Below, one piece after another: positions 1 to 57,799 of a DNA stretch of 57,799 nt. The DNA is from Bacteroidia bacterium (GTDB taxonomy: Bacteria > Bacteroidota > Bacteroidia > 2-12-FULL-35-15). Every line of letters starts with the position of its first letter. Within the stretch, counting starts at the first letter, position 1. Position numbers and translations under genes: made by a program. The stretch covers positions 1 to 57,799 of the forward strand of contig JBASCV010000259.1 in NCBI GenBank assembly GCA_049651825.1. Reading direction: 5' to 3'. The notes below the pieces were generated by a model. It was not told the origin of the DNA and made no database searches. It worked only from the letters and a program-made list of their open reading frames with translations.

Positions 1-60
1 ATGTTGCGGATGGTGTACTTTTTAAAGTAAGCGTAGAATTGTTACTTTAGAATAAAAAAA

Positions 61-480
61 TTAACAAATAAAGTTTTTCCAGGAATGGAATAAAACGTAT
101 AACGGAACGGATATTGGTTGTGGGCAGTTTTTGAAACTGTAGGTGTATACTAATGAAGAGGCTTGTTGTGTATATTTATATGCGGTAGAAATCCATGCAA
201 GTAGCAGTGCTTCGTTCTTGTTATCATCGTTTGTATCTTCTTCCTGTTCTTCAATTAAAACAATTGAATTTGTAGGGGTAGTAGAATCTGATTTTTTTTG
301 TTGAACAACTTTTTTATCAAAATGAAATTGTTCTTGATAATTGTTTTTAGGAGCATTGGGGCTGTTGAAGTTTATAGTGCCACTATAGGTAAACCCGGCA
401 CATAGCAATAGCATAAGCACTGCTAAATACCTTGGTAAAAACTTATAATATGCTACTATTTTTTTTAACATTCCGGACAT
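61..480 (-). CDS. hypothetical secreted or membrane-anchored protein
   Basis: 139-aa ORF with an N-terminal hydrophobic signal-like segment (YLAVLMLLLCAGF) and an acidic low-complexity middle. No recognisable family. Confidence 0.4.
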   Translation of the reverse strand: MSGMLKKIVAYYKFLPRYLAVLMLLLCAGFTYSGTINFNSPNAPKNNYQEQFHFDKKVVQQKKSDSTTPTNSIVLIEEQEEDTNDDNKNEALLLAWISTAYKYTQQASSLVYTYSFKNCPQPISVPLYVLFHSWKNFIC

Positions 481-735
481 CCTTTATGCAAAGATATTCT
501 ATTCAGTTATATAAAAAAAAGAAAAAATGTGTTTTTTAGGGAAAATTAACATTCTATTTTATTTAATGGTACGATTGATAAAATAGATAAAGAATAGAAT
601 TTTTGGTGCCTGTAGAATAATTTTTTATTTTTAATATTGAGCCTGTTTATACTAGATATGCAAGTTATTTATGAATTATCTTAAACTTAGTATACTTTAA
701 TAGTATAAGGGTGAGACTAAAATTATTTAAAAAAT

Positions 736-1182
736 ATGTTATCAACTTCTAATCATCAAATATTTAGTTCAAGAGTTATCAATGCACCATTAGAAAAAGT
801 GTATCAAGCATTTGCTAATCCAAAACATTTGCAGGTGTGGTGGGGGCCAGAAGGTTTTACCAATACCTTTCATGAATTTGATTTGCGTCCTGAAGGCAAG
901 TGGATACTTACCATGCATGGCCCAGAAAAAGGGAATTACGAAAATTCATCCGTATTTAAAATTGTTGAGCCCAATAAATTAGTTGCCTGGACACGCCTTT
1001 CGCAACCCTACTTTGATATGGAAGTTGGTTTTGAAAAAGTAAGTGATTCAAAAACAAAAATTTCGTTCACAATGATTTTTGAAACAGCTGAGGGCTGTGA
1101 AAAAATGAGACCTTTTGTAGAACCTAAAAATGAAGAAAATTTTGATAGGTTAGAGAGGGAGCTTTTGAATGTGGGGAAATGA
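736..1182 (+). CDS. SRPBCC / AHSA1-like (Activator of Hsp90 ATPase homolog 1-like) domain protein
   Basis: 148 aa. N-terminal R-VINAPLEKVYQAF-NPKHL--WWGP-GF motif and overall size are typical of the AHSA1/SRPBCC family. Confidence 0.75.
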   Translation: MLSTSNHQIFSSRVINAPLEKVYQAFANPKHLQVWWGPEGFTNTFHEFDLRPEGKWILTMHGPEKGNYENSSVFKIVEPNKLVAWTRLSQPYFDMEVGFEKVSDSKTKISFTMIFETAEGCEKMRPFVEPKNEENFDRLERELLNVGK

Positions 1183-1278
1183 GGGGATACCATTTTTCTC
1201 TTATACAAGACAATCAAAACGCCCTGATTACAACCTAATTGAAAACTCCAATGGTCATTCACTTAATAAAAAGCATTT

Positions 1279-1308
1279 AACTTTCTTTTGCTTATCCAAA
1301 AGAAAGTT
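1279..1308. terminator. perfect 11-bp stem hairpin in a convergent gene gap (possible bidirectional terminator)
   Basis: aactttctttt (1279-1289) pairs perfectly with aaaagaaagtt (1298-1308) around an 8-nt loop. It lies between the convergent SRPBCC gene and holA. No clean T-run follows. Confidence 0.3.
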
Positions 1309-1532
1309 ACAAAGAAAAAGACACCACGAAAACCAACTACAATTTTTTCTTTTCACACAAGTCCTACACACTTAGGTTGCCTGAAAAAATTGCAGTTCGC
1401 ACTTTTTGTGGAGGTCAGCCGCACGATGCTCATTATTAAATGAAATAAAGCTTCATGACTATAATTTCAGCACGACCCTAGCTTCTATATGTATTTCTTG
1501 ATAGCGGTTGATTATGAAAATTGTTGAAAAAA

Positions 1533-2597
1533 TTAGTGCAATATTTTAAACACCAATTCTTTCAGCAGTTCGCCTTCGGTGGCAGACCCTCTATCAACGC
1601 CTTTTGATTTTAAATCATATTCTCTAAGATAGCCAAATATGGCTTTTAGTTTATTGATAGAAAAGTTTTTGGCTGCACGTTCGTATTCGGCTACAAAAAA
1701 TGGATGAACCCCCAATTCGGATGCAACGTTTTTTGCCGATTTATCTTGTAAAAATTGATAGGTTAATAGTTTACAAAAATAGCTGTATAACGAAGAAACA
1801 GTCATTACCATTGGATTGTCTTTTTCGTTGGCAGCAAAGTAGTTAATGATACGATTTGCTTTTAACACTTCTTTTTTACCAATGGCTGTTTGTAATTCAA
1901 ATACATTGTAATCTTTACTAATACCAATGTTAGTTTGAACATGCTCAACCGTAATCTCTGATTTTGCGGGCAAATTAATCATTAGCTTATCCAACTCGTT
2001 GGATATTTTGCTAAGATTGGTCCCAAGGTATTCGGTTAGCAAAGCACTGGCTTTAGGGCTTATTTGATACTCTTTACCTTTTAAGTAATTATTTATCCAA
2101 TCAGGAACTTTGTTGTCGTATATTTTTTTCGATTCAAACAGTACAGCATTTTTGTCAATGGTTTTTGCTACTGTTGTTCGTTTATCAATGGTTTTGTATT
2201 TATAACAAATTACCAGAATGGTTGATTTTTGAGGATTTTCAATATAGGCCTCAAACGGATGTTTTGCTTTTTCTTTTGATTTGTCTTTTGTTTTTTCTCC
2301 GCCCTCCTTGTCTTTCCCTACTAAATCGCGTATGTTTTGAGCTTCTTTTACAATTATCACTTGGTATTCGCTCATCATCGGAAATCGTTTGGCGGCCCCA
2401 ATTACATCACTTGCTGTAATATCTCTACCATACAAAACGGTTTGGTTGAATTCTTTTTCTGATTCATCAAGCACATTTTGCTCAATATAATCAGAGATCA
2501 TATCAATGAAATAAGGCTCTTCGCCCATTAAAAAATAAACAGGACGATAGATTTTCTTTTTTAATTCAGAAATGATGTCGTTGAATTCCATGCTCAA
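1533..2597 (-). CDS. holA: DNA polymerase III subunit delta
   Basis: 354 aa. N-terminal PVYFLMGEEPYFID block and overall length and organisation match the HolA family. Confidence 0.85.
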   Translation of the reverse strand: MSMEFNDIISELKKKIYRPVYFLMGEEPYFIDMISDYIEQNVLDESEKEFNQTVLYGRDITASDVIGAAKRFPMMSEYQVIIVKEAQNIRDLVGKDKEGGEKTKDKSKEKAKHPFEAYIENPQKSTILVICYKYKTIDKRTTVAKTIDKNAVLFESKKIYDNKVPDWINNYLKGKEYQISPKASALLTEYLGTNLSKISNELDKLMINLPAKSEITVEHVQTNIGISKDYNVFELQTAIGKKEVLKANRIINYFAANEKDNPMVMTVSSLYSYFCKLLTYQFLQDKSAKNVASELGVHPFFVAEYERAAKNFSINKLKAIFGYLREYDLKSKGVDRGSATEGELLKELVFKILH

Positions 2598-2611
2598 TCA
2601 ATTAACGGTTG

Positions 2612-2650
2612 GCAATATTACAGTTTGCAAATTGCCAACTGTAATATTGC
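2612..2650. repeat. 39-bp near-perfect palindrome between the nucleosidase-like gene and holA
   Basis: 2612-2630 (gcaatattacagtttgcaa) pairs with 2632-2650 in 18 of 19 positions, centred on 2631. An alternative 9-bp hairpin, gttggcaat/attgccaac (2608-2616 / 2631-2639), overlaps it. Confidence 0.8.
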
Positions 2651-2659
2651 TAACTCTTT

Positions 2660-3433
2660 TTACTCAAACCTCAAATGTTTAACCGTTAAACCATTATTTA
2701 TAAGCTCATTCAATGAGTCAATGCCAATTTTTAAATGATCTTCAACAAAATTTTGCGTCACTTTTTTATCACTTTCAATTGTTTTAACTCCCTCAACAAT
2801 CATCGGTTGATCACTCACTAAAAGCAAAGCTCCAGTAGGTATTTGATTGTGAAATCCAGTGATAAAAATGGTAGCCGTTTCCATGTCGATTCCCATTACG
2901 CGAATTTTGCGTAAGTAGTCTTTAAATTCTTCATCGTGCTCCCAAACCCTCCTGTTGGTCGTATATACTGTTCCTGTCCAATAATCTTTATTGTGATTGC
3001 GTATAGTAGTAGAGATTGCCTTTTGCAAGCTAAACGCTGGCAATGCTGGCACCTCAGGCGGGAAATAGTCGTTTGAAGCACCTTCGCCACGTACTGCTGC
3101 AATTGGTAAAATCAAATCCCCCAATTCGTTTTTCTTTTTTAGTCCACCGCATTTTCCTAAAAACAATACTGCTTTTGGTTCAATGGCCGAAAGCAAATCC
3201 ATAATGGTTGCTGCGTTGGCGCTTCCCATGCTAAAGTTAATAATAGTAATGCCATTTGCTGTAGCATTTGGCATTGGCATATCTTGCCCGTCAATAGGCA
3301 CGCCATGCCAGTCGGCAAACATTTTTACATATTTACTAAAATTGGTAAGTAATATATATTTCCCGAATGCTTCTAGGGGAGTGCCAGTGTAGCGTGGCAA
3401 CCAGTTTTCTACAATTTCTTCTTTTGTTTTCAT
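2660..3433 (-). CDS. AMP nucleosidase-like nucleoside phosphorylase (PNP_UDP_1 superfamily, short form)
   Basis: 257 aa. Blocks GITIINFSMGSANAATIMDLL, FLGKCGGL and GIDMETATIF are typical of the phosphorylase/AMP-nucleosidase catalytic domain. Confidence 0.7.
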   Translation of the reverse strand: MKTKEEIVENWLPRYTGTPLEAFGKYILLTNFSKYVKMFADWHGVPIDGQDMPMPNATANGITIINFSMGSANAATIMDLLSAIEPKAVLFLGKCGGLKKKNELGDLILPIAAVRGEGASNDYFPPEVPALPAFSLQKAISTTIRNHNKDYWTGTVYTTNRRVWEHDEEFKDYLRKIRVMGIDMETATIFITGFHNQIPTGALLLVSDQPMIVEGVKTIESDKKVTQNFVEDHLKIGIDSLNELINNGLTVKHLRFE

Positions 3434-3714
3434 GGTAGGTTTAAATAGATGAACTTTTTTATTTTGTACAAAACGCAGTTCTAACTGCTAAGTTAGTAAT
3501 TAAACAGATATTGTTTGAAAAATTGTTTTTCACAAGAAACTATTAAAATTTCATTAGCAATTTTGTTATTGCAAACGCACAGTCTTCGACAGGCTCAGAC
3601 TGACCACGCACAAAGTCACATTGAGCTAGTAGAAATGTGAACGGTAGCAGGCATAACTATAGTTTTTTGAATAAAAATTGAATGTTTTTAACTATTTTTA
3701 CTTTTATGATTACC

Positions 3715-4155
3715 ATGCTTAATTTACCTGTTTATCAATTTAAGACTAAGGTAGAAGGTCAACGAACTTACATATTTGATACTATTCGCAAAAAATATTT
3801 GGTATTGACGCCTGAGGAATGGGTGCGTCAAAATTTTTTACAATATTTGATTCACGAAAAACAATTTCCTGCGTCACTTATTGCTATTGAAGCGGGATTG
3901 AAATACAACCAGTTGCAAAAACGATTGGATGTATTGGTATATGATAAGCAAGGTGCTCCGCATTTAATTGTAGAATGTAAAGCGCCCGAAATTAAAATAA
4001 CTCAAGAAGTTTTTGACCAAGTTGCTCGTTACAATTTTGTATTTAAAGCCAAATATTTGGTCGTTACAAATGGATTACAACATTTTTGTTGCGAAATGGA
4101 TTACAATGAAAATTCGTTTCGGTATATTGAACAAATACCTGTTTTTGGCGAGTAA
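3715..4155 (+). CDS. HsdR_N-like stand-alone PD-(D/E)XK domain protein
   Basis: LDVLVYD...HLIVECKAPE gives a D...E-x-K nuclease-fold motif, and LTPEEWVRQ is typical of the HSDR_N_2 family. The track ORF starts at 3682; the internal ATG at 3715 (MLNLPVYQF) fits the family N-terminus better. Confidence 0.65.
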   Translation: MLNLPVYQFKTKVEGQRTYIFDTIRKKYLVLTPEEWVRQNFLQYLIHEKQFPASLIAIEAGLKYNQLQKRLDVLVYDKQGAPHLIVECKAPEIKITQEVFDQVARYNFVFKAKYLVVTNGLQHFCCEMDYNENSFRYIEQIPVFGE

Positions 4156-4196
4156 CAAAGTAATTTGCTATTATTGATTAAAGAATTTTATACCCT

Positions 4197-5519
4197 ATGG
4201 AGTTAGAACAAAATAAACAGGAATTGAAAAAAGTGCTTACGCCACTTATGCTTTGGGGTTTGGGGGTTGGTTATGTTATTTCTGGGATGTATTTTGGTTG
4301 GAATCTTGGTTTAGAAAAGGGCGGCACCTTGGGCCTAGGTATTGCTGTGTTCTTTATTATGATTATGTATGTTACATTTTCGTTGTGCTATACGGAGCTT
4401 GCTTGCGCTATACCCAAAGCTGGCGGGGCTTTTGATTATACCACCAAAGCACTTGGTAAGCAATTTGGTTTTGTTGCGGGCATGGCGCAAATCATAGAGT
4501 TTGTGTTTGCTCCGCCTGCAATTGCATTTGGTATTGGAGCTTATTTTAATTTGCTTTTTCCTTCGTTGCCCATTATTGGCGTGGCTGTATTTTGTTATTT
4601 AATTTTTACGGCTTTAAATATTTTTGGTGTAAAAGCTTCAGCTTCTTTTGAGTTATTAATAACTATTATTGCAGTGGTGGAATTGCTTATTTTTTCGGGA
4701 TTTACGCTGCCACATTTTAAGTTCGAAAATTTGACTACAAATTCGTTTCCGAACGGTGTTGAAGGGGTATTCATGGCTATTCCATTTGCTATATGGTTCT
4801 TTCTTGGGCTCGAAGGGATTGCAAATGTGGCTGAAGAAACGATTAATCCACAAAAAAATATTACCATTGGTTTTGCAACGGCAATGATTACCTTGGTAAT
4901 ACTAGCAAGCCTTACTTTTTCTTCGGCAGTGGGTGTTGCTGGATGGGAAGCGGTTGTATATGATGCTTCCGGAAAAATTTCCGACTCGCCACTTCCTCTG
5001 GCTATTAAGCACATTCCAGCCATGAGCGATGTGTTTTTTCATTTGTTAGTGTGGATTGGTTTGTTTGGTTTTGTTGCCTCTTTTAATGGATTGTTGTTGG
5101 CTGCAGGTAGAGCAACCTATGAATTTGGAAAATCGGGCAATGCGCCTTCTTTGTTGGGTAAGGTTCATTCAAAATTTAATACTCCTGCACTGGCGCTTAT
5201 TTTTAATATGCTTATAGGTATCATCGCTTTGTTTTCGGGCAAAACCGGTGAAATAATTACCATTGCTACCTTTGGAGCATTGTCGCTTTATATTTTGGCA
5301 TCAGTATCGTATTTTGTACTAAAGATAAATGCGCCAGAATTGGAGAGGCCCTTTAAAGCCCCATTTTATCCACTATCGCCTGCATTGGCTTTGCTTATTG
5401 CCTTTGTTTCGCTTGTAGCAATGACTTATTATAACTCCCTATTAGCACTTATTTATTTTGGATTATTAGCAGCAGCATTTGTTGCTTATAAGCTTTTTTA
5501 TAAAAAATCAAATATATAA
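4197..5519 (+). CDS. eat: APC-family amino acid permease, ethanolamine permease-like
   Basis: 440 aa with about 12 hydrophobic segments. Motifs LWGLGVGYVISGMYFGWNLGL, YTELACAIPKAGGAFDY and EFVFAPPAIAFGIGAY resemble the ethanolamine permease (EAT) subfamily. Confidence 0.7.
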   Translation: MELEQNKQELKKVLTPLMLWGLGVGYVISGMYFGWNLGLEKGGTLGLGIAVFFIMIMYVTFSLCYTELACAIPKAGGAFDYTTKALGKQFGFVAGMAQIIEFVFAPPAIAFGIGAYFNLLFPSLPIIGVAVFCYLIFTALNIFGVKASASFELLITIIAVVELLIFSGFTLPHFKFENLTTNSFPNGVEGVFMAIPFAIWFFLGLEGIANVAEETINPQKNITIGFATAMITLVILASLTFSSAVGVAGWEAVVYDASGKISDSPLPLAIKHIPAMSDVFFHLLVWIGLFGFVASFNGLLLAAGRATYEFGKSGNAPSLLGKVHSKFNTPALALIFNMLIGIIALFSGKTGEIITIATFGALSLYILASVSYFVLKINAPELERPFKAPFYPLSPALALLIAFVSLVAMTYYNSLLALIYFGLLAAAFVAYKLFYKKSNI

Positions 5520-5543
5520 ATCCTTTATAATACCTATAAAGCC

Positions 5544-6890
5544 ATGACAGAAAAACAAATTATCGACTACGTAAAAAAACACCCTTCAGGAAAAGTAAAA
5601 CTCGCAATAACTGATATCGATGGAGTTTTAAGGGGAAAATACATTAGTGCCGAAAAATTTTTATCGGTGGTTTCGGGAAACATTGGCTTTTGTGATGTAG
5701 TGTTTGGTTGGGATTCAAACGATGTTGCTTATGATAATGTAAAGTTTACCGGCTGGCACACGGGATATCCCGATACTCCTGCACGCCTTGATTTATCAAC
5801 CTTTAGAAAAATTCCCTGGGAAAACGACATTCCGTTTTTTCTCTGCGAATTAATAGGCGAACCTGCCTATGTGTGCCCTCGTAATTTGTTGCAACAAGTG
5901 ATAGGTAGAGCCGAAAAAAGTGGCTATACGCCTTATTTTAGTCAGGAATTTGAATGGTTTAATTTTGAAGAAACGCCACAAAGTGTAAACGATAAAAAAC
6001 ACAGCGGTCTTCAACACTTAAGCCCTGGTATGTTTGGCTATTCAATACTGAGAAGCACTTTACGTAACGATTTTTTTACAGCTTTGTTCGACCAATTAGG
6101 CAAATTTGATATTCCGCTCGAAGGTTTGCATACCGAAACGGGCCCTGGTGTGTATGAAGCCGCAATTGCCTATTCTACCATTTTAAAATCGGCCGACCGT
6201 GCAGTGTTGTTTAAAACAGGAGTAAAAGAAATTGCCTATAAACATGGTATTATGGCTACGTTTATGGCAAAGTGGAGCGAAAATTTACCTGGTTGTAGTG
6301 GCCACGTACATCAAAGTTTGTGGGATAAAAGCAGTAAAACCAATTTGTTTTATTCCGAAAAAGACAAAAACAAAATGAGCGAAACGTTCAAAAGCTATAT
6401 TGCTGGGCAGTTGTATTGTTTGCCTTATATATTGCCAATGTTTGCTCCAACCATTAATTCATACAAACGTTTGGTAGAGGGTGCTTGGGCGCCAACAACC
6501 CTTACTTGGGCTGTAGATAACCGCACGGTTGCATTGCGTGCATTGCCTTTGGGAGCTAAATCGGCAAGGGTTGAAACCCGTGTTGTGGGCTCGGATTCAA
6601 ACCCTTATTTGGCTATGGCGGCTTGTTTGGCAAGTGGGTTGTATGGAATAAAAAATAAAATGAAACTTCAGGATGCTACCATTGGTAATGGTTATCGCGA
6701 TACATCGCATGGTGTGTTGCCATCTAACCTTTGGAATGCTACTCAGGAAATGAAAAATTCGGCTGTAGCAAAAGAATTGTTTGGCGAAAAATTTGTGGAA
6801 CATTACACCAAAACGCGCGAATGGGAATGGCGTCAGTATAGTAAAGTGGTTACTGATTGGGAATTGAAAAGGTATTTTGAGATTATTTAG
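5544..6890 (+). CDS. glutamine synthetase family protein (gamma-glutamyl-amine synthetase-like)
   Basis: 448 aa. It has an N-terminal beta-grasp-like region and a catalytic region (HTETGPGVYE, GCSGHVHQSLW, NSYKRL, RVETRV) typical of GS type I-like enzymes of the PuuA/GlnA4 kind. Confidence 0.8.
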   Translation: MTEKQIIDYVKKHPSGKVKLAITDIDGVLRGKYISAEKFLSVVSGNIGFCDVVFGWDSNDVAYDNVKFTGWHTGYPDTPARLDLSTFRKIPWENDIPFFLCELIGEPAYVCPRNLLQQVIGRAEKSGYTPYFSQEFEWFNFEETPQSVNDKKHSGLQHLSPGMFGYSILRSTLRNDFFTALFDQLGKFDIPLEGLHTETGPGVYEAAIAYSTILKSADRAVLFKTGVKEIAYKHGIMATFMAKWSENLPGCSGHVHQSLWDKSSKTNLFYSEKDKNKMSETFKSYIAGQLYCLPYILPMFAPTINSYKRLVEGAWAPTTLTWAVDNRTVALRALPLGAKSARVETRVVGSDSNPYLAMAACLASGLYGIKNKMKLQDATIGNGYRDTSHGVLPSNLWNATQEMKNSAVAKELFGEKFVEHYTKTREWEWRQYSKVVTDWELKRYFEII

Positions 6891-6926
6891 CACGTTTTGT
6901 TGAACAAAGTAACAATTTTGTTAAAA

Positions 6927-6946
6927 AATTCACTTTTTTGTGAATT
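6927..6946 (+). terminator. hairpin after the GS-like gene; possible terminator and/or operator in front of higB
   Basis: aattcac (6927-6933) pairs with gtgaatt (6940-6946) around a 6-T loop, followed by atttt. It sits 30 nt upstream of the higB ATG. Confidence 0.35.
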
Positions 6947-6976
6947 ATTTTGTATAATTGTACCCTACTTCGATAT

Positions 6977-7294
6977 ATGGATTTAGAATTTAATAGCACA
7001 GATCTTATAGGCCTCTATCAAGGAAAAAAGGTTAAGAACAAACTTTATAAGTCAAATCCTACACTTGTTAAACAATTCATTAAAACGATTAAGTTTTTAG
7101 AACAAGTGAAAAAAATTGAAGATTTGTTGCAATTAAAGGGATTGCATTACGAAAAGCTAACTAAAGACAGGGTTGGTCAAAGCTCTGTTAGAATAAATGA
7201 CCAGTACCGTTTAATTTTTATAGAAAATTATAATGAAGAAAATCCGCCAAAGGTTGTGCTGTTGCAAATAGAAGAAATAATAGATTATCACTGA
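6977..7294 (+). CDS. higB: HigB-like RelE-superfamily toxin (plasmid maintenance system killer protein family)
   Basis: C-terminal SVRINDQYRLIF...IEEIIDYH matches the HigB-like toxin signature (SIRINDQWRICF...DYH). The track ORF starts at 6950; the ATG at 6977 gives a typical length of about 105 aa. Confidence 0.8.
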   Translation: MDLEFNSTDLIGLYQGKKVKNKLYKSNPTLVKQFIKTIKFLEQVKKIEDLLQLKGLHYEKLTKDRVGQSSVRINDQYRLIFIENYNEENPPKVVLLQIEEIIDYH

Positions 7295-7301
7295 TTAAAG
7301 A

Positions 7302-8402
7302 ATGGAAAACATGACGATTAATTCAAAAAATATAGTTCCTGCTTATGCTATTCATCCTGGGGAAATGTTAAAGGATGAGGTGGATGCTCGTGGTATTAAA
7401 CAGAAAGATTTTGCAAAACTTATTGGCTATAATACAACGCAATTAAACGAAATTATTAGGGGGAAACGCGACTTTAACGCAGATTTTGCTTTGAAGATTG
7501 GAAAGGCTTTAAATATAGATCCTGCATTTTGGATGGGATTACAGGCGCAATATGATTTAGATAAGGCGAGAATTGACGAAAAAAATAAAGCTCGACTAGA
7601 AGCGATTGGGGTTTGGGAAATGATGAATAATTACATTGCAACTACGTATCTAAAAAAAACTGGTTGGATTAGCGGCAATCCTATTGAAGATATTCCTAAA
7701 ATAAAAAGCCTGTATAATGTAAGTTCTATTGAAGAGTTTCCAGCACTCTATGCTAATGGACACTTTCGTAAATCGACTAAACTAGAAATAGATGTATTGA
7801 ATTTAGTTGCTTGGACAAAAATTGTTGCCTACAAAGCAAACTATGTTGAAGTGAAAAAATTTAATCATTTTAATCAAGAAATTCTTATTGCAAAGTTGAA
7901 AGAAATATTAAAAGATAATAAAAAAACACTTTTTAAAGTACAATCATTACTGCAAGAATATGGAATAAAATTAATCATTGAAGATAGGCCAGATAAATGT
8001 CCAATTGATGCGTATTCATTTTGGAGTAATGGAAAACCATGTATTGGTATGACATTAAGGCATAAAAGGATTGATAACTTTGCATTTAATTTATTTCACG
8101 AATTAGGTCATGTTTTTTTACATTTAACTAATGACAATACTGTAGATTTTATTGATTATGAAAACAATAACCAAAAGTATAAAAACAGTATTGAAGAGCG
8201 ACAAGCAAATGATTTTGCTACCAACCAATTAATTGAAGCAGAAGCATGGAGTTTATTTAAAAGAAAAGAAACAAGTTTTACAGATTCCGTAATTAAACAA
8301 TTTGCTATACAACAGAATGTTCATCCTGCTGTTGTTATTGGTCGCTTGGGGCATGAGTTAAACTATTACCCTAAGACAGCAATTAAAAAGGAGTTGATGT
8401 AA
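7302..8402 (+). CDS. higA: HigA-type XRE HTH antitoxin fused to an ImmA/IrrE (M78) zinc metallopeptidase domain
   Basis: The N-terminus IHPGEMLKDEVDARGIKQKDFAKLIGYNTTQLNEIIRGKRDFNADFALKIGKALNIDPAFWMGLQAQYDL matches the HigA antidote signature. The C-terminal part carries FNLFHELGHVFLH, the HExxH motif of the ImmA/IrrE family. It starts 7 nt after the higB stop. Confidence 0.8.
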   Translation: MENMTINSKNIVPAYAIHPGEMLKDEVDARGIKQKDFAKLIGYNTTQLNEIIRGKRDFNADFALKIGKALNIDPAFWMGLQAQYDLDKARIDEKNKARLEAIGVWEMMNNYIATTYLKKTGWISGNPIEDIPKIKSLYNVSSIEEFPALYANGHFRKSTKLEIDVLNLVAWTKIVAYKANYVEVKKFNHFNQEILIAKLKEILKDNKKTLFKVQSLLQEYGIKLIIEDRPDKCPIDAYSFWSNGKPCIGMTLRHKRIDNFAFNLFHELGHVFLHLTNDNTVDFIDYENNNQKYKNSIEERQANDFATNQLIEAEAWSLFKRKETSFTDSVIKQFAIQQNVHPAVVIGRLGHELNYYPKTAIKKELM

Positions 8403-8508
8403 GTATGTTATTATCAATATATTTTGTTTCATTCTGTTAAAGTCTATTGTGGTTGAAAATGTGTCGAGGCAGTGGTTTTGAGTGATTAAGTATAAATTTT
8501 ATTTTTAG

Positions 8509-9432
8509 ATGACAAATAATACCATTGTTCAATTTACAGAACTCGTTGATTTTTTTCGTGAACGAAAACAAATCAATAATTCTACATTAGAACGGTTTGA
8601 TAAGGTCATATTTGAATTTAAAAGACTTAAATCAGGTTTGAAATGTGATTCTAAAAACAGCCCTGAAACGCTAAGTTCATTCATTAAGTTGATAGACGAT
8701 TATAAATTACTTGTTGAAAATGTATACCCCAAAAGATTAGAAGAAACAGAAAAACTATTGGATGAAAACTTGAATAAAATTGCTTTTTCAGCGTTAGAGT
8801 TAATGGACTATGATTATAGAGAAAATTCTCATTCAAATATTTTAAGGTATTTGTTTCATCATAAGTTGTGGAGCTCAGGAAGTGATGTGTTGTCAAGATT
8901 TATTGAAAAGGTAACAAGCGATATAGAACTTTCACAAAGTATACTAGATTCTAATTATGAAATTTATAGAGAGTTTTATACAAAAAATGGAAGAATAGAT
9001 TTGTTAATAGAAGATCACAAAAACAAATTTATTATCGTGATTGAAAATAAAATTTTGTCAAATGTTGCGATTAAAGAGTATTCGGAAGATAGAAGGGTGT
9101 TGGTAACTCAGTTGGATAATTATAGAAATTATGTTCAAGAAAACTATTCTAATTATAAAACTTGTTTTATATTATTGAGCCTTAATGAAGAAGAGGGTGT
9201 AGAAACCAAGCCGTTTATTAAAACAAATTATAAACTGGTATTGGAAATATTAGACATGCTGGAAACATCTAATAATATTGTTGTAGATTATAAAACACTT
9301 TTAAACTCCATCATTTATGATCAATATGGTAGATACGGAAAAGAATGGTTACTAGAGCTTCACAATAAAATAAAAAACAAAAAAAGAATTTCTCTCAATA
9401 CGCTTGAAATTGCTAACAAATACTTTCAATAA
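8509..9432 (+). CDS. PD-(D/E)XK nuclease family protein (PDDEXK_4-like) with an N-terminal extension of about 100 aa
   Basis: E-NSHSNILRYLF, then GRIDLLIEDHKNKFIIVIENKILS (D...E-x-K), then QLDNYRNY. This order is typical of the PDDEXK_4 family. Confidence 0.7.
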   Translation: MTNNTIVQFTELVDFFRERKQINNSTLERFDKVIFEFKRLKSGLKCDSKNSPETLSSFIKLIDDYKLLVENVYPKRLEETEKLLDENLNKIAFSALELMDYDYRENSHSNILRYLFHHKLWSSGSDVLSRFIEKVTSDIELSQSILDSNYEIYREFYTKNGRIDLLIEDHKNKFIIVIENKILSNVAIKEYSEDRRVLVTQLDNYRNYVQENYSNYKTCFILLSLNEEEGVETKPFIKTNYKLVLEILDMLETSNNIVVDYKTLLNSIIYDQYGRYGKEWLLELHNKIKNKKRISLNTLEIANKYFQ

Positions 9433-9434
9433 CT

Positions 9435-10079
9435 ATGAAAAATAAAAAAATAGTTCAGTTTGACGAATTAGACCTAAAATGTTTGAACGAAATGCCATTA
9501 ATTATAAATGTAATGTCTACTACGGGAAACAAGGTAGCCAAACTTTTGTCGTCTTTTTACGTAGACATGAACGAATTTTTAAAAGATACTTTAAATACAA
9601 ATTCTAATTTAGAAATTGGTATTAAGTCTTATGAATTTTTGGTTTTACCGTTCATCTCACAAGATATTTTGAAAAAAATCAAAATCGAATCTTTTGATTC
9701 TGTTTTTCAGATTGAAAGTGGAATTCATTTAATTAAAAAATCACAAGATGGATTGACAAAAGAATTTTGGTTGCGCTTTGGTTATTTTTGTTGTGTACCG
9801 GAAGAGGACGAAGATGTAGATAATTATTTTTATTTTTCTATTGAAAATGAAAATAGCCAAGAGAAAATTGGTGGTATTATTAACGATTTGTTTTTTTATG
9901 AGAAAATTAAAAATAAATTGAACGATTATACTGTTGTTGTTCTACATCCTGAAAAGGAAAAAGATAGTATTGAGCAGATATATTTGCAAATCGAAGATTT
10001 TTCCATTAAAAAAATTCAAGATAGTTATTGTGTTTTTAAAGAGTCAATTTTAACTCCATTCCTTGAAAAACTAGAATAA
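9435..10079 (+). CDS. hypothetical protein, no recognisable family
   Basis: A 214-aa uninterrupted ORF in very AT-rich DNA, starting 2 nt after the stop of the nuclease gene, which suggests translational coupling. Confidence 0.6.
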   Translation: MKNKKIVQFDELDLKCLNEMPLIINVMSTTGNKVAKLLSSFYVDMNEFLKDTLNTNSNLEIGIKSYEFLVLPFISQDILKKIKIESFDSVFQIESGIHLIKKSQDGLTKEFWLRFGYFCCVPEEDEDVDNYFYFSIENENSQEKIGGIINDLFFYEKIKNKLNDYTVVVLHPEKEKDSIEQIYLQIEDFSIKKIQDSYCVFKESILTPFLEKLE

Positions 10080-10100
10080 TTAAAATTTTAGCGTAAGGTA

Positions 10101-10877
10101 ATGAAATCAGAATTAATTACGTTTGATAATATAAGTGGCTTGTTTTGGTATGCACAAGAACAGGAAGACGGTAGCGATTCTCCCATGTCTTTAAAAGAGT
10201 TTAAGGATTCTATTTGGAGAGATGCCCCCTTTGCAAGATTATCGCAAGCGGCTCCTCTTTCATATAACAATGCTTTTGAAGACCAATTAACACTTGATTG
10301 TGTTCAAATTGAAAATGAAGAAGAGTCAACTTTAAAGTTGATTTTTAAAGAAGATGGAACGATAGAGGGGCGTAATGAATTTCCTTTATATGAAGGCGAT
10401 ATAGTTGAATATTTTAGAGGAGATTATAGAATTACATCTTCAAAGATTTTTATTTGGGGGGTATTAACTGATGATATTGAGTTTGAAAATAATTTACAGT
10501 CAATATATATTGAACTTAAACAGCTTGTCAATAATGATGAAGGAGATTATAATGAAGAAGATGCCATAGAGTTTATTCGAGAAAATATTTCTTACGAGTT
10601 GGATGATAGATTAACGGATAACGAAATTCTAATGCTTGTTAACTGGGCGGAAGATTATATTGACATGGAATTTGAAAAAAACAAAAAAAGAAAACCATTC
10701 GTAGCTTTTGAGCTTAGAACAATAGATCAAAATGAAATAAATAAATATGTTTTAGAAAGAGCAACTGAAAATAATATCAAAATTAATATTGATGAACTAT
10801 ACGATTTGTTATATGCAGAGTTGATGTATCGTAAAGATATTGGATTCGTTGGCGAAGATGATATTGTTAATAACTAG
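10101..10877 (+). CDS. hypothetical, strongly acidic protein, no recognisable family
   Basis: A 258-aa ORF starting 21 nt after the preceding stop. My hand count gives about 60 Asp+Glu against about 25 Lys+Arg. Confidence 0.6.
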   Translation: MKSELITFDNISGLFWYAQEQEDGSDSPMSLKEFKDSIWRDAPFARLSQAAPLSYNNAFEDQLTLDCVQIENEEESTLKLIFKEDGTIEGRNEFPLYEGDIVEYFRGDYRITSSKIFIWGVLTDDIEFENNLQSIYIELKQLVNNDEGDYNEEDAIEFIRENISYELDDRLTDNEILMLVNWAEDYIDMEFEKNKKRKPFVAFELRTIDQNEINKYVLERATENNIKINIDELYDLLYAELMYRKDIGFVGEDDIVNN

Positions 10878-10916
10878 ATGGTTTATTTGTAAACATTAAC
10901 CTTTTTTACATTGATA

Positions 10917-11321
10917 ATGGCTCCTGACATCAAAGAATACAACACCAACCAAACAGCAATCGACAAAAAAATTTGCGATGCTCTATCAAAAATTATTGAA
11001 AGCGAACTTGCTGAAGCAGAAGCTAAGGTATGGCACGCACATCCCGTTTGGTTTATAAATGGCAATCCCATTGTTGGATATAGCAAACAAAAACAAGGAA
11101 TACGTTTAATGTTTTGGAGTGGTGCATCTTTCGATGAAGACAAATTAAATGTACAAGGAAAAAAATTCAAGGATGCATCTCTGTTTTATACAGATGCTAA
11201 AGAAATTAATAGTGTGGATTTGATTCGCTGGCTCAAAAAAGCAAGAGAAATTCAGTGGGACTATAAAAATATAATTAAAAGGAAAGGGCGCTTAGAGCTT
11301 TTGAGTGAGAGTAATAAATAG
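10917..11321 (+). CDS. DUF1801 (YdhG-like) domain protein
   Basis: VWHAHPVWFINGNPIVGYSKQKQGIRLMFWSG and the overall size are typical of DUF1801. ATG at 10917; the track uses the TTG at 10911. Confidence 0.65.
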   Translation: MAPDIKEYNTNQTAIDKKICDALSKIIESELAEAEAKVWHAHPVWFINGNPIVGYSKQKQGIRLMFWSGASFDEDKLNVQGKKFKDASLFYTDAKEINSVDLIRWLKKAREIQWDYKNIIKRKGRLELLSESNK

Positions 11322-11360
11322 AAAACGATAGTCTTTTTAATTCATTAACGTTTGATAAAA

Positions 11361-12011
11361 ATGACGAATAACTTAAATGATATTTATCTAAAGCCCGCAC
11401 AATTTGTAAACAGCGATTCTCAGCAAGTAATATCCTTCGCAGAAAATGCGCTTGGCAATGCGACAGCTCCAATCGAAATGGCTGTAAAGCTCTATTATGC
11501 GGTGCGTGATGGTTTTAATTACGATCCTTATACGATTAATTTAAGTGAAGAGGCAATGAAAGCAAGCAATTTACTTGGTAGAAATTATGGATATTGTGTG
11601 GAAAAGGCTTGTTTGTTAGCAGCTGTAGCTCGTGTAGTTGGTATTCCAAGCAGATTGGGTTATGCCAAAGTTAAAAATCATATTGCTACCGAAAAATTAG
11701 AAGAACGATTAAAAACCAATGTGTTGGTGTTTCACGGCTACACCGAACTATTTTTGGAGGGCAAATGGGTAAAGGCAACACCTGCGTTTAATAAATCACT
11801 TTGTGAAAAATTAAATGTTGATTCGTTGGAATTTAATGGGAGGGAAGACTCTGTTTTTCAGTCGTATAACCAAAGTGGAGGCCAGTTTATGGAATATTTA
11901 CACGATTATGGAACGTTTCACGATGTTCCACGAGATTTATTCATTAGTGAGTTAAAAACGCATTACCCACACCTTTTTGAGAACACAAATTTGCCTGATT
12001 TGTCTATCTAA
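11361..12011 (+). CDS. transglutaminase-like cysteine peptidase superfamily protein
   Basis: GYCVEKACLLAAVARVVGIPSR (catalytic Cys context) followed by FHGYTELFLEGKWVKATP (His) is typical of the transglutaminase core. ATG at 11361; the track uses the TTG at 11352. Confidence 0.7.
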   Translation: MTNNLNDIYLKPAQFVNSDSQQVISFAENALGNATAPIEMAVKLYYAVRDGFNYDPYTINLSEEAMKASNLLGRNYGYCVEKACLLAAVARVVGIPSRLGYAKVKNHIATEKLEERLKTNVLVFHGYTELFLEGKWVKATPAFNKSLCEKLNVDSLEFNGREDSVFQSYNQSGGQFMEYLHDYGTFHDVPRDLFISELKTHYPHLFENTNLPDLSI

Positions 12012-12064
12012 ATATTAGTTATCTTTGCCGGCATCTAAAAAAAGAAGTTTATTTAATAAATAAC

Positions 12065-13951
12065 ATGGATAAAAATTCGATTATCGGTTTAGTAGCAATT
12101 GCAGGTATTTTAATTGGTTGGATGATACTTACCAAGCCATCAGCAGAAGAAATTGCTAAACAACAACACATTCGCGATTCTATAGCACAAGTAGAACAGT
12201 TAGCTGCCAAAGCAAAAGCTGATGCTGCTGTAACACCAACATCTACAGCTACTATTGATACTTCACTTGTTTCGGCCGTAGTAAGTGATTCTGTAAAATC
12301 CTTGTTGTTAAAACAAACCTACGGTGCTTTTGCCGATGCTGCTGTTGGCGAAAATAAAACCATTGTTATTGAAAATGATTTGTTAAAGGCAACTGTGTTT
12401 ACAAAAGGCGGTAGAATAGCATCTGTTGAGCTAAAAAATTATAAAACACATACAGGTAAACCGTTAATTTTATTTAACCCTGATTCCTCTTCTCAAAATA
12501 TACAATTTACAGCCTATTCAAAATTATTTAGTACTGATTCTCTGTATTTTATTCCTGAAGGAGATACCGATTTTGTAGTTACTGGTAAAGATTCAAAAAG
12601 CATTACCTTGCGCTTATATGCTGGCAACAAGGCTAAATACATTGAGTACGTTTATAGTTTAACTGGCGATGATTACATGGTGGGTTTCCGCGTTAGTGTG
12701 GTTGGACTTCAAGATGTAATAGCTGCTAATAATAGTAGCTTAAAGCTAAATTGGAGCATGAGAACGCCTACACAAGAGCAAAATATACAAACACAGCAAG
12801 CAGCATCTACCATTTTTTATAAATCGCCAGAAGAAAGTGTAGATAAAATAAGTGAAACCGATGAAGAAAAATTAGTACTTGAAAACCCTGTAAAATGGAT
12901 TGGTTTTAAACAACAGTTTTTTACTACTGCAATTGTTGCAGATAATGAATTTGAAAAAGCGTCAGAAATTGAAACCAAAACAGTACAAGGCTCTAAAGAT
13001 TATGTAAAACAATATGCCGCTTCATTGTCAATGCCATATAAGCATGCTTCGGCAGAAACTTATGGTATGCGCATTTACTTTGGACCAAATCACTTCAAAA
13101 CATTAAAAAAATATGATTTAGAGCTTGAACGCCAAATTAGTTTAGGTTGGAAAATATTTGGTTGGATAAATCGCTTTTTAACCATTCCTATTTTTAACTT
13201 TTTGAATGGTTTTAGTTTAAACTACGGAATGATTATTCTTATTTTAACCATTATTTTAAAACTATTGTTGTTGCCAATTGCTTATAAAACAGTGTTGTCG
13301 TCAGCAAAAATGCGTGTTTTGAAGCCCGAAATAGATGAGCTAAACGAAAAATTCAAAGATCAAGACCCTATTAAAAAGCAACAAGCCACTATGACGCTTT
13401 ACAAACAAGCAGGTGTAAATCCAATGGCGGGTTGTATTCCGGTATTACTTCAAATGCCTATTTTAATTGCCTTGTTTAGCTTTTTCCCCGCATCTATCGA
13501 GTTGCGCCAGCAATCCTTTTTATGGGCGCACGATTTATCAACTTATGATTCTGTTTATAATTTTGGTTTTTCTGTGCCTTGGTATGGCGATCACGTAAGT
13601 TTGTTTGCCCTGTTAATGACGGCTTCTACCTTGTTGTACACATGGAGCAACAGTCAATTGATGGGTTCGTCTAACCAAATGCCAGGCATGAAATGGATGA
13701 TGTATTTAATGCCAATTTTGTTTTTAGGATTCTTAAATAATTATTCCGCAGGCTTGAGTTGGTATTATTTCTTGGCAAACATGATTACGTTTGGACAAAC
13801 ATGGGTTATGCAAAAATTTGTAATTGATTCGGATGCATTGCATGCGCAAATTCAAGAAAACAAAAAGAAACCTGTGCCCGTATCTAAGTTTCAACAGCGT
13901 TTGGAGCAAATGGTGAAAGAGCGTCAACAAGGAACTCAAAATAAAAAATAG
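12065..13951 (+). CDS. yidC: membrane protein insertase YidC
   Basis: 628 aa. It has an N-terminal TM segment, a large periplasmic domain and a C-terminal insertase core (MAGCIPVLLQMPILIALF, LSWYYFLANMITFGQ). Confidence 0.9.
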   Translation: MDKNSIIGLVAIAGILIGWMILTKPSAEEIAKQQHIRDSIAQVEQLAAKAKADAAVTPTSTATIDTSLVSAVVSDSVKSLLLKQTYGAFADAAVGENKTIVIENDLLKATVFTKGGRIASVELKNYKTHTGKPLILFNPDSSSQNIQFTAYSKLFSTDSLYFIPEGDTDFVVTGKDSKSITLRLYAGNKAKYIEYVYSLTGDDYMVGFRVSVVGLQDVIAANNSSLKLNWSMRTPTQEQNIQTQQAASTIFYKSPEESVDKISETDEEKLVLENPVKWIGFKQQFFTTAIVADNEFEKASEIETKTVQGSKDYVKQYAASLSMPYKHASAETYGMRIYFGPNHFKTLKKYDLELERQISLGWKIFGWINRFLTIPIFNFLNGFSLNYGMIILILTIILKLLLLPIAYKTVLSSAKMRVLKPEIDELNEKFKDQDPIKKQQATMTLYKQAGVNPMAGCIPVLLQMPILIALFSFFPASIELRQQSFLWAHDLSTYDSVYNFGFSVPWYGDHVSLFALLMTASTLLYTWSNSQLMGSSNQMPGMKWMMYLMPILFLGFLNNYSAGLSWYYFLANMITFGQTWVMQKFVIDSDALHAQIQENKKKPVPVSKFQQRLEQMVKERQQGTQNKK

Positions 13952-13969
13952 AAGTTCGTTTCGTAAGTC

Positions 13970-13991
13970 ATCCCGAGCATAGCCGAGGGAT
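13970..13991 (+). terminator. GC-rich REP-like hairpin after yidC (probable terminator)
   Basis: atccc (13970-13974) pairs with gggat (13987-13991) around a GC-rich loop (gagcatagccga), followed by cttttg. The sequence gtcatcccgagcatagccgagggatc resembles the short GC-rich intergenic repeats common in Bacteroidota. Confidence 0.45.
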
Positions 13992-14053
13992 CTTTTGATT
14001 CACAAAACGATATTTTTATTGTAAATCATTGATTAATCTATAATAAAAATCAC

Positions 14054-14713
14054 ATGAAATTTCACAAAGAAGGTATTCCATCATTACTCATCACACTTGT
14101 TGTAATTGCAATTATCAATGGCTTAACTTATAGTTTTTGTTGTAATTATCCCATTGTGTTGTGGTTGGGTTACGCATTATCAGCATTTTTATTAATTACT
14201 ATTCTTCAGTTTTTTCGTAGCCCCAGCCGAACACTTGTGATTAACGATAACCAAATTATTGCACCTGCAGACGGAAAAGTAGTGGTGATTGAAGAAGTGG
14301 TTGAAACAGAATATTTTAATCAAAAACGTTTACAGATTTCTATTTTCATGTCGACTATCAATGTGCATGTAAATCGTTATCCAATAAGTGGCGTTGTAAA
14401 ATACTCTAAATATCACCCAGGTTTATTTTTGGTGGCTTGGCACCCAAAATCGTCAACGGATAATGAGCGTACCACTATTGTTGTAGAGCATAAAAATGGT
14501 CAAGAAGTGCTGTTTCGTCAAATTGCAGGCGCTTTGGCTAGGCGTATAGTCAACTACTCCAAACAAGGGGATAAAGCAATACAGGGCGAAGAATTTGGCT
14601 TTATTAAGTTTGGCTCTCGTGTTGATTTGTTTTTGCCAACAAATGTTAAAGTAAATGTTGCTTTAGAGCAGAAAGTGCTTGGAAAACAAACAGTTATAGC
14701 AACTTTTGAATAG
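14054..14713 (+). CDS. psd: phosphatidylserine decarboxylase proenzyme (short form)
   Basis: 219 aa with N-terminal TM segments and a C-terminal FIKFGSRVDLFLP containing the G-S self-cleavage motif. Confidence 0.85.
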   Translation: MKFHKEGIPSLLITLVVIAIINGLTYSFCCNYPIVLWLGYALSAFLLITILQFFRSPSRTLVINDNQIIAPADGKVVVIEEVVETEYFNQKRLQISIFMSTINVHVNRYPISGVVKYSKYHPGLFLVAWHPKSSTDNERTTIVVEHKNGQEVLFRQIAGALARRIVNYSKQGDKAIQGEEFGFIKFGSRVDLFLPTNVKVNVALEQKVLGKQTVIATFE

Positions 14714-14815
14714 TTCAAATCCTGATTTTTGTCATAAACACAAGGTAAAATCAAATATTTTTAGTATTTTTGGCGTTATAATCAATGAATTAACCATTAA
14801 AAACATAAAATCAAC

Positions 14816-15118
14816 ATGAAAAAATTATTTTTATTAATCGCATTTTCTGGTATTGTTGCAGCTTCTTCAGCACTTACTGTTTCTTCTTTAACTAAAGCTG
14901 CTACCGTTACCATTGGTGGAGAAGAGAAAAAAGAAGAGAAAAAGAAATGTGATAAAGACAAAGCTTGCTGCAAAAAAGGTGGCGAGTCGGCAAAAGCTTG
15001 TTCTGGCGAAAAAACTGAAGCGAAAGCGTGTTCTGGAGCAGGAGCAACTAAAGCTTGTTGCAAAGGTAAAGCAGCAGCTTCTAAATCAGAAACAACTGCA
15101 ACGCCTGAAGCAAAATAG
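14816..15118 (+). CDS. small secreted Lys/Cys-rich protein with four KAC(C/S) repeats
   Basis: 100 aa with a signal peptide (MKKLFLLIAFSGIVAASSA). The mature part contains 7 Cys in DKACCKKG, AKACSGEK, AKACSGAG and TKACCKGK. A strong terminator follows immediately. Confidence 0.6.
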   Translation: MKKLFLLIAFSGIVAASSALTVSSLTKAATVTIGGEEKKEEKKKCDKDKACCKKGGESAKACSGEKTEAKACSGAGATKACCKGKAAASKSETTATPEAK

Positions 15119-15135
15119 TTGTATAACTCTTTGTA

Positions 15136-15171
15136 AAAAATCCCCTTTGGTAATTTCCAAAGGGGATTTTT
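15136..15171 (+). terminator. rho-independent terminator
   Basis: A perfect 15-bp stem, aaaaatcccctttgg / ccaaaggggattttt, with a 6-nt loop, followed by a T-run. Confidence 0.85.
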
Positions 15172-15255
15172 ATTTTTAAGAACTGTTGAAAAACCATTTT
15201 CTTATAATATTATTCTTTTCCTTTCTTTTTTAATAAAACAAATACTTTTTACTCG

Positions 15256-15263
15256 TATTTTTG
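15256..15263 (+). promoter_or_regulatory. candidate Bacteroidota -7 promoter box upstream of kup
   Basis: TATTTTTG matches TAnnTTTG and lies 63 nt upstream of the kup ATG. I found no clear -33 element. Confidence 0.3.
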
Positions 15264-15325
15264 TTGCCCTTAATACAAAGCTGATTTCAACAAGTCACAT
15301 AAAATGACTTTAATTAACACCCACC

Positions 15326-17266
15326 ATGTCATCATCACACAACCTTAAAAAGGTTACCGCTGCAGGAGCCTTAATTACTCTTGGAATTATTTTTGGAGAT
15401 ATTGGAACTTCTCCTTTGTATGTTTTAAAGGCTATTGTTGGCGAAAACAATCTAATACAAAGCGATACCATTTTAGGAGCATTGTCGTGTATTTTTTGGA
15501 CACTAACTTTACAAACAACAGTAAAATATGTTATTCTCACCTTGCGTGCTGATAACAAAGGCGAAGGCGGAATATTTGCATTGTATGCATTGGTGAAAAA
15601 AACAAAAATAAAGTGGTTGATGTACCCTGCGGTAATTGGTGGAAGCACATTGTTGGCCGATGGAATAATTACACCTCCTATTTCAGTTGCATCTGCTATT
15701 GAAGGTTTGCGAGTTGTTAATCCAGAAATTCAAACCATTCCAATTGTGATAGCAATACTTGTTGCCTTGTTTACAATTCAGCAATTTGGAACAAAATTTA
15801 TTGGAAAGTTTTTTGGACCAGCTATGCTTGTCTGGTTTTTAATGTTAAGTGTGTTGGGTGCAACTCAAATATTTACGGATTTTAGTGTTTTAAGCGCTAT
15901 TAATCCATACTACGCTTACAAGCTTTTGTTTGGTCATCCTGAAGGTTTTCTTGTGCTTGGTGCAGTATTCTTGTGTACTACTGGTGCCGAAGCATTGTAT
16001 TCCGATTTAGGTCATTGTGGAAAACAAAATATTCATGTTTCATGGATGTTTGTAAAAACAGCTTTACTGTTAAACTATTTTGGTCAGGGTGCGTGGCTTA
16101 TTTCTCAAGAAGGACAAGCACTTACAACCAATCCTTTTTATGGAATGATGCCACAGTGGTTTGTTCCGTTTGGAATTACAATAGCTACCATTGCTGCTGT
16201 TGTGGCTAGTCAGGCTTTAATAAGTGGTTCGTTCACATTAATTAATGAGGCTATTCGATTAAATTTTTGGCCCAAAGTAAAAATAAAATACCCTACTGAT
16301 TTAAAAGGTCAATTGTATATTCCTTCTCTCAATTGGATGCTATTGGCAGGTTGTATTGCAATTGTACTCTATTTTCAAGAGTCGTCAGGTATGGAGGCTG
16401 CTTATGGTTTAGCAATAGTGCTTACCATGTTAATGACTACTACTTTGTTAACGTATTTTATGATTATCAGACGTTATAACAAAATATTGATAGGGTTGTG
16501 TTTATTAACATACATTACAATAGAATCATCATTTTTAATTGCTAATCTTCATAAGTTTGCACATGGTGGTTGGATAACATTATTTATGGCAAGCATTTTA
16601 ATAGGAGTTATGTTGGTGTGGTACAATGCTCGTAAAATTAGAAATCGATACGTTGAATTTGTTCAACTGGCCGAATATTTGCCTGTATTGGAGGATTTGA
16701 GCCGCGATTTAACCGTTTCTAAATATGCCACGCATTTGGTGTTTCTTACTAGCGCAAACGATAGGGAACAGATAGAGTCAAAAATTATCTATTCCATTAC
16801 TCAAAAACAGCCCAAACGTGCTGATATTTATTGGTTTTTGCATGTAGATGTGGTAGATGAGCCATACCGTATGGAATATAAGGTAAGTGAATTCATACAT
16901 GACGATGTAATAAGGGTTGATTTTACATTAGGATTCCGTGTCGCACCTCGTATCAACTTGATGTTTAGAAAAGTTGTTGAAGATATGGTAAACCGTAAAG
17001 AAGTAGATATTCGAAGCCGTTATGCATCATTAAATAAAAATAACATTATTGGCGATTTTAGATTCGTTGTTATCGAAAAATTTGTATCATTTGATAATGA
17101 ATTGCCGTTTTATGAAAAAATAATTTTGGATATATATGCGTTTCTGAAGCATTTAGGGTTATCAGAAGAAAAAGCATTTGGATTAGACACTAGCTCTGTT
17201 ACTGTTGAAAAAATGCCTTTGATAATTGCACCACCAAAGGAGCTTCATTTGAAACGAGTGGAGTAA
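15326..17266 (+). CDS. kup: KUP/HAK/KT family potassium transporter
   Basis: 646 aa with the N-terminal signature GALITLGIIFGDIGTSPLYV, about 12 TM segments and a cytoplasmic C-terminal domain. Confidence 0.9.
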   Translation: MSSSHNLKKVTAAGALITLGIIFGDIGTSPLYVLKAIVGENNLIQSDTILGALSCIFWTLTLQTTVKYVILTLRADNKGEGGIFALYALVKKTKIKWLMYPAVIGGSTLLADGIITPPISVASAIEGLRVVNPEIQTIPIVIAILVALFTIQQFGTKFIGKFFGPAMLVWFLMLSVLGATQIFTDFSVLSAINPYYAYKLLFGHPEGFLVLGAVFLCTTGAEALYSDLGHCGKQNIHVSWMFVKTALLLNYFGQGAWLISQEGQALTTNPFYGMMPQWFVPFGITIATIAAVVASQALISGSFTLINEAIRLNFWPKVKIKYPTDLKGQLYIPSLNWMLLAGCIAIVLYFQESSGMEAAYGLAIVLTMLMTTTLLTYFMIIRRYNKILIGLCLLTYITIESSFLIANLHKFAHGGWITLFMASILIGVMLVWYNARKIRNRYVEFVQLAEYLPVLEDLSRDLTVSKYATHLVFLTSANDREQIESKIIYSITQKQPKRADIYWFLHVDVVDEPYRMEYKVSEFIHDDVIRVDFTLGFRVAPRINLMFRKVVEDMVNRKEVDIRSRYASLNKNNIIGDFRFVVIEKFVSFDNELPFYEKIILDIYAFLKHLGLSEEKAFGLDTSSVTVEKMPLIIAPPKELHLKRVE

Positions 17267-17282
17267 CAATTATAAATCGTTT

Positions 17283-18332
17283 TTATTTTTGTTTGCTTTT
17301 TGACCCCATCAAATATTTTTTTTGATTAAAATTGTATGTTAAACCAATCATAAACCTTCCGCACATTTCAAGGTTGAAACTCGATTTTTTTTCGTAAACG
17401 GGTAGTTGAAAAGATGAGTTTATAGAAATGTTGTTATAGAAAATATCTAGTCCAACTCCTCCCGTAGCAACATTCATTGTGGTTTCTGCTTGATAAGTGT
17501 TGTTGATAAACAGTCCTTTCGTGTATTCATGATACAGTTGTATTGAGGGTATAAGCTTTAAATTTTTATCCTGACGAAACTTGTAAAACAAGTTCAAATA
17601 ATTTGTAGTGCTATTTGCTATCCGTTCGTTGTAGTAGTTGGTTCCATTTATTTTATAAGACGAATTAATACTTAGGCCAAGTTTTTTATAACCCAAAATA
17701 TAGTTTGCATAGCCCATATAATCAATACTTCCTGTGCCTGGTTGAATCAAAAAGTCATAACGCTTTTCGTTTTCATCTTTCGCATAATAGTTTCCTACAG
17801 GTAGTTTTAAACCCGCACCAATAATGAGTCGGTGTTGAAAATTTTCGGCCATTATTTTACTAACTAAATGGTAAGCGGCAAAAGCTGTAATGTCGCCAAT
17901 TCCTTTTATTTGTTGAGTGTTTTTGTTTATTCTGCTACTATTTATTATCAATGGAACTATTGCAATCAGTTCAATGCGTTTGTGGATAAAGTATTTTGCG
18001 CGCATTTCTAGCGTAGTATATATTTCATAATCGCGTTGTGTTAATGGCGTAGTGTTGTTTGTAGTATGCGTACTTCCGTGTCGTAATGTTGATGAATTGT
18101 TGAGCTTGTTTAATATTGATGTAGATTCAGTAGGTGTTGTTTTTAAATGATGCGGGAATAAATGGTTGCTTTGCCCCGAATTTCCATACCCATTAAAACT
18201 TTTGTATCTATACATTAGTGTAATTGAGCTTTGATTGTCGTACGGAGTAATTCCCATAAAACTGCCACAAACATCACACGCAATAAGTATATACGTGTTT
18301 AATAGCAATGCTATTGTGATTGTTTTTTTCAT
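17283..18332 (-). CDS. predicted outer-membrane beta-barrel protein with an N-terminal CDVCG motif
   Basis: Signal peptide MKKTITIALLLNTYILIA, then CDVCGSFMGITPYD, then alternating beta-strand-like sequence. The ATG at 18332 is preferred over the track start at 18389, which lies inside a hairpin. Confidence 0.55.
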   Translation of the reverse strand: MKKTITIALLLNTYILIACDVCGSFMGITPYDNQSSITLMYRYKSFNGYGNSGQSNHLFPHHLKTTPTESTSILNKLNNSSTLRHGSTHTTNNTTPLTQRDYEIYTTLEMRAKYFIHKRIELIAIVPLIINSSRINKNTQQIKGIGDITAFAAYHLVSKIMAENFQHRLIIGAGLKLPVGNYYAKDENEKRYDFLIQPGTGSIDYMGYANYILGYKKLGLSINSSYKINGTNYYNERIANSTTNYLNLFYKFRQDKNLKLIPSIQLYHEYTKGLFINNTYQAETTMNVATGGVGLDIFYNNISINSSFQLPVYEKKSSFNLEMCGRFMIGLTYNFNQKKYLMGSKSKQK

Positions 18333-18381
18333 TAGCAATAAAAATATACAAGTATGTAATTGTAAAAAATAAATGAACCTT

Positions 18382-18410
18382 ATTACCAATAAGGTATATT
18401 TATTGGTAAT
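18382..18410 (-). other. perfect 11-bp intercistronic hairpin
   Basis: attaccaataa (18382-18392) pairs with ttattggtaat (18400-18410) around a 7-nt loop, between the MbnP-like gene stop and the barrel gene start. Confidence 0.5.
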
Positions 18411-18440
18411 TCCGATTTACTGAAAATTAAATTAGATTTC

Positions 18441-19220
18441 TTAGTGGTGAATGTGCTCTACAGAAAACATGTCGGCATAATTATCGGCAACTGTTTTTGC
18501 ATTTGCGCCTGGCATATGTATTGTGCTTAATGTTGAAAAGCTAATATTGGTAGGTGTTGTAAACCACTCTAATAAATCAGCTTTTAAATGTATTTCAGGT
18601 GTTGCCGTTGCAGAAACTGTTGCTACTTCCGAATTAAACGAGGGTGAAACTGTTTTTAATGTTGAATTAACTCCCGAAAAACCTCCCACGTGATACATTA
18701 GCATCCCATCCATTGCTGTTGATTGAGGCGATGTTCCTTCAAATTTGGTCATAATATAACCGCTGCTCCAGCTCCAAAACATCCCATTTGCTGGGTCTAG
18801 CGCTCCCGTTTGAGCACCCGATACATTGCGAATGCTATCTACACCAATTGTAAATTGTATGCCAATATAATCACCAACAGGCACATTGTTTAACACAAAT
18901 TCTAATGATTCCATATCTTCTGCTTCTAGCAAATGATAACTTTCTGTTTCTGTATATACAGATAAATCACTTCGTGTTAATTTAATATTTGATATGTAAT
19001 AATTGAATTTACTAACGTTAAATGTATCGTTATTTGCATTCACATACATTGACGTGTTTAATACCAAGGCACTATCGCCTACCATGTTTTCAAAATGCAA
19101 TGCTACCGAACCTGTTGTTGCTGTTGGAGTGGGTTCTTCTTTGGGGTCTTTTTTACATGAAGAAATAACTGTGATTAAGCTGAATAGAGCTATAGCTGAA
19201 AATAATTTTATAGTTTTCAT
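18441..19220 (-). CDS. MbnP-like lipoprotein
   Basis: Lipoprotein signal (LITVISSC). The blocks VALHFENMVGDSALVLN, FNYYISNIKL, GDYIGIQFTIGVD and GMFWSWSSGYIMTKFEG match my recollection of the MbnP family profile. The protein ends in HIHH. Confidence 0.55.
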   Translation of the reverse strand: MKTIKLFSAIALFSLITVISSCKKDPKEEPTPTATTGSVALHFENMVGDSALVLNTSMYVNANNDTFNVSKFNYYISNIKLTRSDLSVYTETESYHLLEAEDMESLEFVLNNVPVGDYIGIQFTIGVDSIRNVSGAQTGALDPANGMFWSWSSGYIMTKFEGTSPQSTAMDGMLMYHVGGFSGVNSTLKTVSPSFNSEVATVSATATPEIHLKADLLEWFTTPTNISFSTLSTIHMPGANAKTVADNYADMFSVEHIHH

Positions 19221-19297
19221 TGTTTTCTGTTTTATAGATAAATAAAAATAAGTGTATAGGTTCTTTTATTAAAAGAGCCATTTACCAGTAATAAAAA

Positions 19298-19672
19298 TTA
19301 AACAACACTTATTGGTGGAGGGTGAAAAACAGAAAGTAAATAGGTTGAATAAGGTTTTAAAAAAGTTGAAAAATAGTGTTCTTTTTTTGCAATTAAGTGT
19401 TGTTCTGTTACGCCTAAAAGATATTCGTTAAAAAACTGATTTTCGGATTTTTCTTTAACAGTATTTTGTTGTTTTTCTTTTTTATCTTCTTTCTGGAGCT
19501 GTTTTTTTAAGTGACATTTACCATTGCAGCGCATTTTAGGTTTTGTTTTGTTTTCGCAAAACTTGGCAATAATCAATCCTTTGTTTAACTCATAATTAAT
19601 AACAACAGCAAGCTTGCTTGCCGATTGAAACAAAATAACTGAAGCTAATACTATGGCGATAAATGGTTTCAA
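19298..19672 (-). CDS. small N-terminally anchored protein with a C-x8-C-x3-C-H motif
   Basis: 124 aa. It starts at a TTG that is the only start codon available after the upstream in-frame stop. It has an N-terminal TM helix, then FCENKTKPKMRCNGKCHLKKQL, then a Lys/Glu-rich linker. Confidence 0.5.
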   Translation of the reverse strand: MKPFIAIVLASVILFQSASKLAVVINYELNKGLIIAKFCENKTKPKMRCNGKCHLKKQLQKEDKKEKQQNTVKEKSENQFFNEYLLGVTEQHLIAKKEHYFSTFLKPYSTYLLSVFHPPPISVV

Positions 19673-19796
19673 TAGAAACGTAATTTGTCTACAAAGTTAA
19701 AAACAAACACACGTTTTTGCTAATAGCATTGAGCTATTATTTTTATTATGCTATTATTTCAATAAAAATGCTTGAAAAAACGTGCTAAAAAAAGTG

Positions 19797-19804
19797 TATT
19801 TTTG
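19797..19804 (+). promoter_or_regulatory. candidate -7 promoter box for the tRNA gene
   Basis: TATTTTTG (TAnnTTTG) lies 21 nt upstream of the tRNA 5' end. A TTG at 19772-19774 sits at about the expected -33 spacing. Confidence 0.4.
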
Positions 19805-19824
19805 TATTTCTCAAGTAAAATATT

Positions 19825-19896
19825 GGCATCGTAGTTCAATGGATAGAATAGAAGTTTCCTAAACTTTTGATACAGGTTCGATTCCTGTCGAAGCCA
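19825..19896 (+). tRNA. tRNA-Arg (anticodon CCT)
   Basis: Hand-folded cloverleaf: acceptor GGCATCG/CGAAGCC, D-arm GTTC-AATGGATA-GAAT, anticodon arm GAAGT-TTCCTAA-ACTTT, variable loop TGAT, T-arm ACAGG-TTCGATT-CCTGT, discriminator A. No CCA is encoded. Confidence 0.85.
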
Positions 19897-19993
19897 CTTT
19901 TTTCGATGATTTAAATAGCCAGACTAATTTTGCCACTTTAATTCTTATTCTTAACTTCGGGTAATTAAGTTTTTAATTTTTAATATACATTCT

Positions 19994-20857
19994 ATGAAAG
20001 GAATAATTTTAGCTGGAGGTTCGGGAACCCGCTTACATCCCTTAACACTCGCTGTAAGCAAGCAGTTAATGCCCGTTTACGATAAACCAATGATATATTA
20101 TCCGCTATCGGTATTGATGATGGCAGGAATTTCTGAAATATTAATCATTTCTACACCACATGATTTGCCTCATTTTGAGCGTTTGTTGGGTGATGGTAAA
20201 AATTTAGGATGTAAATTTTCTTACGCTGTGCAAGAAGTACCTAACGGACTTGCTCAAGCTTTTGTTATTGGCGAAAAATTTATTGGCAACGATAAAGTTG
20301 CCCTCGTATTAGGCGATAATATTTTTTATGGTGCAGGCCTTGGTCGTTTGTTACAACAACACCAAAATCCTGAAGGAGGAGTGGTGTTTGCATATCACGT
20401 TTCTGACCCTGAACGCTATGGTGTTGTTGAATTTGATGCAGAAGGCAATGCGGTTTCTATTGAAGAAAAACCAAAACAACCTAAATCAAATTATGCAGTT
20501 CCTGGTTTGTATTTTTATGATAACAGTGTTATTCAAATTGCTAAAAATCTCAAACCTAGTGCCAGAGGAGAGTATGAAATTACAGATGTAAATAAACATT
20601 ACTTACAACAAGGAAAATTAAAAGTAGGTATTATGGATAGAGGCACTGCCTGGTTAGATACGGGTACATTTGCATCCTTGATGCAGGCCGGTCAGTTTGT
20701 TCAAGTAATTGAAGAGCGCCAAGGTCTTCGCATTGGTTGTATTGAAGAAGTTGCCTATCGCATGAATTTTATCAATAAAGAACAGCTAAAAACACTTGCT
20801 ACTCCATTAATGAAAAGCGGTTATGGCGATTATCTGATGAAACTTGCTGTTAGTTAG
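19994..20857 (+). CDS. rfbA: glucose-1-phosphate thymidylyltransferase
   Basis: 287 aa with the [18 protein letters not shown] nucleotidyltransferase motif and the conserved [11 protein letters not shown] and LGDNIFYG blocks. Confidence 0.9.
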
Positions 20858-20993
20858 GAGTTTGTAGTTCGTTGTTAGTAGTTTTTAATTTTTAGTGTTT
20901 AGGTTTTAATAATTGATTGATTCGCAAATTAGTATAAATTAGTATTTTGTAGAGCAAACAATTAAACAGTTTAACAATATAACAACCACAACA

Positions 20994-21077
20994 GTTTCGT
21001 AGATTCGTAACCATTCGTTTATCCGTAATCAAACCGTTTCGTAAATTCGTAAAAATTAGTTTATCTGTAACCAATTG
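20994..21077. repeat. two tandem copies of a 42-bp unit rich in TTCGTAA words
   Basis: Unit 1 (20994-21035) and unit 2 (21036-21077) match at about 34 of 42 positions by hand alignment. A perfect tandem 10-mer (aaattagtat x2) lies at 20926-20945. Confidence 0.75.
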
Positions 21078-22055
21078 AACTCCATAATCCACTACCAGCA
21101 ACTGATAGAGCAAGCGCTCAAAGAAAAAAAATACGGTACTCATCCCAAAGAGCTTTATGAGCCTATGGAATACATCGTGTCCTTAGGTGGCAAGCGATTA
21201 CGACCAGTGTTAGTTTTAGCTGGTCATCAATTGTTTAGTAATACTATTGAAAATGCTATCCCTGCTGCTATTGCAATAGAGTTGTTTCACAATTTTAGCC
21301 TCATTCATGACGATATCATGGATAAAGCCCCTTTGAGAAGAAATAAAAGTACTGTACACAAAAAATGGAACGAAAATATTGCGATTCTTAGTGGTGATGC
21401 TATGCTTGTTAAAGCCTACCAAGAGCTATGCAAAACCAATTCAGAAAAGCTGCCCACGCTTCTCAATATTTTTAGCGAAACAGCAATAAAGGTGTGCGAA
21501 GGACAGCAGTTGGATATGAATTACGAAAAACAAAACAAAGTATCCATCCCCCAATACTTAAAAATGATTGAGCTTAAAACAGCTGTTTTGTTAGGTGCAA
21601 GCCTTCAAATGGGTGCTGTAATTGCTGGTGCTAGTAGCGAGGATGCGCTACATTTATATAATTTTGGAAAACACATTGGCATCGCATTTCAGCTACAAGA
21701 CGACATTTTGGATGTATATGCAAATGCCGAAAAGTTTGGAAAACAACAAGGTGGAGATATTGTATCAAACAAAAAAACATTTTTATTGTTAAAAGCGCTT
21801 GATTTAGCTGAGAATAATAGGCATTTAAAAGAAGAGTTGAATCAATGGATTCACGCGCCAGAATTTAACCCCCAAGAGAAAGTAGAAGCTGTTACCAATA
21901 TTTTCAATTTTTTGAACATTCCCCAATTGGCCCGAACCGAAATGCAACGTCTGTATAATTTGGCCCTAGATGAATACAACAAGCTTTCATCAACTGTTGG
22001 TGATAAAAATATACTACTTCAATATGCCGATAGTTTAATGGTGAGAGAGATTTAA
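21075..22055 (+). CDS. polyprenyl diphosphate synthase (trans-isoprenyl diphosphate synthase family)
   Basis: 326 aa with two Asp-rich motifs, LIHDDIMD and LQDDILD, plus the GGKRLRP block. A TTG start is inferred because no upstream in-frame ATG is available. Confidence 0.85.
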   Translation: MNSIIHYQQLIEQALKEKKYGTHPKELYEPMEYIVSLGGKRLRPVLVLAGHQLFSNTIENAIPAAIAIELFHNFSLIHDDIMDKAPLRRNKSTVHKKWNENIAILSGDAMLVKAYQELCKTNSEKLPTLLNIFSETAIKVCEGQQLDMNYEKQNKVSIPQYLKMIELKTAVLLGASLQMGAVIAGASSEDALHLYNFGKHIGIAFQLQDDILDVYANAEKFGKQQGGDIVSNKKTFLLLKALDLAENNRHLKEELNQWIHAPEFNPQEKVEAVTNIFNFLNIPQLARTEMQRLYNLALDEYNKLSSTVGDKNILLQYADSLMVREI

Positions 22056-22220
22056 TTCATCCTTATTAATTCTTTGTTTGTGTGCGTTTTAAGTGCTTTC
22101 GTCTATTGTTTATTCCTATTGCTTTTTTTGTTCTAATTGGTTATATTTGTTTGATAACCAGTAAAATAAACGTTTTTTTTCTATCGTTTTTTTATTGTAA
22201 TGCAACCAATTGAGCGTATA

Positions 22221-22246
22221 TAACATCTGTGTTTAAACAGATGTTA
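22221..22246 (+). promoter_or_regulatory. perfect 10-bp hairpin in the leader of the giant adhesin gene
   Basis: taacatctgt (22221-22230) pairs with acagatgtta (22237-22246) around a 6-nt loop. It ends 24 nt upstream of the ATG at 22271. Confidence 0.35.
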
Positions 22247-22270
22247 ATTGTTAATCACTAACAGAAAAGA

Positions 22271-25200
22271 ATGAGGGCATTTTTACTATATCTTTTCGTT
22301 TTTTTATTCCAGTTTTCCTTTGCTCAGGGTAATATGATTACTATTAATAGCACTGTACCCAGTCAGCTTACAGTTTGTAGCGAAGCAAAAACATTTACTA
22401 TTTCTATTTATAATCCATCTCCTTTTTTGCTCACTAATGATACCTTGAAGCTTACATTGCCTGTGGGTATTGAATATCAACAGGGAACGATAACTGGTAC
22501 TGGTGTTTCTGAATTAAATATTTCAGCGCCTAGCCAGCCAACATTTCTGTTGCCTAGTATTCCTACGTTAACATATTTGAATATTTCGTTTAAAGCGGCT
22601 GCAACTTGTAATGTGCTTGCATTTCTTTCTGGTGGTGGAATTCCCGAAAATAAGGTAAGGGTAAATTATACAGCAAACTCAAATTTTACCTTTGATCAAC
22701 ACACTACATCTAGTTATATTGTAAGGCAACCTAATATTTCAATATCTAATTTTACTAATCAGTCGTATGTTGGTGCTATTGGCGATACCTATAATCGTTG
22801 TGTTACCGTTACAAATGGTGGTTTTGGCGAGCTTCATCAATTCACCTTAACGGATAATCATGGATCTGGTTTAGATGTAACTGCTGTAAGTATAGGCAGT
22901 TGGTTAACCAATGGAAACAATGAAACAATTACTTTAACAGGAGCAAACTTCACTACTATAGGCGATGGAGATACTTTGTTTGAGAACGGAGAAAGCATTG
23001 TTATTTGTGAAACGGTAAATATTTTAAACTGTATTTCTGTTGGTTCTGCTTTTGAAGCTTATTGGGGGTGTAACACACAAAACTGTCAATCATCTATATC
23101 CAATGCTAATGTTGTGTTTCCTAATTTAATTCCAAATTTAGTATTTAGCCCAACTCCATCTATGAATACCTGTATGGGCAATGGCGATGCAAGCGCTCAG
23201 CAACTACGAATAATAAACAATGGTTTAGGAAATGCAGTTAATGTTCAGCTAGATATTTTTCAAACAGGAGGTGCTGGAAGCGGTTATCAAGCTAACCTAG
23301 GTTCCAATATTGATACGGCAAGTTTTACAATAAAAAATGGTATTGCTGGAACATTTACACATTTTTCACCTACTACAAGCTATGCTACTGCCCCTTTAAA
23401 TTGTATGACAAATCCTCAAGGACGCGTTTTAATAAATATTCCTTTAGTTGAGGCGGGCGATACCATTTATTTGAAATGGAACACATACACCTGTTGTTAT
23501 AATGCCTGCACTAATACCGGTGACTATGATATTAATGGTTGGAGATATAAAGGCAGTTATGAGAATATTTGTCAAAGTTCTTATGTTGTTCCAGAAGCAT
23601 GGGGAAGACAATATTCGCGTATGCGAGTTGCTGTAAACAATAATGGTTCACCATCTACACTTACCAATGGGCAAACGGGTACATTCAACTTTCTGTTTTC
23701 TATTTACGAAAATAATTTTCCAGCAGGACCAGGTGCTCATTGGAGGTTTGAAGTAACCTTGCCTCCATGTATTGTTTATGACCCTGGAACATTTCTTATT
23801 ACCCGTTCAAACGGCACCCAAACATGGGCACCAAGCTCTGTTTCTGTAACAGGAAATGTGCTTACTGCTATTTATAGTTCTACACCTCCTTGGAGTTTAT
23901 TGCAGGCTCAATTAACATTTAATGCAACCGTTGATTGTTCGGCTTGCGGTGGTGGCAGTTCTGGTACGGTTACGGTTCAACCTTCTTATATTCCCAACAA
24001 TACATGCGCATGTTCAATAGTTCCGTCTTGTCAAACCACATCGCTTAGTGTTATTTGTCCAAGTCCATGTCCGGAAGGCATGGTGTTTAGATATTTTGAG
24101 ATGAAGCGAACTAGCTATGGCTTACCAGATAATGAACCTGGTGGCGGTAATGGTGTGCCAGATGTTGGTGGAACTCTTGATTTTACTAAAATAAAAACAG
24201 ATAGAGCATTGTTTGGAGATACCATCACTTGTAGTTTTAATGGCATTGTTAAAACAAGTTTGGCCTACCCTTCTTGGCAATATTGTTATGCATATTCTTC
24301 TATTTCAAACGGTAATAGATTAACATATATTGATGCTTCATTAACTATTTATAGGGGCGGAGTTGCTATTGTTAATTGCAATACTTTTACTCCAACGGTT
24401 ACAAACAGTGGAAGTACAAGACGCTTTAATTATAATTTAAGCTTAACCGCACTTGGTGCTTGTGCTAATGGTTATATCTATTCCAATAACGATTCGGTTG
24501 TTTTTAAACCTCGTTATCGTGTAACATCTAATATTGGGAATGCTACTCCAATAAACTGTTATTCAACTAATGAATACTTTATGAGCGATATTCCTAATCC
24601 AACATTGGCAGCAAATAAATTTCAATGTGCTAACTATAATGGAAATACAACGCTTATAGGTTATTATTATACCAATCATGGTCCAGATGATTACGTTGTT
24701 CAATCTTGTAACGATATTACTATAAATCAAAATTATTATTTAAGCATTGGCCAGTGTTGTAATAATTATGCCGGTGGAAATTTGTTTCCTTTCGAATACA
24801 GGAATTGGGCACATATAAAAACCTTTACAAAAATAGTTCCTGATGGTTATAATTTTGTTTCTGCACAATTTAATCAACTCCGAACTTCGGGTACTCTTGT
24901 AACAACAACCAATCCAACGCCACCCGCTTGGCAGTCTATAACTCCCGTTAACCCTAATTCTGATACGCTTGTTTTTAACGTAGAGCAATATTTTCAGGGT
25001 TATGGTGGTACAATTCCTTTAAGTGATGATGGTTTTCATGGTACTTTGCAAGTTATTCTTCAGCCTTCGTGCGAAGTAACACCAACTATTGCTCAACCTA
25101 TAAAAGATAGTTGGTTGTTTGCACCAACATCTTATCTTACTGGTACCGGAAGTGCTTCTACAACAGTTACTGTTAATCAAGATTCTATTACTTATGAGGC

Positions 25201-28200
25201 TCCGCATTTATTTTTACAATCAACTCTACCATCTATAAACGCTCCCGATTCTTTGGTTACCTGGGAAGTAAGTATTTCTAATTTGTCAAATAATTCCAAT
25301 GCTATCAATACTTGGTTGGGTATTCCCGAAATTTCAGGAATTAGTATTGTTGAAGTTTTTGACGTAGAAAATAATATGTCAATTACTCCTGCTGGAGAAA
25401 TTTTTCAAGTAGGAACTGTTAATGCTACAGGAGTTCGTAATTTCAAAATAAAAGCAAATTTTACATCTTGCTTAAAAGATAGTATAATTGTATATAGTGG
25501 TTGGAACTGTAGCGATGGCTACCCTACTACAGTGCAAACGTATCCATGCAATCCAAAATCTATAAAATTATCATTAACTCCGTTAATGCCCGCACTTGTA
25601 GTTAATGTTACTGCACCATCAAGCACAATAGAGCTTTGTGATACTGCTGGTTACATTGTAGAAGGCGTAAATGTTCAGCTTGGTACAGCATATCAAGTAA
25701 CACTTACTGCTATTTTACCTGCAGGTGTTAGCATTGTACCTGGTAGTTCTCAAATGAGTTATCCGCTTACTAATCCATATGTAAGTATTGGTGATCCTGT
25801 TTTGGTTAGTGGTACTACTTGGCGATGGAATGTTTCGTTGGCTGATACAACTATTGGTAAGGATGGTTTGAAAGGAATTATTCAAAATACATTAAATAAG
25901 TTTAAAATTATTTTTAATGTAACCACCAATTGTGGTTACACTTCAGGAAGTACTATTGCATTTAATTTGCAAGGGATAGCAGCTTGTGGTATGCAAACTG
26001 GTCAAGAGGTTGCTCTGTCAAGCCAGTTGGGTATAACAGGTGCTACACCTCCATATACTACAGCTATAAAATTAGCAACTACCTATATTTCTCCTTGTGC
26101 CGATAATTCGGTAATGAATGTTTCCGTTAAAAATTTAGGTCCGCTTAGTTTTAGTGTTACCGACTCTATTTACTTGCAATTACCCCCTGGTGTAACTTTT
26201 GTGAATGGATCTTTTGTAGGGGCGCATAATCCACCATTATCAGGTATTCCTAATCAATATAATTTAAATAATAGCCAATATTTAGGATGGAAACTTCCAG
26301 TTGGTGTGGCTGCTGGCGATAGTTCGGTTTTTGCTTTTAGCTATAGTGGAAATCCATCGTTGTTATCTTGCGATATTAGTCAGTTTGAAGCACGCACAAC
26401 AAGCTCTACCAATGTTTTATGTACCCAATCGGGTACAAATTGCGGTATTAATATTGCCACAGGTGATACTGCATTATCAGTGTTCACTTATAAAGCCTAT
26501 TTATCGTTGAGTAACGCAAGTGCTACATCTATAGTTAATGCGCCCTCAGGAGAAACAGTTACTGTAAATATTGATATTACCAATACAGGCGAAGCTATTT
26601 CTTCTGGGGCAAATTCTATTCTTCAATTTTATTATGATGCTAACGCTGATGGAGTATATAGTAGTAACGATGTGTTTATTACGCAAGATACTTTAGTCAT
26701 TACCAATAATAGTACATTACATTACTCTCAAACATTCAATGTTCAAGCGGGTAATGCCTGTGCTATAATAGCAGCGATACAAAGTGCTTCAAATCCTTGT
26801 GTGTGCAACCCCTCACAAATTTTAATAAATCCTAAACTAAATTTGATGGGTGTGGATTCTGTTTTGTGCCACGGCAATACCCTTACAATTGGTAGCTTAC
26901 CTGTTACTGGATATTCTTATAGTTGGTTGCCAGTAACTGGTTTGAGTGCAGCAAATATTTCCAATCCAATACTCACAGCTTCTAATAATACAACTTTGCC
27001 AGTAGTTACTTCATATACTGTAACCGTAAGTCGTATGGGTTGTACTGCTAGAGATACGATAAGTATTACCGTTAATCCACTTCCTATTTCAGATGCTGGA
27101 ACGACAATTAATACTTGTGCTTATACGGGTTTTGATACAATAGGTACTTCTACTACCATCGGTTATACTTATAGTTGGTCGCCATCAAATGGATTAAGTG
27201 ATGTAACCATTGCTAATCCTTTAGTTGATATGGGAGATGCTGATACTACGCTTTATTTTGTTACAACAGGCGCTTTGGGGTGTAATAGTACTGATAGTGT
27301 TTTTGTAACAATAAATCCATTGCCTACAGCTACAATAAGTGGCTCAACCGTTGTTTGTAAAGATGCTGCTCCTCCTTTAATTTTGTTTACAGGAGCAGGA
27401 GCTACCCCTCCTTATACGTTTGTATATACAGTTAATAACGATACGAACCAGGTTACAACAGTAAATGATAACGATACGGTTTCTGTAATTGTTCCAACTA
27501 CAACTACTGATACAATTGTGTATGCTCTAATTGAAGTAAAAGAATCAAGTAGCTTACAGTGTTTTCAGTTGCAAAATTCTGTAGCAACGGTTGTTATAAA
27601 GCCACTTCCTACGGCAATTATAGCAGGTGATACAAGTGTTTGTCAGTATTCTAACACGCCTAGTATTACTTTTATTGGTGCAAATGGTACACCTCCATAT
27701 ACATTTAATTACCGAATAAATAATGGGACACCACTTTCGGTTGTTTCAACCAATGGCGATACAGCTACCGTTTGGGCTCCAACTACTGTTGCGGGCTCCT
27801 ATATATACGAGTTGTTAAGTGTTGAGGATGCAGAACCTATAAGCTGTACTCAAATTCAAAATGGCATAGCAACAGTTATTGTTAATCCTCTGCCAACAGC
27901 AACAATAACGGGAACTGTTGATGTGTGTAAAAATGATGCTGAACCAATAATCACTTTTGTTGCTTCAGGAGGAACGCCTCCTTATACCGTTTTATATAGC
28001 ATAAATTCAGTTGCTCAAATACCATTGGTTACTATTGGCGATACCGCAACAATTACAGTGCCTACAGCAGTAGCTGGTGTTTATACGTATGCGCTGATTA
28101 GTGTTATGGACAGTAGCATTACAACATGTGTAAACATGCAATCAGCAAGTGCTATTGTTACGGTAAAAGAATTGCCTACAGCAACTATTACTGCTAGCGC

Positions 28201-29764
28201 TGTTGAATTATGTATGAATGCTTCATCGCCAATGATTACGTTTACGGGAGAAAACGGAGTTTCGCCATATACATTTTTATATCAAATTGATAGTGGTTCA
28301 ATTCAAACAGCAATTAGTTCAAATGGTACTAATGTGGTGGGTCTTTCGGTACCCACAAATAGTGTTGATACGCTTGTTTATAAACTTATAACTGTTTCAG
28401 AAAGCAGCGCATCTGCTTGTGCTCAGTCGGTTTTAGATAGTATTCAGTTAATTATTAACCCATTACCCGTTGCTAATTTTAATGCTACTGAAATTTGTTT
28501 GTTCGATACTGTTGTGTTTACAAATACATCAACACTTTCGTTGGGTAATATCATTAGTTGGACTTGGAGCTTTGGTGATGATAATGGAACAAGTTTAATT
28601 CAAAATCCTAGTTACATTTATAATAGCGCAGGAATCTTTGCAACTACACTTGTTGTAAATTCTGACAATGGTTGTGTGGATACCATAGTTAAAAATGCAA
28701 TAGTGCATCCGCTGCCATTACCAGCGTTTAATACTACAAATGTATGCAATGGCGATTCTATGTTTTTTAATGGACAGTCAACCATTCCGTTTATGGATGT
28801 TATTCAAGATTGGAATTGGGATTTTGGTGATGGGAATACAAGTAATCAACAATATCCAAGTCACATGTACGCTAATGCAGGAATTTATAATGTGCAACTT
28901 ACCAATGTATCATCTTTTGGATGTATTGATTCAATTGCGAATAATTCTGAAGTGTATCATCTTCCTTACGTTGCTTTTGCAACTAGTGATTCTATTGGTT
29001 GCGAACCACTATGTGTTACGTTTCAGGATTTATCACTTATTCCTGTTGGCTCTAATACCCAATCATCATGGAGTGTTGGCGATGGCACTCCTGTAAGTAG
29101 TTCTTCTGAATTGTATCATTGTTATGAAGCAATTGATAGCACTCTGGCAAATAATTATGATGTAACATTAATAGTAACTTCAAATAATGGTTGTGTTAGT
29201 ACTCTTACTAAATCAAATTTAATAACGGTGTATCCAAAACCCGAAGCAGCGTTTATTGTTACTCCAAGTGTTACTACAATTATAGATCCTATCGTGCAGG
29301 TGCTTGATAATTCGGTTGGTGCCACAACGTGGTCTTGGGCGTTTGGTAATGGGGTATTATCATCTGTTAACAATCCTGCTCCCATAGTATATAGTGATAC
29401 TGGTCATTATATAATAAATTTAACAGTTACAAACCAGTATGGTTGTGTGGATATAGCTGATGGTTTAGTTGTTGTTGAGCCAGATTTTGCATTTTATGTG
29501 CCCAATGCGTTTACGCCCAATGATGATGGAATTAATGATAATTTTTCAGGAAAAGGAGTATTTATAGAAGAATACGAAATGCTAATTTTTGATAGATGGG
29601 GTGAGTTGGTTTACAAAACCAATGATATAGATAAACCTTGGGATGGCAGAGTAAATGGTGGTTCGGAAATGTCGAAGTCGGATGTTTATGTGTATAAAAT
29701 AACGGTAACAGATTTTAAATCAAATAGGCATAAATACAGGGGTACAGTAACACTGGTGCAGTAA
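22271..29764 (+). CDS. giant cell-surface protein (2497 aa) with a T9SS type-B (gliding motility-associated) C-terminal sorting domain
   Basis: Signal peptide MRAFLLYLFVFLFQFSFAQ, then a long Thr/Ser/Asn-rich beta region with DUF11/CARDB-like segments, four Cys-containing Ig-like repeats of about 95 aa, and four PKD-like domains (W-W-FGDG motifs). The C-terminus reads VPNAFTPNDDGINDNF...IFDRWGELVY...WDGR...GTVTLVQ. Confidence 0.9.
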   Translation: MRAFLLYLFVFLFQFSFAQGNMITINSTVPSQLTVCSEAKTFTISIYNPSPFLLTNDTLKLTLPVGIEYQQGTITGTGVSELNISAPSQPTFLLPSIPTLTYLNISFKAAATCNVLAFLSGGGIPENKVRVNYTANSNFTFDQHTTSSYIVRQPNISISNFTNQSYVGAIGDTYNRCVTVTNGGFGELHQFTLTDNHGSGLDVTAVSIGSWLTNGNNETITLTGANFTTIGDGDTLFENGESIVICETVNILNCISVGSAFEAYWGCNTQNCQSSISNANVVFPNLIPNLVFSPTPSMNTCMGNGDASAQQLRIINNGLGNAVNVQLDIFQTGGAGSGYQANLGSNIDTASFTIKNGIAGTFTHFSPTTSYATAPLNCMTNPQGRVLINIPLVEAGDTIYLKWNTYTCCYNACTNTGDYDINGWRYKGSYENICQSSYVVPEAWGRQYSRMRVAVNNNGSPSTLTNGQTGTFNFLFSIYENNFPAGPGAHWRFEVTLPPCIVYDPGTFLITRSNGTQTWAPSSVSVTGNVLTAIYSSTPPWSLLQAQLTFNATVDCSACGGGSSGTVTVQPSYIPNNTCACSIVPSCQTTSLSVICPSPCPEGMVFRYFEMKRTSYGLPDNEPGGGNGVPDVGGTLDFTKIKTDRALFGDTITCSFNGIVKTSLAYPSWQYCYAYSSISNGNRLTYIDASLTIYRGGVAIVNCNTFTPTVTNSGSTRRFNYNLSLTALGACANGYIYSNNDSVVFKPRYRVTSNIGNATPINCYSTNEYFMSDIPNPTLAANKFQCANYNGNTTLIGYYYTNHGPDDYVVQSCNDITINQNYYLSIGQCCNNYAGGNLFPFEYRNWAHIKTFTKIVPDGYNFVSAQFNQLRTSGTLVTTTNPTPPAWQSITPVNPNSDTLVFNVEQYFQGYGGTIPLSDDGFHGTLQVILQPSCEVTPTIAQPIKDSWLFAPTSYLTGTGSASTTVTVNQDSITYEAPHLFLQSTLPSINAPDSLVTWEVSISNLSNNSNAINTWLGIPEISGISIVEVFDVENNMSITPAGEIFQVGTVNATGVRNFKIKANFTSCLKDSIIVYSGWNCSDGYPTTVQTYPCNPKSIKLSLTPLMPALVVNVTAPSSTIELCDTAGYIVEGVNVQLGTAYQVTLTAILPAGVSIVPGSSQMSYPLTNPYVSIGDPVLVSGTTWRWNVSLADTTIGKDGLKGIIQNTLNKFKIIFNVTTNCGYTSGSTIAFNLQGIAACGMQTGQEVALSSQLGITGATPPYTTAIKLATTYISPCADNSVMNVSVKNLGPLSFSVTDSIYLQLPPGVTFVNGSFVGAHNPPLSGIPNQYNLNNSQYLGWKLPVGVAAGDSSVFAFSYSGNPSLLSCDISQFEARTTSSTNVLCTQSGTNCGINIATGDTALSVFTYKAYLSLSNASATSIVNAPSGETVTVNIDITNTGEAISSGANSILQFYYDANADGVYSSNDVFITQDTLVITNNSTLHYSQTFNVQAGNACAIIAAIQSASNPCVCNPSQILINPKLNLMGVDSVLCHGNTLTIGSLPVTGYSYSWLPVTGLSAANISNPILTASNNTTLPVVTSYTVTVSRMGCTARDTISITVNPLPISDAGTTINTCAYTGFDTIGTSTTIGYTYSWSPSNGLSDVTIANPLVDMGDADTTLYFVTTGALGCNSTDSVFVTINPLPTATISGSTVVCKDAAPPLILFTGAGATPPYTFVYTVNNDTNQVTTVNDNDTVSVIVPTTTTDTIVYALIEVKESSSLQCFQLQNSVATVVIKPLPTAIIAGDTSVCQYSNTPSITFIGANGTPPYTFNYRINNGTPLSVVSTNGDTATVWAPTTVAGSYIYELLSVEDAEPISCTQIQNGIATVIVNPLPTATITGTVDVCKNDAEPIITFVASGGTPPYTVLYSINSVAQIPLVTIGDTATITVPTAVAGVYTYALISVMDSSITTCVNMQSASAIVTVKELPTATITASAVELCMNASSPMITFTGENGVSPYTFLYQIDSGSIQTAISSNGTNVVGLSVPTNSVDTLVYKLITVSESSASACAQSVLDSIQLIINPLPVANFNATEICLFDTVVFTNTSTLSLGNIISWTWSFGDDNGTSLIQNPSYIYNSAGIFATTLVVNSDNGCVDTIVKNAIVHPLPLPAFNTTNVCNGDSMFFNGQSTIPFMDVIQDWNWDFGDGNTSNQQYPSHMYANAGIYNVQLTNVSSFGCIDSIANNSEVYHLPYVAFATSDSIGCEPLCVTFQDLSLIPVGSNTQSSWSVGDGTPVSSSSELYHCYEAIDSTLANNYDVTLIVTSNNGCVSTLTKSNLITVYPKPEAAFIVTPSVTTIIDPIVQVLDNSVGATTWSWAFGNGVLSSVNNPAPIVYSDTGHYIINLTVTNQYGCVDIADGLVVVEPDFAFYVPNAFTPNDDGINDNFSGKGVFIEEYEMLIFDRWGELVYKTNDIDKPWDGRVNGGSEMSKSDVYVYKITVTDFKSNRHKYRGTVTLVQ
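27317..28459 (+). repeat. four in-frame tandem domain repeats (period about 285 nt) inside the giant gene
   Basis: Repeat starts PLPTA-I-G at 27317, 27602, 27887 and about 28169. Each unit carries C...(I/L)(T/L)F.G..G.PPYT(F/V).Y..N...C. They are diverged at the DNA level. Confidence 0.8.
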
Positions 29765-29787
29765 AAATACTACAGCACCAGTGTTTT
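29750..29787 (+). terminator. rho-independent terminator overlapping the stop codon of the giant gene
   Basis: acactggtgc (29750-29759) pairs with gcaccagtgt (29775-29784), a 10-bp stem with a 15-nt loop, followed by a tttt run. Confidence 0.7.
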
Positions 29788-29821
29788 ATCTTAATTGTTT
29801 TAAATGTAATTAAGTTTTGTA

Positions 29822-30796
29822 TTAGTCAAATCGATGAGCGGTTTTATATAACTCTTCTTTAGAAAGATTTTTAAAGTATTCGTAAGTGATTTTTAATCCT
29901 TCGGCACGGTTTACTTTTGGTTCCCATCCTAAAATTTCACGCGCTTTTGTAATGTCTGGTTTGCGTTGTTTAGGGTCATCTTGAGGAAGCGGTTTTGAGA
30001 TTATTTTTTGAGAAGTTCCTGTCAATTTAATAATTTCTTCAGCAAATTCTCTAATGGTAATTTCTTGTGGATTGCCAATGTTTACAGGTTGTACATAGTC
30101 GCTCATCAATAGTCGGTAAATACCTTCTACTAAATCATCAACATAGCAAAATGAGCGCGTTTGTGAGCCATCGCCAAACATGGTAAGGTCTTCGCCACGT
30201 AATGCCTGACCAATAAATGCAGGCAACACACGTCCATCATTTAGGCGCATACGAGGTCCGTAAGTATTAAAAATTCGTATTATACGCGTTTCTACTCCGT
30301 GATAGGTATGGTAAGCCATGGTCATCGCTTCCATAAAGCGTTTTGCTTCATCATATACTCCACGTGGACCAACAGGGTTTACATTGCCCCAATATTCTTC
30401 TGTTTGCGGGTGTATCAATGGGTCGCCATATACTTCGGAGGTAGATGCTACCAATATTCGTGCTTTTTTAGCTTTAGCAAGTCCAAGCAGGTTGTGAGTG
30501 CCAAGTGAACTAACTTTTAATGTTTGAATAGGAATTTTTAAATAGTCGATAGGTGATGCTGGTGATGCAAAATGTAAGATATAATCCAGTTCGCCTGGTA
30601 CATAAACAAACTTTGAAACATCGTGATGATAGAATTCGAAATTTTCTAGCTTCATCAAATGTTCAATATTTTTAATGTCACCAGTAATAAGGTTATCCAT
30701 ACCAATAACATAATACCCTTCTTTTATAAATCTGTCGCACAAATGGGAGCCTAAAAAGCCTGCTGCACCCGTTATTAAAATTCGTTTGTTTTTCAC
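29822..30796 (-). CDS. uxs: UDP-glucuronate decarboxylase (UDP-xylose synthase-like SDR)
   Basis: [14 protein letters not shown] Rossmann motif and YDEAKR (YxxxK), with strong UXS-like blocks throughout. I prefer the GTG at 30796 ([10 protein letters not shown]) to the track TTG at 30853, because it removes the 35-nt overlap with ugd. Confidence 0.8.
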
Positions 30797-30818
30797 TTCT
30801 TTACTTTTTATAAACCAA

Positions 30819-32144
30819 TTAATTGTTTCCTCTTCCAATACTATAATAATCAAACCCTAGCTCTTTCATTTGTTGGATACCGTACAAATTGCGTCCGTCA
30901 AAAATTGTTTTGTTTTTTAACAATGAAGCCATTTTTTCAAAATCCGGAGTTCTGAAAACACTCCATTCTGTGGCAATTAATAAAGCATCTGCATCACGCA
31001 AGGCATCGTATTCGTCCATTGCGTAGGTGATTTTATCGCCTACTACATTTCTTACATTGTGCATAGCTTCGGGGTCGTAAGCACTAATTGTAACGCCTTC
31101 TTTTAAAAGGGCTTCAATAATGTACAATGCAGGTGCTTCGCGTATATCATCAGTATCAGGTTTGAATGCCAATCCCCACAATGCAATTTTTTTATTTTTT
31201 AAATCGTTGTTGAAGTGTTTTTTTATTTTAGGTACAATAATGGTTTTTTGTTTGTTGTTAATGTCCATTACCGCATCTAAAATTTTAAAATCGTAGCTTA
31301 CTTCATGTGCCGATTTTGCTAGTGCTTGAACATCTTTTGGAAAACAACTCCCACCATAACCAATGCCTGGAAATAAAAAACGTTTTCCGATTCGTTCATC
31401 CGAACCAATACCAATACGTACAGCATCTACATCCGCTCCTAATTTTTCGCACAGGTTAGCAATTTCATTCATGAACGTAATTTTTGTTGCCAAAAACGCA
31501 TTTGCAGCATATTTGGTAAGCTCTGCAGAACGTTCATCCATAAATATGATTGGATTGCCTTGACGCACATAAGGTCTGTAAAGATCTTCCATAAGTTTAC
31601 GTGCCTTTTCTGAACTGGTTCCAATAACCACTCGGTCGGGTTTCATAAAGTCGTCAACAGCAAATCCTTCACGTAAAAATTCAGGGTTGGAAACTACATC
31701 AAACAACTCTTTAGCTATAGCATCTTTGGGCAAATTTTCAGCAATTGCTTTTTGCACTTTTTCTGCAGTCCCTACAGGAACGGTACTTTTATCAACAATA
31801 ACTTTATAATCTTTTATTAGCTTTCCTAAATCTTTAGATACGCCTAATATATAGCTTAAATCAGCCGATCCATCTTCGCCTGGAGGCGTTGGTAAGGCTA
31901 GAAAAATAATTTTAGCTTTTTCAATCGCCTCTGCTAAGTTGGTTGTAAATGTTAGGCGCCCTTGTTTAATGTTGCGTTCGAACAAGGCATCTAAATGCGG
32001 CTCATAAATAGGTACAATACCTGCCTGCATTTTTTGAACCTTGTCAGCGTTGATATCAACACATATTACATGATTTCCGGTTTCGGCCAAACATGTACCT
32101 GTTACTAAACCTACATAACCCGTTCCTACTACTGCTATATTCAT
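30819..32144 (-). CDS. ugd: UDP-glucose 6-dehydrogenase
   Basis: 441 aa with [16 protein letters not shown] and the catalytic-Cys block [10 protein letters not shown]. Confidence 0.9.
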
Positions 32145-32231
32145 TTTTAAAGATTTAATACTTAAGATTTAAGGTTTAAGATTTATTCCGTTTATAAACT
32201 CAATAAATCTAAAATTCAACAAATCAAAAAT

Positions 32232-33371
32232 TTATTTAACAAATTCCAATACACTATCTGTAATGTATTTCAAGGTTTCTTCTTCCAACTCGGTGTGCAT
32301 TGGTAATGAAATAACGGAAGCACAAAGTTTTTCGGTTACAGGAAAATCGCCTGCTTTGTAGCGTGGGTTGATATAAGCTTTTTGCATGTGCAATGGAATA
32401 GGGTAATATACCATTGCTGGAATTTCTTTCGATGCTAAATAATCTTTTAAAGCAGCTCTGTCAACTCCGTTTAATTGTAAGGTGTATTGATGAAACACGT
32501 GGTTTGAAAAGCTTGCACGAGCAGGTGTTTTAATTTTGGGATGATTTGCAAATGCTTTATCGTAGTAGTTTGCAACGGTATTTCGTGCTTTAGCGTAATT
32601 ATCCAAATCGCGTAATTTAACACGCAAAATAGCTGCTTGTATACTATCTAAACGAGAGTTTACACCAATTGAATCGTGCACGTATTGTACTGATTGTCCG
32701 TGATTAGCAATCATTCTGATTTTTGCGGCTAATGCATCATCGTTGGTAAACAATGCTCCACCATCGCCATAGCAACCTAAATTTTTAGAAGGAAAAAATG
32801 AGGTACAACCTATTGTTCCTATTGTTCCTGCCTTTTTCTTTGAACCGTCTTTGTAAAAATAATCAGCACCAATAGCTTGTGCTGTATCTTCAATAACATA
32901 TAAATTGTGGTTTTTAGCAAGTGCCATTATTGCTTCCATATTGGCACATTGACCAAATAAATGCACGGGAACAATTGCTTTTGTTTTAGGAGTAATTGCT
33001 TTTTCAATAGCCGTTACATCAATATCAAATGTATCAGGAATAACATCAACAAGTACAGGCTTTAAGCCTAGTAAGCCAATTACTTCTGCTGTAGCAACAT
33101 AAGTAAAATCGGCTGTAATAACTTCATCTCCCGGTTTTAAATCCAATGCCATCATTGCAATTTGTAAGGCATCTGTTCCGTTTGCACAAGGGATAACATG
33201 TTTTACGTTTAAATATTTTTCTAAATCGGCCTGAAATGCTTTTACTTCCGGACCATTTATAAATGTTGTAGTATTGATAACATTTTGAATAGCCGAATCA
33301 ACTTCGTTTTTAATTTTTTCGTATTGACTTTTTAAGTCAACCATTTGGATTTTCTTTGCTACTTTTTCCAT
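32232..33371 (-). CDS. DegT/DnrJ/EryC1/StrS family sugar aminotransferase
   Basis: 379 aa with FINGPEVKAFQ, CANGTDALQIAMMAL and SFFPSKNLG (PLP-lysine context). Confidence 0.85.
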   Translation of the reverse strand: MEKVAKKIQMVDLKSQYEKIKNEVDSAIQNVINTTTFINGPEVKAFQADLEKYLNVKHVIPCANGTDALQIAMMALDLKPGDEVITADFTYVATAEVIGLLGLKPVLVDVIPDTFDIDVTAIEKAITPKTKAIVPVHLFGQCANMEAIMALAKNHNLYVIEDTAQAIGADYFYKDGSKKKAGTIGTIGCTSFFPSKNLGCYGDGGALFTNDDALAAKIRMIANHGQSVQYVHDSIGVNSRLDSIQAAILRVKLRDLDNYAKARNTVANYYDKAFANHPKIKTPARASFSNHVFHQYTLQLNGVDRAALKDYLASKEIPAMVYYPIPLHMQKAYINPRYKAGDFPVTEKLCASVISLPMHTELEEETLKYITDSVLEFVK

Positions 33372-33489
33372 TTTTATACCTTGTTTATTAGAAATGCGAA
33401 TATAATTAAAATAAACGAATGTAACTAACGTTTAAGGCTTAGAATTAGCCATAAATTTAATGTATATTAGCACCTCTTTTATGATTTAT

Positions 33490-34242
33490 ATGCGATACTC
33501 TTTTTTGTTTTTTATTTTTTATTTTTTCTCTTTAGTTGCCATTGCGCAGGTTAGTATCAAAGATTCATCTATTGCTACGCCTTTGGTTGGCATTTCTTAT
33601 GGTTACTATGTGCCAGGAGGCGATTTGGCAAAACGTTTTGGTCATAATTCATCCTTACAATTGAGTGTTGATTATAAAACAAAAAAACAATGGATGTTTG
33701 GTGTAAATGGTAGTTATTTTTTTGGAAAAGATATTAAAGAAACGAGCATTTTTGATAGTATAAAAAATGCTGATGGAAATATCATCAATAGAAATGGAGA
33801 ATTTGCTGATATTCGACTGTACGAGCGAGGAATAACATTTTCTGTTACAGCAGGCCGACTATTTGCTTTAGGTAAGCCAAATCTTAATTCGGGCCTTGTT
33901 GCCAATGTGGGTGTTGGTTTTTTACAACATAAAATACGAATAGAAACTATTGGAAACAATGTACCTCAGTTAGATAAAGAATATAAAAAAGGGTATGATC
34001 GCTTAACAAATGGGCTGTTGTTATCGGAGAATATAGGTTATTTGTATTTGAGCAACAATAGGCTTTTGAATTTTTATGTTGGTTTAGAATTTATGCAGGG
34101 TTTTACACAAAGTCGCAGAAGTTACGATTACGATTTGATGAAACAGGATACTCAAAAAAGATTAGATATGTTTTATGGCGGAAAAATAGCATGGATATTG
34201 CCATTGTACAAAAAAGCACCTCAGGAATTTTATATTTATTAG
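33490..34242 (+). CDS. hypothetical outer-membrane beta-barrel-like protein
   Basis: Signal peptide MRYSFLFFIFYFFSLVAIAQ, alternating beta-strand-like sequence and a C-terminal aromatic residue (EFYIY). The start is uncertain (33460, 33481 or 33490). Confidence 0.45.
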   Translation: MRYSFLFFIFYFFSLVAIAQVSIKDSSIATPLVGISYGYYVPGGDLAKRFGHNSSLQLSVDYKTKKQWMFGVNGSYFFGKDIKETSIFDSIKNADGNIINRNGEFADIRLYERGITFSVTAGRLFALGKPNLNSGLVANVGVGFLQHKIRIETIGNNVPQLDKEYKKGYDRLTNGLLLSENIGYLYLSNNRLLNFYVGLEFMQGFTQSRRSYDYDLMKQDTQKRLDMFYGGKIAWILPLYKKAPQEFYIY

Positions 34243-34264
34243 GGTGTTTGTCAACTATTAATCA

Positions 34265-35512
34265 ATGAATTTTTTTTACAACATTTTTGTTTATCTATAC
34301 GGGCTTGCAATAAGAATAGCTTCGCTATTTAATAAAAAAGCAGGATTGTGGGTTAGTGGCAGAAAAAACATTTTTCATAAGCTTGAATTGGATTTTAAAA
34401 ATCGCATAACTAACGAAGTTTTAGTGTGGGTGCATTGTGCTTCTCTTGGCGAGTTTGAACAGGGGCGACCAATTATTGAAAAAATAAAAAAAGAAAAAGT
34501 AGGAGTAAAAATATTGCTTACTTTTTTTTCGCCATCGGGCTTTGAAATTCGAAAAAATTACAATCAAGCAGATTATATATATTATTTACCGCTTGATACA
34601 CCCGATGCTGCTCAACTATTTGTGCGTTTAGTAAAACCCAATGTCGCTATTTTTGTGAAGTATGAATTTTGGTTCAATTATTTGAATGAACTAAAAAAAC
34701 AAAATGTACCAACCTATTTAGTTTCTGGTGTTTTTAGAGCAAATCATTATTTTTTTAAATCGTATGGAAGCTGGTTTAGAAAGCAGCTTTCCGCCTTTAC
34801 TTATTTTTATTTGCAAGATAGTGCTTCTGAAAAATTGTTGAATGATATTGGTTATACAAACACTACTGTTGCTGGCGATACACGGTTTGATAGAGTGTTG
34901 GAAATATCTAAAAATGTAAAAGGAATTAATTTTATAAAACAATTTGTTAATAGTAAAAAAGTAATTGTTGCGGGTAGTACTTGGGATGCTGATATAGATG
35001 TATTAAGTGCTGTAAATGTTAGTGATTACAAGTTAATTATTGCACCGCATGAAGTAACAGAAAAAAATATTCAATCGGTTATTCAAAAAATTAAAGAGTC
35101 AAATTATTCACCTGTGAAAACTCTTCGTTATTCACAATTAAATCAACAAATGGATTTCAATGCAGAGGTGTTGATAATTGACAATGTTGGTATGCTTTCA
35201 TCTTTGTATCAATATGGAACTCTTGCCTTTATTGGTGGTGGTTTTGGTAAAGGCATACACAATATTTTAGAGGCGGCTACATTTGGTTTACCTGTTGTGT
35301 TTGGCCCTAATTACCAAAAATTTAATGAAGCCAAAGAGTTGATAAAAAAAGGTGGTGCATTTTCAGTTGTTAATGCTCCTGAGTTTAAAAAAGTAATCGC
35401 TCTATTGACTGATACAGATGCTTTGCAAAAAGCCTCACTAGTAGCAAAACATTATGTAGAATCGAATGCCGGAGCTACTGAAAAAATAGTTGTTTCGCTA
35501 ACTTTTAAATAA
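34265..35512 (+). CDS. waaA: 3-deoxy-D-manno-octulosonic acid (Kdo) transferase
   Basis: 415 aa with an N-terminal anchor, WVHCASLGEFEQGRPII and a C-terminal glycosyltransferase block (GGGFGKGIHNILEAA). Confidence 0.85.
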   Translation: MNFFYNIFVYLYGLAIRIASLFNKKAGLWVSGRKNIFHKLELDFKNRITNEVLVWVHCASLGEFEQGRPIIEKIKKEKVGVKILLTFFSPSGFEIRKNYNQADYIYYLPLDTPDAAQLFVRLVKPNVAIFVKYEFWFNYLNELKKQNVPTYLVSGVFRANHYFFKSYGSWFRKQLSAFTYFYLQDSASEKLLNDIGYTNTTVAGDTRFDRVLEISKNVKGINFIKQFVNSKKVIVAGSTWDADIDVLSAVNVSDYKLIIAPHEVTEKNIQSVIQKIKESNYSPVKTLRYSQLNQQMDFNAEVLIIDNVGMLSSLYQYGTLAFIGGGFGKGIHNILEAATFGLPVVFGPNYQKFNEAKELIKKGGAFSVVNAPEFKKVIALLTDTDALQKASLVAKHYVESNAGATEKIVVSLTFK

Positions 35513-35551
35513 ACAGTATCTTTGTTTTATAATTAACAACTAATACCTAAT

Positions 35552-36526
35552 ATGGCACGCATACTTACCGGAATTCAAAGCACAAATATTCCTCATCTTG
35601 GAAACATTTTAGGGGCAATTATGCCAGCAATTGAATTGTCGAAAAAAGCAGAAAACGATTCCTTCTTTTTTATTGCCGATTTACATTCATTAACAACTAT
35701 TAAGGATGCAGAATTTTTGAAAAATAGCACTGATGCTGTTGCTGCAACGTGGTTGGCATTTGGCTTTGATACCGATAAAAATGTGTTTTACCGCCAAAGC
35801 GATGTGCCTGAAGTGTGCGAACTTACATGGTATTTAAATTGTTTTACGCCATTTCCAATGCTTGCGAATGCGCATTCGTTTAAGGATAAATCGGAGCGTT
35901 TGGCGGATGTAAATGCTGGCTTATTTACCTATCCAGTACTAATGACTGCCGATATTATTTTATATGATGCTAATTTGGTTCCTGTTGGTAAAGATCAGCT
36001 TCAGCACCTTGAAATGGCTAGGGATATAGCCGAAAAGGTAAATCATAAAATGGGAGAGGTGTTTGTTGTGCCACAGGCCAAAATAGATGAAGCGGTGATG
36101 ATTGTGCCAGGTATTGACGGTCAGAAGATGAGTAAATCATATAATAATTTCATCAATATATTTTTACCCGAAAAAGAATTAAAAAAAGTGGTGATGAGTA
36201 TTGTTACCGATGCAACTCCGCTAGAAGCACCTAAAAATACAAACACTTGTAATGTTTTTGCTTTATATAAATTATTAGCAACATCTTCCCAAACAGAAGA
36301 AATGCGTGCAAATTACGAACGAGGTGGTTATGGCTATGGTCATGCAAAAACAGCACTTTTTGAGCTTATTTTAGAAAAATTTAAAAACCAGCGAGAGCAA
36401 TATAATTACTATATGAACAACCGAAGTGAGCTAGACGCAAAACTTCAAATAGGTGCTGATAAAGCACGTGTTGTTGCGCAAGCCACGTTAAAGCGCCTTA
36501 GAGAAAAATTGGGTTTAAGGGCTTGA
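35552..36526 (+). CDS. trpS: tryptophan--tRNA ligase
   Basis: 324 aa with the class I signatures PHLGN (HIGH-like) and KMSKS. Confidence 0.9.
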   Translation: MARILTGIQSTNIPHLGNILGAIMPAIELSKKAENDSFFFIADLHSLTTIKDAEFLKNSTDAVAATWLAFGFDTDKNVFYRQSDVPEVCELTWYLNCFTPFPMLANAHSFKDKSERLADVNAGLFTYPVLMTADIILYDANLVPVGKDQLQHLEMARDIAEKVNHKMGEVFVVPQAKIDEAVMIVPGIDGQKMSKSYNNFINIFLPEKELKKVVMSIVTDATPLEAPKNTNTCNVFALYKLLATSSQTEEMRANYERGGYGYGHAKTALFELILEKFKNQREQYNYYMNNRSELDAKLQIGADKARVVAQATLKRLREKLGLRA

Positions 36527-36738
36527 TATACAGTGGTTAAGCAAGTTGGAGGGGTTGGGCGATTCATCAAAACGTATTCAAATTATTGCTATTCATTTAT
36601 TTAAATTGAAAGTTTATTACAAAGTGCTAATTGGTTAAAAGCCTTTACAAATAGTTATTTTGTTCTATAAATAAGGTTGCCAAGCAAATAAATTCGTAAA
36701 TTTCGCTTTCTTATACATTAAAATAGTTATTTTAAAAT

Positions 36739-39153
36739 ATGTGGTCATTACTGGCTCGAAATATACTGCGTAACCGCACTGCTTATCTTGTTGTATTAAT
36801 AGTATTAACAGCTATTTTAGGTTTTTTTGCAACCAAAATTGAGTTGTCGTACGATTTTGCTAAAATACTTCCTTCTGATGATAAAGCCGAAATTGTTTAT
36901 ACTGATTTCAAGAAAATTTTTGGTGAAGATGGAGCCGTAATGGTTATTGGCTACAAGTCGGATAATATTTTTGATTTTAAAACATTTAACAATTGGGCTT
37001 CACTTTCGGATAGCATCAAAAAAATTAATGGGATTCAAAATATTTTATCTATTGATAAGGCATACGGACTTAAACGTAATGATAGCTTACAAAAGTTTGA
37101 TTATTTCCCAATCGTCACTTCCACCTTGCAAAATGAGGCCGAGTTGGATAGTATAAAGGCGCAAATTATGTCGTATCCTTTTTACAAAGGATTACTCTAT
37201 AACGATTCGCTTACAACCACATTGATGGCGGTTACTTTTGATAAAAAGGACTTAAACTCAAAAAATCGTTTAAACATTGTAAAACACATAAAAGAGCTGG
37301 GTGATGCTTTTGCTGCTCAAAATAAGGTGGAGATTCATTATTCGGGATTGCCTTATATTCGTAGCGAGTATATGCGTAATGTACAAGGAGAATTGAGTTT
37401 ATTTATGGCCTTGGCATTTTTAGTAACAATTGTTACTCTTTGGATATTTTTCCGTTCCTTCAAAGTAGTTTTTTGGTCCTTAGTAGTTTGTATTATCGGT
37501 GTTATTTGGTCGTTGGGCACTTTATATTTGTTTGGGTACAAAATCACAATTCTTACAGGATTAATTCCACCACTGATTATAATAATAGGTATTCCTAATT
37601 GTATTTTTCTTATTACTAAATATCAGGAAGAGTTACGTATTCATGGAAATAAAATAAGAGCCTTAACACGCACCATCGAAAAGGTTGGATTATCAAACTT
37701 TTTGGCAAATGTTACAACATCAATTGGCTTTTTTGTTTTTTATTTTACTAATAGCGAATTATTGATGCAGTTTGGTATTGTAGCAGGTGTAAATGTTTTG
37801 CTAACCAATATTGTAGCTTTAATATTTATTCCAATCATATTCAGTTATTTAAAAGCTCCTTCGGTAAAGCAAACAAAGCATTTAGATGGCAAGCGTATCA
37901 ATATAGTGTTAGATAAAATTGATTATTTGGTTCATTATAAGCGTACTGCAATATATATTACAATTACAGCCATTACGCTTATTGGCGTATGGGGGCTTAC
38001 CATGGTTAAGCCAATTGGATACGTTGTTGACGATTTGCCTAAAAACGATCCTGTTATTGAACATTTACGTTTCTTCGAAAAACATTTCAATGGCGTTTTG
38101 CCATTTGAGTATTATATTGATACAAAAAAAGAAAACGGAGTTTTTGCTGACAATGCAAAAACCCTGTATAAAATAAAAGCACTTGAAAAAATGATGAGTA
38201 ACTATGAGGAGTTTACTCATCCTGTATCCACTTTGGAATTTGTAAAATTTGCTTATCAGGCTTATAAAGATGGTAAACCCAAATACTTTACCTTGCCTGG
38301 TATTATGGAGTTGCAAAAGCTAACAGAATATACCACTTCATTAGGTGAGGGCAACGAGCGCTTTAAGGCATTTATAGATACAACGCGTCAACGAACCAGA
38401 GTTAGTTATCAAATGAAGGATATTGGCTCAGCAGAAATGAAACGTTTGTTAGCAGAAATACAGCCCAAGGTTGATTCTATTTTTAACAAGGATGAATATA
38501 ATGTGGAAATAACAGGCCACAGTATGCGCTTTTTAAAGGGGAATGATTATTTGTTTCACCACTTGTTCATCAGTTTGGGTATTGAAATTTTTGTGATACT
38601 GATTTTAGGAATTGTACTTTTTCGTTCTATTCCAATTATTGTCCTGTCAAAATTACCATGCTTAATACCTTTGGTAATTACTGCAGGTATTATGGGCTTT
38701 ATGAATATTTATATAAAACCTACAACTATATTGGTGTTTAGTATTGCTTTTGGTATAGCATCGGATGGTACTATTTATATTCTTGCTGAATATCGAAATC
38801 AATTGAAACGTAAAAAGATGGGAGATAATATTGCTAGTGCTGTATCAGCTACCATAAAAGGTACAGGTTTAAGCATGGTTTACACCAACATTGTTTTGTT
38901 TTTCGGATTTTCAATATTTGCAGCGTCAAATTTTGGAGGTACAGTTGCGTTAGGTATATTAATTTCTGTAACACTATTAGTATCATTAATTACCAACTTA
39001 CTGTTAATGCCATCTATATTACTTTCTCTTGAAAAGCGCTTGATTACCAAAGAGTTTATGGAAGAGCCAATGCTTGAAATTTTTGAAGAGTCGAACGAAA
39101 CAACCGATACTACTACCGTTACTCCTGTAGAAAAAGTGGAGTCGAACAAATAA
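36739..39153 (+). CDS. MMPL/RND-superfamily membrane transporter
   Basis: 804 aa with two clusters of about 6 TM helices, each preceded by a soluble loop domain, as in MMPL/HpnN-like exporters. Confidence 0.75.
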   Translation: MWSLLARNILRNRTAYLVVLIVLTAILGFFATKIELSYDFAKILPSDDKAEIVYTDFKKIFGEDGAVMVIGYKSDNIFDFKTFNNWASLSDSIKKINGIQNILSIDKAYGLKRNDSLQKFDYFPIVTSTLQNEAELDSIKAQIMSYPFYKGLLYNDSLTTTLMAVTFDKKDLNSKNRLNIVKHIKELGDAFAAQNKVEIHYSGLPYIRSEYMRNVQGELSLFMALAFLVTIVTLWIFFRSFKVVFWSLVVCIIGVIWSLGTLYLFGYKITILTGLIPPLIIIIGIPNCIFLITKYQEELRIHGNKIRALTRTIEKVGLSNFLANVTTSIGFFVFYFTNSELLMQFGIVAGVNVLLTNIVALIFIPIIFSYLKAPSVKQTKHLDGKRINIVLDKIDYLVHYKRTAIYITITAITLIGVWGLTMVKPIGYVVDDLPKNDPVIEHLRFFEKHFNGVLPFEYYIDTKKENGVFADNAKTLYKIKALEKMMSNYEEFTHPVSTLEFVKFAYQAYKDGKPKYFTLPGIMELQKLTEYTTSLGEGNERFKAFIDTTRQRTRVSYQMKDIGSAEMKRLLAEIQPKVDSIFNKDEYNVEITGHSMRFLKGNDYLFHHLFISLGIEIFVILILGIVLFRSIPIIVLSKLPCLIPLVITAGIMGFMNIYIKPTTILVFSIAFGIASDGTIYILAEYRNQLKRKKMGDNIASAVSATIKGTGLSMVYTNIVLFFGFSIFAASNFGGTVALGILISVTLLVSLITNLLLMPSILLSLEKRLITKEFMEEPMLEIFEESNETTDTTTVTPVEKVESNK

Positions 39154-39205
39154 ACATATTTATATATTAGGGCTGTAATAGCGTCAATCCTTTAATTATT
39201 TCTAA

Positions 39206-39882
39206 ATGAGCTTCCTTAAAACAATTGCCCTGTTTTTATTGCCTCTAACTTCTTTGGCACAATATAATGCAACAGGAACTTATTTAGCATTTATGTATGC
39301 TGGTGGTAACCTTCAAGCAACAGAAGTGTTTTTAGACGGGCCATCAGCAAATACTGTTTATGCAAATACAACTGCAGGTTATAAGTCAGGAGTATTTAAA
39401 GGGCAGTTTGTTAGTAGAGGAGAAAAAAAGGTTAATCTAGGAGGATATTTTGGATTTAATTTGGGTGGTGGAACACAAAAATACCATATCGACCAAGTTA
39501 ATAGCTCTTATGATATGCCACAGGAAGGCTTTCAAGTTTTGGAACGCTGAAAGCTGGGCCACAATTAACTTTTGTATTAAAGGAGAATGAATTGTTTTTG
39601 GGGCTTCGGAATTTTTATTGGTGGAATTTAGATGATGGTTTAAGAAACATGTATAATTTCGGTAGTAAAAATGATGACGGTGGAGCTATTGGCATATTTG
39701 GAGGCTATAAAAATTTAGGATTCGATTTTAGTTATGCTCCTGAAAAGCTCTCTTTTATTCGTAAGCGCAATATGTTTAATTATGGTCAATTGGAGTTGAG
39801 TTACAATGTTTTGTTTGGCAACAATGGTTATTCTTTGCTTTTAGGAACAAGATATGAGTTTAATAAAATAAAAGACATTTAA
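39206..39882 (+). pseudogene. small outer-membrane beta-barrel-like gene interrupted by a 1-nt frameshift
   Basis: ORF 39206-39550 has a signal peptide (MSFLKTIALFLLPLTSLAQ). The frame of ORF 39592-39882 is already open from 39514, so the two overlap. Adding one T to the T4 run at 39537-39540 gives a continuous ...PQEGFQVFGTLKAGPQLTFVLKENELFLGL... Confidence 0.5.
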
Positions 39883-40007
39883 GGTAGTGTGTTGTTTAAT
39901 TCGTTTTTAAACATAACAACTCTTGCAAATGGTAATGCAAATTTGTTTTCTTTTTTGTTGGGCTAGGTCTTTCGAAAAAGAAATAATGTTTATTGCTGCA
40001 AATAATG

Positions 40008-40439
40008 TTATTTGATTGCTTTTATAAACAGCTCAGTGCTATCTATTCGGTTTAGTTTTAATGAATTGTTTTTGTATTCCTCTATTTTAAAGCGGTTTTT
40101 CATGAGTGTTGTAAATTTTGAACCCGCTTTAATTCTAGTTATCACAAACTCTTCGCCTTTTAAATCATAGGAAAATGTATCTCTGGTGTCGGTTAGTGCT
40201 TGGTCGGCATAGTCTGTTACAAGCACTCCCTGCATGGTGCGAACATAGGCGTTTTTATATTTGCTGAACTCAAGGGACATTTTTTCTTGTGAAAAATCTG
40301 TTTTAGTAACACCATTGGCTCTGTTGTATTCTGTAATGTTCCAAACCCCTTCAAGCTCTTTGTTTATTTTGTTTTCTTTTTTACAATTTGTAAAAAGAAA
40401 CAATAGTGATAGAATAGAAATATACTTGTATGAATTCAT
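40008..40439 (-). CDS. lipocalin-like domain lipoprotein
   Basis: Lipoprotein signal MNSYKYISILSLLFLFTNC from the ATG at 40439. The EGVWNITEY block is typical of lipocalin-like domains. The gene starts 11 nt after the TonB-dependent receptor stop. Confidence 0.55.
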   Translation of the reverse strand: MNSYKYISILSLLFLFTNCKKENKINKELEGVWNITEYNRANGVTKTDFSQEKMSLEFSKYKNAYVRTMQGVLVTDYADQALTDTRDTFSYDLKGEEFVITRIKAGSKFTTLMKNRFKIEEYKNNSLKLNRIDSTELFIKAIK

Positions 40440-40450
40440 ATTAAGTGTGT

Positions 40451-43162
40451 TTAAAAAGTTCCTACTAATGATAGCTGCCATCTGCGTCCCATACCAACAT
40501 TAACGGTTGCTGCTGCTGCATTGAAATCATTGTTTACTTGATTGTTTTGTGCATCCGAAATGTAGAATGTGTCTAAGGCGTTAATTAAAGAGCCTCTTAC
40601 ATCTAATTTTATTTTCCAAACATTCATGCTATAACCTGCGTTCAAATCCAATAGAAAGTAATCAGGCATTCTCCACGATTGGCGACCAATGTTTGGTCCA
40701 TAATTAGTTGCATTGTTTGTAATTACAAGTGCATCCGGACTGAAATTAGAGTAGTTTTTACCAAAATAATTAAATTGTGGTTTAATGTATAGTTTTTTAA
40801 TAGGCTCGTATCTAATGCTTGCTGCGTATGTGTTTTGAGCAGCATCGCCTACTTTTACTCCACTTGGATCAAACTTTTGTTCACCAATTACAACTCCATT
40901 GTCGTCTGTTATTGTTGCTGTTGCTACCGACATCCATTCCCAATCAGCAATGTTTATCATCCCTTCAACACTTATTTTTGATGAAATTCTGTAAATGCCA
41001 TCAAACTCTATTCCCATATGACGAGCATTCATTCCTGTAGCTGTAGTACTTACAGCCTCTCCATTTACAGTAAAGCTTGCTGTTGTTGGTCTATTGTTCC
41101 ACAAGGTATAATATCCATTTACATTTGCGGTGAAATTGGAGCTAGAGTAGCTGTAGCCTAATTCAATGGAATTAATAACTTCATTATTTACTTTGTTAAA
41201 CTCTTTATTATCAGTTCTGAAAACAAATGTGATAAACGGAGCTCTATTTAAGTGTCCTACATTTAAAAACACATTCATGTGTTCTGTTAAATTGTAATTA
41301 GCGCCAGCTTTAATTGTATACCCAAACAATCGTTTCCATTCAGTTTGATTTACTTTTAACCCTTCAGAGCTTCTATCGTAGGTAGTGCCGTTGTATGTAA
41401 TTACATCATTATATCCAATTAATAAAGTTGTATCGCCCACTTCAAGTTGTTTTTTCAAAAAATGATTTTGTTGTTTGTACCAGCTCATTGCAGAGCTTAT
41501 ATTTACAAAGCCCGACCATTTTTCTTTTTTATATTCAGCCATTGCAAAAGCACCGGTCCAACGCACAAATCGTTCTATATTTTGAACATACTTATCTCCA
41601 ACAACTTTGTTTGCTGCAGGAGAATTTTGGTCTGCGTTACCTGCATTTTTAGTAACATCGCCACCCAATAAATCTCCAACTGTACTATATACAAAGCCTC
41701 TGTATAACCTGCCATCCAAGCCTCCTGAAAGAGTAATGCTTGGTTTTAATGTGTAATTTAATGTTGCTAATGCTCCATACCAATTGTGGTCGTTATGGTT
41801 TTTGCGTACCCAGGTGCTTGAAAATTGTTCTCCTGATGGCAGTACCTGATTAGCAGAAGTATTGTTATTATATATTGTTTGAATGCTCTGTTGACCTGTT
41901 GTTGGATCTATTGTGTTTCCTGCACTTCCACCATCCAATTGTGTGCCATAACCTCGTCCGTATGAAGCATAAGCAATGGTTGATATATTCAGTTTTTCAT
42001 TTACTGCAATAAAATCTTTTAATGAAAAAACTGGTTTATGAAAATGGTTAATACTCGTATTAAATGTTTCTGGAGTAGTTTGTCCTTCTTTTGTACGGGT
42101 TAAAAAATTCCAACTCGGATTGTATCGTCTGCCATATTCTCTTTTTCCTGTTGTATCTATACCTAAACTATAAGCAAAATCTTTGCTATATGCCGCTACA
42201 CCGTAGTTTACTCTAAAGTCGCGTTGTGCCGATGTTTGAGGCGCTCCAAGTACTTGAAGTCCTAACAAGTGAGAACCAATTCTTTTTTCTACTTTCCCAT
42301 AATAAAACCACATGCGACTATGCATGTTATCAAACCAGCCATCATTACGTTTGTAAGACCCTGCAAAATTAAACGCCCATCCATTTTCTAATCGGCCTGA
42401 AGAGTAGCTTAAACCAATACGGTAATTTCTGTTATTCCCGTATTCATTTTTTAAAACCAAGGCTTTTTTAGAATCGATGCCAGCTGTTAAAATGTTCATC
42501 GTACCACCAATAGCAGGTATTGCAAGCTTAGATGCTCCCAAGCCTCGTTGTACTTGAACTCCACGTGTTAAATTATCTAAACCAAACCAATTGCTCCAAA
42601 ACACACGTCCATTAACCATATCGTTCATTGGAATTCCATCTAATAATACCAATACGTTTTGTGAATTAAAACCTCTTATGCTCACCCTTGCATCTCCATC
42701 TCCACCACCTTGGCTTGTTGCATATACACCTGGAGTAGAGTTTAAAATCAATGGCAAATCTTTAGAACCAAGCTCTTCCTGAATTTTTTTTGCATCAACA
42801 TTCGAAAATGCTACTGGCGTTTCTCGCGAAATTGCAATATCTGAAACCACCTCAACTTCTGTTAGTGTTATGGTTGTAAGCGAAAAGTTTAAAACCATTG
42901 CTTTTCCTTTTGCTACAATTTTTTTTTCTACTGGCTTGTAGCCAATATAAGATACTTTTAATGTATAACTTCCGCTATCTACAGTAAATGTGTAGGCGCC
43001 ATCCAAGTCAGTTGTTGTTCCTTTCCCATCTGCATAAGTAATAATAGCACCAATTATAGATTCATTAGTTAATGCATCGGTAATAACACCTTGTATTTTT
43101 GTTTTTTGTGAAAATCCTTTGTAGCAAACAAAAAGAAGTAGAAATGATAATAAAAAACGCAT
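40451..43162 (-). CDS. TonB-dependent receptor with an N-terminal carboxypeptidase-regulatory-like domain
   Basis: 903 aa. Signal peptide, then IQGVITDALTNESIIGAII (CarboxypepD_reg-like), a plug region (NILTAG.., RGFNSQNVLVLLDGIPMND), a long beta-barrel and a terminal F. Confidence 0.85.
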   Translation of the reverse strand: MRFLLSFLLLFVCYKGFSQKTKIQGVITDALTNESIIGAIITYADGKGTTTDLDGAYTFTVDSGSYTLKVSYIGYKPVEKKIVAKGKAMVLNFSLTTITLTEVEVVSDIAISRETPVAFSNVDAKKIQEELGSKDLPLILNSTPGVYATSQGGGDGDARVSIRGFNSQNVLVLLDGIPMNDMVNGRVFWSNWFGLDNLTRGVQVQRGLGASKLAIPAIGGTMNILTAGIDSKKALVLKNEYGNNRNYRIGLSYSSGRLENGWAFNFAGSYKRNDGWFDNMHSRMWFYYGKVEKRIGSHLLGLQVLGAPQTSAQRDFRVNYGVAAYSKDFAYSLGIDTTGKREYGRRYNPSWNFLTRTKEGQTTPETFNTSINHFHKPVFSLKDFIAVNEKLNISTIAYASYGRGYGTQLDGGSAGNTIDPTTGQQSIQTIYNNNTSANQVLPSGEQFSSTWVRKNHNDHNWYGALATLNYTLKPSITLSGGLDGRLYRGFVYSTVGDLLGGDVTKNAGNADQNSPAANKVVGDKYVQNIERFVRWTGAFAMAEYKKEKWSGFVNISSAMSWYKQQNHFLKKQLEVGDTTLLIGYNDVITYNGTTYDRSSEGLKVNQTEWKRLFGYTIKAGANYNLTEHMNVFLNVGHLNRAPFITFVFRTDNKEFNKVNNEVINSIELGYSYSSSNFTANVNGYYTLWNNRPTTASFTVNGEAVSTTATGMNARHMGIEFDGIYRISSKISVEGMINIADWEWMSVATATITDDNGVVIGEQKFDPSGVKVGDAAQNTYAASIRYEPIKKLYIKPQFNYFGKNYSNFSPDALVITNNATNYGPNIGRQSWRMPDYFLLDLNAGYSMNVWKIKLDVRGSLINALDTFYISDAQNNQVNNDFNAAAATVNVGMGRRWQLSLVGTF

Positions 43163-43182
43163 GTGTAGTTTTCTTTAAATAA

Positions 43183-43212
43183 AAAATCCCACACTGATCA
43201 GTGTGGGATTTT
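43183..43212 (-). terminator. rho-independent terminator after the LTD gene
   Basis: A perfect 30-nt palindrome, aaaatcccacactga/tcagtgtgggatttt. On the minus strand a T-run follows it. Confidence 0.75.
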
Positions 43213-43224
43213 GGTTTGTGTTAA

Positions 43225-44241
43225 CTATTTAATTATCACTTTATTGATTGATTTGTTGTTTTTGTCATCAAAAACAACAATTGTATAAATACCTTTAGCT
43301 AAAGCTGTAATATCTAGCGCTGTGCCAGCTAAATTACTTTTAGAAACAAATGACTTTATTTCTTGACCCACTAAATTGTAGAATACTGCTTTAGAAATTA
43401 CTGTACTCGATTGTATTTTTACAAACTCTGATGAAGGATTTGGGAAAATAGAAAATGCAAATGAATTATTTGCATCATTGATTCCATTTGTAAAGCAATC
43501 GCAAGTGTGTGTGCCTAAACCTGTAAAAGTGTTTACTGGTAACGAATCCCACTGAACTGAAGCATTGAACGATTCAAATGCTGGGTTTGTTGTTACACCA
43601 GATGTAATAGATGGTTTACGTTTTAAGGTTTTATCTTGAGACCAATATTGTTTGTAGTATGGTCCGCTTACGTTCGCATCATAACCAACTGGCATGCTTG
43701 AATAAGGAGCCAAAATTGTCCACCCACCTGTAGGAGAGAATGTGCCACTTGAGTTTGCTGGTCTTTCTCCTATACAAGCAAAAATATCTATTTTAGTCCA
43801 AGTTCCATTTACATTTTTTTCCAATGATAACGCATCATCTCCATTAAAGCACATTACACGGCTTTGACCTGTGCTTCCGCAACCAGGACATAACAATGTG
43901 TCTGCAACTGCTTGTAAATTTACATCAATTGGTGCACTTTGGCCCGTTCCATTAGGGTCTGTTAAGTTCAATGCAATTACATAAGCTTGGTAGGGTGCAA
44001 GTGTAATGTTTGTAGGCAATTGCATCTCACCTTCAACTGCCGTAAAAGTAGGATTTCCATTATCATGTCTTAAAATACGGTAGTTTGCAAGGCTAATTGG
44101 TGAAGAAGATGCGTTGTAAATTTCTAATGCTTTGTTGTTGTTTGTTCCTTCAACGTATTCAGAAATAATCAAGTCATTGCATTGTGCTTGCACTGCAACG
44201 TAAGATGATAAGGCAATTACAGATAGTAAAATTTTTTTCAT
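43225..44241 (-). CDS. lamin-tail-domain (LTD) protein with a T9SS type-A C-terminal sorting domain
   Basis: Signal peptide MKKILLSVIALSSYVAVQAQ from the ATG at 44241, then LIISEYVEGTNNNKALEIYNASSSPISLANYRI (LTD-like). The C-terminus FPNPSSEFVKIQ...GIYTIVVFDDKNNKSINKVIIK is Por_Secre_tail-like. Confidence 0.7.
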   Translation of the reverse strand: MKKILLSVIALSSYVAVQAQCNDLIISEYVEGTNNNKALEIYNASSSPISLANYRILRHDNGNPTFTAVEGEMQLPTNITLAPYQAYVIALNLTDPNGTGQSAPIDVNLQAVADTLLCPGCGSTGQSRVMCFNGDDALSLEKNVNGTWTKIDIFACIGERPANSSGTFSPTGGWTILAPYSSMPVGYDANVSGPYYKQYWSQDKTLKRKPSITSGVTTNPAFESFNASVQWDSLPVNTFTGLGTHTCDCFTNGINDANNSFAFSIFPNPSSEFVKIQSSTVISKAVFYNLVGQEIKSFVSKSNLAGTALDITALAKGIYTIVVFDDKNNKSINKVIIK

Positions 44242-44476
44242 TGGTTTTGAGGTATAAAAATTAGTGATTAAAAATGTGCTTTTTATTGTTTTAATTTTCG
44301 CTTGCAAAGGTACTTACTATTTTTTGTATGGCAATAATGAGTTTTGAAGAAATAATGAACAGGTAATGAAATGATAACAAATTAATAATGAACGACTTGT
44401 GTTTGATTGTTGGGATTCAAATTAACACCTTCATCATCAAATGGTTTTTTTGAAGAGCTCGTAGGGATTTTAATAT

Positions 44477-44860
44477 CTAAAGTCCGTTTCTTACAATAAT
44501 TAGTTGTTCTTTAATTTTTAATAATTTACTCACAACTTGTTCGTTGTTTTTTCTTTCGCTTTTAAAACTAACTTTTACCTCTTTTTTATTGCCTTTCAAA
44601 TACTTTTTAGCACCTTCTAATGTTAATCCTTGCGTTTTTACAAGGTTGTATATGCTTTTGATCTTAGCAATATCATCGGCTGTATATAGTCTATTGCCTT
44701 TGCTGTTTTTTTTTGGCTGTAATATCTCAAATTCTTTTTCCCAAAAACGTATGAGTGATGTGTTTACATCAAACATCTCGGCTACTTCGCCAATAGAATA
44801 GTATAATTTGGCAGTATTGTTTTCTTTGTGTGGCAAAATAGTAAGTTTATTTGCGTTCAA
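44477..44860 (-). CDS. MerR family transcriptional regulator
   Basis: YYSIGEVAEMFDVNTSLIRFWEKEF....KKNSKGNRLYTADDI is a MerR-type HTH. The gene overlaps the upstream gene by 14 nt. Confidence 0.8.
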   Translation of the reverse strand: MNANKLTILPHKENNTAKLYYSIGEVAEMFDVNTSLIRFWEKEFEILQPKKNSKGNRLYTADDIAKIKSIYNLVKTQGLTLEGAKKYLKGNKKEVKVSFKSERKNNEQVVSKLLKIKEQLIIVRNGL

Positions 44861-46124
44861 AATTACTTAAATCTGGTAAATATTCTTTTTTTCTTTTGTG
44901 CTCGTGCTTATAAATAGCTTGCCCTACTGCCGTAAAAAATGGAAAACCAATGGTTTTGTATTCATATTTGCCATCGTTTATAATTTCGTTTTCATTTACG
45001 TAAATTACTGCCGATAGCATAAATTCGATTCCTTTTTTAGGATTGATAATGTATGCACAATCGCTTAAATCGCCATAGGATTGACCAACAATATTAAATA
45101 TTCGTATGCTATCGTTTTCTATTTTTTTATGGTAGGTGCCGTACATTAAATATTTTTTGTAACTGTCTTCAAATTCTTTTGGGTTGTAGCTTGGATGTGT
45201 TGATTCTCTTGGATACATCGATAAATAATTGTACAAAAACGTGTAATCTTCTTCTTTTAAATCAAAACGTTTTTCTTTCTCTACCGATTCAGGAAATAGA
45301 AGTGTTTTTAAAATATCGTTGATATCTTGTAATGATAAATAATTCATCTGTGTATAATCTTTAGGCTCAGATATTAGTTTATTTTTTTTATCAATATAAG
45401 CTTTGCCTTTTTTTACAGTTCCGTATGGGTTTTTTAATTCAATTTTACTTATTTGCATAGGTTGCCTGTAAATAAGTTTATTGTTTGAATTATAAAACTC
45501 AATAGGGTTAGTGTATTTATTTTGTTCGGTATTGCAAGCGGCATCAAATCGGTGGGTGATGCGTGCGTTTGTATAACCTTTATTTACAAGTTGTTGGTAA
45601 ATATATTCTTGTCCTAAAAATTCATAAATTCTGCTGTAAGCATCATTGTCACTTACAAGCAACATGCGCTTGATATAATTCGCCACAGAGGGTTTCCCGT
45701 TTTCAGTTGTTGGATCGGCAATTGTTTTTTTTTGGCAACCAAATGCACTATCAGTAACCATTATTGAGTTTTTATCAAGTTCGGCAATGTTCAGTTTGTT
45801 TAGTTTCTCAAGTGCAAGTGCCGAACACGGCAGTTTTACAAGACTTGCTGCATAAAAATAATTTTGAGCATTTAATTGATAACTATACTGCTTAAATGAT
45901 GGGATATTGTTTTTATCTCTATTAATTTGGGTGTAAATAATTTGAACTTGATATTTTTTTTGATTCTCAAGTATGAATTTAAATTCGGGGGAGTAACTTT
46001 TTATTATGTTTTCAATTAACTTGTTTTCATTCTCTTGTGAGTTGCTTGTTTGGCAATACACTGAAGTGTTTTCAATCAATAAAAAAAGAAATGTTATTAT
46101 ATGAATAATTGATTTCACTGACAA
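44847..46124 (-). CDS. class A beta-lactamase-related serine hydrolase
   Basis: 425 aa with a signal peptide, an S-x-x-K motif (AASLVKLP) and an SDN motif (LLVSDNDAY). Confidence 0.65.
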   Translation of the reverse strand: MSVKSIIHIITFLFLLIENTSVYCQTSNSQENENKLIENIIKSYSPEFKFILENQKKYQVQIIYTQINRDKNNIPSFKQYSYQLNAQNYFYAASLVKLPCSALALEKLNKLNIAELDKNSIMVTDSAFGCQKKTIADPTTENGKPSVANYIKRMLLVSDNDAYSRIYEFLGQEYIYQQLVNKGYTNARITHRFDAACNTEQNKYTNPIEFYNSNNKLIYRQPMQISKIELKNPYGTVKKGKAYIDKKNKLISEPKDYTQMNYLSLQDINDILKTLLFPESVEKEKRFDLKEEDYTFLYNYLSMYPRESTHPSYNPKEFEDSYKKYLMYGTYHKKIENDSIRIFNIVGQSYGDLSDCAYIINPKKGIEFMLSAVIYVNENEIINDGKYEYKTIGFPFFTAVGQAIYKHEHKRKKEYLPDLSNFERK

Positions 46125-46154
46125 TTTTTTGATGCGTAAATTGTTTTAATAATT

Positions 46155-47333
46155 TTATTTTTTTATAAAATACATTAAGTTTGATTCCCCCACATGATAT
46201 TTATATCCTATTCCAAACGGTAGTGGTTTTATGGTTACTAAGCTATCTGTGTAAGCTTGTTTTAAATCGTTTTGCAACGAATTTGGAAACAATGAAATTG
46301 CACCGTTGTATTTTCCATATAAGGTAGCTGTCCAAATAGAATCATTAAAATACTTGTAAGGAATGCCCGAATCATCTTCAAGTAAATACTTGCTGTTGTT
46401 GAGTAGCAATGTTCGTATTGTAGAAAAATAATCTTTGTGCATCAGGTAAGAAGCCGATTTTAAATAGGTTGTGGCATCTTTATGTTTGTTTATGTAATTA
46501 GTAAATGTTGTGTTTTTTTCAAGATGTGTATTGTCAAGGTTTACTGAAAAATAATAAACTCTTTTTAATTGATTGGAAGCATTTGTAAATTGAATTTCAA
46601 TGCCTTTGTTTTTATTTGTACTTTTTTGTTTTTCCTCAAATGATTGATGTACTTCAATGTTTCCATCTTCGTTTAACGATATTGGCTTAATATCTACAAT
46701 AGCGTTTCCTGTTCGTTTTATAAAAAATAGCAACAAGTGAACGGTGCCATTTAAATCTTCATTTTTAAAGTCGGTCGACATACTTTTGGTTCTAAAAAAA
46801 CTGAAATTTAATATAGCATGAAGCGATTTTTTTATCTTGTTGAAATACTGTGCAACAGAATCGCTGCGTCCGCCAGTATAAAATTCGGGCAACGAACCTT
46901 CGGGCTCTAGCCCCACCAATATGTAGTTTTCTTTTTCAGGAAAAAAGGTAAAAACATTCATAAAATCAGCCCCCGAAAAAGGATAAAAAACAGTAGTTGA
47001 GGTTTGTCCATTTAACTCATTTTTACTCCACTCTTTCATTTTATTAATTTTTGTAGAATCAATCTTATGCCAATTTTTTTCAATTGTTTCTGAATATTCT
47101 TTCCAATATTTTTTATTGTTTAAAGCGGTATCCAATCCACACTCGTTATCAATTGGTATGCCCGCAATGTGGCGCGCTACATTATCATATAATTTATGAA
47201 TAGTAGGTTTTATAGGTTCTTTTGCAATACTATCAACAACAGGAGTATCGGCTTTACTAACAGTTGTTTCGGCTTGTTTGCCTTCATTGCAGGATATAAA
47301 AACAATAAGTATTAAAAACGTTAGGATTCGCAT
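46155..47333 (-). CDS. hypothetical lipoprotein
   Basis: 392 aa with lipoprotein signal MRILTFLILIVFISC. No recognisable family. Confidence 0.5.
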   Translation of the reverse strand: MRILTFLILIVFISCNEGKQAETTVSKADTPVVDSIAKEPIKPTIHKLYDNVARHIAGIPIDNECGLDTALNNKKYWKEYSETIEKNWHKIDSTKINKMKEWSKNELNGQTSTTVFYPFSGADFMNVFTFFPEKENYILVGLEPEGSLPEFYTGGRSDSVAQYFNKIKKSLHAILNFSFFRTKSMSTDFKNEDLNGTVHLLLFFIKRTGNAIVDIKPISLNEDGNIEVHQSFEEKQKSTNKNKGIEIQFTNASNQLKRVYYFSVNLDNTHLEKNTTFTNYINKHKDATTYLKSASYLMHKDYFSTIRTLLLNNSKYLLEDDSGIPYKYFNDSIWTATLYGKYNGAISLFPNSLQNDLKQAYTDSLVTIKPLPFGIGYKYHVGESNLMYFIKK

Positions 47334-47379
47334 AAAAAAGTTATATTTTCTTGTGTTAATTTGTTGGATAAATATAGGC

Positions 47380-48069
47380 TTAATGTTTTAATAATTGCTC
47401 TACAAGCAATGGTACACCCGTGCCTGCTTTTTCTTTAATGACGGTTAAGTTCGAAACGTTATGCACTTTTACATCACTAGGGTCTATTAAAAATTTAGGC
47501 GTTTGTTTCGGTACAAGATCAATTAATCCCGCAGCTGGATAAACAGCCAACGAGGTACCAATTACCATAAATAAATTGGCACTTTGTGCAATTTTGTATG
47601 CGTTTTCCATTTCAGGAACCATTTCGCCAAACCATACAATGTGTGGGCGTAATTGAGAGCCTTTTTCGCACGTATCGCCAATGTTTAGTTCAGCTCCTTT
47701 TATGTTGTATATAAGCTTGGGATTAGCGGTGCTTCTACTTTTGGTAATTTCGCCATGCAGGTGCAGTACATTTTTTGAACCGGCTCGTTCATGCAAATCA
47801 TCAATGTTTTGAGTAATAATATGCACATCATATTTTTGTTCTAATTGTACCAGTGCCAAATGTCCTTTATTGGGCTGTGCATCAATTACTTGTTTACGTC
47901 TTTTGTTGTAAAAATCTAAAACTAGCAATTGGTTTTTCTCCCAAGCTTGTGGTGTTGCAACTTCTTCAATCGAATACTCCTCCCACAAACCATCACTATC
48001 GCGAAATGTTTTAATGCCACTTTCTGCGCTTATTCCAGCACCAGTAAATACTACAACTTTGGGTTTCAT
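47380..48069 (-). CDS. cobB: NAD-dependent protein deacylase (Sir2 family)
   Basis: GAGISAESGIKTFRD, ITQNIDDLHERAG and HG motifs. The ATG at 48069 (MKPKVVVFTGAG) is preferred over the track start at 48162. Confidence 0.85.
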   Translation of the reverse strand: MKPKVVVFTGAGISAESGIKTFRDSDGLWEEYSIEEVATPQAWEKNQLLVLDFYNKRRKQVIDAQPNKGHLALVQLEQKYDVHIITQNIDDLHERAGSKNVLHLHGEITKSRSTANPKLIYNIKGAELNIGDTCEKGSQLRPHIVWFGEMVPEMENAYKIAQSANLFMVIGTSLAVYPAAGLIDLVPKQTPKFLIDPSDVKVHNVSNLTVIKEKAGTGVPLLVEQLLKH

Positions 48070-48254
48070 GTAAACAAATTTAAGCAATAATCTATTTGCC
48101 ACAGTTGTTATAATCAACAAGGTTTTTTTTAATCTTTTCTTCATCATAAACAAGTTTAACAATCTTACGCTTACGTTTACGTGACTGCTAACATTCAGGT
48201 ATGTAACAAACTATTTTTAGTATATTCGCATCTCACAAAATTTAAGAGGATAGA

Positions 48255-50525
48255 ATGTCGAAATTAAGAAAGCAAGATGCCTTGGATTATCACTCACAAG
48301 GCCGACCAGGAAAAATAGAAGTAGTACCTACTAAACCGCATAGTTCGCAGCGTGATTTGTCGTTGGCTTACTCTCCAGGAGTAGCTGAACCATGTTTGGA
48401 AATTGAAAAAAATCCCGAAACAGCCTATAAATACACCGCTAAAGGAAATTTAGTGGCTGTAATTTCAAATGGTACAGCCGTTTTGGGATTAGGCAACATT
48501 GGCGCCTTGGCTTCTAAGCCAGTAATGGAAGGTAAAGGTTTACTTTTTAAAATTTTTGCCGATATCGATGTGTTTGATATTGAGGTAGATGCAACCGATA
48601 TCGATTTGTTTGTAAACACCGTAAAAGCCATTGCGCCAACCTTTGGTGGTATTAATTTAGAAGATATTAAAGCGCCCGAATGTTTTGAAATTGAGCGCAG
48701 GCTTAAACAAGAGCTAAATATACCTTTGATGCACGATGACCAGCATGGTACAGCCATTATTTCGGCTGCAGCATTGTTGAATGCTTGCGAAGTGGCTGAT
48801 AAAAAAATCGATCAAGTGAAAATTGTTGTAAACGGTGCAGGGGCTTCGGCTATATCGTGTGCGAAACTTTACATTGCTGTTGGTGCTAAAAAAGAAAACA
48901 TTGTAATGTTGGACAGCAAAGGCGTGTTAAACACCAATCGTACTGAGCTGGATGAGCAAAAGCAGTTTTTTGTTACTTCCAACACTTCAATTAACACACT
49001 TGCTGAGGCTATGGCTGGTGCCGATGTGTTTGTTGGGCTTTCAAAAGGCAATGTGGTAAACCAGCAAATGATACAATCCATGGCTAAAAATCCAATTGTA
49101 TTTGCTTTGGCCAACCCCGATCCAGAAATACCCTATGCCTTGGCAATGGATGCTCGCCCCGATATTATTATGGCTACAGGCCGTAGCGACCATCCTAACC
49201 AAGTAAACAATGTATTAGGCTTTCCGTTTATTTTCCGTGGTGCTTTAGATGTTAGAGCAACTCAAATTAACGAAGAAATGAAGCTTGCTGCTGTTTATGC
49301 CATAGCTCAATTGGCAAAAGAGCCAGTGCCTGATACAGTAAACCTTGCTTACAACTCAAAAAACATAAGTTTTGGCCCTGAGTACATCATTCCAAAACCA
49401 ATTGATTTCCGTTTAATTTATACTGTAGCACCTGCGGTTGCCAAGGCTGCAATCGAATCGGGGGTGGCTCAACATAACATTACTGATTGGGAGGCATATA
49501 AACAACAGTTAATCAATCGATTAGGTTTAGATAACAAGCTAATTAGAAGTTTAACAAACAAGGCACGTCAAAATCCTAAACGCGTTGTATTTGCTGAGGC
49601 CGATCATTATAAAATATTAAAAGCCGCACAACAGGTTGTAGATGAGGGTATTGCAAAACCTATTTTGTTGGGTGACGAAGCTAAAATTCGTAAATTGATA
49701 GAAGAGCACAACCTTGGTTTATCGGATGTGGCAATTATTGACCCTCGCAGTGCTGCTGAAGAAGAACGCAGAATGAAATTTGGCGATATTTTCTTCCAAA
49801 AACGCAAGCGCAGAGGATTTACCATGTACGAAGCACGTAAAATTATGCGTGAACGTAACCATTTTGGTGCCATGATGGTGGAAACTGGGGTGGCCGATGC
49901 CATGATTTCGGGTCTTACACGTAAGTATGCCGATCCTATTAGTGCGGCCTTGCAAATTATTGGTGTTCAGGAAGATACGAGTCGTGTGGCGGGTATGTAT
50001 ATCCTTAATACGAAGCGTGGCCCTTTCTTTTTTGCCGATACCACAATGAATGTAAATCCAAGTGTACAAGATTTGGTTGATATTACCGTACTTACAGCAA
50101 AAAGTGTAAAAGAGTTTAACATTACGCCTCGTATAGCATTATTGTCGTACTCTAATTTTGGTTCATCCGATGGCGAAGTGCCAAACAAAATGCGCGAAGC
50201 AACCGAAATTTTACATAAAAACTATCCAGGGATGATTGTTGACGGTGAAATGCAAGCAAATTTTGCCCTCAATAAAGATTTGTTGAAAGAGCAATTTCCG
50301 TTTTCGGAACTGGTTGATAAAAAGGTAAATACACTTATTTTCCCTAACTTATCTTCTGGTAATATTGCTTATAAATTGATGCAAGAGTTGGGTGGGGCAG
50401 AGGCTATTGGTCCAATTTTAATTGGCATGAAAAAACCTGTACACATACTTCAGCTAGGAAGTTCTGTACGCGAAATTGTAAACATGGTTACCATTGCGGT
50501 TGTTGATGCACAATCGAGGAAATAA
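48255..50525 (+). CDS. maeB: NADP-dependent malic enzyme (malic enzyme plus PTA-like domain)
   Basis: 756 aa with an N-terminal malic enzyme domain (LSLAYSPGVAEPC, VVNGAGASAISC) and a C-terminal phosphotransacetylase-like domain. Confidence 0.9.
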   Translation: MSKLRKQDALDYHSQGRPGKIEVVPTKPHSSQRDLSLAYSPGVAEPCLEIEKNPETAYKYTAKGNLVAVISNGTAVLGLGNIGALASKPVMEGKGLLFKIFADIDVFDIEVDATDIDLFVNTVKAIAPTFGGINLEDIKAPECFEIERRLKQELNIPLMHDDQHGTAIISAAALLNACEVADKKIDQVKIVVNGAGASAISCAKLYIAVGAKKENIVMLDSKGVLNTNRTELDEQKQFFVTSNTSINTLAEAMAGADVFVGLSKGNVVNQQMIQSMAKNPIVFALANPDPEIPYALAMDARPDIIMATGRSDHPNQVNNVLGFPFIFRGALDVRATQINEEMKLAAVYAIAQLAKEPVPDTVNLAYNSKNISFGPEYIIPKPIDFRLIYTVAPAVAKAAIESGVAQHNITDWEAYKQQLINRLGLDNKLIRSLTNKARQNPKRVVFAEADHYKILKAAQQVVDEGIAKPILLGDEAKIRKLIEEHNLGLSDVAIIDPRSAAEEERRMKFGDIFFQKRKRRGFTMYEARKIMRERNHFGAMMVETGVADAMISGLTRKYADPISAALQIIGVQEDTSRVAGMYILNTKRGPFFFADTTMNVNPSVQDLVDITVLTAKSVKEFNITPRIALLSYSNFGSSDGEVPNKMREATEILHKNYPGMIVDGEMQANFALNKDLLKEQFPFSELVDKKVNTLIFPNLSSGNIAYKLMQELGGAEAIGPILIGMKKPVHILQLGSSVREIVNMVTIAVVDAQSRK

Positions 50526-50593
50526 TTTTTGAATTGTTGAGTTTTAGATTTGTAAAATTGAAATAAATAGATAATTGTTGATTTGTAGAATTA

Positions 50594-50625
50594 AAAACTC
50601 TAAAAATCAAAAACTCTAAAAATCA
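50594..50625. repeat. perfect 16-bp tandem duplication upstream of ruvA
   Basis: aaaactctaaaaatca occurs at 50594-50609 and again at 50610-50625. Confidence 0.85.
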
Positions 50626-50634
50626 ATAATTGTT

Positions 50635-51225
50635 ATGATAAACCACATTGAAGGAAAATTAGTAGAAAAAACACCTACCTATGCTGTAATAGATGCAGCA
50701 GGAGTGGGGTATGTAATGCAAATTTCGTTAAACACATTCAGTAAAATTGGTGAAACCGAAAAATGCAAACTGTATACCGAACACATGTACATTCGGGATG
50801 ATATGCCTCGTTTTTTTGGCTTTGCCGATGTGGCCGAACGAGCACTATTTCGCCAGTTAGTATCTGTTTCGGGTGTGGGTGGTACAAGTGCTTTACTAAT
50901 GCTTTCGTCACTAAGTGCAGCCGAAATTCAAAATGCTATTGCTACAGGTAATGTAGCACTCATAAAAAGTGTAAAAGGCATTGGCGAAAAAACGGCTCAG
51001 CGAATAATTGTTGATTTAAAAGATAAAATTGGTAAATCAAATAACGTTTCTGCTGAATTTTTTGTTTCTTCAAACAATATTTTAAAAGAAGAAGCGTTAT
51101 CTGCTCTTGTTATGTTAGGCTTTAATAAAGCTGCAGCCGATAAAGTGCTCGACAAAATTATTAAAACCGAAGGAACAGGACAAACCGTAGAGCAGTTGAT
51201 TAAGTCGGCTCTAAAGAATTTGTAA
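50635..51225 (+). CDS. ruvA: Holliday junction branch migration complex subunit RuvA
   Basis: 196 aa with MINHIEGKL, GVGY and the helix-hairpin-helix blocks VSGVGGTSAL and VKGIGEKTAQRII. Confidence 0.9.
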   Translation: MINHIEGKLVEKTPTYAVIDAAGVGYVMQISLNTFSKIGETEKCKLYTEHMYIRDDMPRFFGFADVAERALFRQLVSVSGVGGTSALLMLSSLSAAEIQNAIATGNVALIKSVKGIGEKTAQRIIVDLKDKIGKSNNVSAEFFVSSNNILKEEALSALVMLGFNKAAADKVLDKIIKTEGTGQTVEQLIKSALKNL

Positions 51226-51369
51226 AATATATAAACAGTTAAAAGTCAATTAATTACAACTATGAGTATTCGCTTTTTTATACCACAATCAGTACCTGAA
51301 AGTATGTATAAAACTTATAAATTAAATGCACTAGCATAAAAAACAAAAACAAGTTCTATTTTATAAGTT

Positions 51370-54300
51370 TTGACCAAAGCGTTTACAAAATATATAGTTG
51401 TTGGAGGCCTATCCGTAGGTTTACTGTCGCTTATTGTTGGCTCAGATGCCAAGGAGAGTGCCTATAAACATGCCGAAAACCTTATTGCCAAGTTTAATGC
51501 GCCTTTGGTTGATGTTGATACCCCTGAGGTTGACTTACCCTATTCTTTTGATGACGAATCTACTGGCGATCCATTAAACTACCCCAATGCAGGAGGCTTA
51601 AAGCTTAACGACCCCTCAAACGTAAAAACCGATGTAGAATACGATCCTAAAACAGGAAATTATAACATCAACCAAAGTATAGGTGGTATGAATTACCGAC
51701 CACCTACTTACATGGAAAGTGATGAATATCAGAACTATATGTTCAAAAAGCAGGTTAAAAACTATTGGAACAACCGCTCTGATGCCGAATCAAAAAACAA
51801 TCAAAATAAACCAACTATTCCTAAGTTAAATGTTGGTGGCGAAATTTTCGACCGTATTTTTGGTGGAAACACTGTTGATATTCGCCCAAATGGTTCAGCC
51901 GAGCTAATTTTTGCGTACAATGGTAATAAAACCGAAAACCCTGCTATTCCGGTTCGTAACCGAAAAGTAAATACTTTTGATTTTAATGAACGTATTCAGC
52001 TCAACGTAATTGGTAAAATAGGTACAAAGCTTTCATTAACAACAAGTTATAATACCGAAGCCATGTTTGATTTTGAAAATCAAATGAAATTGGCTTATGC
52101 AGGTGAAGAAGATGATATTATCAAAAAAATTGAAGCAGGTAACGTGAGTTTACCACTTACAGGTTCTTTAATTACAGGTAGTCAAACACTTTTCGGTGTA
52201 AAAACACAATTGCAGTTTGGTAAACTTACCGTAACGGCATTGTTGTCGCAACAAAAAGGTAAAAAATCGGAGGTAGAGGTTGCTGGTGGTGCTCAAGTTA
52301 CCAAATATGAAATTGAAGCCGACAATTACGAGGCGAATAAGCATTATTTTTTATCGCATTATTTCCGCGATAATTATAACACAGCATTGGCAGCTCTTCC
52401 GTTTGTAAATTCAGGTGTAAATATTAGTCGAATTGAGGTTTGGATTTCAAATACCAACACCTCAACCAATGATATACGTAGTGTTGTTGCGTTTTCTGAA
52501 CTTGCCGAAGATGCAATACATGTGCCAGCTAATCAGGCGGGTTACATCAACGATGTACATCCATCAGCATTGCCGTTTAATACTCAAAATAATTTGTATA
52601 ATAACATTGCCTCCGATTTGCTGGTTAGAACTGTAAATACCTGTGTTTCAAGAATAAACACGATTTCTAACAACACCTTAAAACAAACCATTAATTTTGA
52701 GTTAGTTGCATCAGCACGCAAACTTCAACCATCTGAATATAGCTTTAATGCTCGTTTGGGTTATATCTCTTTAAATCAAACACTTAACCCTGATCAAGTG
52801 TTGTCGGTTGCCTACCAGTACACATTAAATGGTGAGGTGTATCAAGTTGGTGAGTTTTCTGATGGTGGTATTAGTGCACCTCAAGCATTATATACTAAAA
52901 TGTTGAAGAGCACAGCTGTAAATACGGCTCATCCGATGTGGCACCTAATGATGAAAAATATCTATTCAATGGGTGCGTATCAAGTGAATGCAAAAGATTT
53001 TAAATTAAATGTGTTTTACAACAATTTACAAACAGGAACCTATATCAACTATTTACCAGTTCCTACTGAAGAAACAGGTGTAAACGGAAAACCATTAATT
53101 CAAGTACTAAACGTTGACCGCCTCAACCAACAAAACGATCAAATAGCCGATGGATTATTCGATTTTATTGATGGAGTTACCATTAATGCCAGTAACGGAC
53201 GTTTAATATTTCCTGTGGTAGAACCTTTTGGTGATTATTTACGCTCTAAATTCTTGCCCGGAAGTACGCTCGCAAACAGTTTTGTTTTTGATCAATTGTA
53301 CGATTCTACACGTATTGTTGCACAGCAGTTTCCACAGTTGAATCGTTTTAAATTAAGAGGTCAATATCAATCATCATCCAGCTCCGAAATTTCTTTGGGT
53401 TCTCCCAATGTTCCACAAGGTTCGGTTACTGTTACTGCTGGTGGCATTCAGCTTACCGAAAATGTTGATTATACGGTTGATTACACCTTGGGGCGTGTTA
53501 AAATTATTAACGATGGTATTTTAAATTCGGGCACACCAATAAAAGTATCGTTAGAAAGTAATGCCCTATTTGCTATCCAGCAAAAAACATTGTTAGCTAC
53601 TCACCTCGATTATAAAATCAATAACGATTTTAACTTAGGTGCAACCATTATGAACCTTACCGAGAGGCCAATTACTCAAAAGGTAAACATTGGTGACGAA
53701 GCCATTTCGAATACCATTTTTGGTTTTGACGGAAATTATAGAACCGAAGCTCCATTTTTAACCCGTTGGCTTGATAAGTTGCCATTGTATGAAACCAAAG
53801 AAATGAGTACTATCAATGCTGCCGCTGAATATGCTTACCTTATTCCTGGGCATAACAAAGCCATTGGTAAAAACGGAAACTCGTATATTGATGATTTTGA
53901 AGGTAGCCAGTCAACTATTGATTTACGTTCGCAAAGTTCATGGACATTGGCCAGTACACCACAAGGCCAAGCTGGGGCAGGAACAACAAATATGTTTCCC
54001 GAAGGTAATTTGTCGGATAGTTTAGCGTATGGTTATAATCGCGCTAAATTAGCTTGGTATGTGCTCGATCCTATGTTTATTCGCCAAACAACAGGTTTAA
54101 CACCAAGCAATATTGACGATGATGATATGTCGAGCAATTTTGTGCGAGAAGTTCCTGAAAATGAGGTGTTTCCAAATCGCCCAATCCCTACTGGGGTGCC
54201 ATCAAACGTGGCCATGTTTGATTTGGCTTATTATCCTGACGAAAGAGGCCCCTATAATTATGATACGTACCCACTTCCTGGTATTTCTGCTGGTTTGGCT

Positions 54301-57300
54301 GCCGATGGTAAGTTAAATGCTCCCGAAACCCGCTGGGGAGGTATTATGCGAGCCATACAAACAAACGATTTTCAGGCTGCAAATGTTGAGTACATCCAGT
54401 TTTGGTTAATGGATCCATTTCATACCGATAATGTTAACCCAAGCACCAATGGCGATTTGTATTTCAATTTAGGAAACATTTCTGAAGATATTTTGCGCGA
54501 TAACTACAAAAGTGCTGAAAATGCATTGCCAACATCAATAACTCCATCAACTACTGTTGCTAGCGATTGGGGGCTTATTGCTGAGGTGCCTCCGCTTTTA
54601 AATACCTTTGCTAACGACCCCTCTGAACGCCCGTTTCAGGATGTTGGTTTGGATGGTTTAGGAGCAACAACAAGTCCTACTGAACAATCGTTTTTTAGTA
54701 GTTATTTGAATGATGTGCAAGCTATCGTAAACCCAACAGCTTTCTCTTCATATGCATCCGATCCTTCGGCTGATGATTACCATTATTTTAGAGGCGATGA
54801 TTATGATGCGGCCAATGTAAAAACACTTGAGCGCTATAAATTGTTTAATGGTATGGAAGGCAACTCTCCTGTAACTACAGGAAACGATAATACTTCAGCT
54901 ACTCAAACTCCTAATATCGAAGATATTAATCGCGATAATAACTTAAGCACTGCCGAAGGGTATTACCAGTATCACATTAGTTTACGACCAAATGATTTAG
55001 CTGCAGGTGTTGGTAATAACTACATCACCAACGTGTTTTCTACCAATGGTCAAAACATTAAAAATGGTAATTCAAAACCTATAAAGTGGTATCAGTTTAA
55101 AATACCAATCATGACTCCAGAACAAAAAATTGGGTCAATTGAAAACTTTCAATCCATTCGTTTTTTACGTATGTTTTTGAAAAACGTAGATAAGCCCATT
55201 GTGTTGCGTTTTGCTCGTTTAGAGTTGGTAAGAACAGAGTGGCGTAAGTATGGTTTTGATTTACTTCAGCCTGGTATATATATTCCTAATGACGAAGGTA
55301 CAGGCTTGTTTAACGTTGCTGCCGTAAGCATCGAAGAAAACGGAAGTAATGAGCCTGTAAACTATGTTTTACCACCAAACATTCAACGCCAGATAAATGT
55401 TGCTTCTGCTAATTTATTGGCGTTAAACGAGCAAGCATTGGCGCTTACCGTTTGCGATTTAAAAGATGGCGATTCAAGAGCTGCATTTAAAAATGTTGAT
55501 TTTGATGTGCGTTCGTACAAAAAATTGCAAATGTTTATACATGCCGAAGCATCTGCAAATACTGCCAATCCACTTAATCATAACGATTTAAATGTATTTA
55601 TCCGTTTAGGTACCGATTATACTGATAATTATTACGAATACGAAATACCCGTGCAGGTTACCGCACCAGGCTTATACAATGGTACCAACCTTGACGATCA
55701 GTACCGTGTGTGGCCCGAAGTGAACGATATGATTTTAGAGTTTGCTAAATTACAAGAAGCGAAACTTGCACGTAATGCTGCTGGCGCAAGCATTGTAACC
55801 GATTATACCGTTATGGACGGCACACGAAAAATAAGTGTGAAAGGAAATCCAAACCTTAGTGCCGTTAAAACCATTATGATTGGTGTGCGAAACCCTAAAA
55901 AAGTGGGGTCGGCCGATGCTGACGATGGATTGCCTAAGTGCGGACAGGTGTGGGTAAACGAGTTGCGTTTAACCGATTTTGACGATCAAGGTGGAGGTGC
56001 TGCAAATGCACGCGTTACAGCTAAGTTGGCCGATTTGGGTACCTTATCATTATCGGGTAATTACTATGCGCCAGGTTTTGGAAGTATTGAAAATAAAGTA
56101 AGTCAGCGTAAACGTGCTACATTAAAGCAGTATGATATTACTTCAAATGTTGAATTAGGTAAGTTTTTACCAAAGGATGCTAATATTCAAATTCCTATGT
56201 TTTGGGGCTATTCCGAGTCGTTTTTAACCCCACAGTTTAACCCACTCGACCCCGATATTTTATTAGCACCTCAGTTAAAAGACCCTAACTTATCAAAAGG
56301 AGCAAAAGATTCGCTAAAAGCTGCAACGCTTGATTATACCATGAGAAAAAGTCTCAATTTTACGAATGTAAAAAAGGGTAAAGGCAAAAATTCAAAGAAA
56401 TCTCATATTTATGATATTTCTAACCTTTCACTATCCTATTCATACAGCGAAATATTCAGGCGTAACGTTGATTTAGAATATGATTCAACACGCAACTATA
56501 AAGCAGGCTTGATGTATAGCTATTCGCCAACACCTAAAAATATACGTCCGTTTGCAAAAACGAAGATTTTCCAGAATAAATATTTCTTACTTATAAAGGA
56601 TGTTAATTTTTATTTGTTCCCCAATAAATTGGGCTTCTCTACGGATATTGATAGGTCGTATAACACCATGAAAACCCGCGATATTACTGAAGGAGAAATG
56701 CTTGTTATTCCTACCTATAACAAACGTTTTACAATGAACAGAAATTATGATTTAAAATACGACATCACAAAAGCATTAAAACTTGATTTCATAGCAACAA
56801 ACGAATCTCGAATTTTAGAGCCTTACGGTGCTATTGATACCGAACAAAAAAAGGATACAATCATTAATAATTTGATGGATTTGGGTAAAACTACTCAATA
56901 CAACCACCAGATGAATGTAAACTATACCCTGCCTATCAATAAATTGCCGTTGATGGATTTTACAACCACATCGGTAAGATACACAGGTACTTACAACTGG
57001 ATGCGAGCGCCTTTTAATGCCGATTCATTGGGTCATACCATTCAAAACTCACGTACCATTCAGCTTACTGCACAATTAAATATGGTTACGTTATACAATA
57101 AAGTGCCATTTTTGAAAAAAGTAAATCAAAAAGGAAATATAAACAGCAAAAATAGCAAAACGCCTCCTCCGCCTACTAAAGGAAAAGCATCCGATAAGGA
57201 TAAAGACAAGGATAAATCTGGGAAAGATTCTACCAAAAAAAATAATCCTATTCCTCTAATATTTGAGTACCTGGCCCGCATATCCATGAGCTTGAAAAAC

Positions 57301-57799
57301 GTAAATGCTACCTATTCCATGAATAATGGTACTATTTTACCAGGCTATAAGCAAGGTACCAATATGATGGGAATGGATGCCAACTTTGCTGGCCCTACTC
57401 CTGGCTTCATTTTAGGCGATCAGCAAGACATACGTCCTACAGCAATAGAAAACGATTGGTTAGTAAAAACAAGTTCTTTGAATGTGCCATTTGTTCAAAC
57501 AAGTAGCACCAATTTAAATGTTAGAGCAAATATTGAACCCCTGCCTGATATGAAAATTGAAGTTACTGGAGTGCGTACAACCACAGTTAATAAAAACGAG
57601 TTTTTTAGGTGGAAACTAAACGATACCTTGCCCGATGGTACAGTAACCAACCGTTTTAAGTCTGAATCGCCAATGGAAACGGGTAACTTCAGCATGTCGT
57701 TCTTAAGCTTCGGAACTTCATTTAAAGATGGCGATGCCATATTTAACAACTTCCTCACTTCCCGTCAGCAAATTTCAAACAGATTAGGCGCTCAAAACG
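51370..57799 (+). CDS. sprA: T9SS translocon / gliding motility protein SprA (5' portion; runs off the window end)
   Basis: One frame stays open from 51367 to the window end, about 2143 codons. It is not in the supplied track because no stop is reached. The N-terminal region (LPYSFDDE...GGLKLNDPSNVKTDVEYDPKTGNYNINQSIGGMNYRPPTYM) resembles SprA. The start is the TTG at 51370, one codon after an in-frame TAA (51364-51366). Confidence 0.85.
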   Translation, partial: MTKAFTKYIVVGGLSVGLLSLIVGSDAKESAYKHAENLIAKFNAPLVDVDTPEVDLPYSFDDESTGDPLNYPNAGGLKLNDPSNVKTDVEYDPKTGNYNINQSIGGMNYRPPTYMESDEYQNYMFKKQVKNYWNNRSDAESKNNQNKPTIPKLNVGGEIFDRIFGGNTVDIRPNGSAELIFAYNGNKTENPAIPVRNRKVNTFDFNERIQLNVIGKIGTKLSLTTSYNTEAMFDFENQMKLAYAGEEDDIIKKIEAGNVSLPLTGSLITGSQTLFGVKTQLQFGKLTVTALLSQQKGKKSEVEVAGGAQVTKYEIEADNYEANKHYFLSHYFRDNYNTALAALPFVNSGVNISRIEVWISNTNTSTNDIRSVVAFSELAEDAIHVPANQAGYINDVHPSALPFNTQNNLYNNIASDLLVRTVNTCVSRINTISNNTLKQTINFELVASARKLQPSEYSFNARLGYISLNQTLNPDQVLSVAYQYTLNGEVYQVGEFSDGGISAPQALYTKMLKSTAVNTAHPMWHLMMKNIYSMGAYQVNAKDFKLNVFYNNLQTGTYINYLPVPTEETGVNGKPLIQVLNVDRLNQQNDQIADGLFDFIDGVTINASNGRLIFPVVEPFGDYLRSKFLPGSTLANSFVFDQLYDSTRIVAQQFPQLNRFKLRGQYQSSSSSEISLGSPNVPQGSVTVTAGGIQLTENVDYTVDYTLGRVKIINDGILNSGTPIKVSLESNALFAIQQKTLLATHLDYKINNDFNLGATIMNLTERPITQKVNIGDEAISNTIFGFDGNYRTEAPFLTRWLDKLPLYETKEMSTINAAAEYAYLIPGHNKAIGKNGNSYIDDFEGSQSTIDLRSQSSWTLASTPQGQAGAGTTNMFPEGNLSDSLAYGYNRAKLAWYVLDPMFIRQTTGLTPSNIDDDDMSSNFVREVPENEVFPNRPIPTGVPSNVAMFDLAYYPDERGPYNYDTYPLPGISAGLAADGKLNAPETRWGGIMRAIQTNDFQAANVEYIQFWLMDPFHTDNVNPSTNGDLYFNLGNISEDILRDNYKSAENALPTSITPSTTVASDWGLIAEVPPLLNTFANDPSERPFQDVGLDGLGATTSPTEQSFFSSYLNDVQAIVNPTAFSSYASDPSADDYHYFRGDDYDAANVKTLERYKLFNGMEGNSPVTTGNDNTSATQTPNIEDINRDNNLSTAEGYYQYHISLRPNDLAAGVGNNYITNVFSTNGQNIKNGNSKPIKWYQFKIPIMTPEQKIGSIENFQSIRFLRMFLKNVDKPIVLRFARLELVRTEWRKYGFDLLQPGIYIPNDEGTGLFNVAAVSIEENGSNEPVNYVLPPNIQRQINVASANLLALNEQALALTVCDLKDGDSRAAFKNVDFDVRSYKKLQMFIHAEASANTANPLNHNDLNVFIRLGTDYTDNYYEYEIPVQVTAPGLYNGTNLDDQYRVWPEVNDMILEFAKLQEAKLARNAAGASIVTDYTVMDGTRKISVKGNPNLSAVKTIMIGVRNPKKVGSADADDGLPKCGQVWVNELRLTDFDDQGGGAANARVTAKLADLGTLSLSGNYYAPGFGSIENKVSQRKRATLKQYDITSNVELGKFLPKDANIQIPMFWGYSESFLTPQFNPLDPDILLAPQLKDPNLSKGAKDSLKAATLDYTMRKSLNFTNVKKGKGKNSKKSHIYDISNLSLSYSYSEIFRRNVDLEYDSTRNYKAGLMYSYSPTPKNIRPFAKTKIFQNKYFLLIKDVNFYLFPNKLGFSTDIDRSYNTMKTRDITEGEMLVIPTYNKRFTMNRNYDLKYDITKALKLDFIATNESRILEPYGAIDTEQKKDTIINNLMDLGKTTQYNHQMNVNYTLPINKLPLMDFTTTSVRYTGTYNWMRAPFNADSLGHTIQNSRTIQLTAQLNMVTLYNKVPFLKKVNQKGNINSKNSKTPPPPTKGKASDKDKDKDKSGKDSTKKNNPIPLIFEYLARISMSLKNVNATYSMNNGTILPGYKQGTNMMGMDANFAGPTPGFILGDQQDIRPTAIENDWLVKTSSLNVPFVQTSSTNLNVRANIEPLPDMKIEVTGVRTTTVNKNEFFRWKLNDTLPDGTVTNRFKSESPMETGNFSMSFLSFGTSFKDGDAIFNNFLTSRQQISNRLGAQN

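Follow-up and report, generated by a model that had tools for sequence, protein, structure and literature searches.

A rare two-gene cassette with a predicted PDDEXK_4 nuclease, a candidate defence system in an AT-rich islet of a Bacteroidia genome

The window, that is the whole stretch of DNA that was analysed, comprises 57,799 nucleotides of contig JBASCV010000259.1 from a Bacteroidia bacterium (GenBank assembly GCA_049651825.1). The genes and features considered here are the following:

6912-6961, no strand: imperfect inverted repeat with 22-nt arms, 77% complementary
6950-7294, + strand: HigB/RelE-like small protein, 114 aa (Pfam PF05015, PHROG 3066)
7302-8402, + strand: fusion of an Xre-type HTH and an M78 (ImmA/IrrE) peptidase, 366 aa (PADLOC, Pfam, NCBIfam)
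8403-8508, + strand: intergenic spacer before A, 106 nt
8509-9432, + strand: A, predicted nuclease of the PDDEXK_4 family, 307 aa (Pfam PF14281)
9435-10079, + strand: B, 214 aa, pI 4.76, the conserved partner gene (downstream of A in 10 loci)
10101-10541, + strand: N-terminal domain of C, aa 1-147
10542-10877, + strand: C-terminal domain of C, aa 148-258, very acidic, plus the stop codon

The ORF listing gives C as one reading frame of 258 aa on the + strand (10101-10877). It bears out the initial annotation, which had described three ORFs of 307, 214 and 258 aa with gaps of 2 nt between A and B and 21 nt between B and C. All three have full-length homologues with 33-57% identity on independent contigs, which shows that none of them is an ORF by chance. 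The GC content is 0.27-0.31 over positions 7000-11000, compared with ~0.35-0.39 in the flanks. Together with the HigB-like and HTH-M78 genes upstream, this agrees with the earlier description of a unit inside an AT-rich insert, right after a toxin-antitoxin/protease switch. The inverted repeat overlaps the start of the HigB-like gene; it is a possible operator to which the HTH protein would bind. No terminator-like site, inverted repeat or exact TAnnTTTG motif was found in the spacer before A. A sigma-70 scan gave no excess over shuffled sequence, and a search for terminators was negative. The Bacteroidota -7 motif TAnnTTTG was present upstream of A in 0 of 10 loci, which is uninformative as to a promoter. 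At the borders of the islet we found no tRNA, no flanking direct repeats and no Rfam elements.

The two genes upstream of A resemble the start of a known system. The HigB-like gene is matched by PF05015 with E=4.3e-6 (27.5 bits, just above the cutoff of 27) and by PHROG 3066, 'toxin of TA system', with E=4.8e-11. Its neighbour contains the Pfam domains HTH_3 and Peptidase_M78 and matches NCBIfam HigA (E=1e-16); in PADLOC it matches PD-Lambda-2_B (E=3.2e-42), covering positions 53-381 of the 402 in the profile. A HigB-like gene followed by an Xre-HTH-peptidase gene is the organisation of PD-lambda-2A and B.

Protein A is matched by the Pfam profile PF14281 (PDDEXK_4) with 50.3 bits (E=3.7e-13; cutoff 22.3). 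The match extends over residues 96-267 of A, equivalent to profile positions 4-176 of 183, so that ~95 residues lie N-terminal to the nuclease domain; a helical extension of about 100 aa had been proposed. A also carries a conserved C-terminal tail. The core motifs are E105-N-S-H-S-N110, D164 in GRIDLLIE and E179-N-K181 in VIENK. An alignment of the family indicated that E105, D164, E179 and K181 are invariant in all 21 sequences of A homologues, and the same holds for N106, H108, N110, R162 and Q201. The intact PD-(D/E)XK core that had been read from the single sequence is thus confirmed, as is the conservation of its residues among homologues, which had been named as a check. We conclude that A is, as judged from its sequence, probably a catalytically intact nuclease of the PDDEXK_4 type. 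This family was given as 'Unknown' in the 2012 catalogue of PD-(D/E)XK proteins (PMC3424549), and no PDDEXK_4 paper or solved structure was found in the later literature. A PDB sequence-profile search with A and the literature search yielded no solved structure and no characterised member of the family.

In PADLOC, A matches four profiles of the family PDC-S26 (best E=7.9e-19), with which it shares a PDDEXK_4-type domain and an occurrence in defence islands. This match to a candidate defence family was counted in favour of a defence reading. It is a partial and not a full-length match, since residues 87-265 of A cover profile positions 27-198 of 397; the remaining part of the profile is not found in B, which gives no PADLOC match at E<=1. 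PDC-S26, a candidate in PADLOC-DB v2, is a single protein of ~350-415 aa with an N-terminal nuclease and a long C-terminal region, whereas A has 307 aa, an N-terminal extension and always a separate partner B. The searchable literature contained PDC-S26 as a PADLOC annotation only, and no experimental test of it was found. Shedu consists of a single gene, SduA, whose product is a PD-(D/E)XK nuclease of the DUF4263 type that carries a regulatory or sensor domain at its N-terminus. Its likeness to A lies in the overall logic of a non-catalytic N-terminal region before the nuclease that could gate the activity. However, A belongs to PF14281 and not to PF14082, it is always accompanied by a tightly coupled second gene, and it matched neither SduA in PADLOC nor PF14082 in Pfam. 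The earlier statement that no described system has this gene architecture stands with respect to PADLOC, which contains none and matches A only partially via PDC-S26. Nor was a pair of the A-B type described in the literature that was searched on PDDEXK_4/PF14281, on PDC-S26 and on PDDEXK with Bacteroidota defence.

Protein B had been placed in no recognised family, and this holds: there is no significant match in Pfam, NCBIfam, PADLOC or PHROGs. A match to Matrix_Borna in Pfam was rejected as chance (21.5 bits, below the cutoff of 27.3). The most conserved stretch of B in the conservation profile comprises the first ~40 residues, and in every locus the protein has a mildly acidic pI (4.7-5.9). 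A DNA-binding domain was not detectable. An AF2 model of moderate confidence (pLDDT 75.5, pTM 0.74) was used for the structure search that the initial annotation had suggested. Foldseek returned no match, with a best E of 0.095 in the PDB and 0.02 in BFVD and TM values of 0.34 or less throughout. Low-ranking similarities to CesT-type chaperones and START domains, with TM below 0.3, were set aside. A PDB sequence-profile search with B also found nothing. The assignment of B to no known fold is provisional because the model rests on a 3-sequence alignment. At the profile level (hhalign) B is unrelated to the domains of C; it is also unrelated to a 191-aa gene in another locus (L003).

The relationship between A and B is evident from the comparison of loci. 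In all ten independent loci a B homologue, verified by HMM, lies directly downstream of an A homologue, either after a 2-nt gap or with an overlap of 4-29 nt. The named hosts are all Bacteroidia/Bacteroidetes MAGs. The two proteins co-diverge (Mantel r=0.75, p=0.004; 8 loci). The cassette, with a GC content of 0.26-0.30, is AT-richer than its own locus (0.31-0.38) in each of the eight loci measured. Its distribution is extremely patchy; among 185,579 species-representative genomes it occurs in one. Relatives of A, B or C were not found in plasmid collections, nor B or C in viral contigs, nor relatives of C in phages. This absence argues against an origin from phages or plasmids and is silent on function. 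The loci have no integrase or transposase as a regular companion of A-B.

Recognised defence genes or regulators adjoin A-B in five of the ten loci, and the putative defence role is taken from this simple count of neighbourhoods in just ten loci. The R subunit of a type I R-M system lies directly upstream of A-B in locus L014, preceded by three unscreened ORFs that are HsdM/HsdS-like in size. A GmrSD-like gene and a type IIG R-M system are neighbours in L009, a retron-type RT and a WYL gene in L020, and a WYL gene in L021. The fifth locus is the window itself with its PD-Lambda-2_B-like gene. The defence-like context claimed at first for this DNA is therefore borne out, and about half of the related loci show it as well. 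A sixth locus, L001, has a ParE-like toxin gene upstream. In L010, L012 and L019 the cassette is flanked by housekeeping genes; these flanks were counted against a defence reading. Two loci show decay. In L007 an IS3-family element interrupts B, which is truncated at about residue 125, while A is full-length with intact catalytic residues; in L001 A is frameshifted. We read this decay as a possible sign of fast turnover, which is frequent among defence genes. Together, these results suggest that A-B is a rare conserved two-gene cassette and a candidate nuclease defence system that has not been described before.

The third gene, C, encodes a strongly acidic protein (pI 4.1, net charge -35). In agreement with the initial annotation it falls into no recognised family, with no significant match in Pfam, NCBIfam, PADLOC or PHROGs. 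An exhaustive HMMER search revealed that C is a fusion of two uncharacterised domains, each of which also occurs alone. Stand-alone members of the N-domain family have 128-156 aa and are mostly basic; those of the C-domain family are acidic, have 106-124 aa and occur also as tandem duplications. The secondary structure, taken from a low-confidence model, is mostly beta in the N-domain and mostly helical in the C-domain; the AF2 model itself (pLDDT 33 on a 2-sequence alignment) is unusable. PDB sequence-profile searches with the two domains found nothing. The idea that C is a fused former gene pair is unsupported in the few loci, where the separate halves are not neighbours. The stand-alone N-domain gene in L003 adjoins AIPR and not a stand-alone C-domain gene, and the stand-alone C-domain genes in L015-18 have no N-domain neighbour. 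The latter are distant relatives in conserved housekeeping surroundings, which indicates that the C-terminal domain is not defence-specific.

Four full-length genes of the C type were available for examination, and each lies behind a different nuclease or helicase gene. In the window C lies behind the PDDEXK_4 gene and B, in L003 behind AbiU/AIPR, in L022 behind an Azaca-like cassette with ZacB-like PLD and SNF2, and in L024 behind a DrmD-like SNF2 helicase. Because the C family recurs behind mechanistically different defence genes, C may be either a portable accessory gene or an independent gene of defence islands. The proposed role as an acidic inhibitor or mimic would fit its charge.

The initial annotation had interpreted A, B and C as one conserved three-gene unit, and had named a lack of co-occurrence outside this genome as grounds for refutation. 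HMM searches of the nine other A-B loci found no C-family domain; B is followed there either by no gene or by a different gene each time, and the third gene of L001 is unrelated to C. Conversely, neither A nor B was found in the four other groups of C-family loci (L003-6, L015-18, L022/23 and L024), as judged by HMM for L003-6, L015-18 and L022 and by gene list plus BLASTP of five proteins for L024. The trio was thus not found outside this genome, and the three-gene claim fails for this reason. The narrower claim of a two-gene unit passes when A-B is judged by the same co-occurrence.

We consider it reasonably probable (about 0.6) that positions 6950-10877 represent a small, horizontally acquired islet of the defence type, which is composed of three separable modules with A-B self-contained and C apart. 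The first module would be the HigB-like and Xre-HTH/M78-peptidase pair, resembling the first two PD-lambda-2 genes. The second would be A-B, for which the conserved 2-nt gap or overlap suggests translational coupling. The two proteins may be co-produced and form a complex, probably via the highly conserved N-terminal helix of B, and B would either keep the nuclease inactive or supply its trigger or target specificity; this complex and the regulatory role of B are inferred from gene coupling and co-divergence only. On infection by a phage or entry of foreign DNA, A would cut DNA, with the outcome being either direct restriction of the invader or death of the cell (abortive infection). The third module, C, would stand outside the A-B cassette as a modulator, inhibitor or sensor, or as an independent single-gene resident.

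A bolder view, possible but unlikely in our judgement, goes further on both A-B and C. It takes A-B as a new anti-phage system of two components that seems to be restricted to Bacteroidota, with the PDDEXK_4 nuclease under the control of a novel-fold partner, and at the same time takes C as a portable add-on for unrelated nuclease or helicase systems (PDDEXK_4 with B, AbiU/AIPR and the Azaca-like PLD-SNF2). C could then restrain the nuclease by mimicking DNA or, alternatively, sense anti-restriction proteins of phages in the manner of a decoy or guard, and would belong to a shared accessory layer of immunity and not be the component of one system. Accessory genes of the WYL/BrxR type also occur beside mechanistically unrelated systems. 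However, C differs from them in that it has no DNA-binding or other recognisable domain, is a strongly acidic two-domain fusion and always lies downstream of a nuclease or helicase gene.

It is rather improbable that A-B is a plain toxin-antitoxin module, in which nuclease A is the toxin and B the antitoxin and which serves to stabilise mobile DNA and has no anti-phage role of its own. The small size and tight spacing of the gene pair, the AT-rich and patchily distributed cassette, the mild acidity of B and the toxin-antitoxin-like genes that often adjoin A-B are consistent with such a module. However, B is large for an antitoxin and has no detectable DNA-binding domain, and half of the loci have R-M, retron or WYL genes, or the pair that resembles PD-lambda-2, as neighbours. 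The interrupted B in L007, a single metagenomic case, argues weakly against an essential antitoxin, which should not be lost while A stays intact. Furthermore, toxin-antitoxin and defence roles can coexist.

We regard it as improbable that all five genes of 6950-10877 form one PD-lambda-2-type system, with the HigB-like/HTH-M78 pair as the switch and A-B, perhaps with C, as an effector that replaces PD-lambda-2C. In the E. coli PD-lambda-2 system the third gene is required for defence (Vassallo et al. 2022, PMC9519451). The strong PD-Lambda-2_B match, the common strand of the five genes with no terminator-like site found and the possible operator at 6912-6961 are in line with one system, and PADLOC includes M78 peptidase/HTH regulators, with a weak match to capP (E=1.3e-6). 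However, the HigB-like protein does not match PD-Lambda-2_A at E<=1, the pair ends 106 nt before A, and what occupies the third position is the A-B cassette and not a P4-antitoxin-like protein; none of A, B and C matches PD-Lambda-2_C. A-B also occurs elsewhere without the pair, which is present in none of the nine other loci. This indicates that A-B is independent of it.

A non-immune function, with A-B as an accessory of DNA repair or recombination or as a mobile-element nuclease with a helper, appears very improbable. PD-(D/E)XK nucleases have many roles, PDDEXK_4 is listed as 'Unknown' in PMC3424549 and three loci have housekeeping neighbours only. These points are opposed by the occurrence in a single one of the species-representative genomes, the atypical GC content of the cassette in every locus measured, the pseudogenisation and defence neighbours, the lack of a consistently linked integrase or transposase and the absence of A-B from phage and plasmid collections.

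Least credible is an obligate anti-phage system of A, B and C as nuclease effector, sensor/adaptor and acidic inhibitor: in spite of the tight same-strand packing in the window with no terminator between the genes, and of the acidity of C, it is already largely refuted by the missing co-occurrence, and a profile comparison showed no relationship between B and C. C could still work with A-B in this genome, where it lies 21 nt behind B on the same strand with no terminator in between.

Many candidate defence cassettes have already been catalogued, for example in the PDC series of PADLOC, and another nuclease candidate that rests on gene neighbourhoods alone will not surprise the specialist. To our knowledge, experimental screens for defence systems have covered the Bacteroidota poorly. 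Protection against phage by A-B, if it occurs, would be the first function for PDDEXK_4 and would provide an additional system of the Bacteroidota, with a partner that resembles no solved fold. Of greater importance, perhaps, is the C family. Its unrelated neighbours suggest a reusable regulatory or counter-counter-defence part, and this idea is directly testable with the three different neighbours that are available.

Three genes on the forward strand of the window, a PDDEXK_4 nuclease gene (A), its partner (B) and an acidic two-domain gene (C), follow a pair that resembles part of PD-lambda-2:

6950-7294, HigB-like ORF, first gene of the pair directly upstream
7302-8402, Xre-HTH and M78 peptidase gene, second of the pair, 366 aa (PADLOC PD-Lambda-2_B, E=3.2e-42)
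8509-9432, + strand, A, ORF of 307 aa
9435-10079, + strand, B, ORF of 214 aa
10101-10877, + strand, C, ORF of 258 aa

The ORF listing of the window bears out the close packing described in the initial annotation, with gaps of 2 nt between A and B and 21 nt between B and C. The GC content dips to 0.27-0.31 at 7000-11000 vs ~0.35-0.39 in the flanks, which carry housekeeping-like genes (permease, glutamine-synthetase-like, DUF1801, transglutaminase-like and YidC); this makes the block a small AT-rich islet outside any large island. Of the defence-island setting proposed earlier, the AT-rich composition and the position behind the HigB-like/HTH-M78 pair stand. Further AT-rich stretches of the window, 19001-20000 (GC 0.29), which includes its sole tRNA (tRNA-Arg CCT, 19825-19897), and 44001-47000 (GC 0.30-0.31), compared with ~0.35 elsewhere, may be other acquired segments.

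The sequence of A looks like that of a functional nuclease. Residues 96-267 match Pfam PDDEXK_4 (PF14281) with 50.3 bits vs a cutoff of 22.3, and the motifs E105-N-S-H-S-N, GRID164LLIE and VIE179-N-K181 confirm the intact PD-(D/E)XK core that had been read from the sequence. When 21 sequences of the family are aligned, the catalytic residues are invariant in 21/21, the full set of invariant positions being E105, N106, H108, N110, R154, E155, G161, R162, D164, D169, E179, N180, K181, T200 and Q201; the loss of motif conservation that would have counted against the initial annotation is thus not seen. The N-terminal ~95 residues are far less conserved than the core. The function of PDDEXK_4 is entered as 'Unknown' in the PD-(D/E)XK catalogue (PMC3424549), and a profile search of PDB sequences with A found no solved relative.

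A word-indexed search of 5.8 billion proteins resulted in 25 relatives of A, only 2 of B and only 1 of C. Loci were gathered from contigs encoding A relatives and from a scan of species-representative genomes, where the A-B family occurred in only 1 of 185,579; it was not found in the viral contigs or plasmids searched, and the named records are Bacteroidia/Bacteroidetes MAGs. A B-like gene lies immediately 3' of the A-like gene in every case examined (10 loci), and BLASTP and HMM searches upheld the homology of both genes in all ten.

Loci with the A-B pair (L numbers, other contigs; slashed numbers, one locus group): state of the genes; neighbourhood
Window: A and B intact; after the PD-lambda-2-like pair
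L001/L002: A frameshifted, B intact; after a ParE-like TA pair (L001)
L007/L008: A intact, B broken by an IS element
L009: A and B intact; upstream of an HTH gene, a GmrSD-like gene and a type IIG R-M gene
L010/L011, L012/L013, L019: A and B intact; between housekeeping genes (L010, L012, L019)
L014: A and B intact; directly 3' of the R-subunit gene of a type I restriction system, with three unscreened ORFs of HsdM/HsdS-like size ahead of that gene
L020: A and B intact; adjoins a retron-type reverse transcriptase, ATPases and a WYL protein
L021: A and B intact; adjoins a WYL protein

A and B are thus a conserved gene pair. From the stop of A to the start of B there is, without exception, either a 2-nt gap or an overlap of 4-29 nt. 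In the eight loci with both genes intact, the pairwise identity of A correlates with that of B (Mantel r=0.75, p=0.004), and in 8/8 the GC content of the cassette (0.26-0.30) is below that of the locus (0.31-0.38). This is the pattern expected of a unit inherited and transferred whole.

Decay is seen at two of the loci. An IS3-family element in L007 (9297-10624; HTH_Tnp_1 and rve ORFs, 33-nt terminal inverted repeats) cuts B at about residue 125 and leaves A intact; the contig stops 9 nt beyond the right inverted repeat. In L001 the frameshift in A lies outside any homopolymer run, and B is intact. Taken together, the defence neighbours at about half of these loci, only ten in all, the patchy spread, the atypical GC content and the pseudogenisation fit a candidate defence (or defence/TA-type) cassette.

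B has no significant match in Pfam, NCBIfam, PADLOC or PHROGs, and neither has C, which agrees with the earlier statement that both lie outside recognised families. Given a 3-sequence alignment, AlphaFold2 models B with moderate confidence (pLDDT 75.5, pTM 0.74) as a long N-terminal helix followed by an antiparallel sheet and a C-terminal helix. Foldseek with this model gave nothing significant against the PDB (best E=0.095, TM 0.24) or BFVD (best E=0.02, TM 0.26), and a profile search of PDB sequences gave no match. At all loci B is mildly acidic (pI 4.7-5.9), and conservation is highest in its first ~40 residues.

What is established is how A and B are ordered and closely spaced, that the catalytic residues of A are intact, that the two genes co-diverge, and which neighbourhoods they have; our functional proposals for A, B and C draw on a few such neighbourhoods. 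The A and B proteins would form a complex in which B controls or targets the nuclease, and infection would set off DNA cleavage. That B is an essential antitoxin is weakly disfavoured, because L007 combines a disrupted B with an intact A; the same locus tilts the reading to B as activator, sensor or specificity partner, or to an A that is harmless until triggered.

The upstream pair invites comparison with E. coli PD-lambda-2, which combines a HigB-like protein with an Xre-HTH-peptidase fusion and, third, a P4-antitoxin-like protein; on its own the fusion is toxic, the HigB-like protein neutralises it, and defence requires the third protein (PMC9519451). Judged by domain organisation, the window carries the first two of these genes, the second also strongly by profile, but no match to the PADLOC profiles PD-Lambda-2_A or PD-Lambda-2_C. 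A-B does not depend on this pair, since the nine other A-B loci are without it. In this genome the HTH-peptidase may nevertheless regulate A-B-C. No terminator-like sites were found across the block. At 6912-6961 an imperfect inverted repeat with 22-nt arms (77% complementary) and a spacer of 6 nt extends over the TTG at which the HigB-like gene is annotated to start. The repeat could serve as an operator, and translation may instead begin at the downstream ATG (M20).

The initial annotation had joined A, B and C in one three-gene system. The conserved A-B pair and the invariant motifs of A support part of this, but C does not belong to the cassette: HMM searches found a C-family domain in 0/9 other A-B loci, where the slot after B is empty or holds an unrelated gene. 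The latter encodes proteins of 218 aa (L020) and 278 aa (L014), both without assigned family, of 85 aa (L021), or a 287-aa DnaE-fragment-like protein (L001). The L001 gene (3336-4199, +; also L002:2436-3299) resembles DNA polymerase III alpha (DnaE): its residues 5-77 align with positions ~255-400 of the DnaE profile, and PHROG DNA-polymerase profiles match too. Such a stand-alone truncated replicative-polymerase fragment is odd within a defence-type cassette. The L014 gene (8634-9470) lies 4 nt past the B homologue and closes a type I R-M operon; its 'ELIGIELKD' recalls a PD-(D/E)XK motif, with no family match.

An exhaustive HMMER search gave 54 matches to the C alignment, and these show C to be a two-module fusion; neither module matches Pfam, NCBIfam or PDB sequences. 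The N-terminal module (~aa 12-148) also occurs as stand-alone, mostly basic proteins of 128-156 aa. Very acidic proteins of 106-124 aa consist of the C-terminal one (~aa 150-260) by itself, and some proteins have two copies of it in tandem. The window C carries a net charge of -35 (pI 4.1). Four full-length C-type genes could be placed, and in 4/4 they directly follow a defence-type gene for a nuclease or helicase.

Genes upstream of full-length C-type genes; spacing
Window: PDDEXK_4 and B; 21-nt gap
L003-6: AbiU/AIPR and a 191-aa gene; 94-nt gap
L022/23: ZacB-like PLD nuclease and SNF2 helicase; 4-nt overlap
L024: DrmD-like SNF2 helicase fragment; 68-nt gap

In the L003 array (279-725, 780-2582, 2584-3159, 3254-4051, 4638-7319) AbiU/AIPR has a stand-alone N-terminal-domain gene upstream (148 aa, HMM E=1.2e-15) and, on its other side, the 191-aa gene and the full-length C-type gene, then a GajB-like UvrD helicase; the N-domain family thus occurs twice around one Abi gene. 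In L022 the C-type gene closes, with its 4-nt overlap, an Azaca-like cassette (1261-6903) with genes for an uncharacterised 368-aa protein, a 564-aa ZacB-like PLD protein and a 654-aa ZacC/DrmD-like SNF2 helicase; a PDC-S22-like gene in two ORFs (118 and 97 aa) is directly downstream (L022:7147-7819).

The C-terminal domain is not confined to defence contexts, because its distant stand-alone relatives (26-29% identity) have conserved housekeeping surroundings. These very acidic proteins of ~110 aa (L015:2096-2428, L017:1172-1507; also L016 and L018) show conserved synteny and are apparently an unannotated small family linked to housekeeping genes; their neighbours, judged from ORF translations, are an LpxL-like acyltransferase, a family-2 glycosyltransferase and a ribonucleotide reductase. 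C may modulate adjoining nucleases or helicases, or else work alone.

The locus is a stack of modules. A-B is an undescribed yet conventional-looking two-gene nuclease cassette, and the C family comprises uncharacterised two-domain acidic genes that recur behind unrelated defence genes. What is new is how rare these families are, that the modelled fold of B found no match, and that C behaves as a portable gene.
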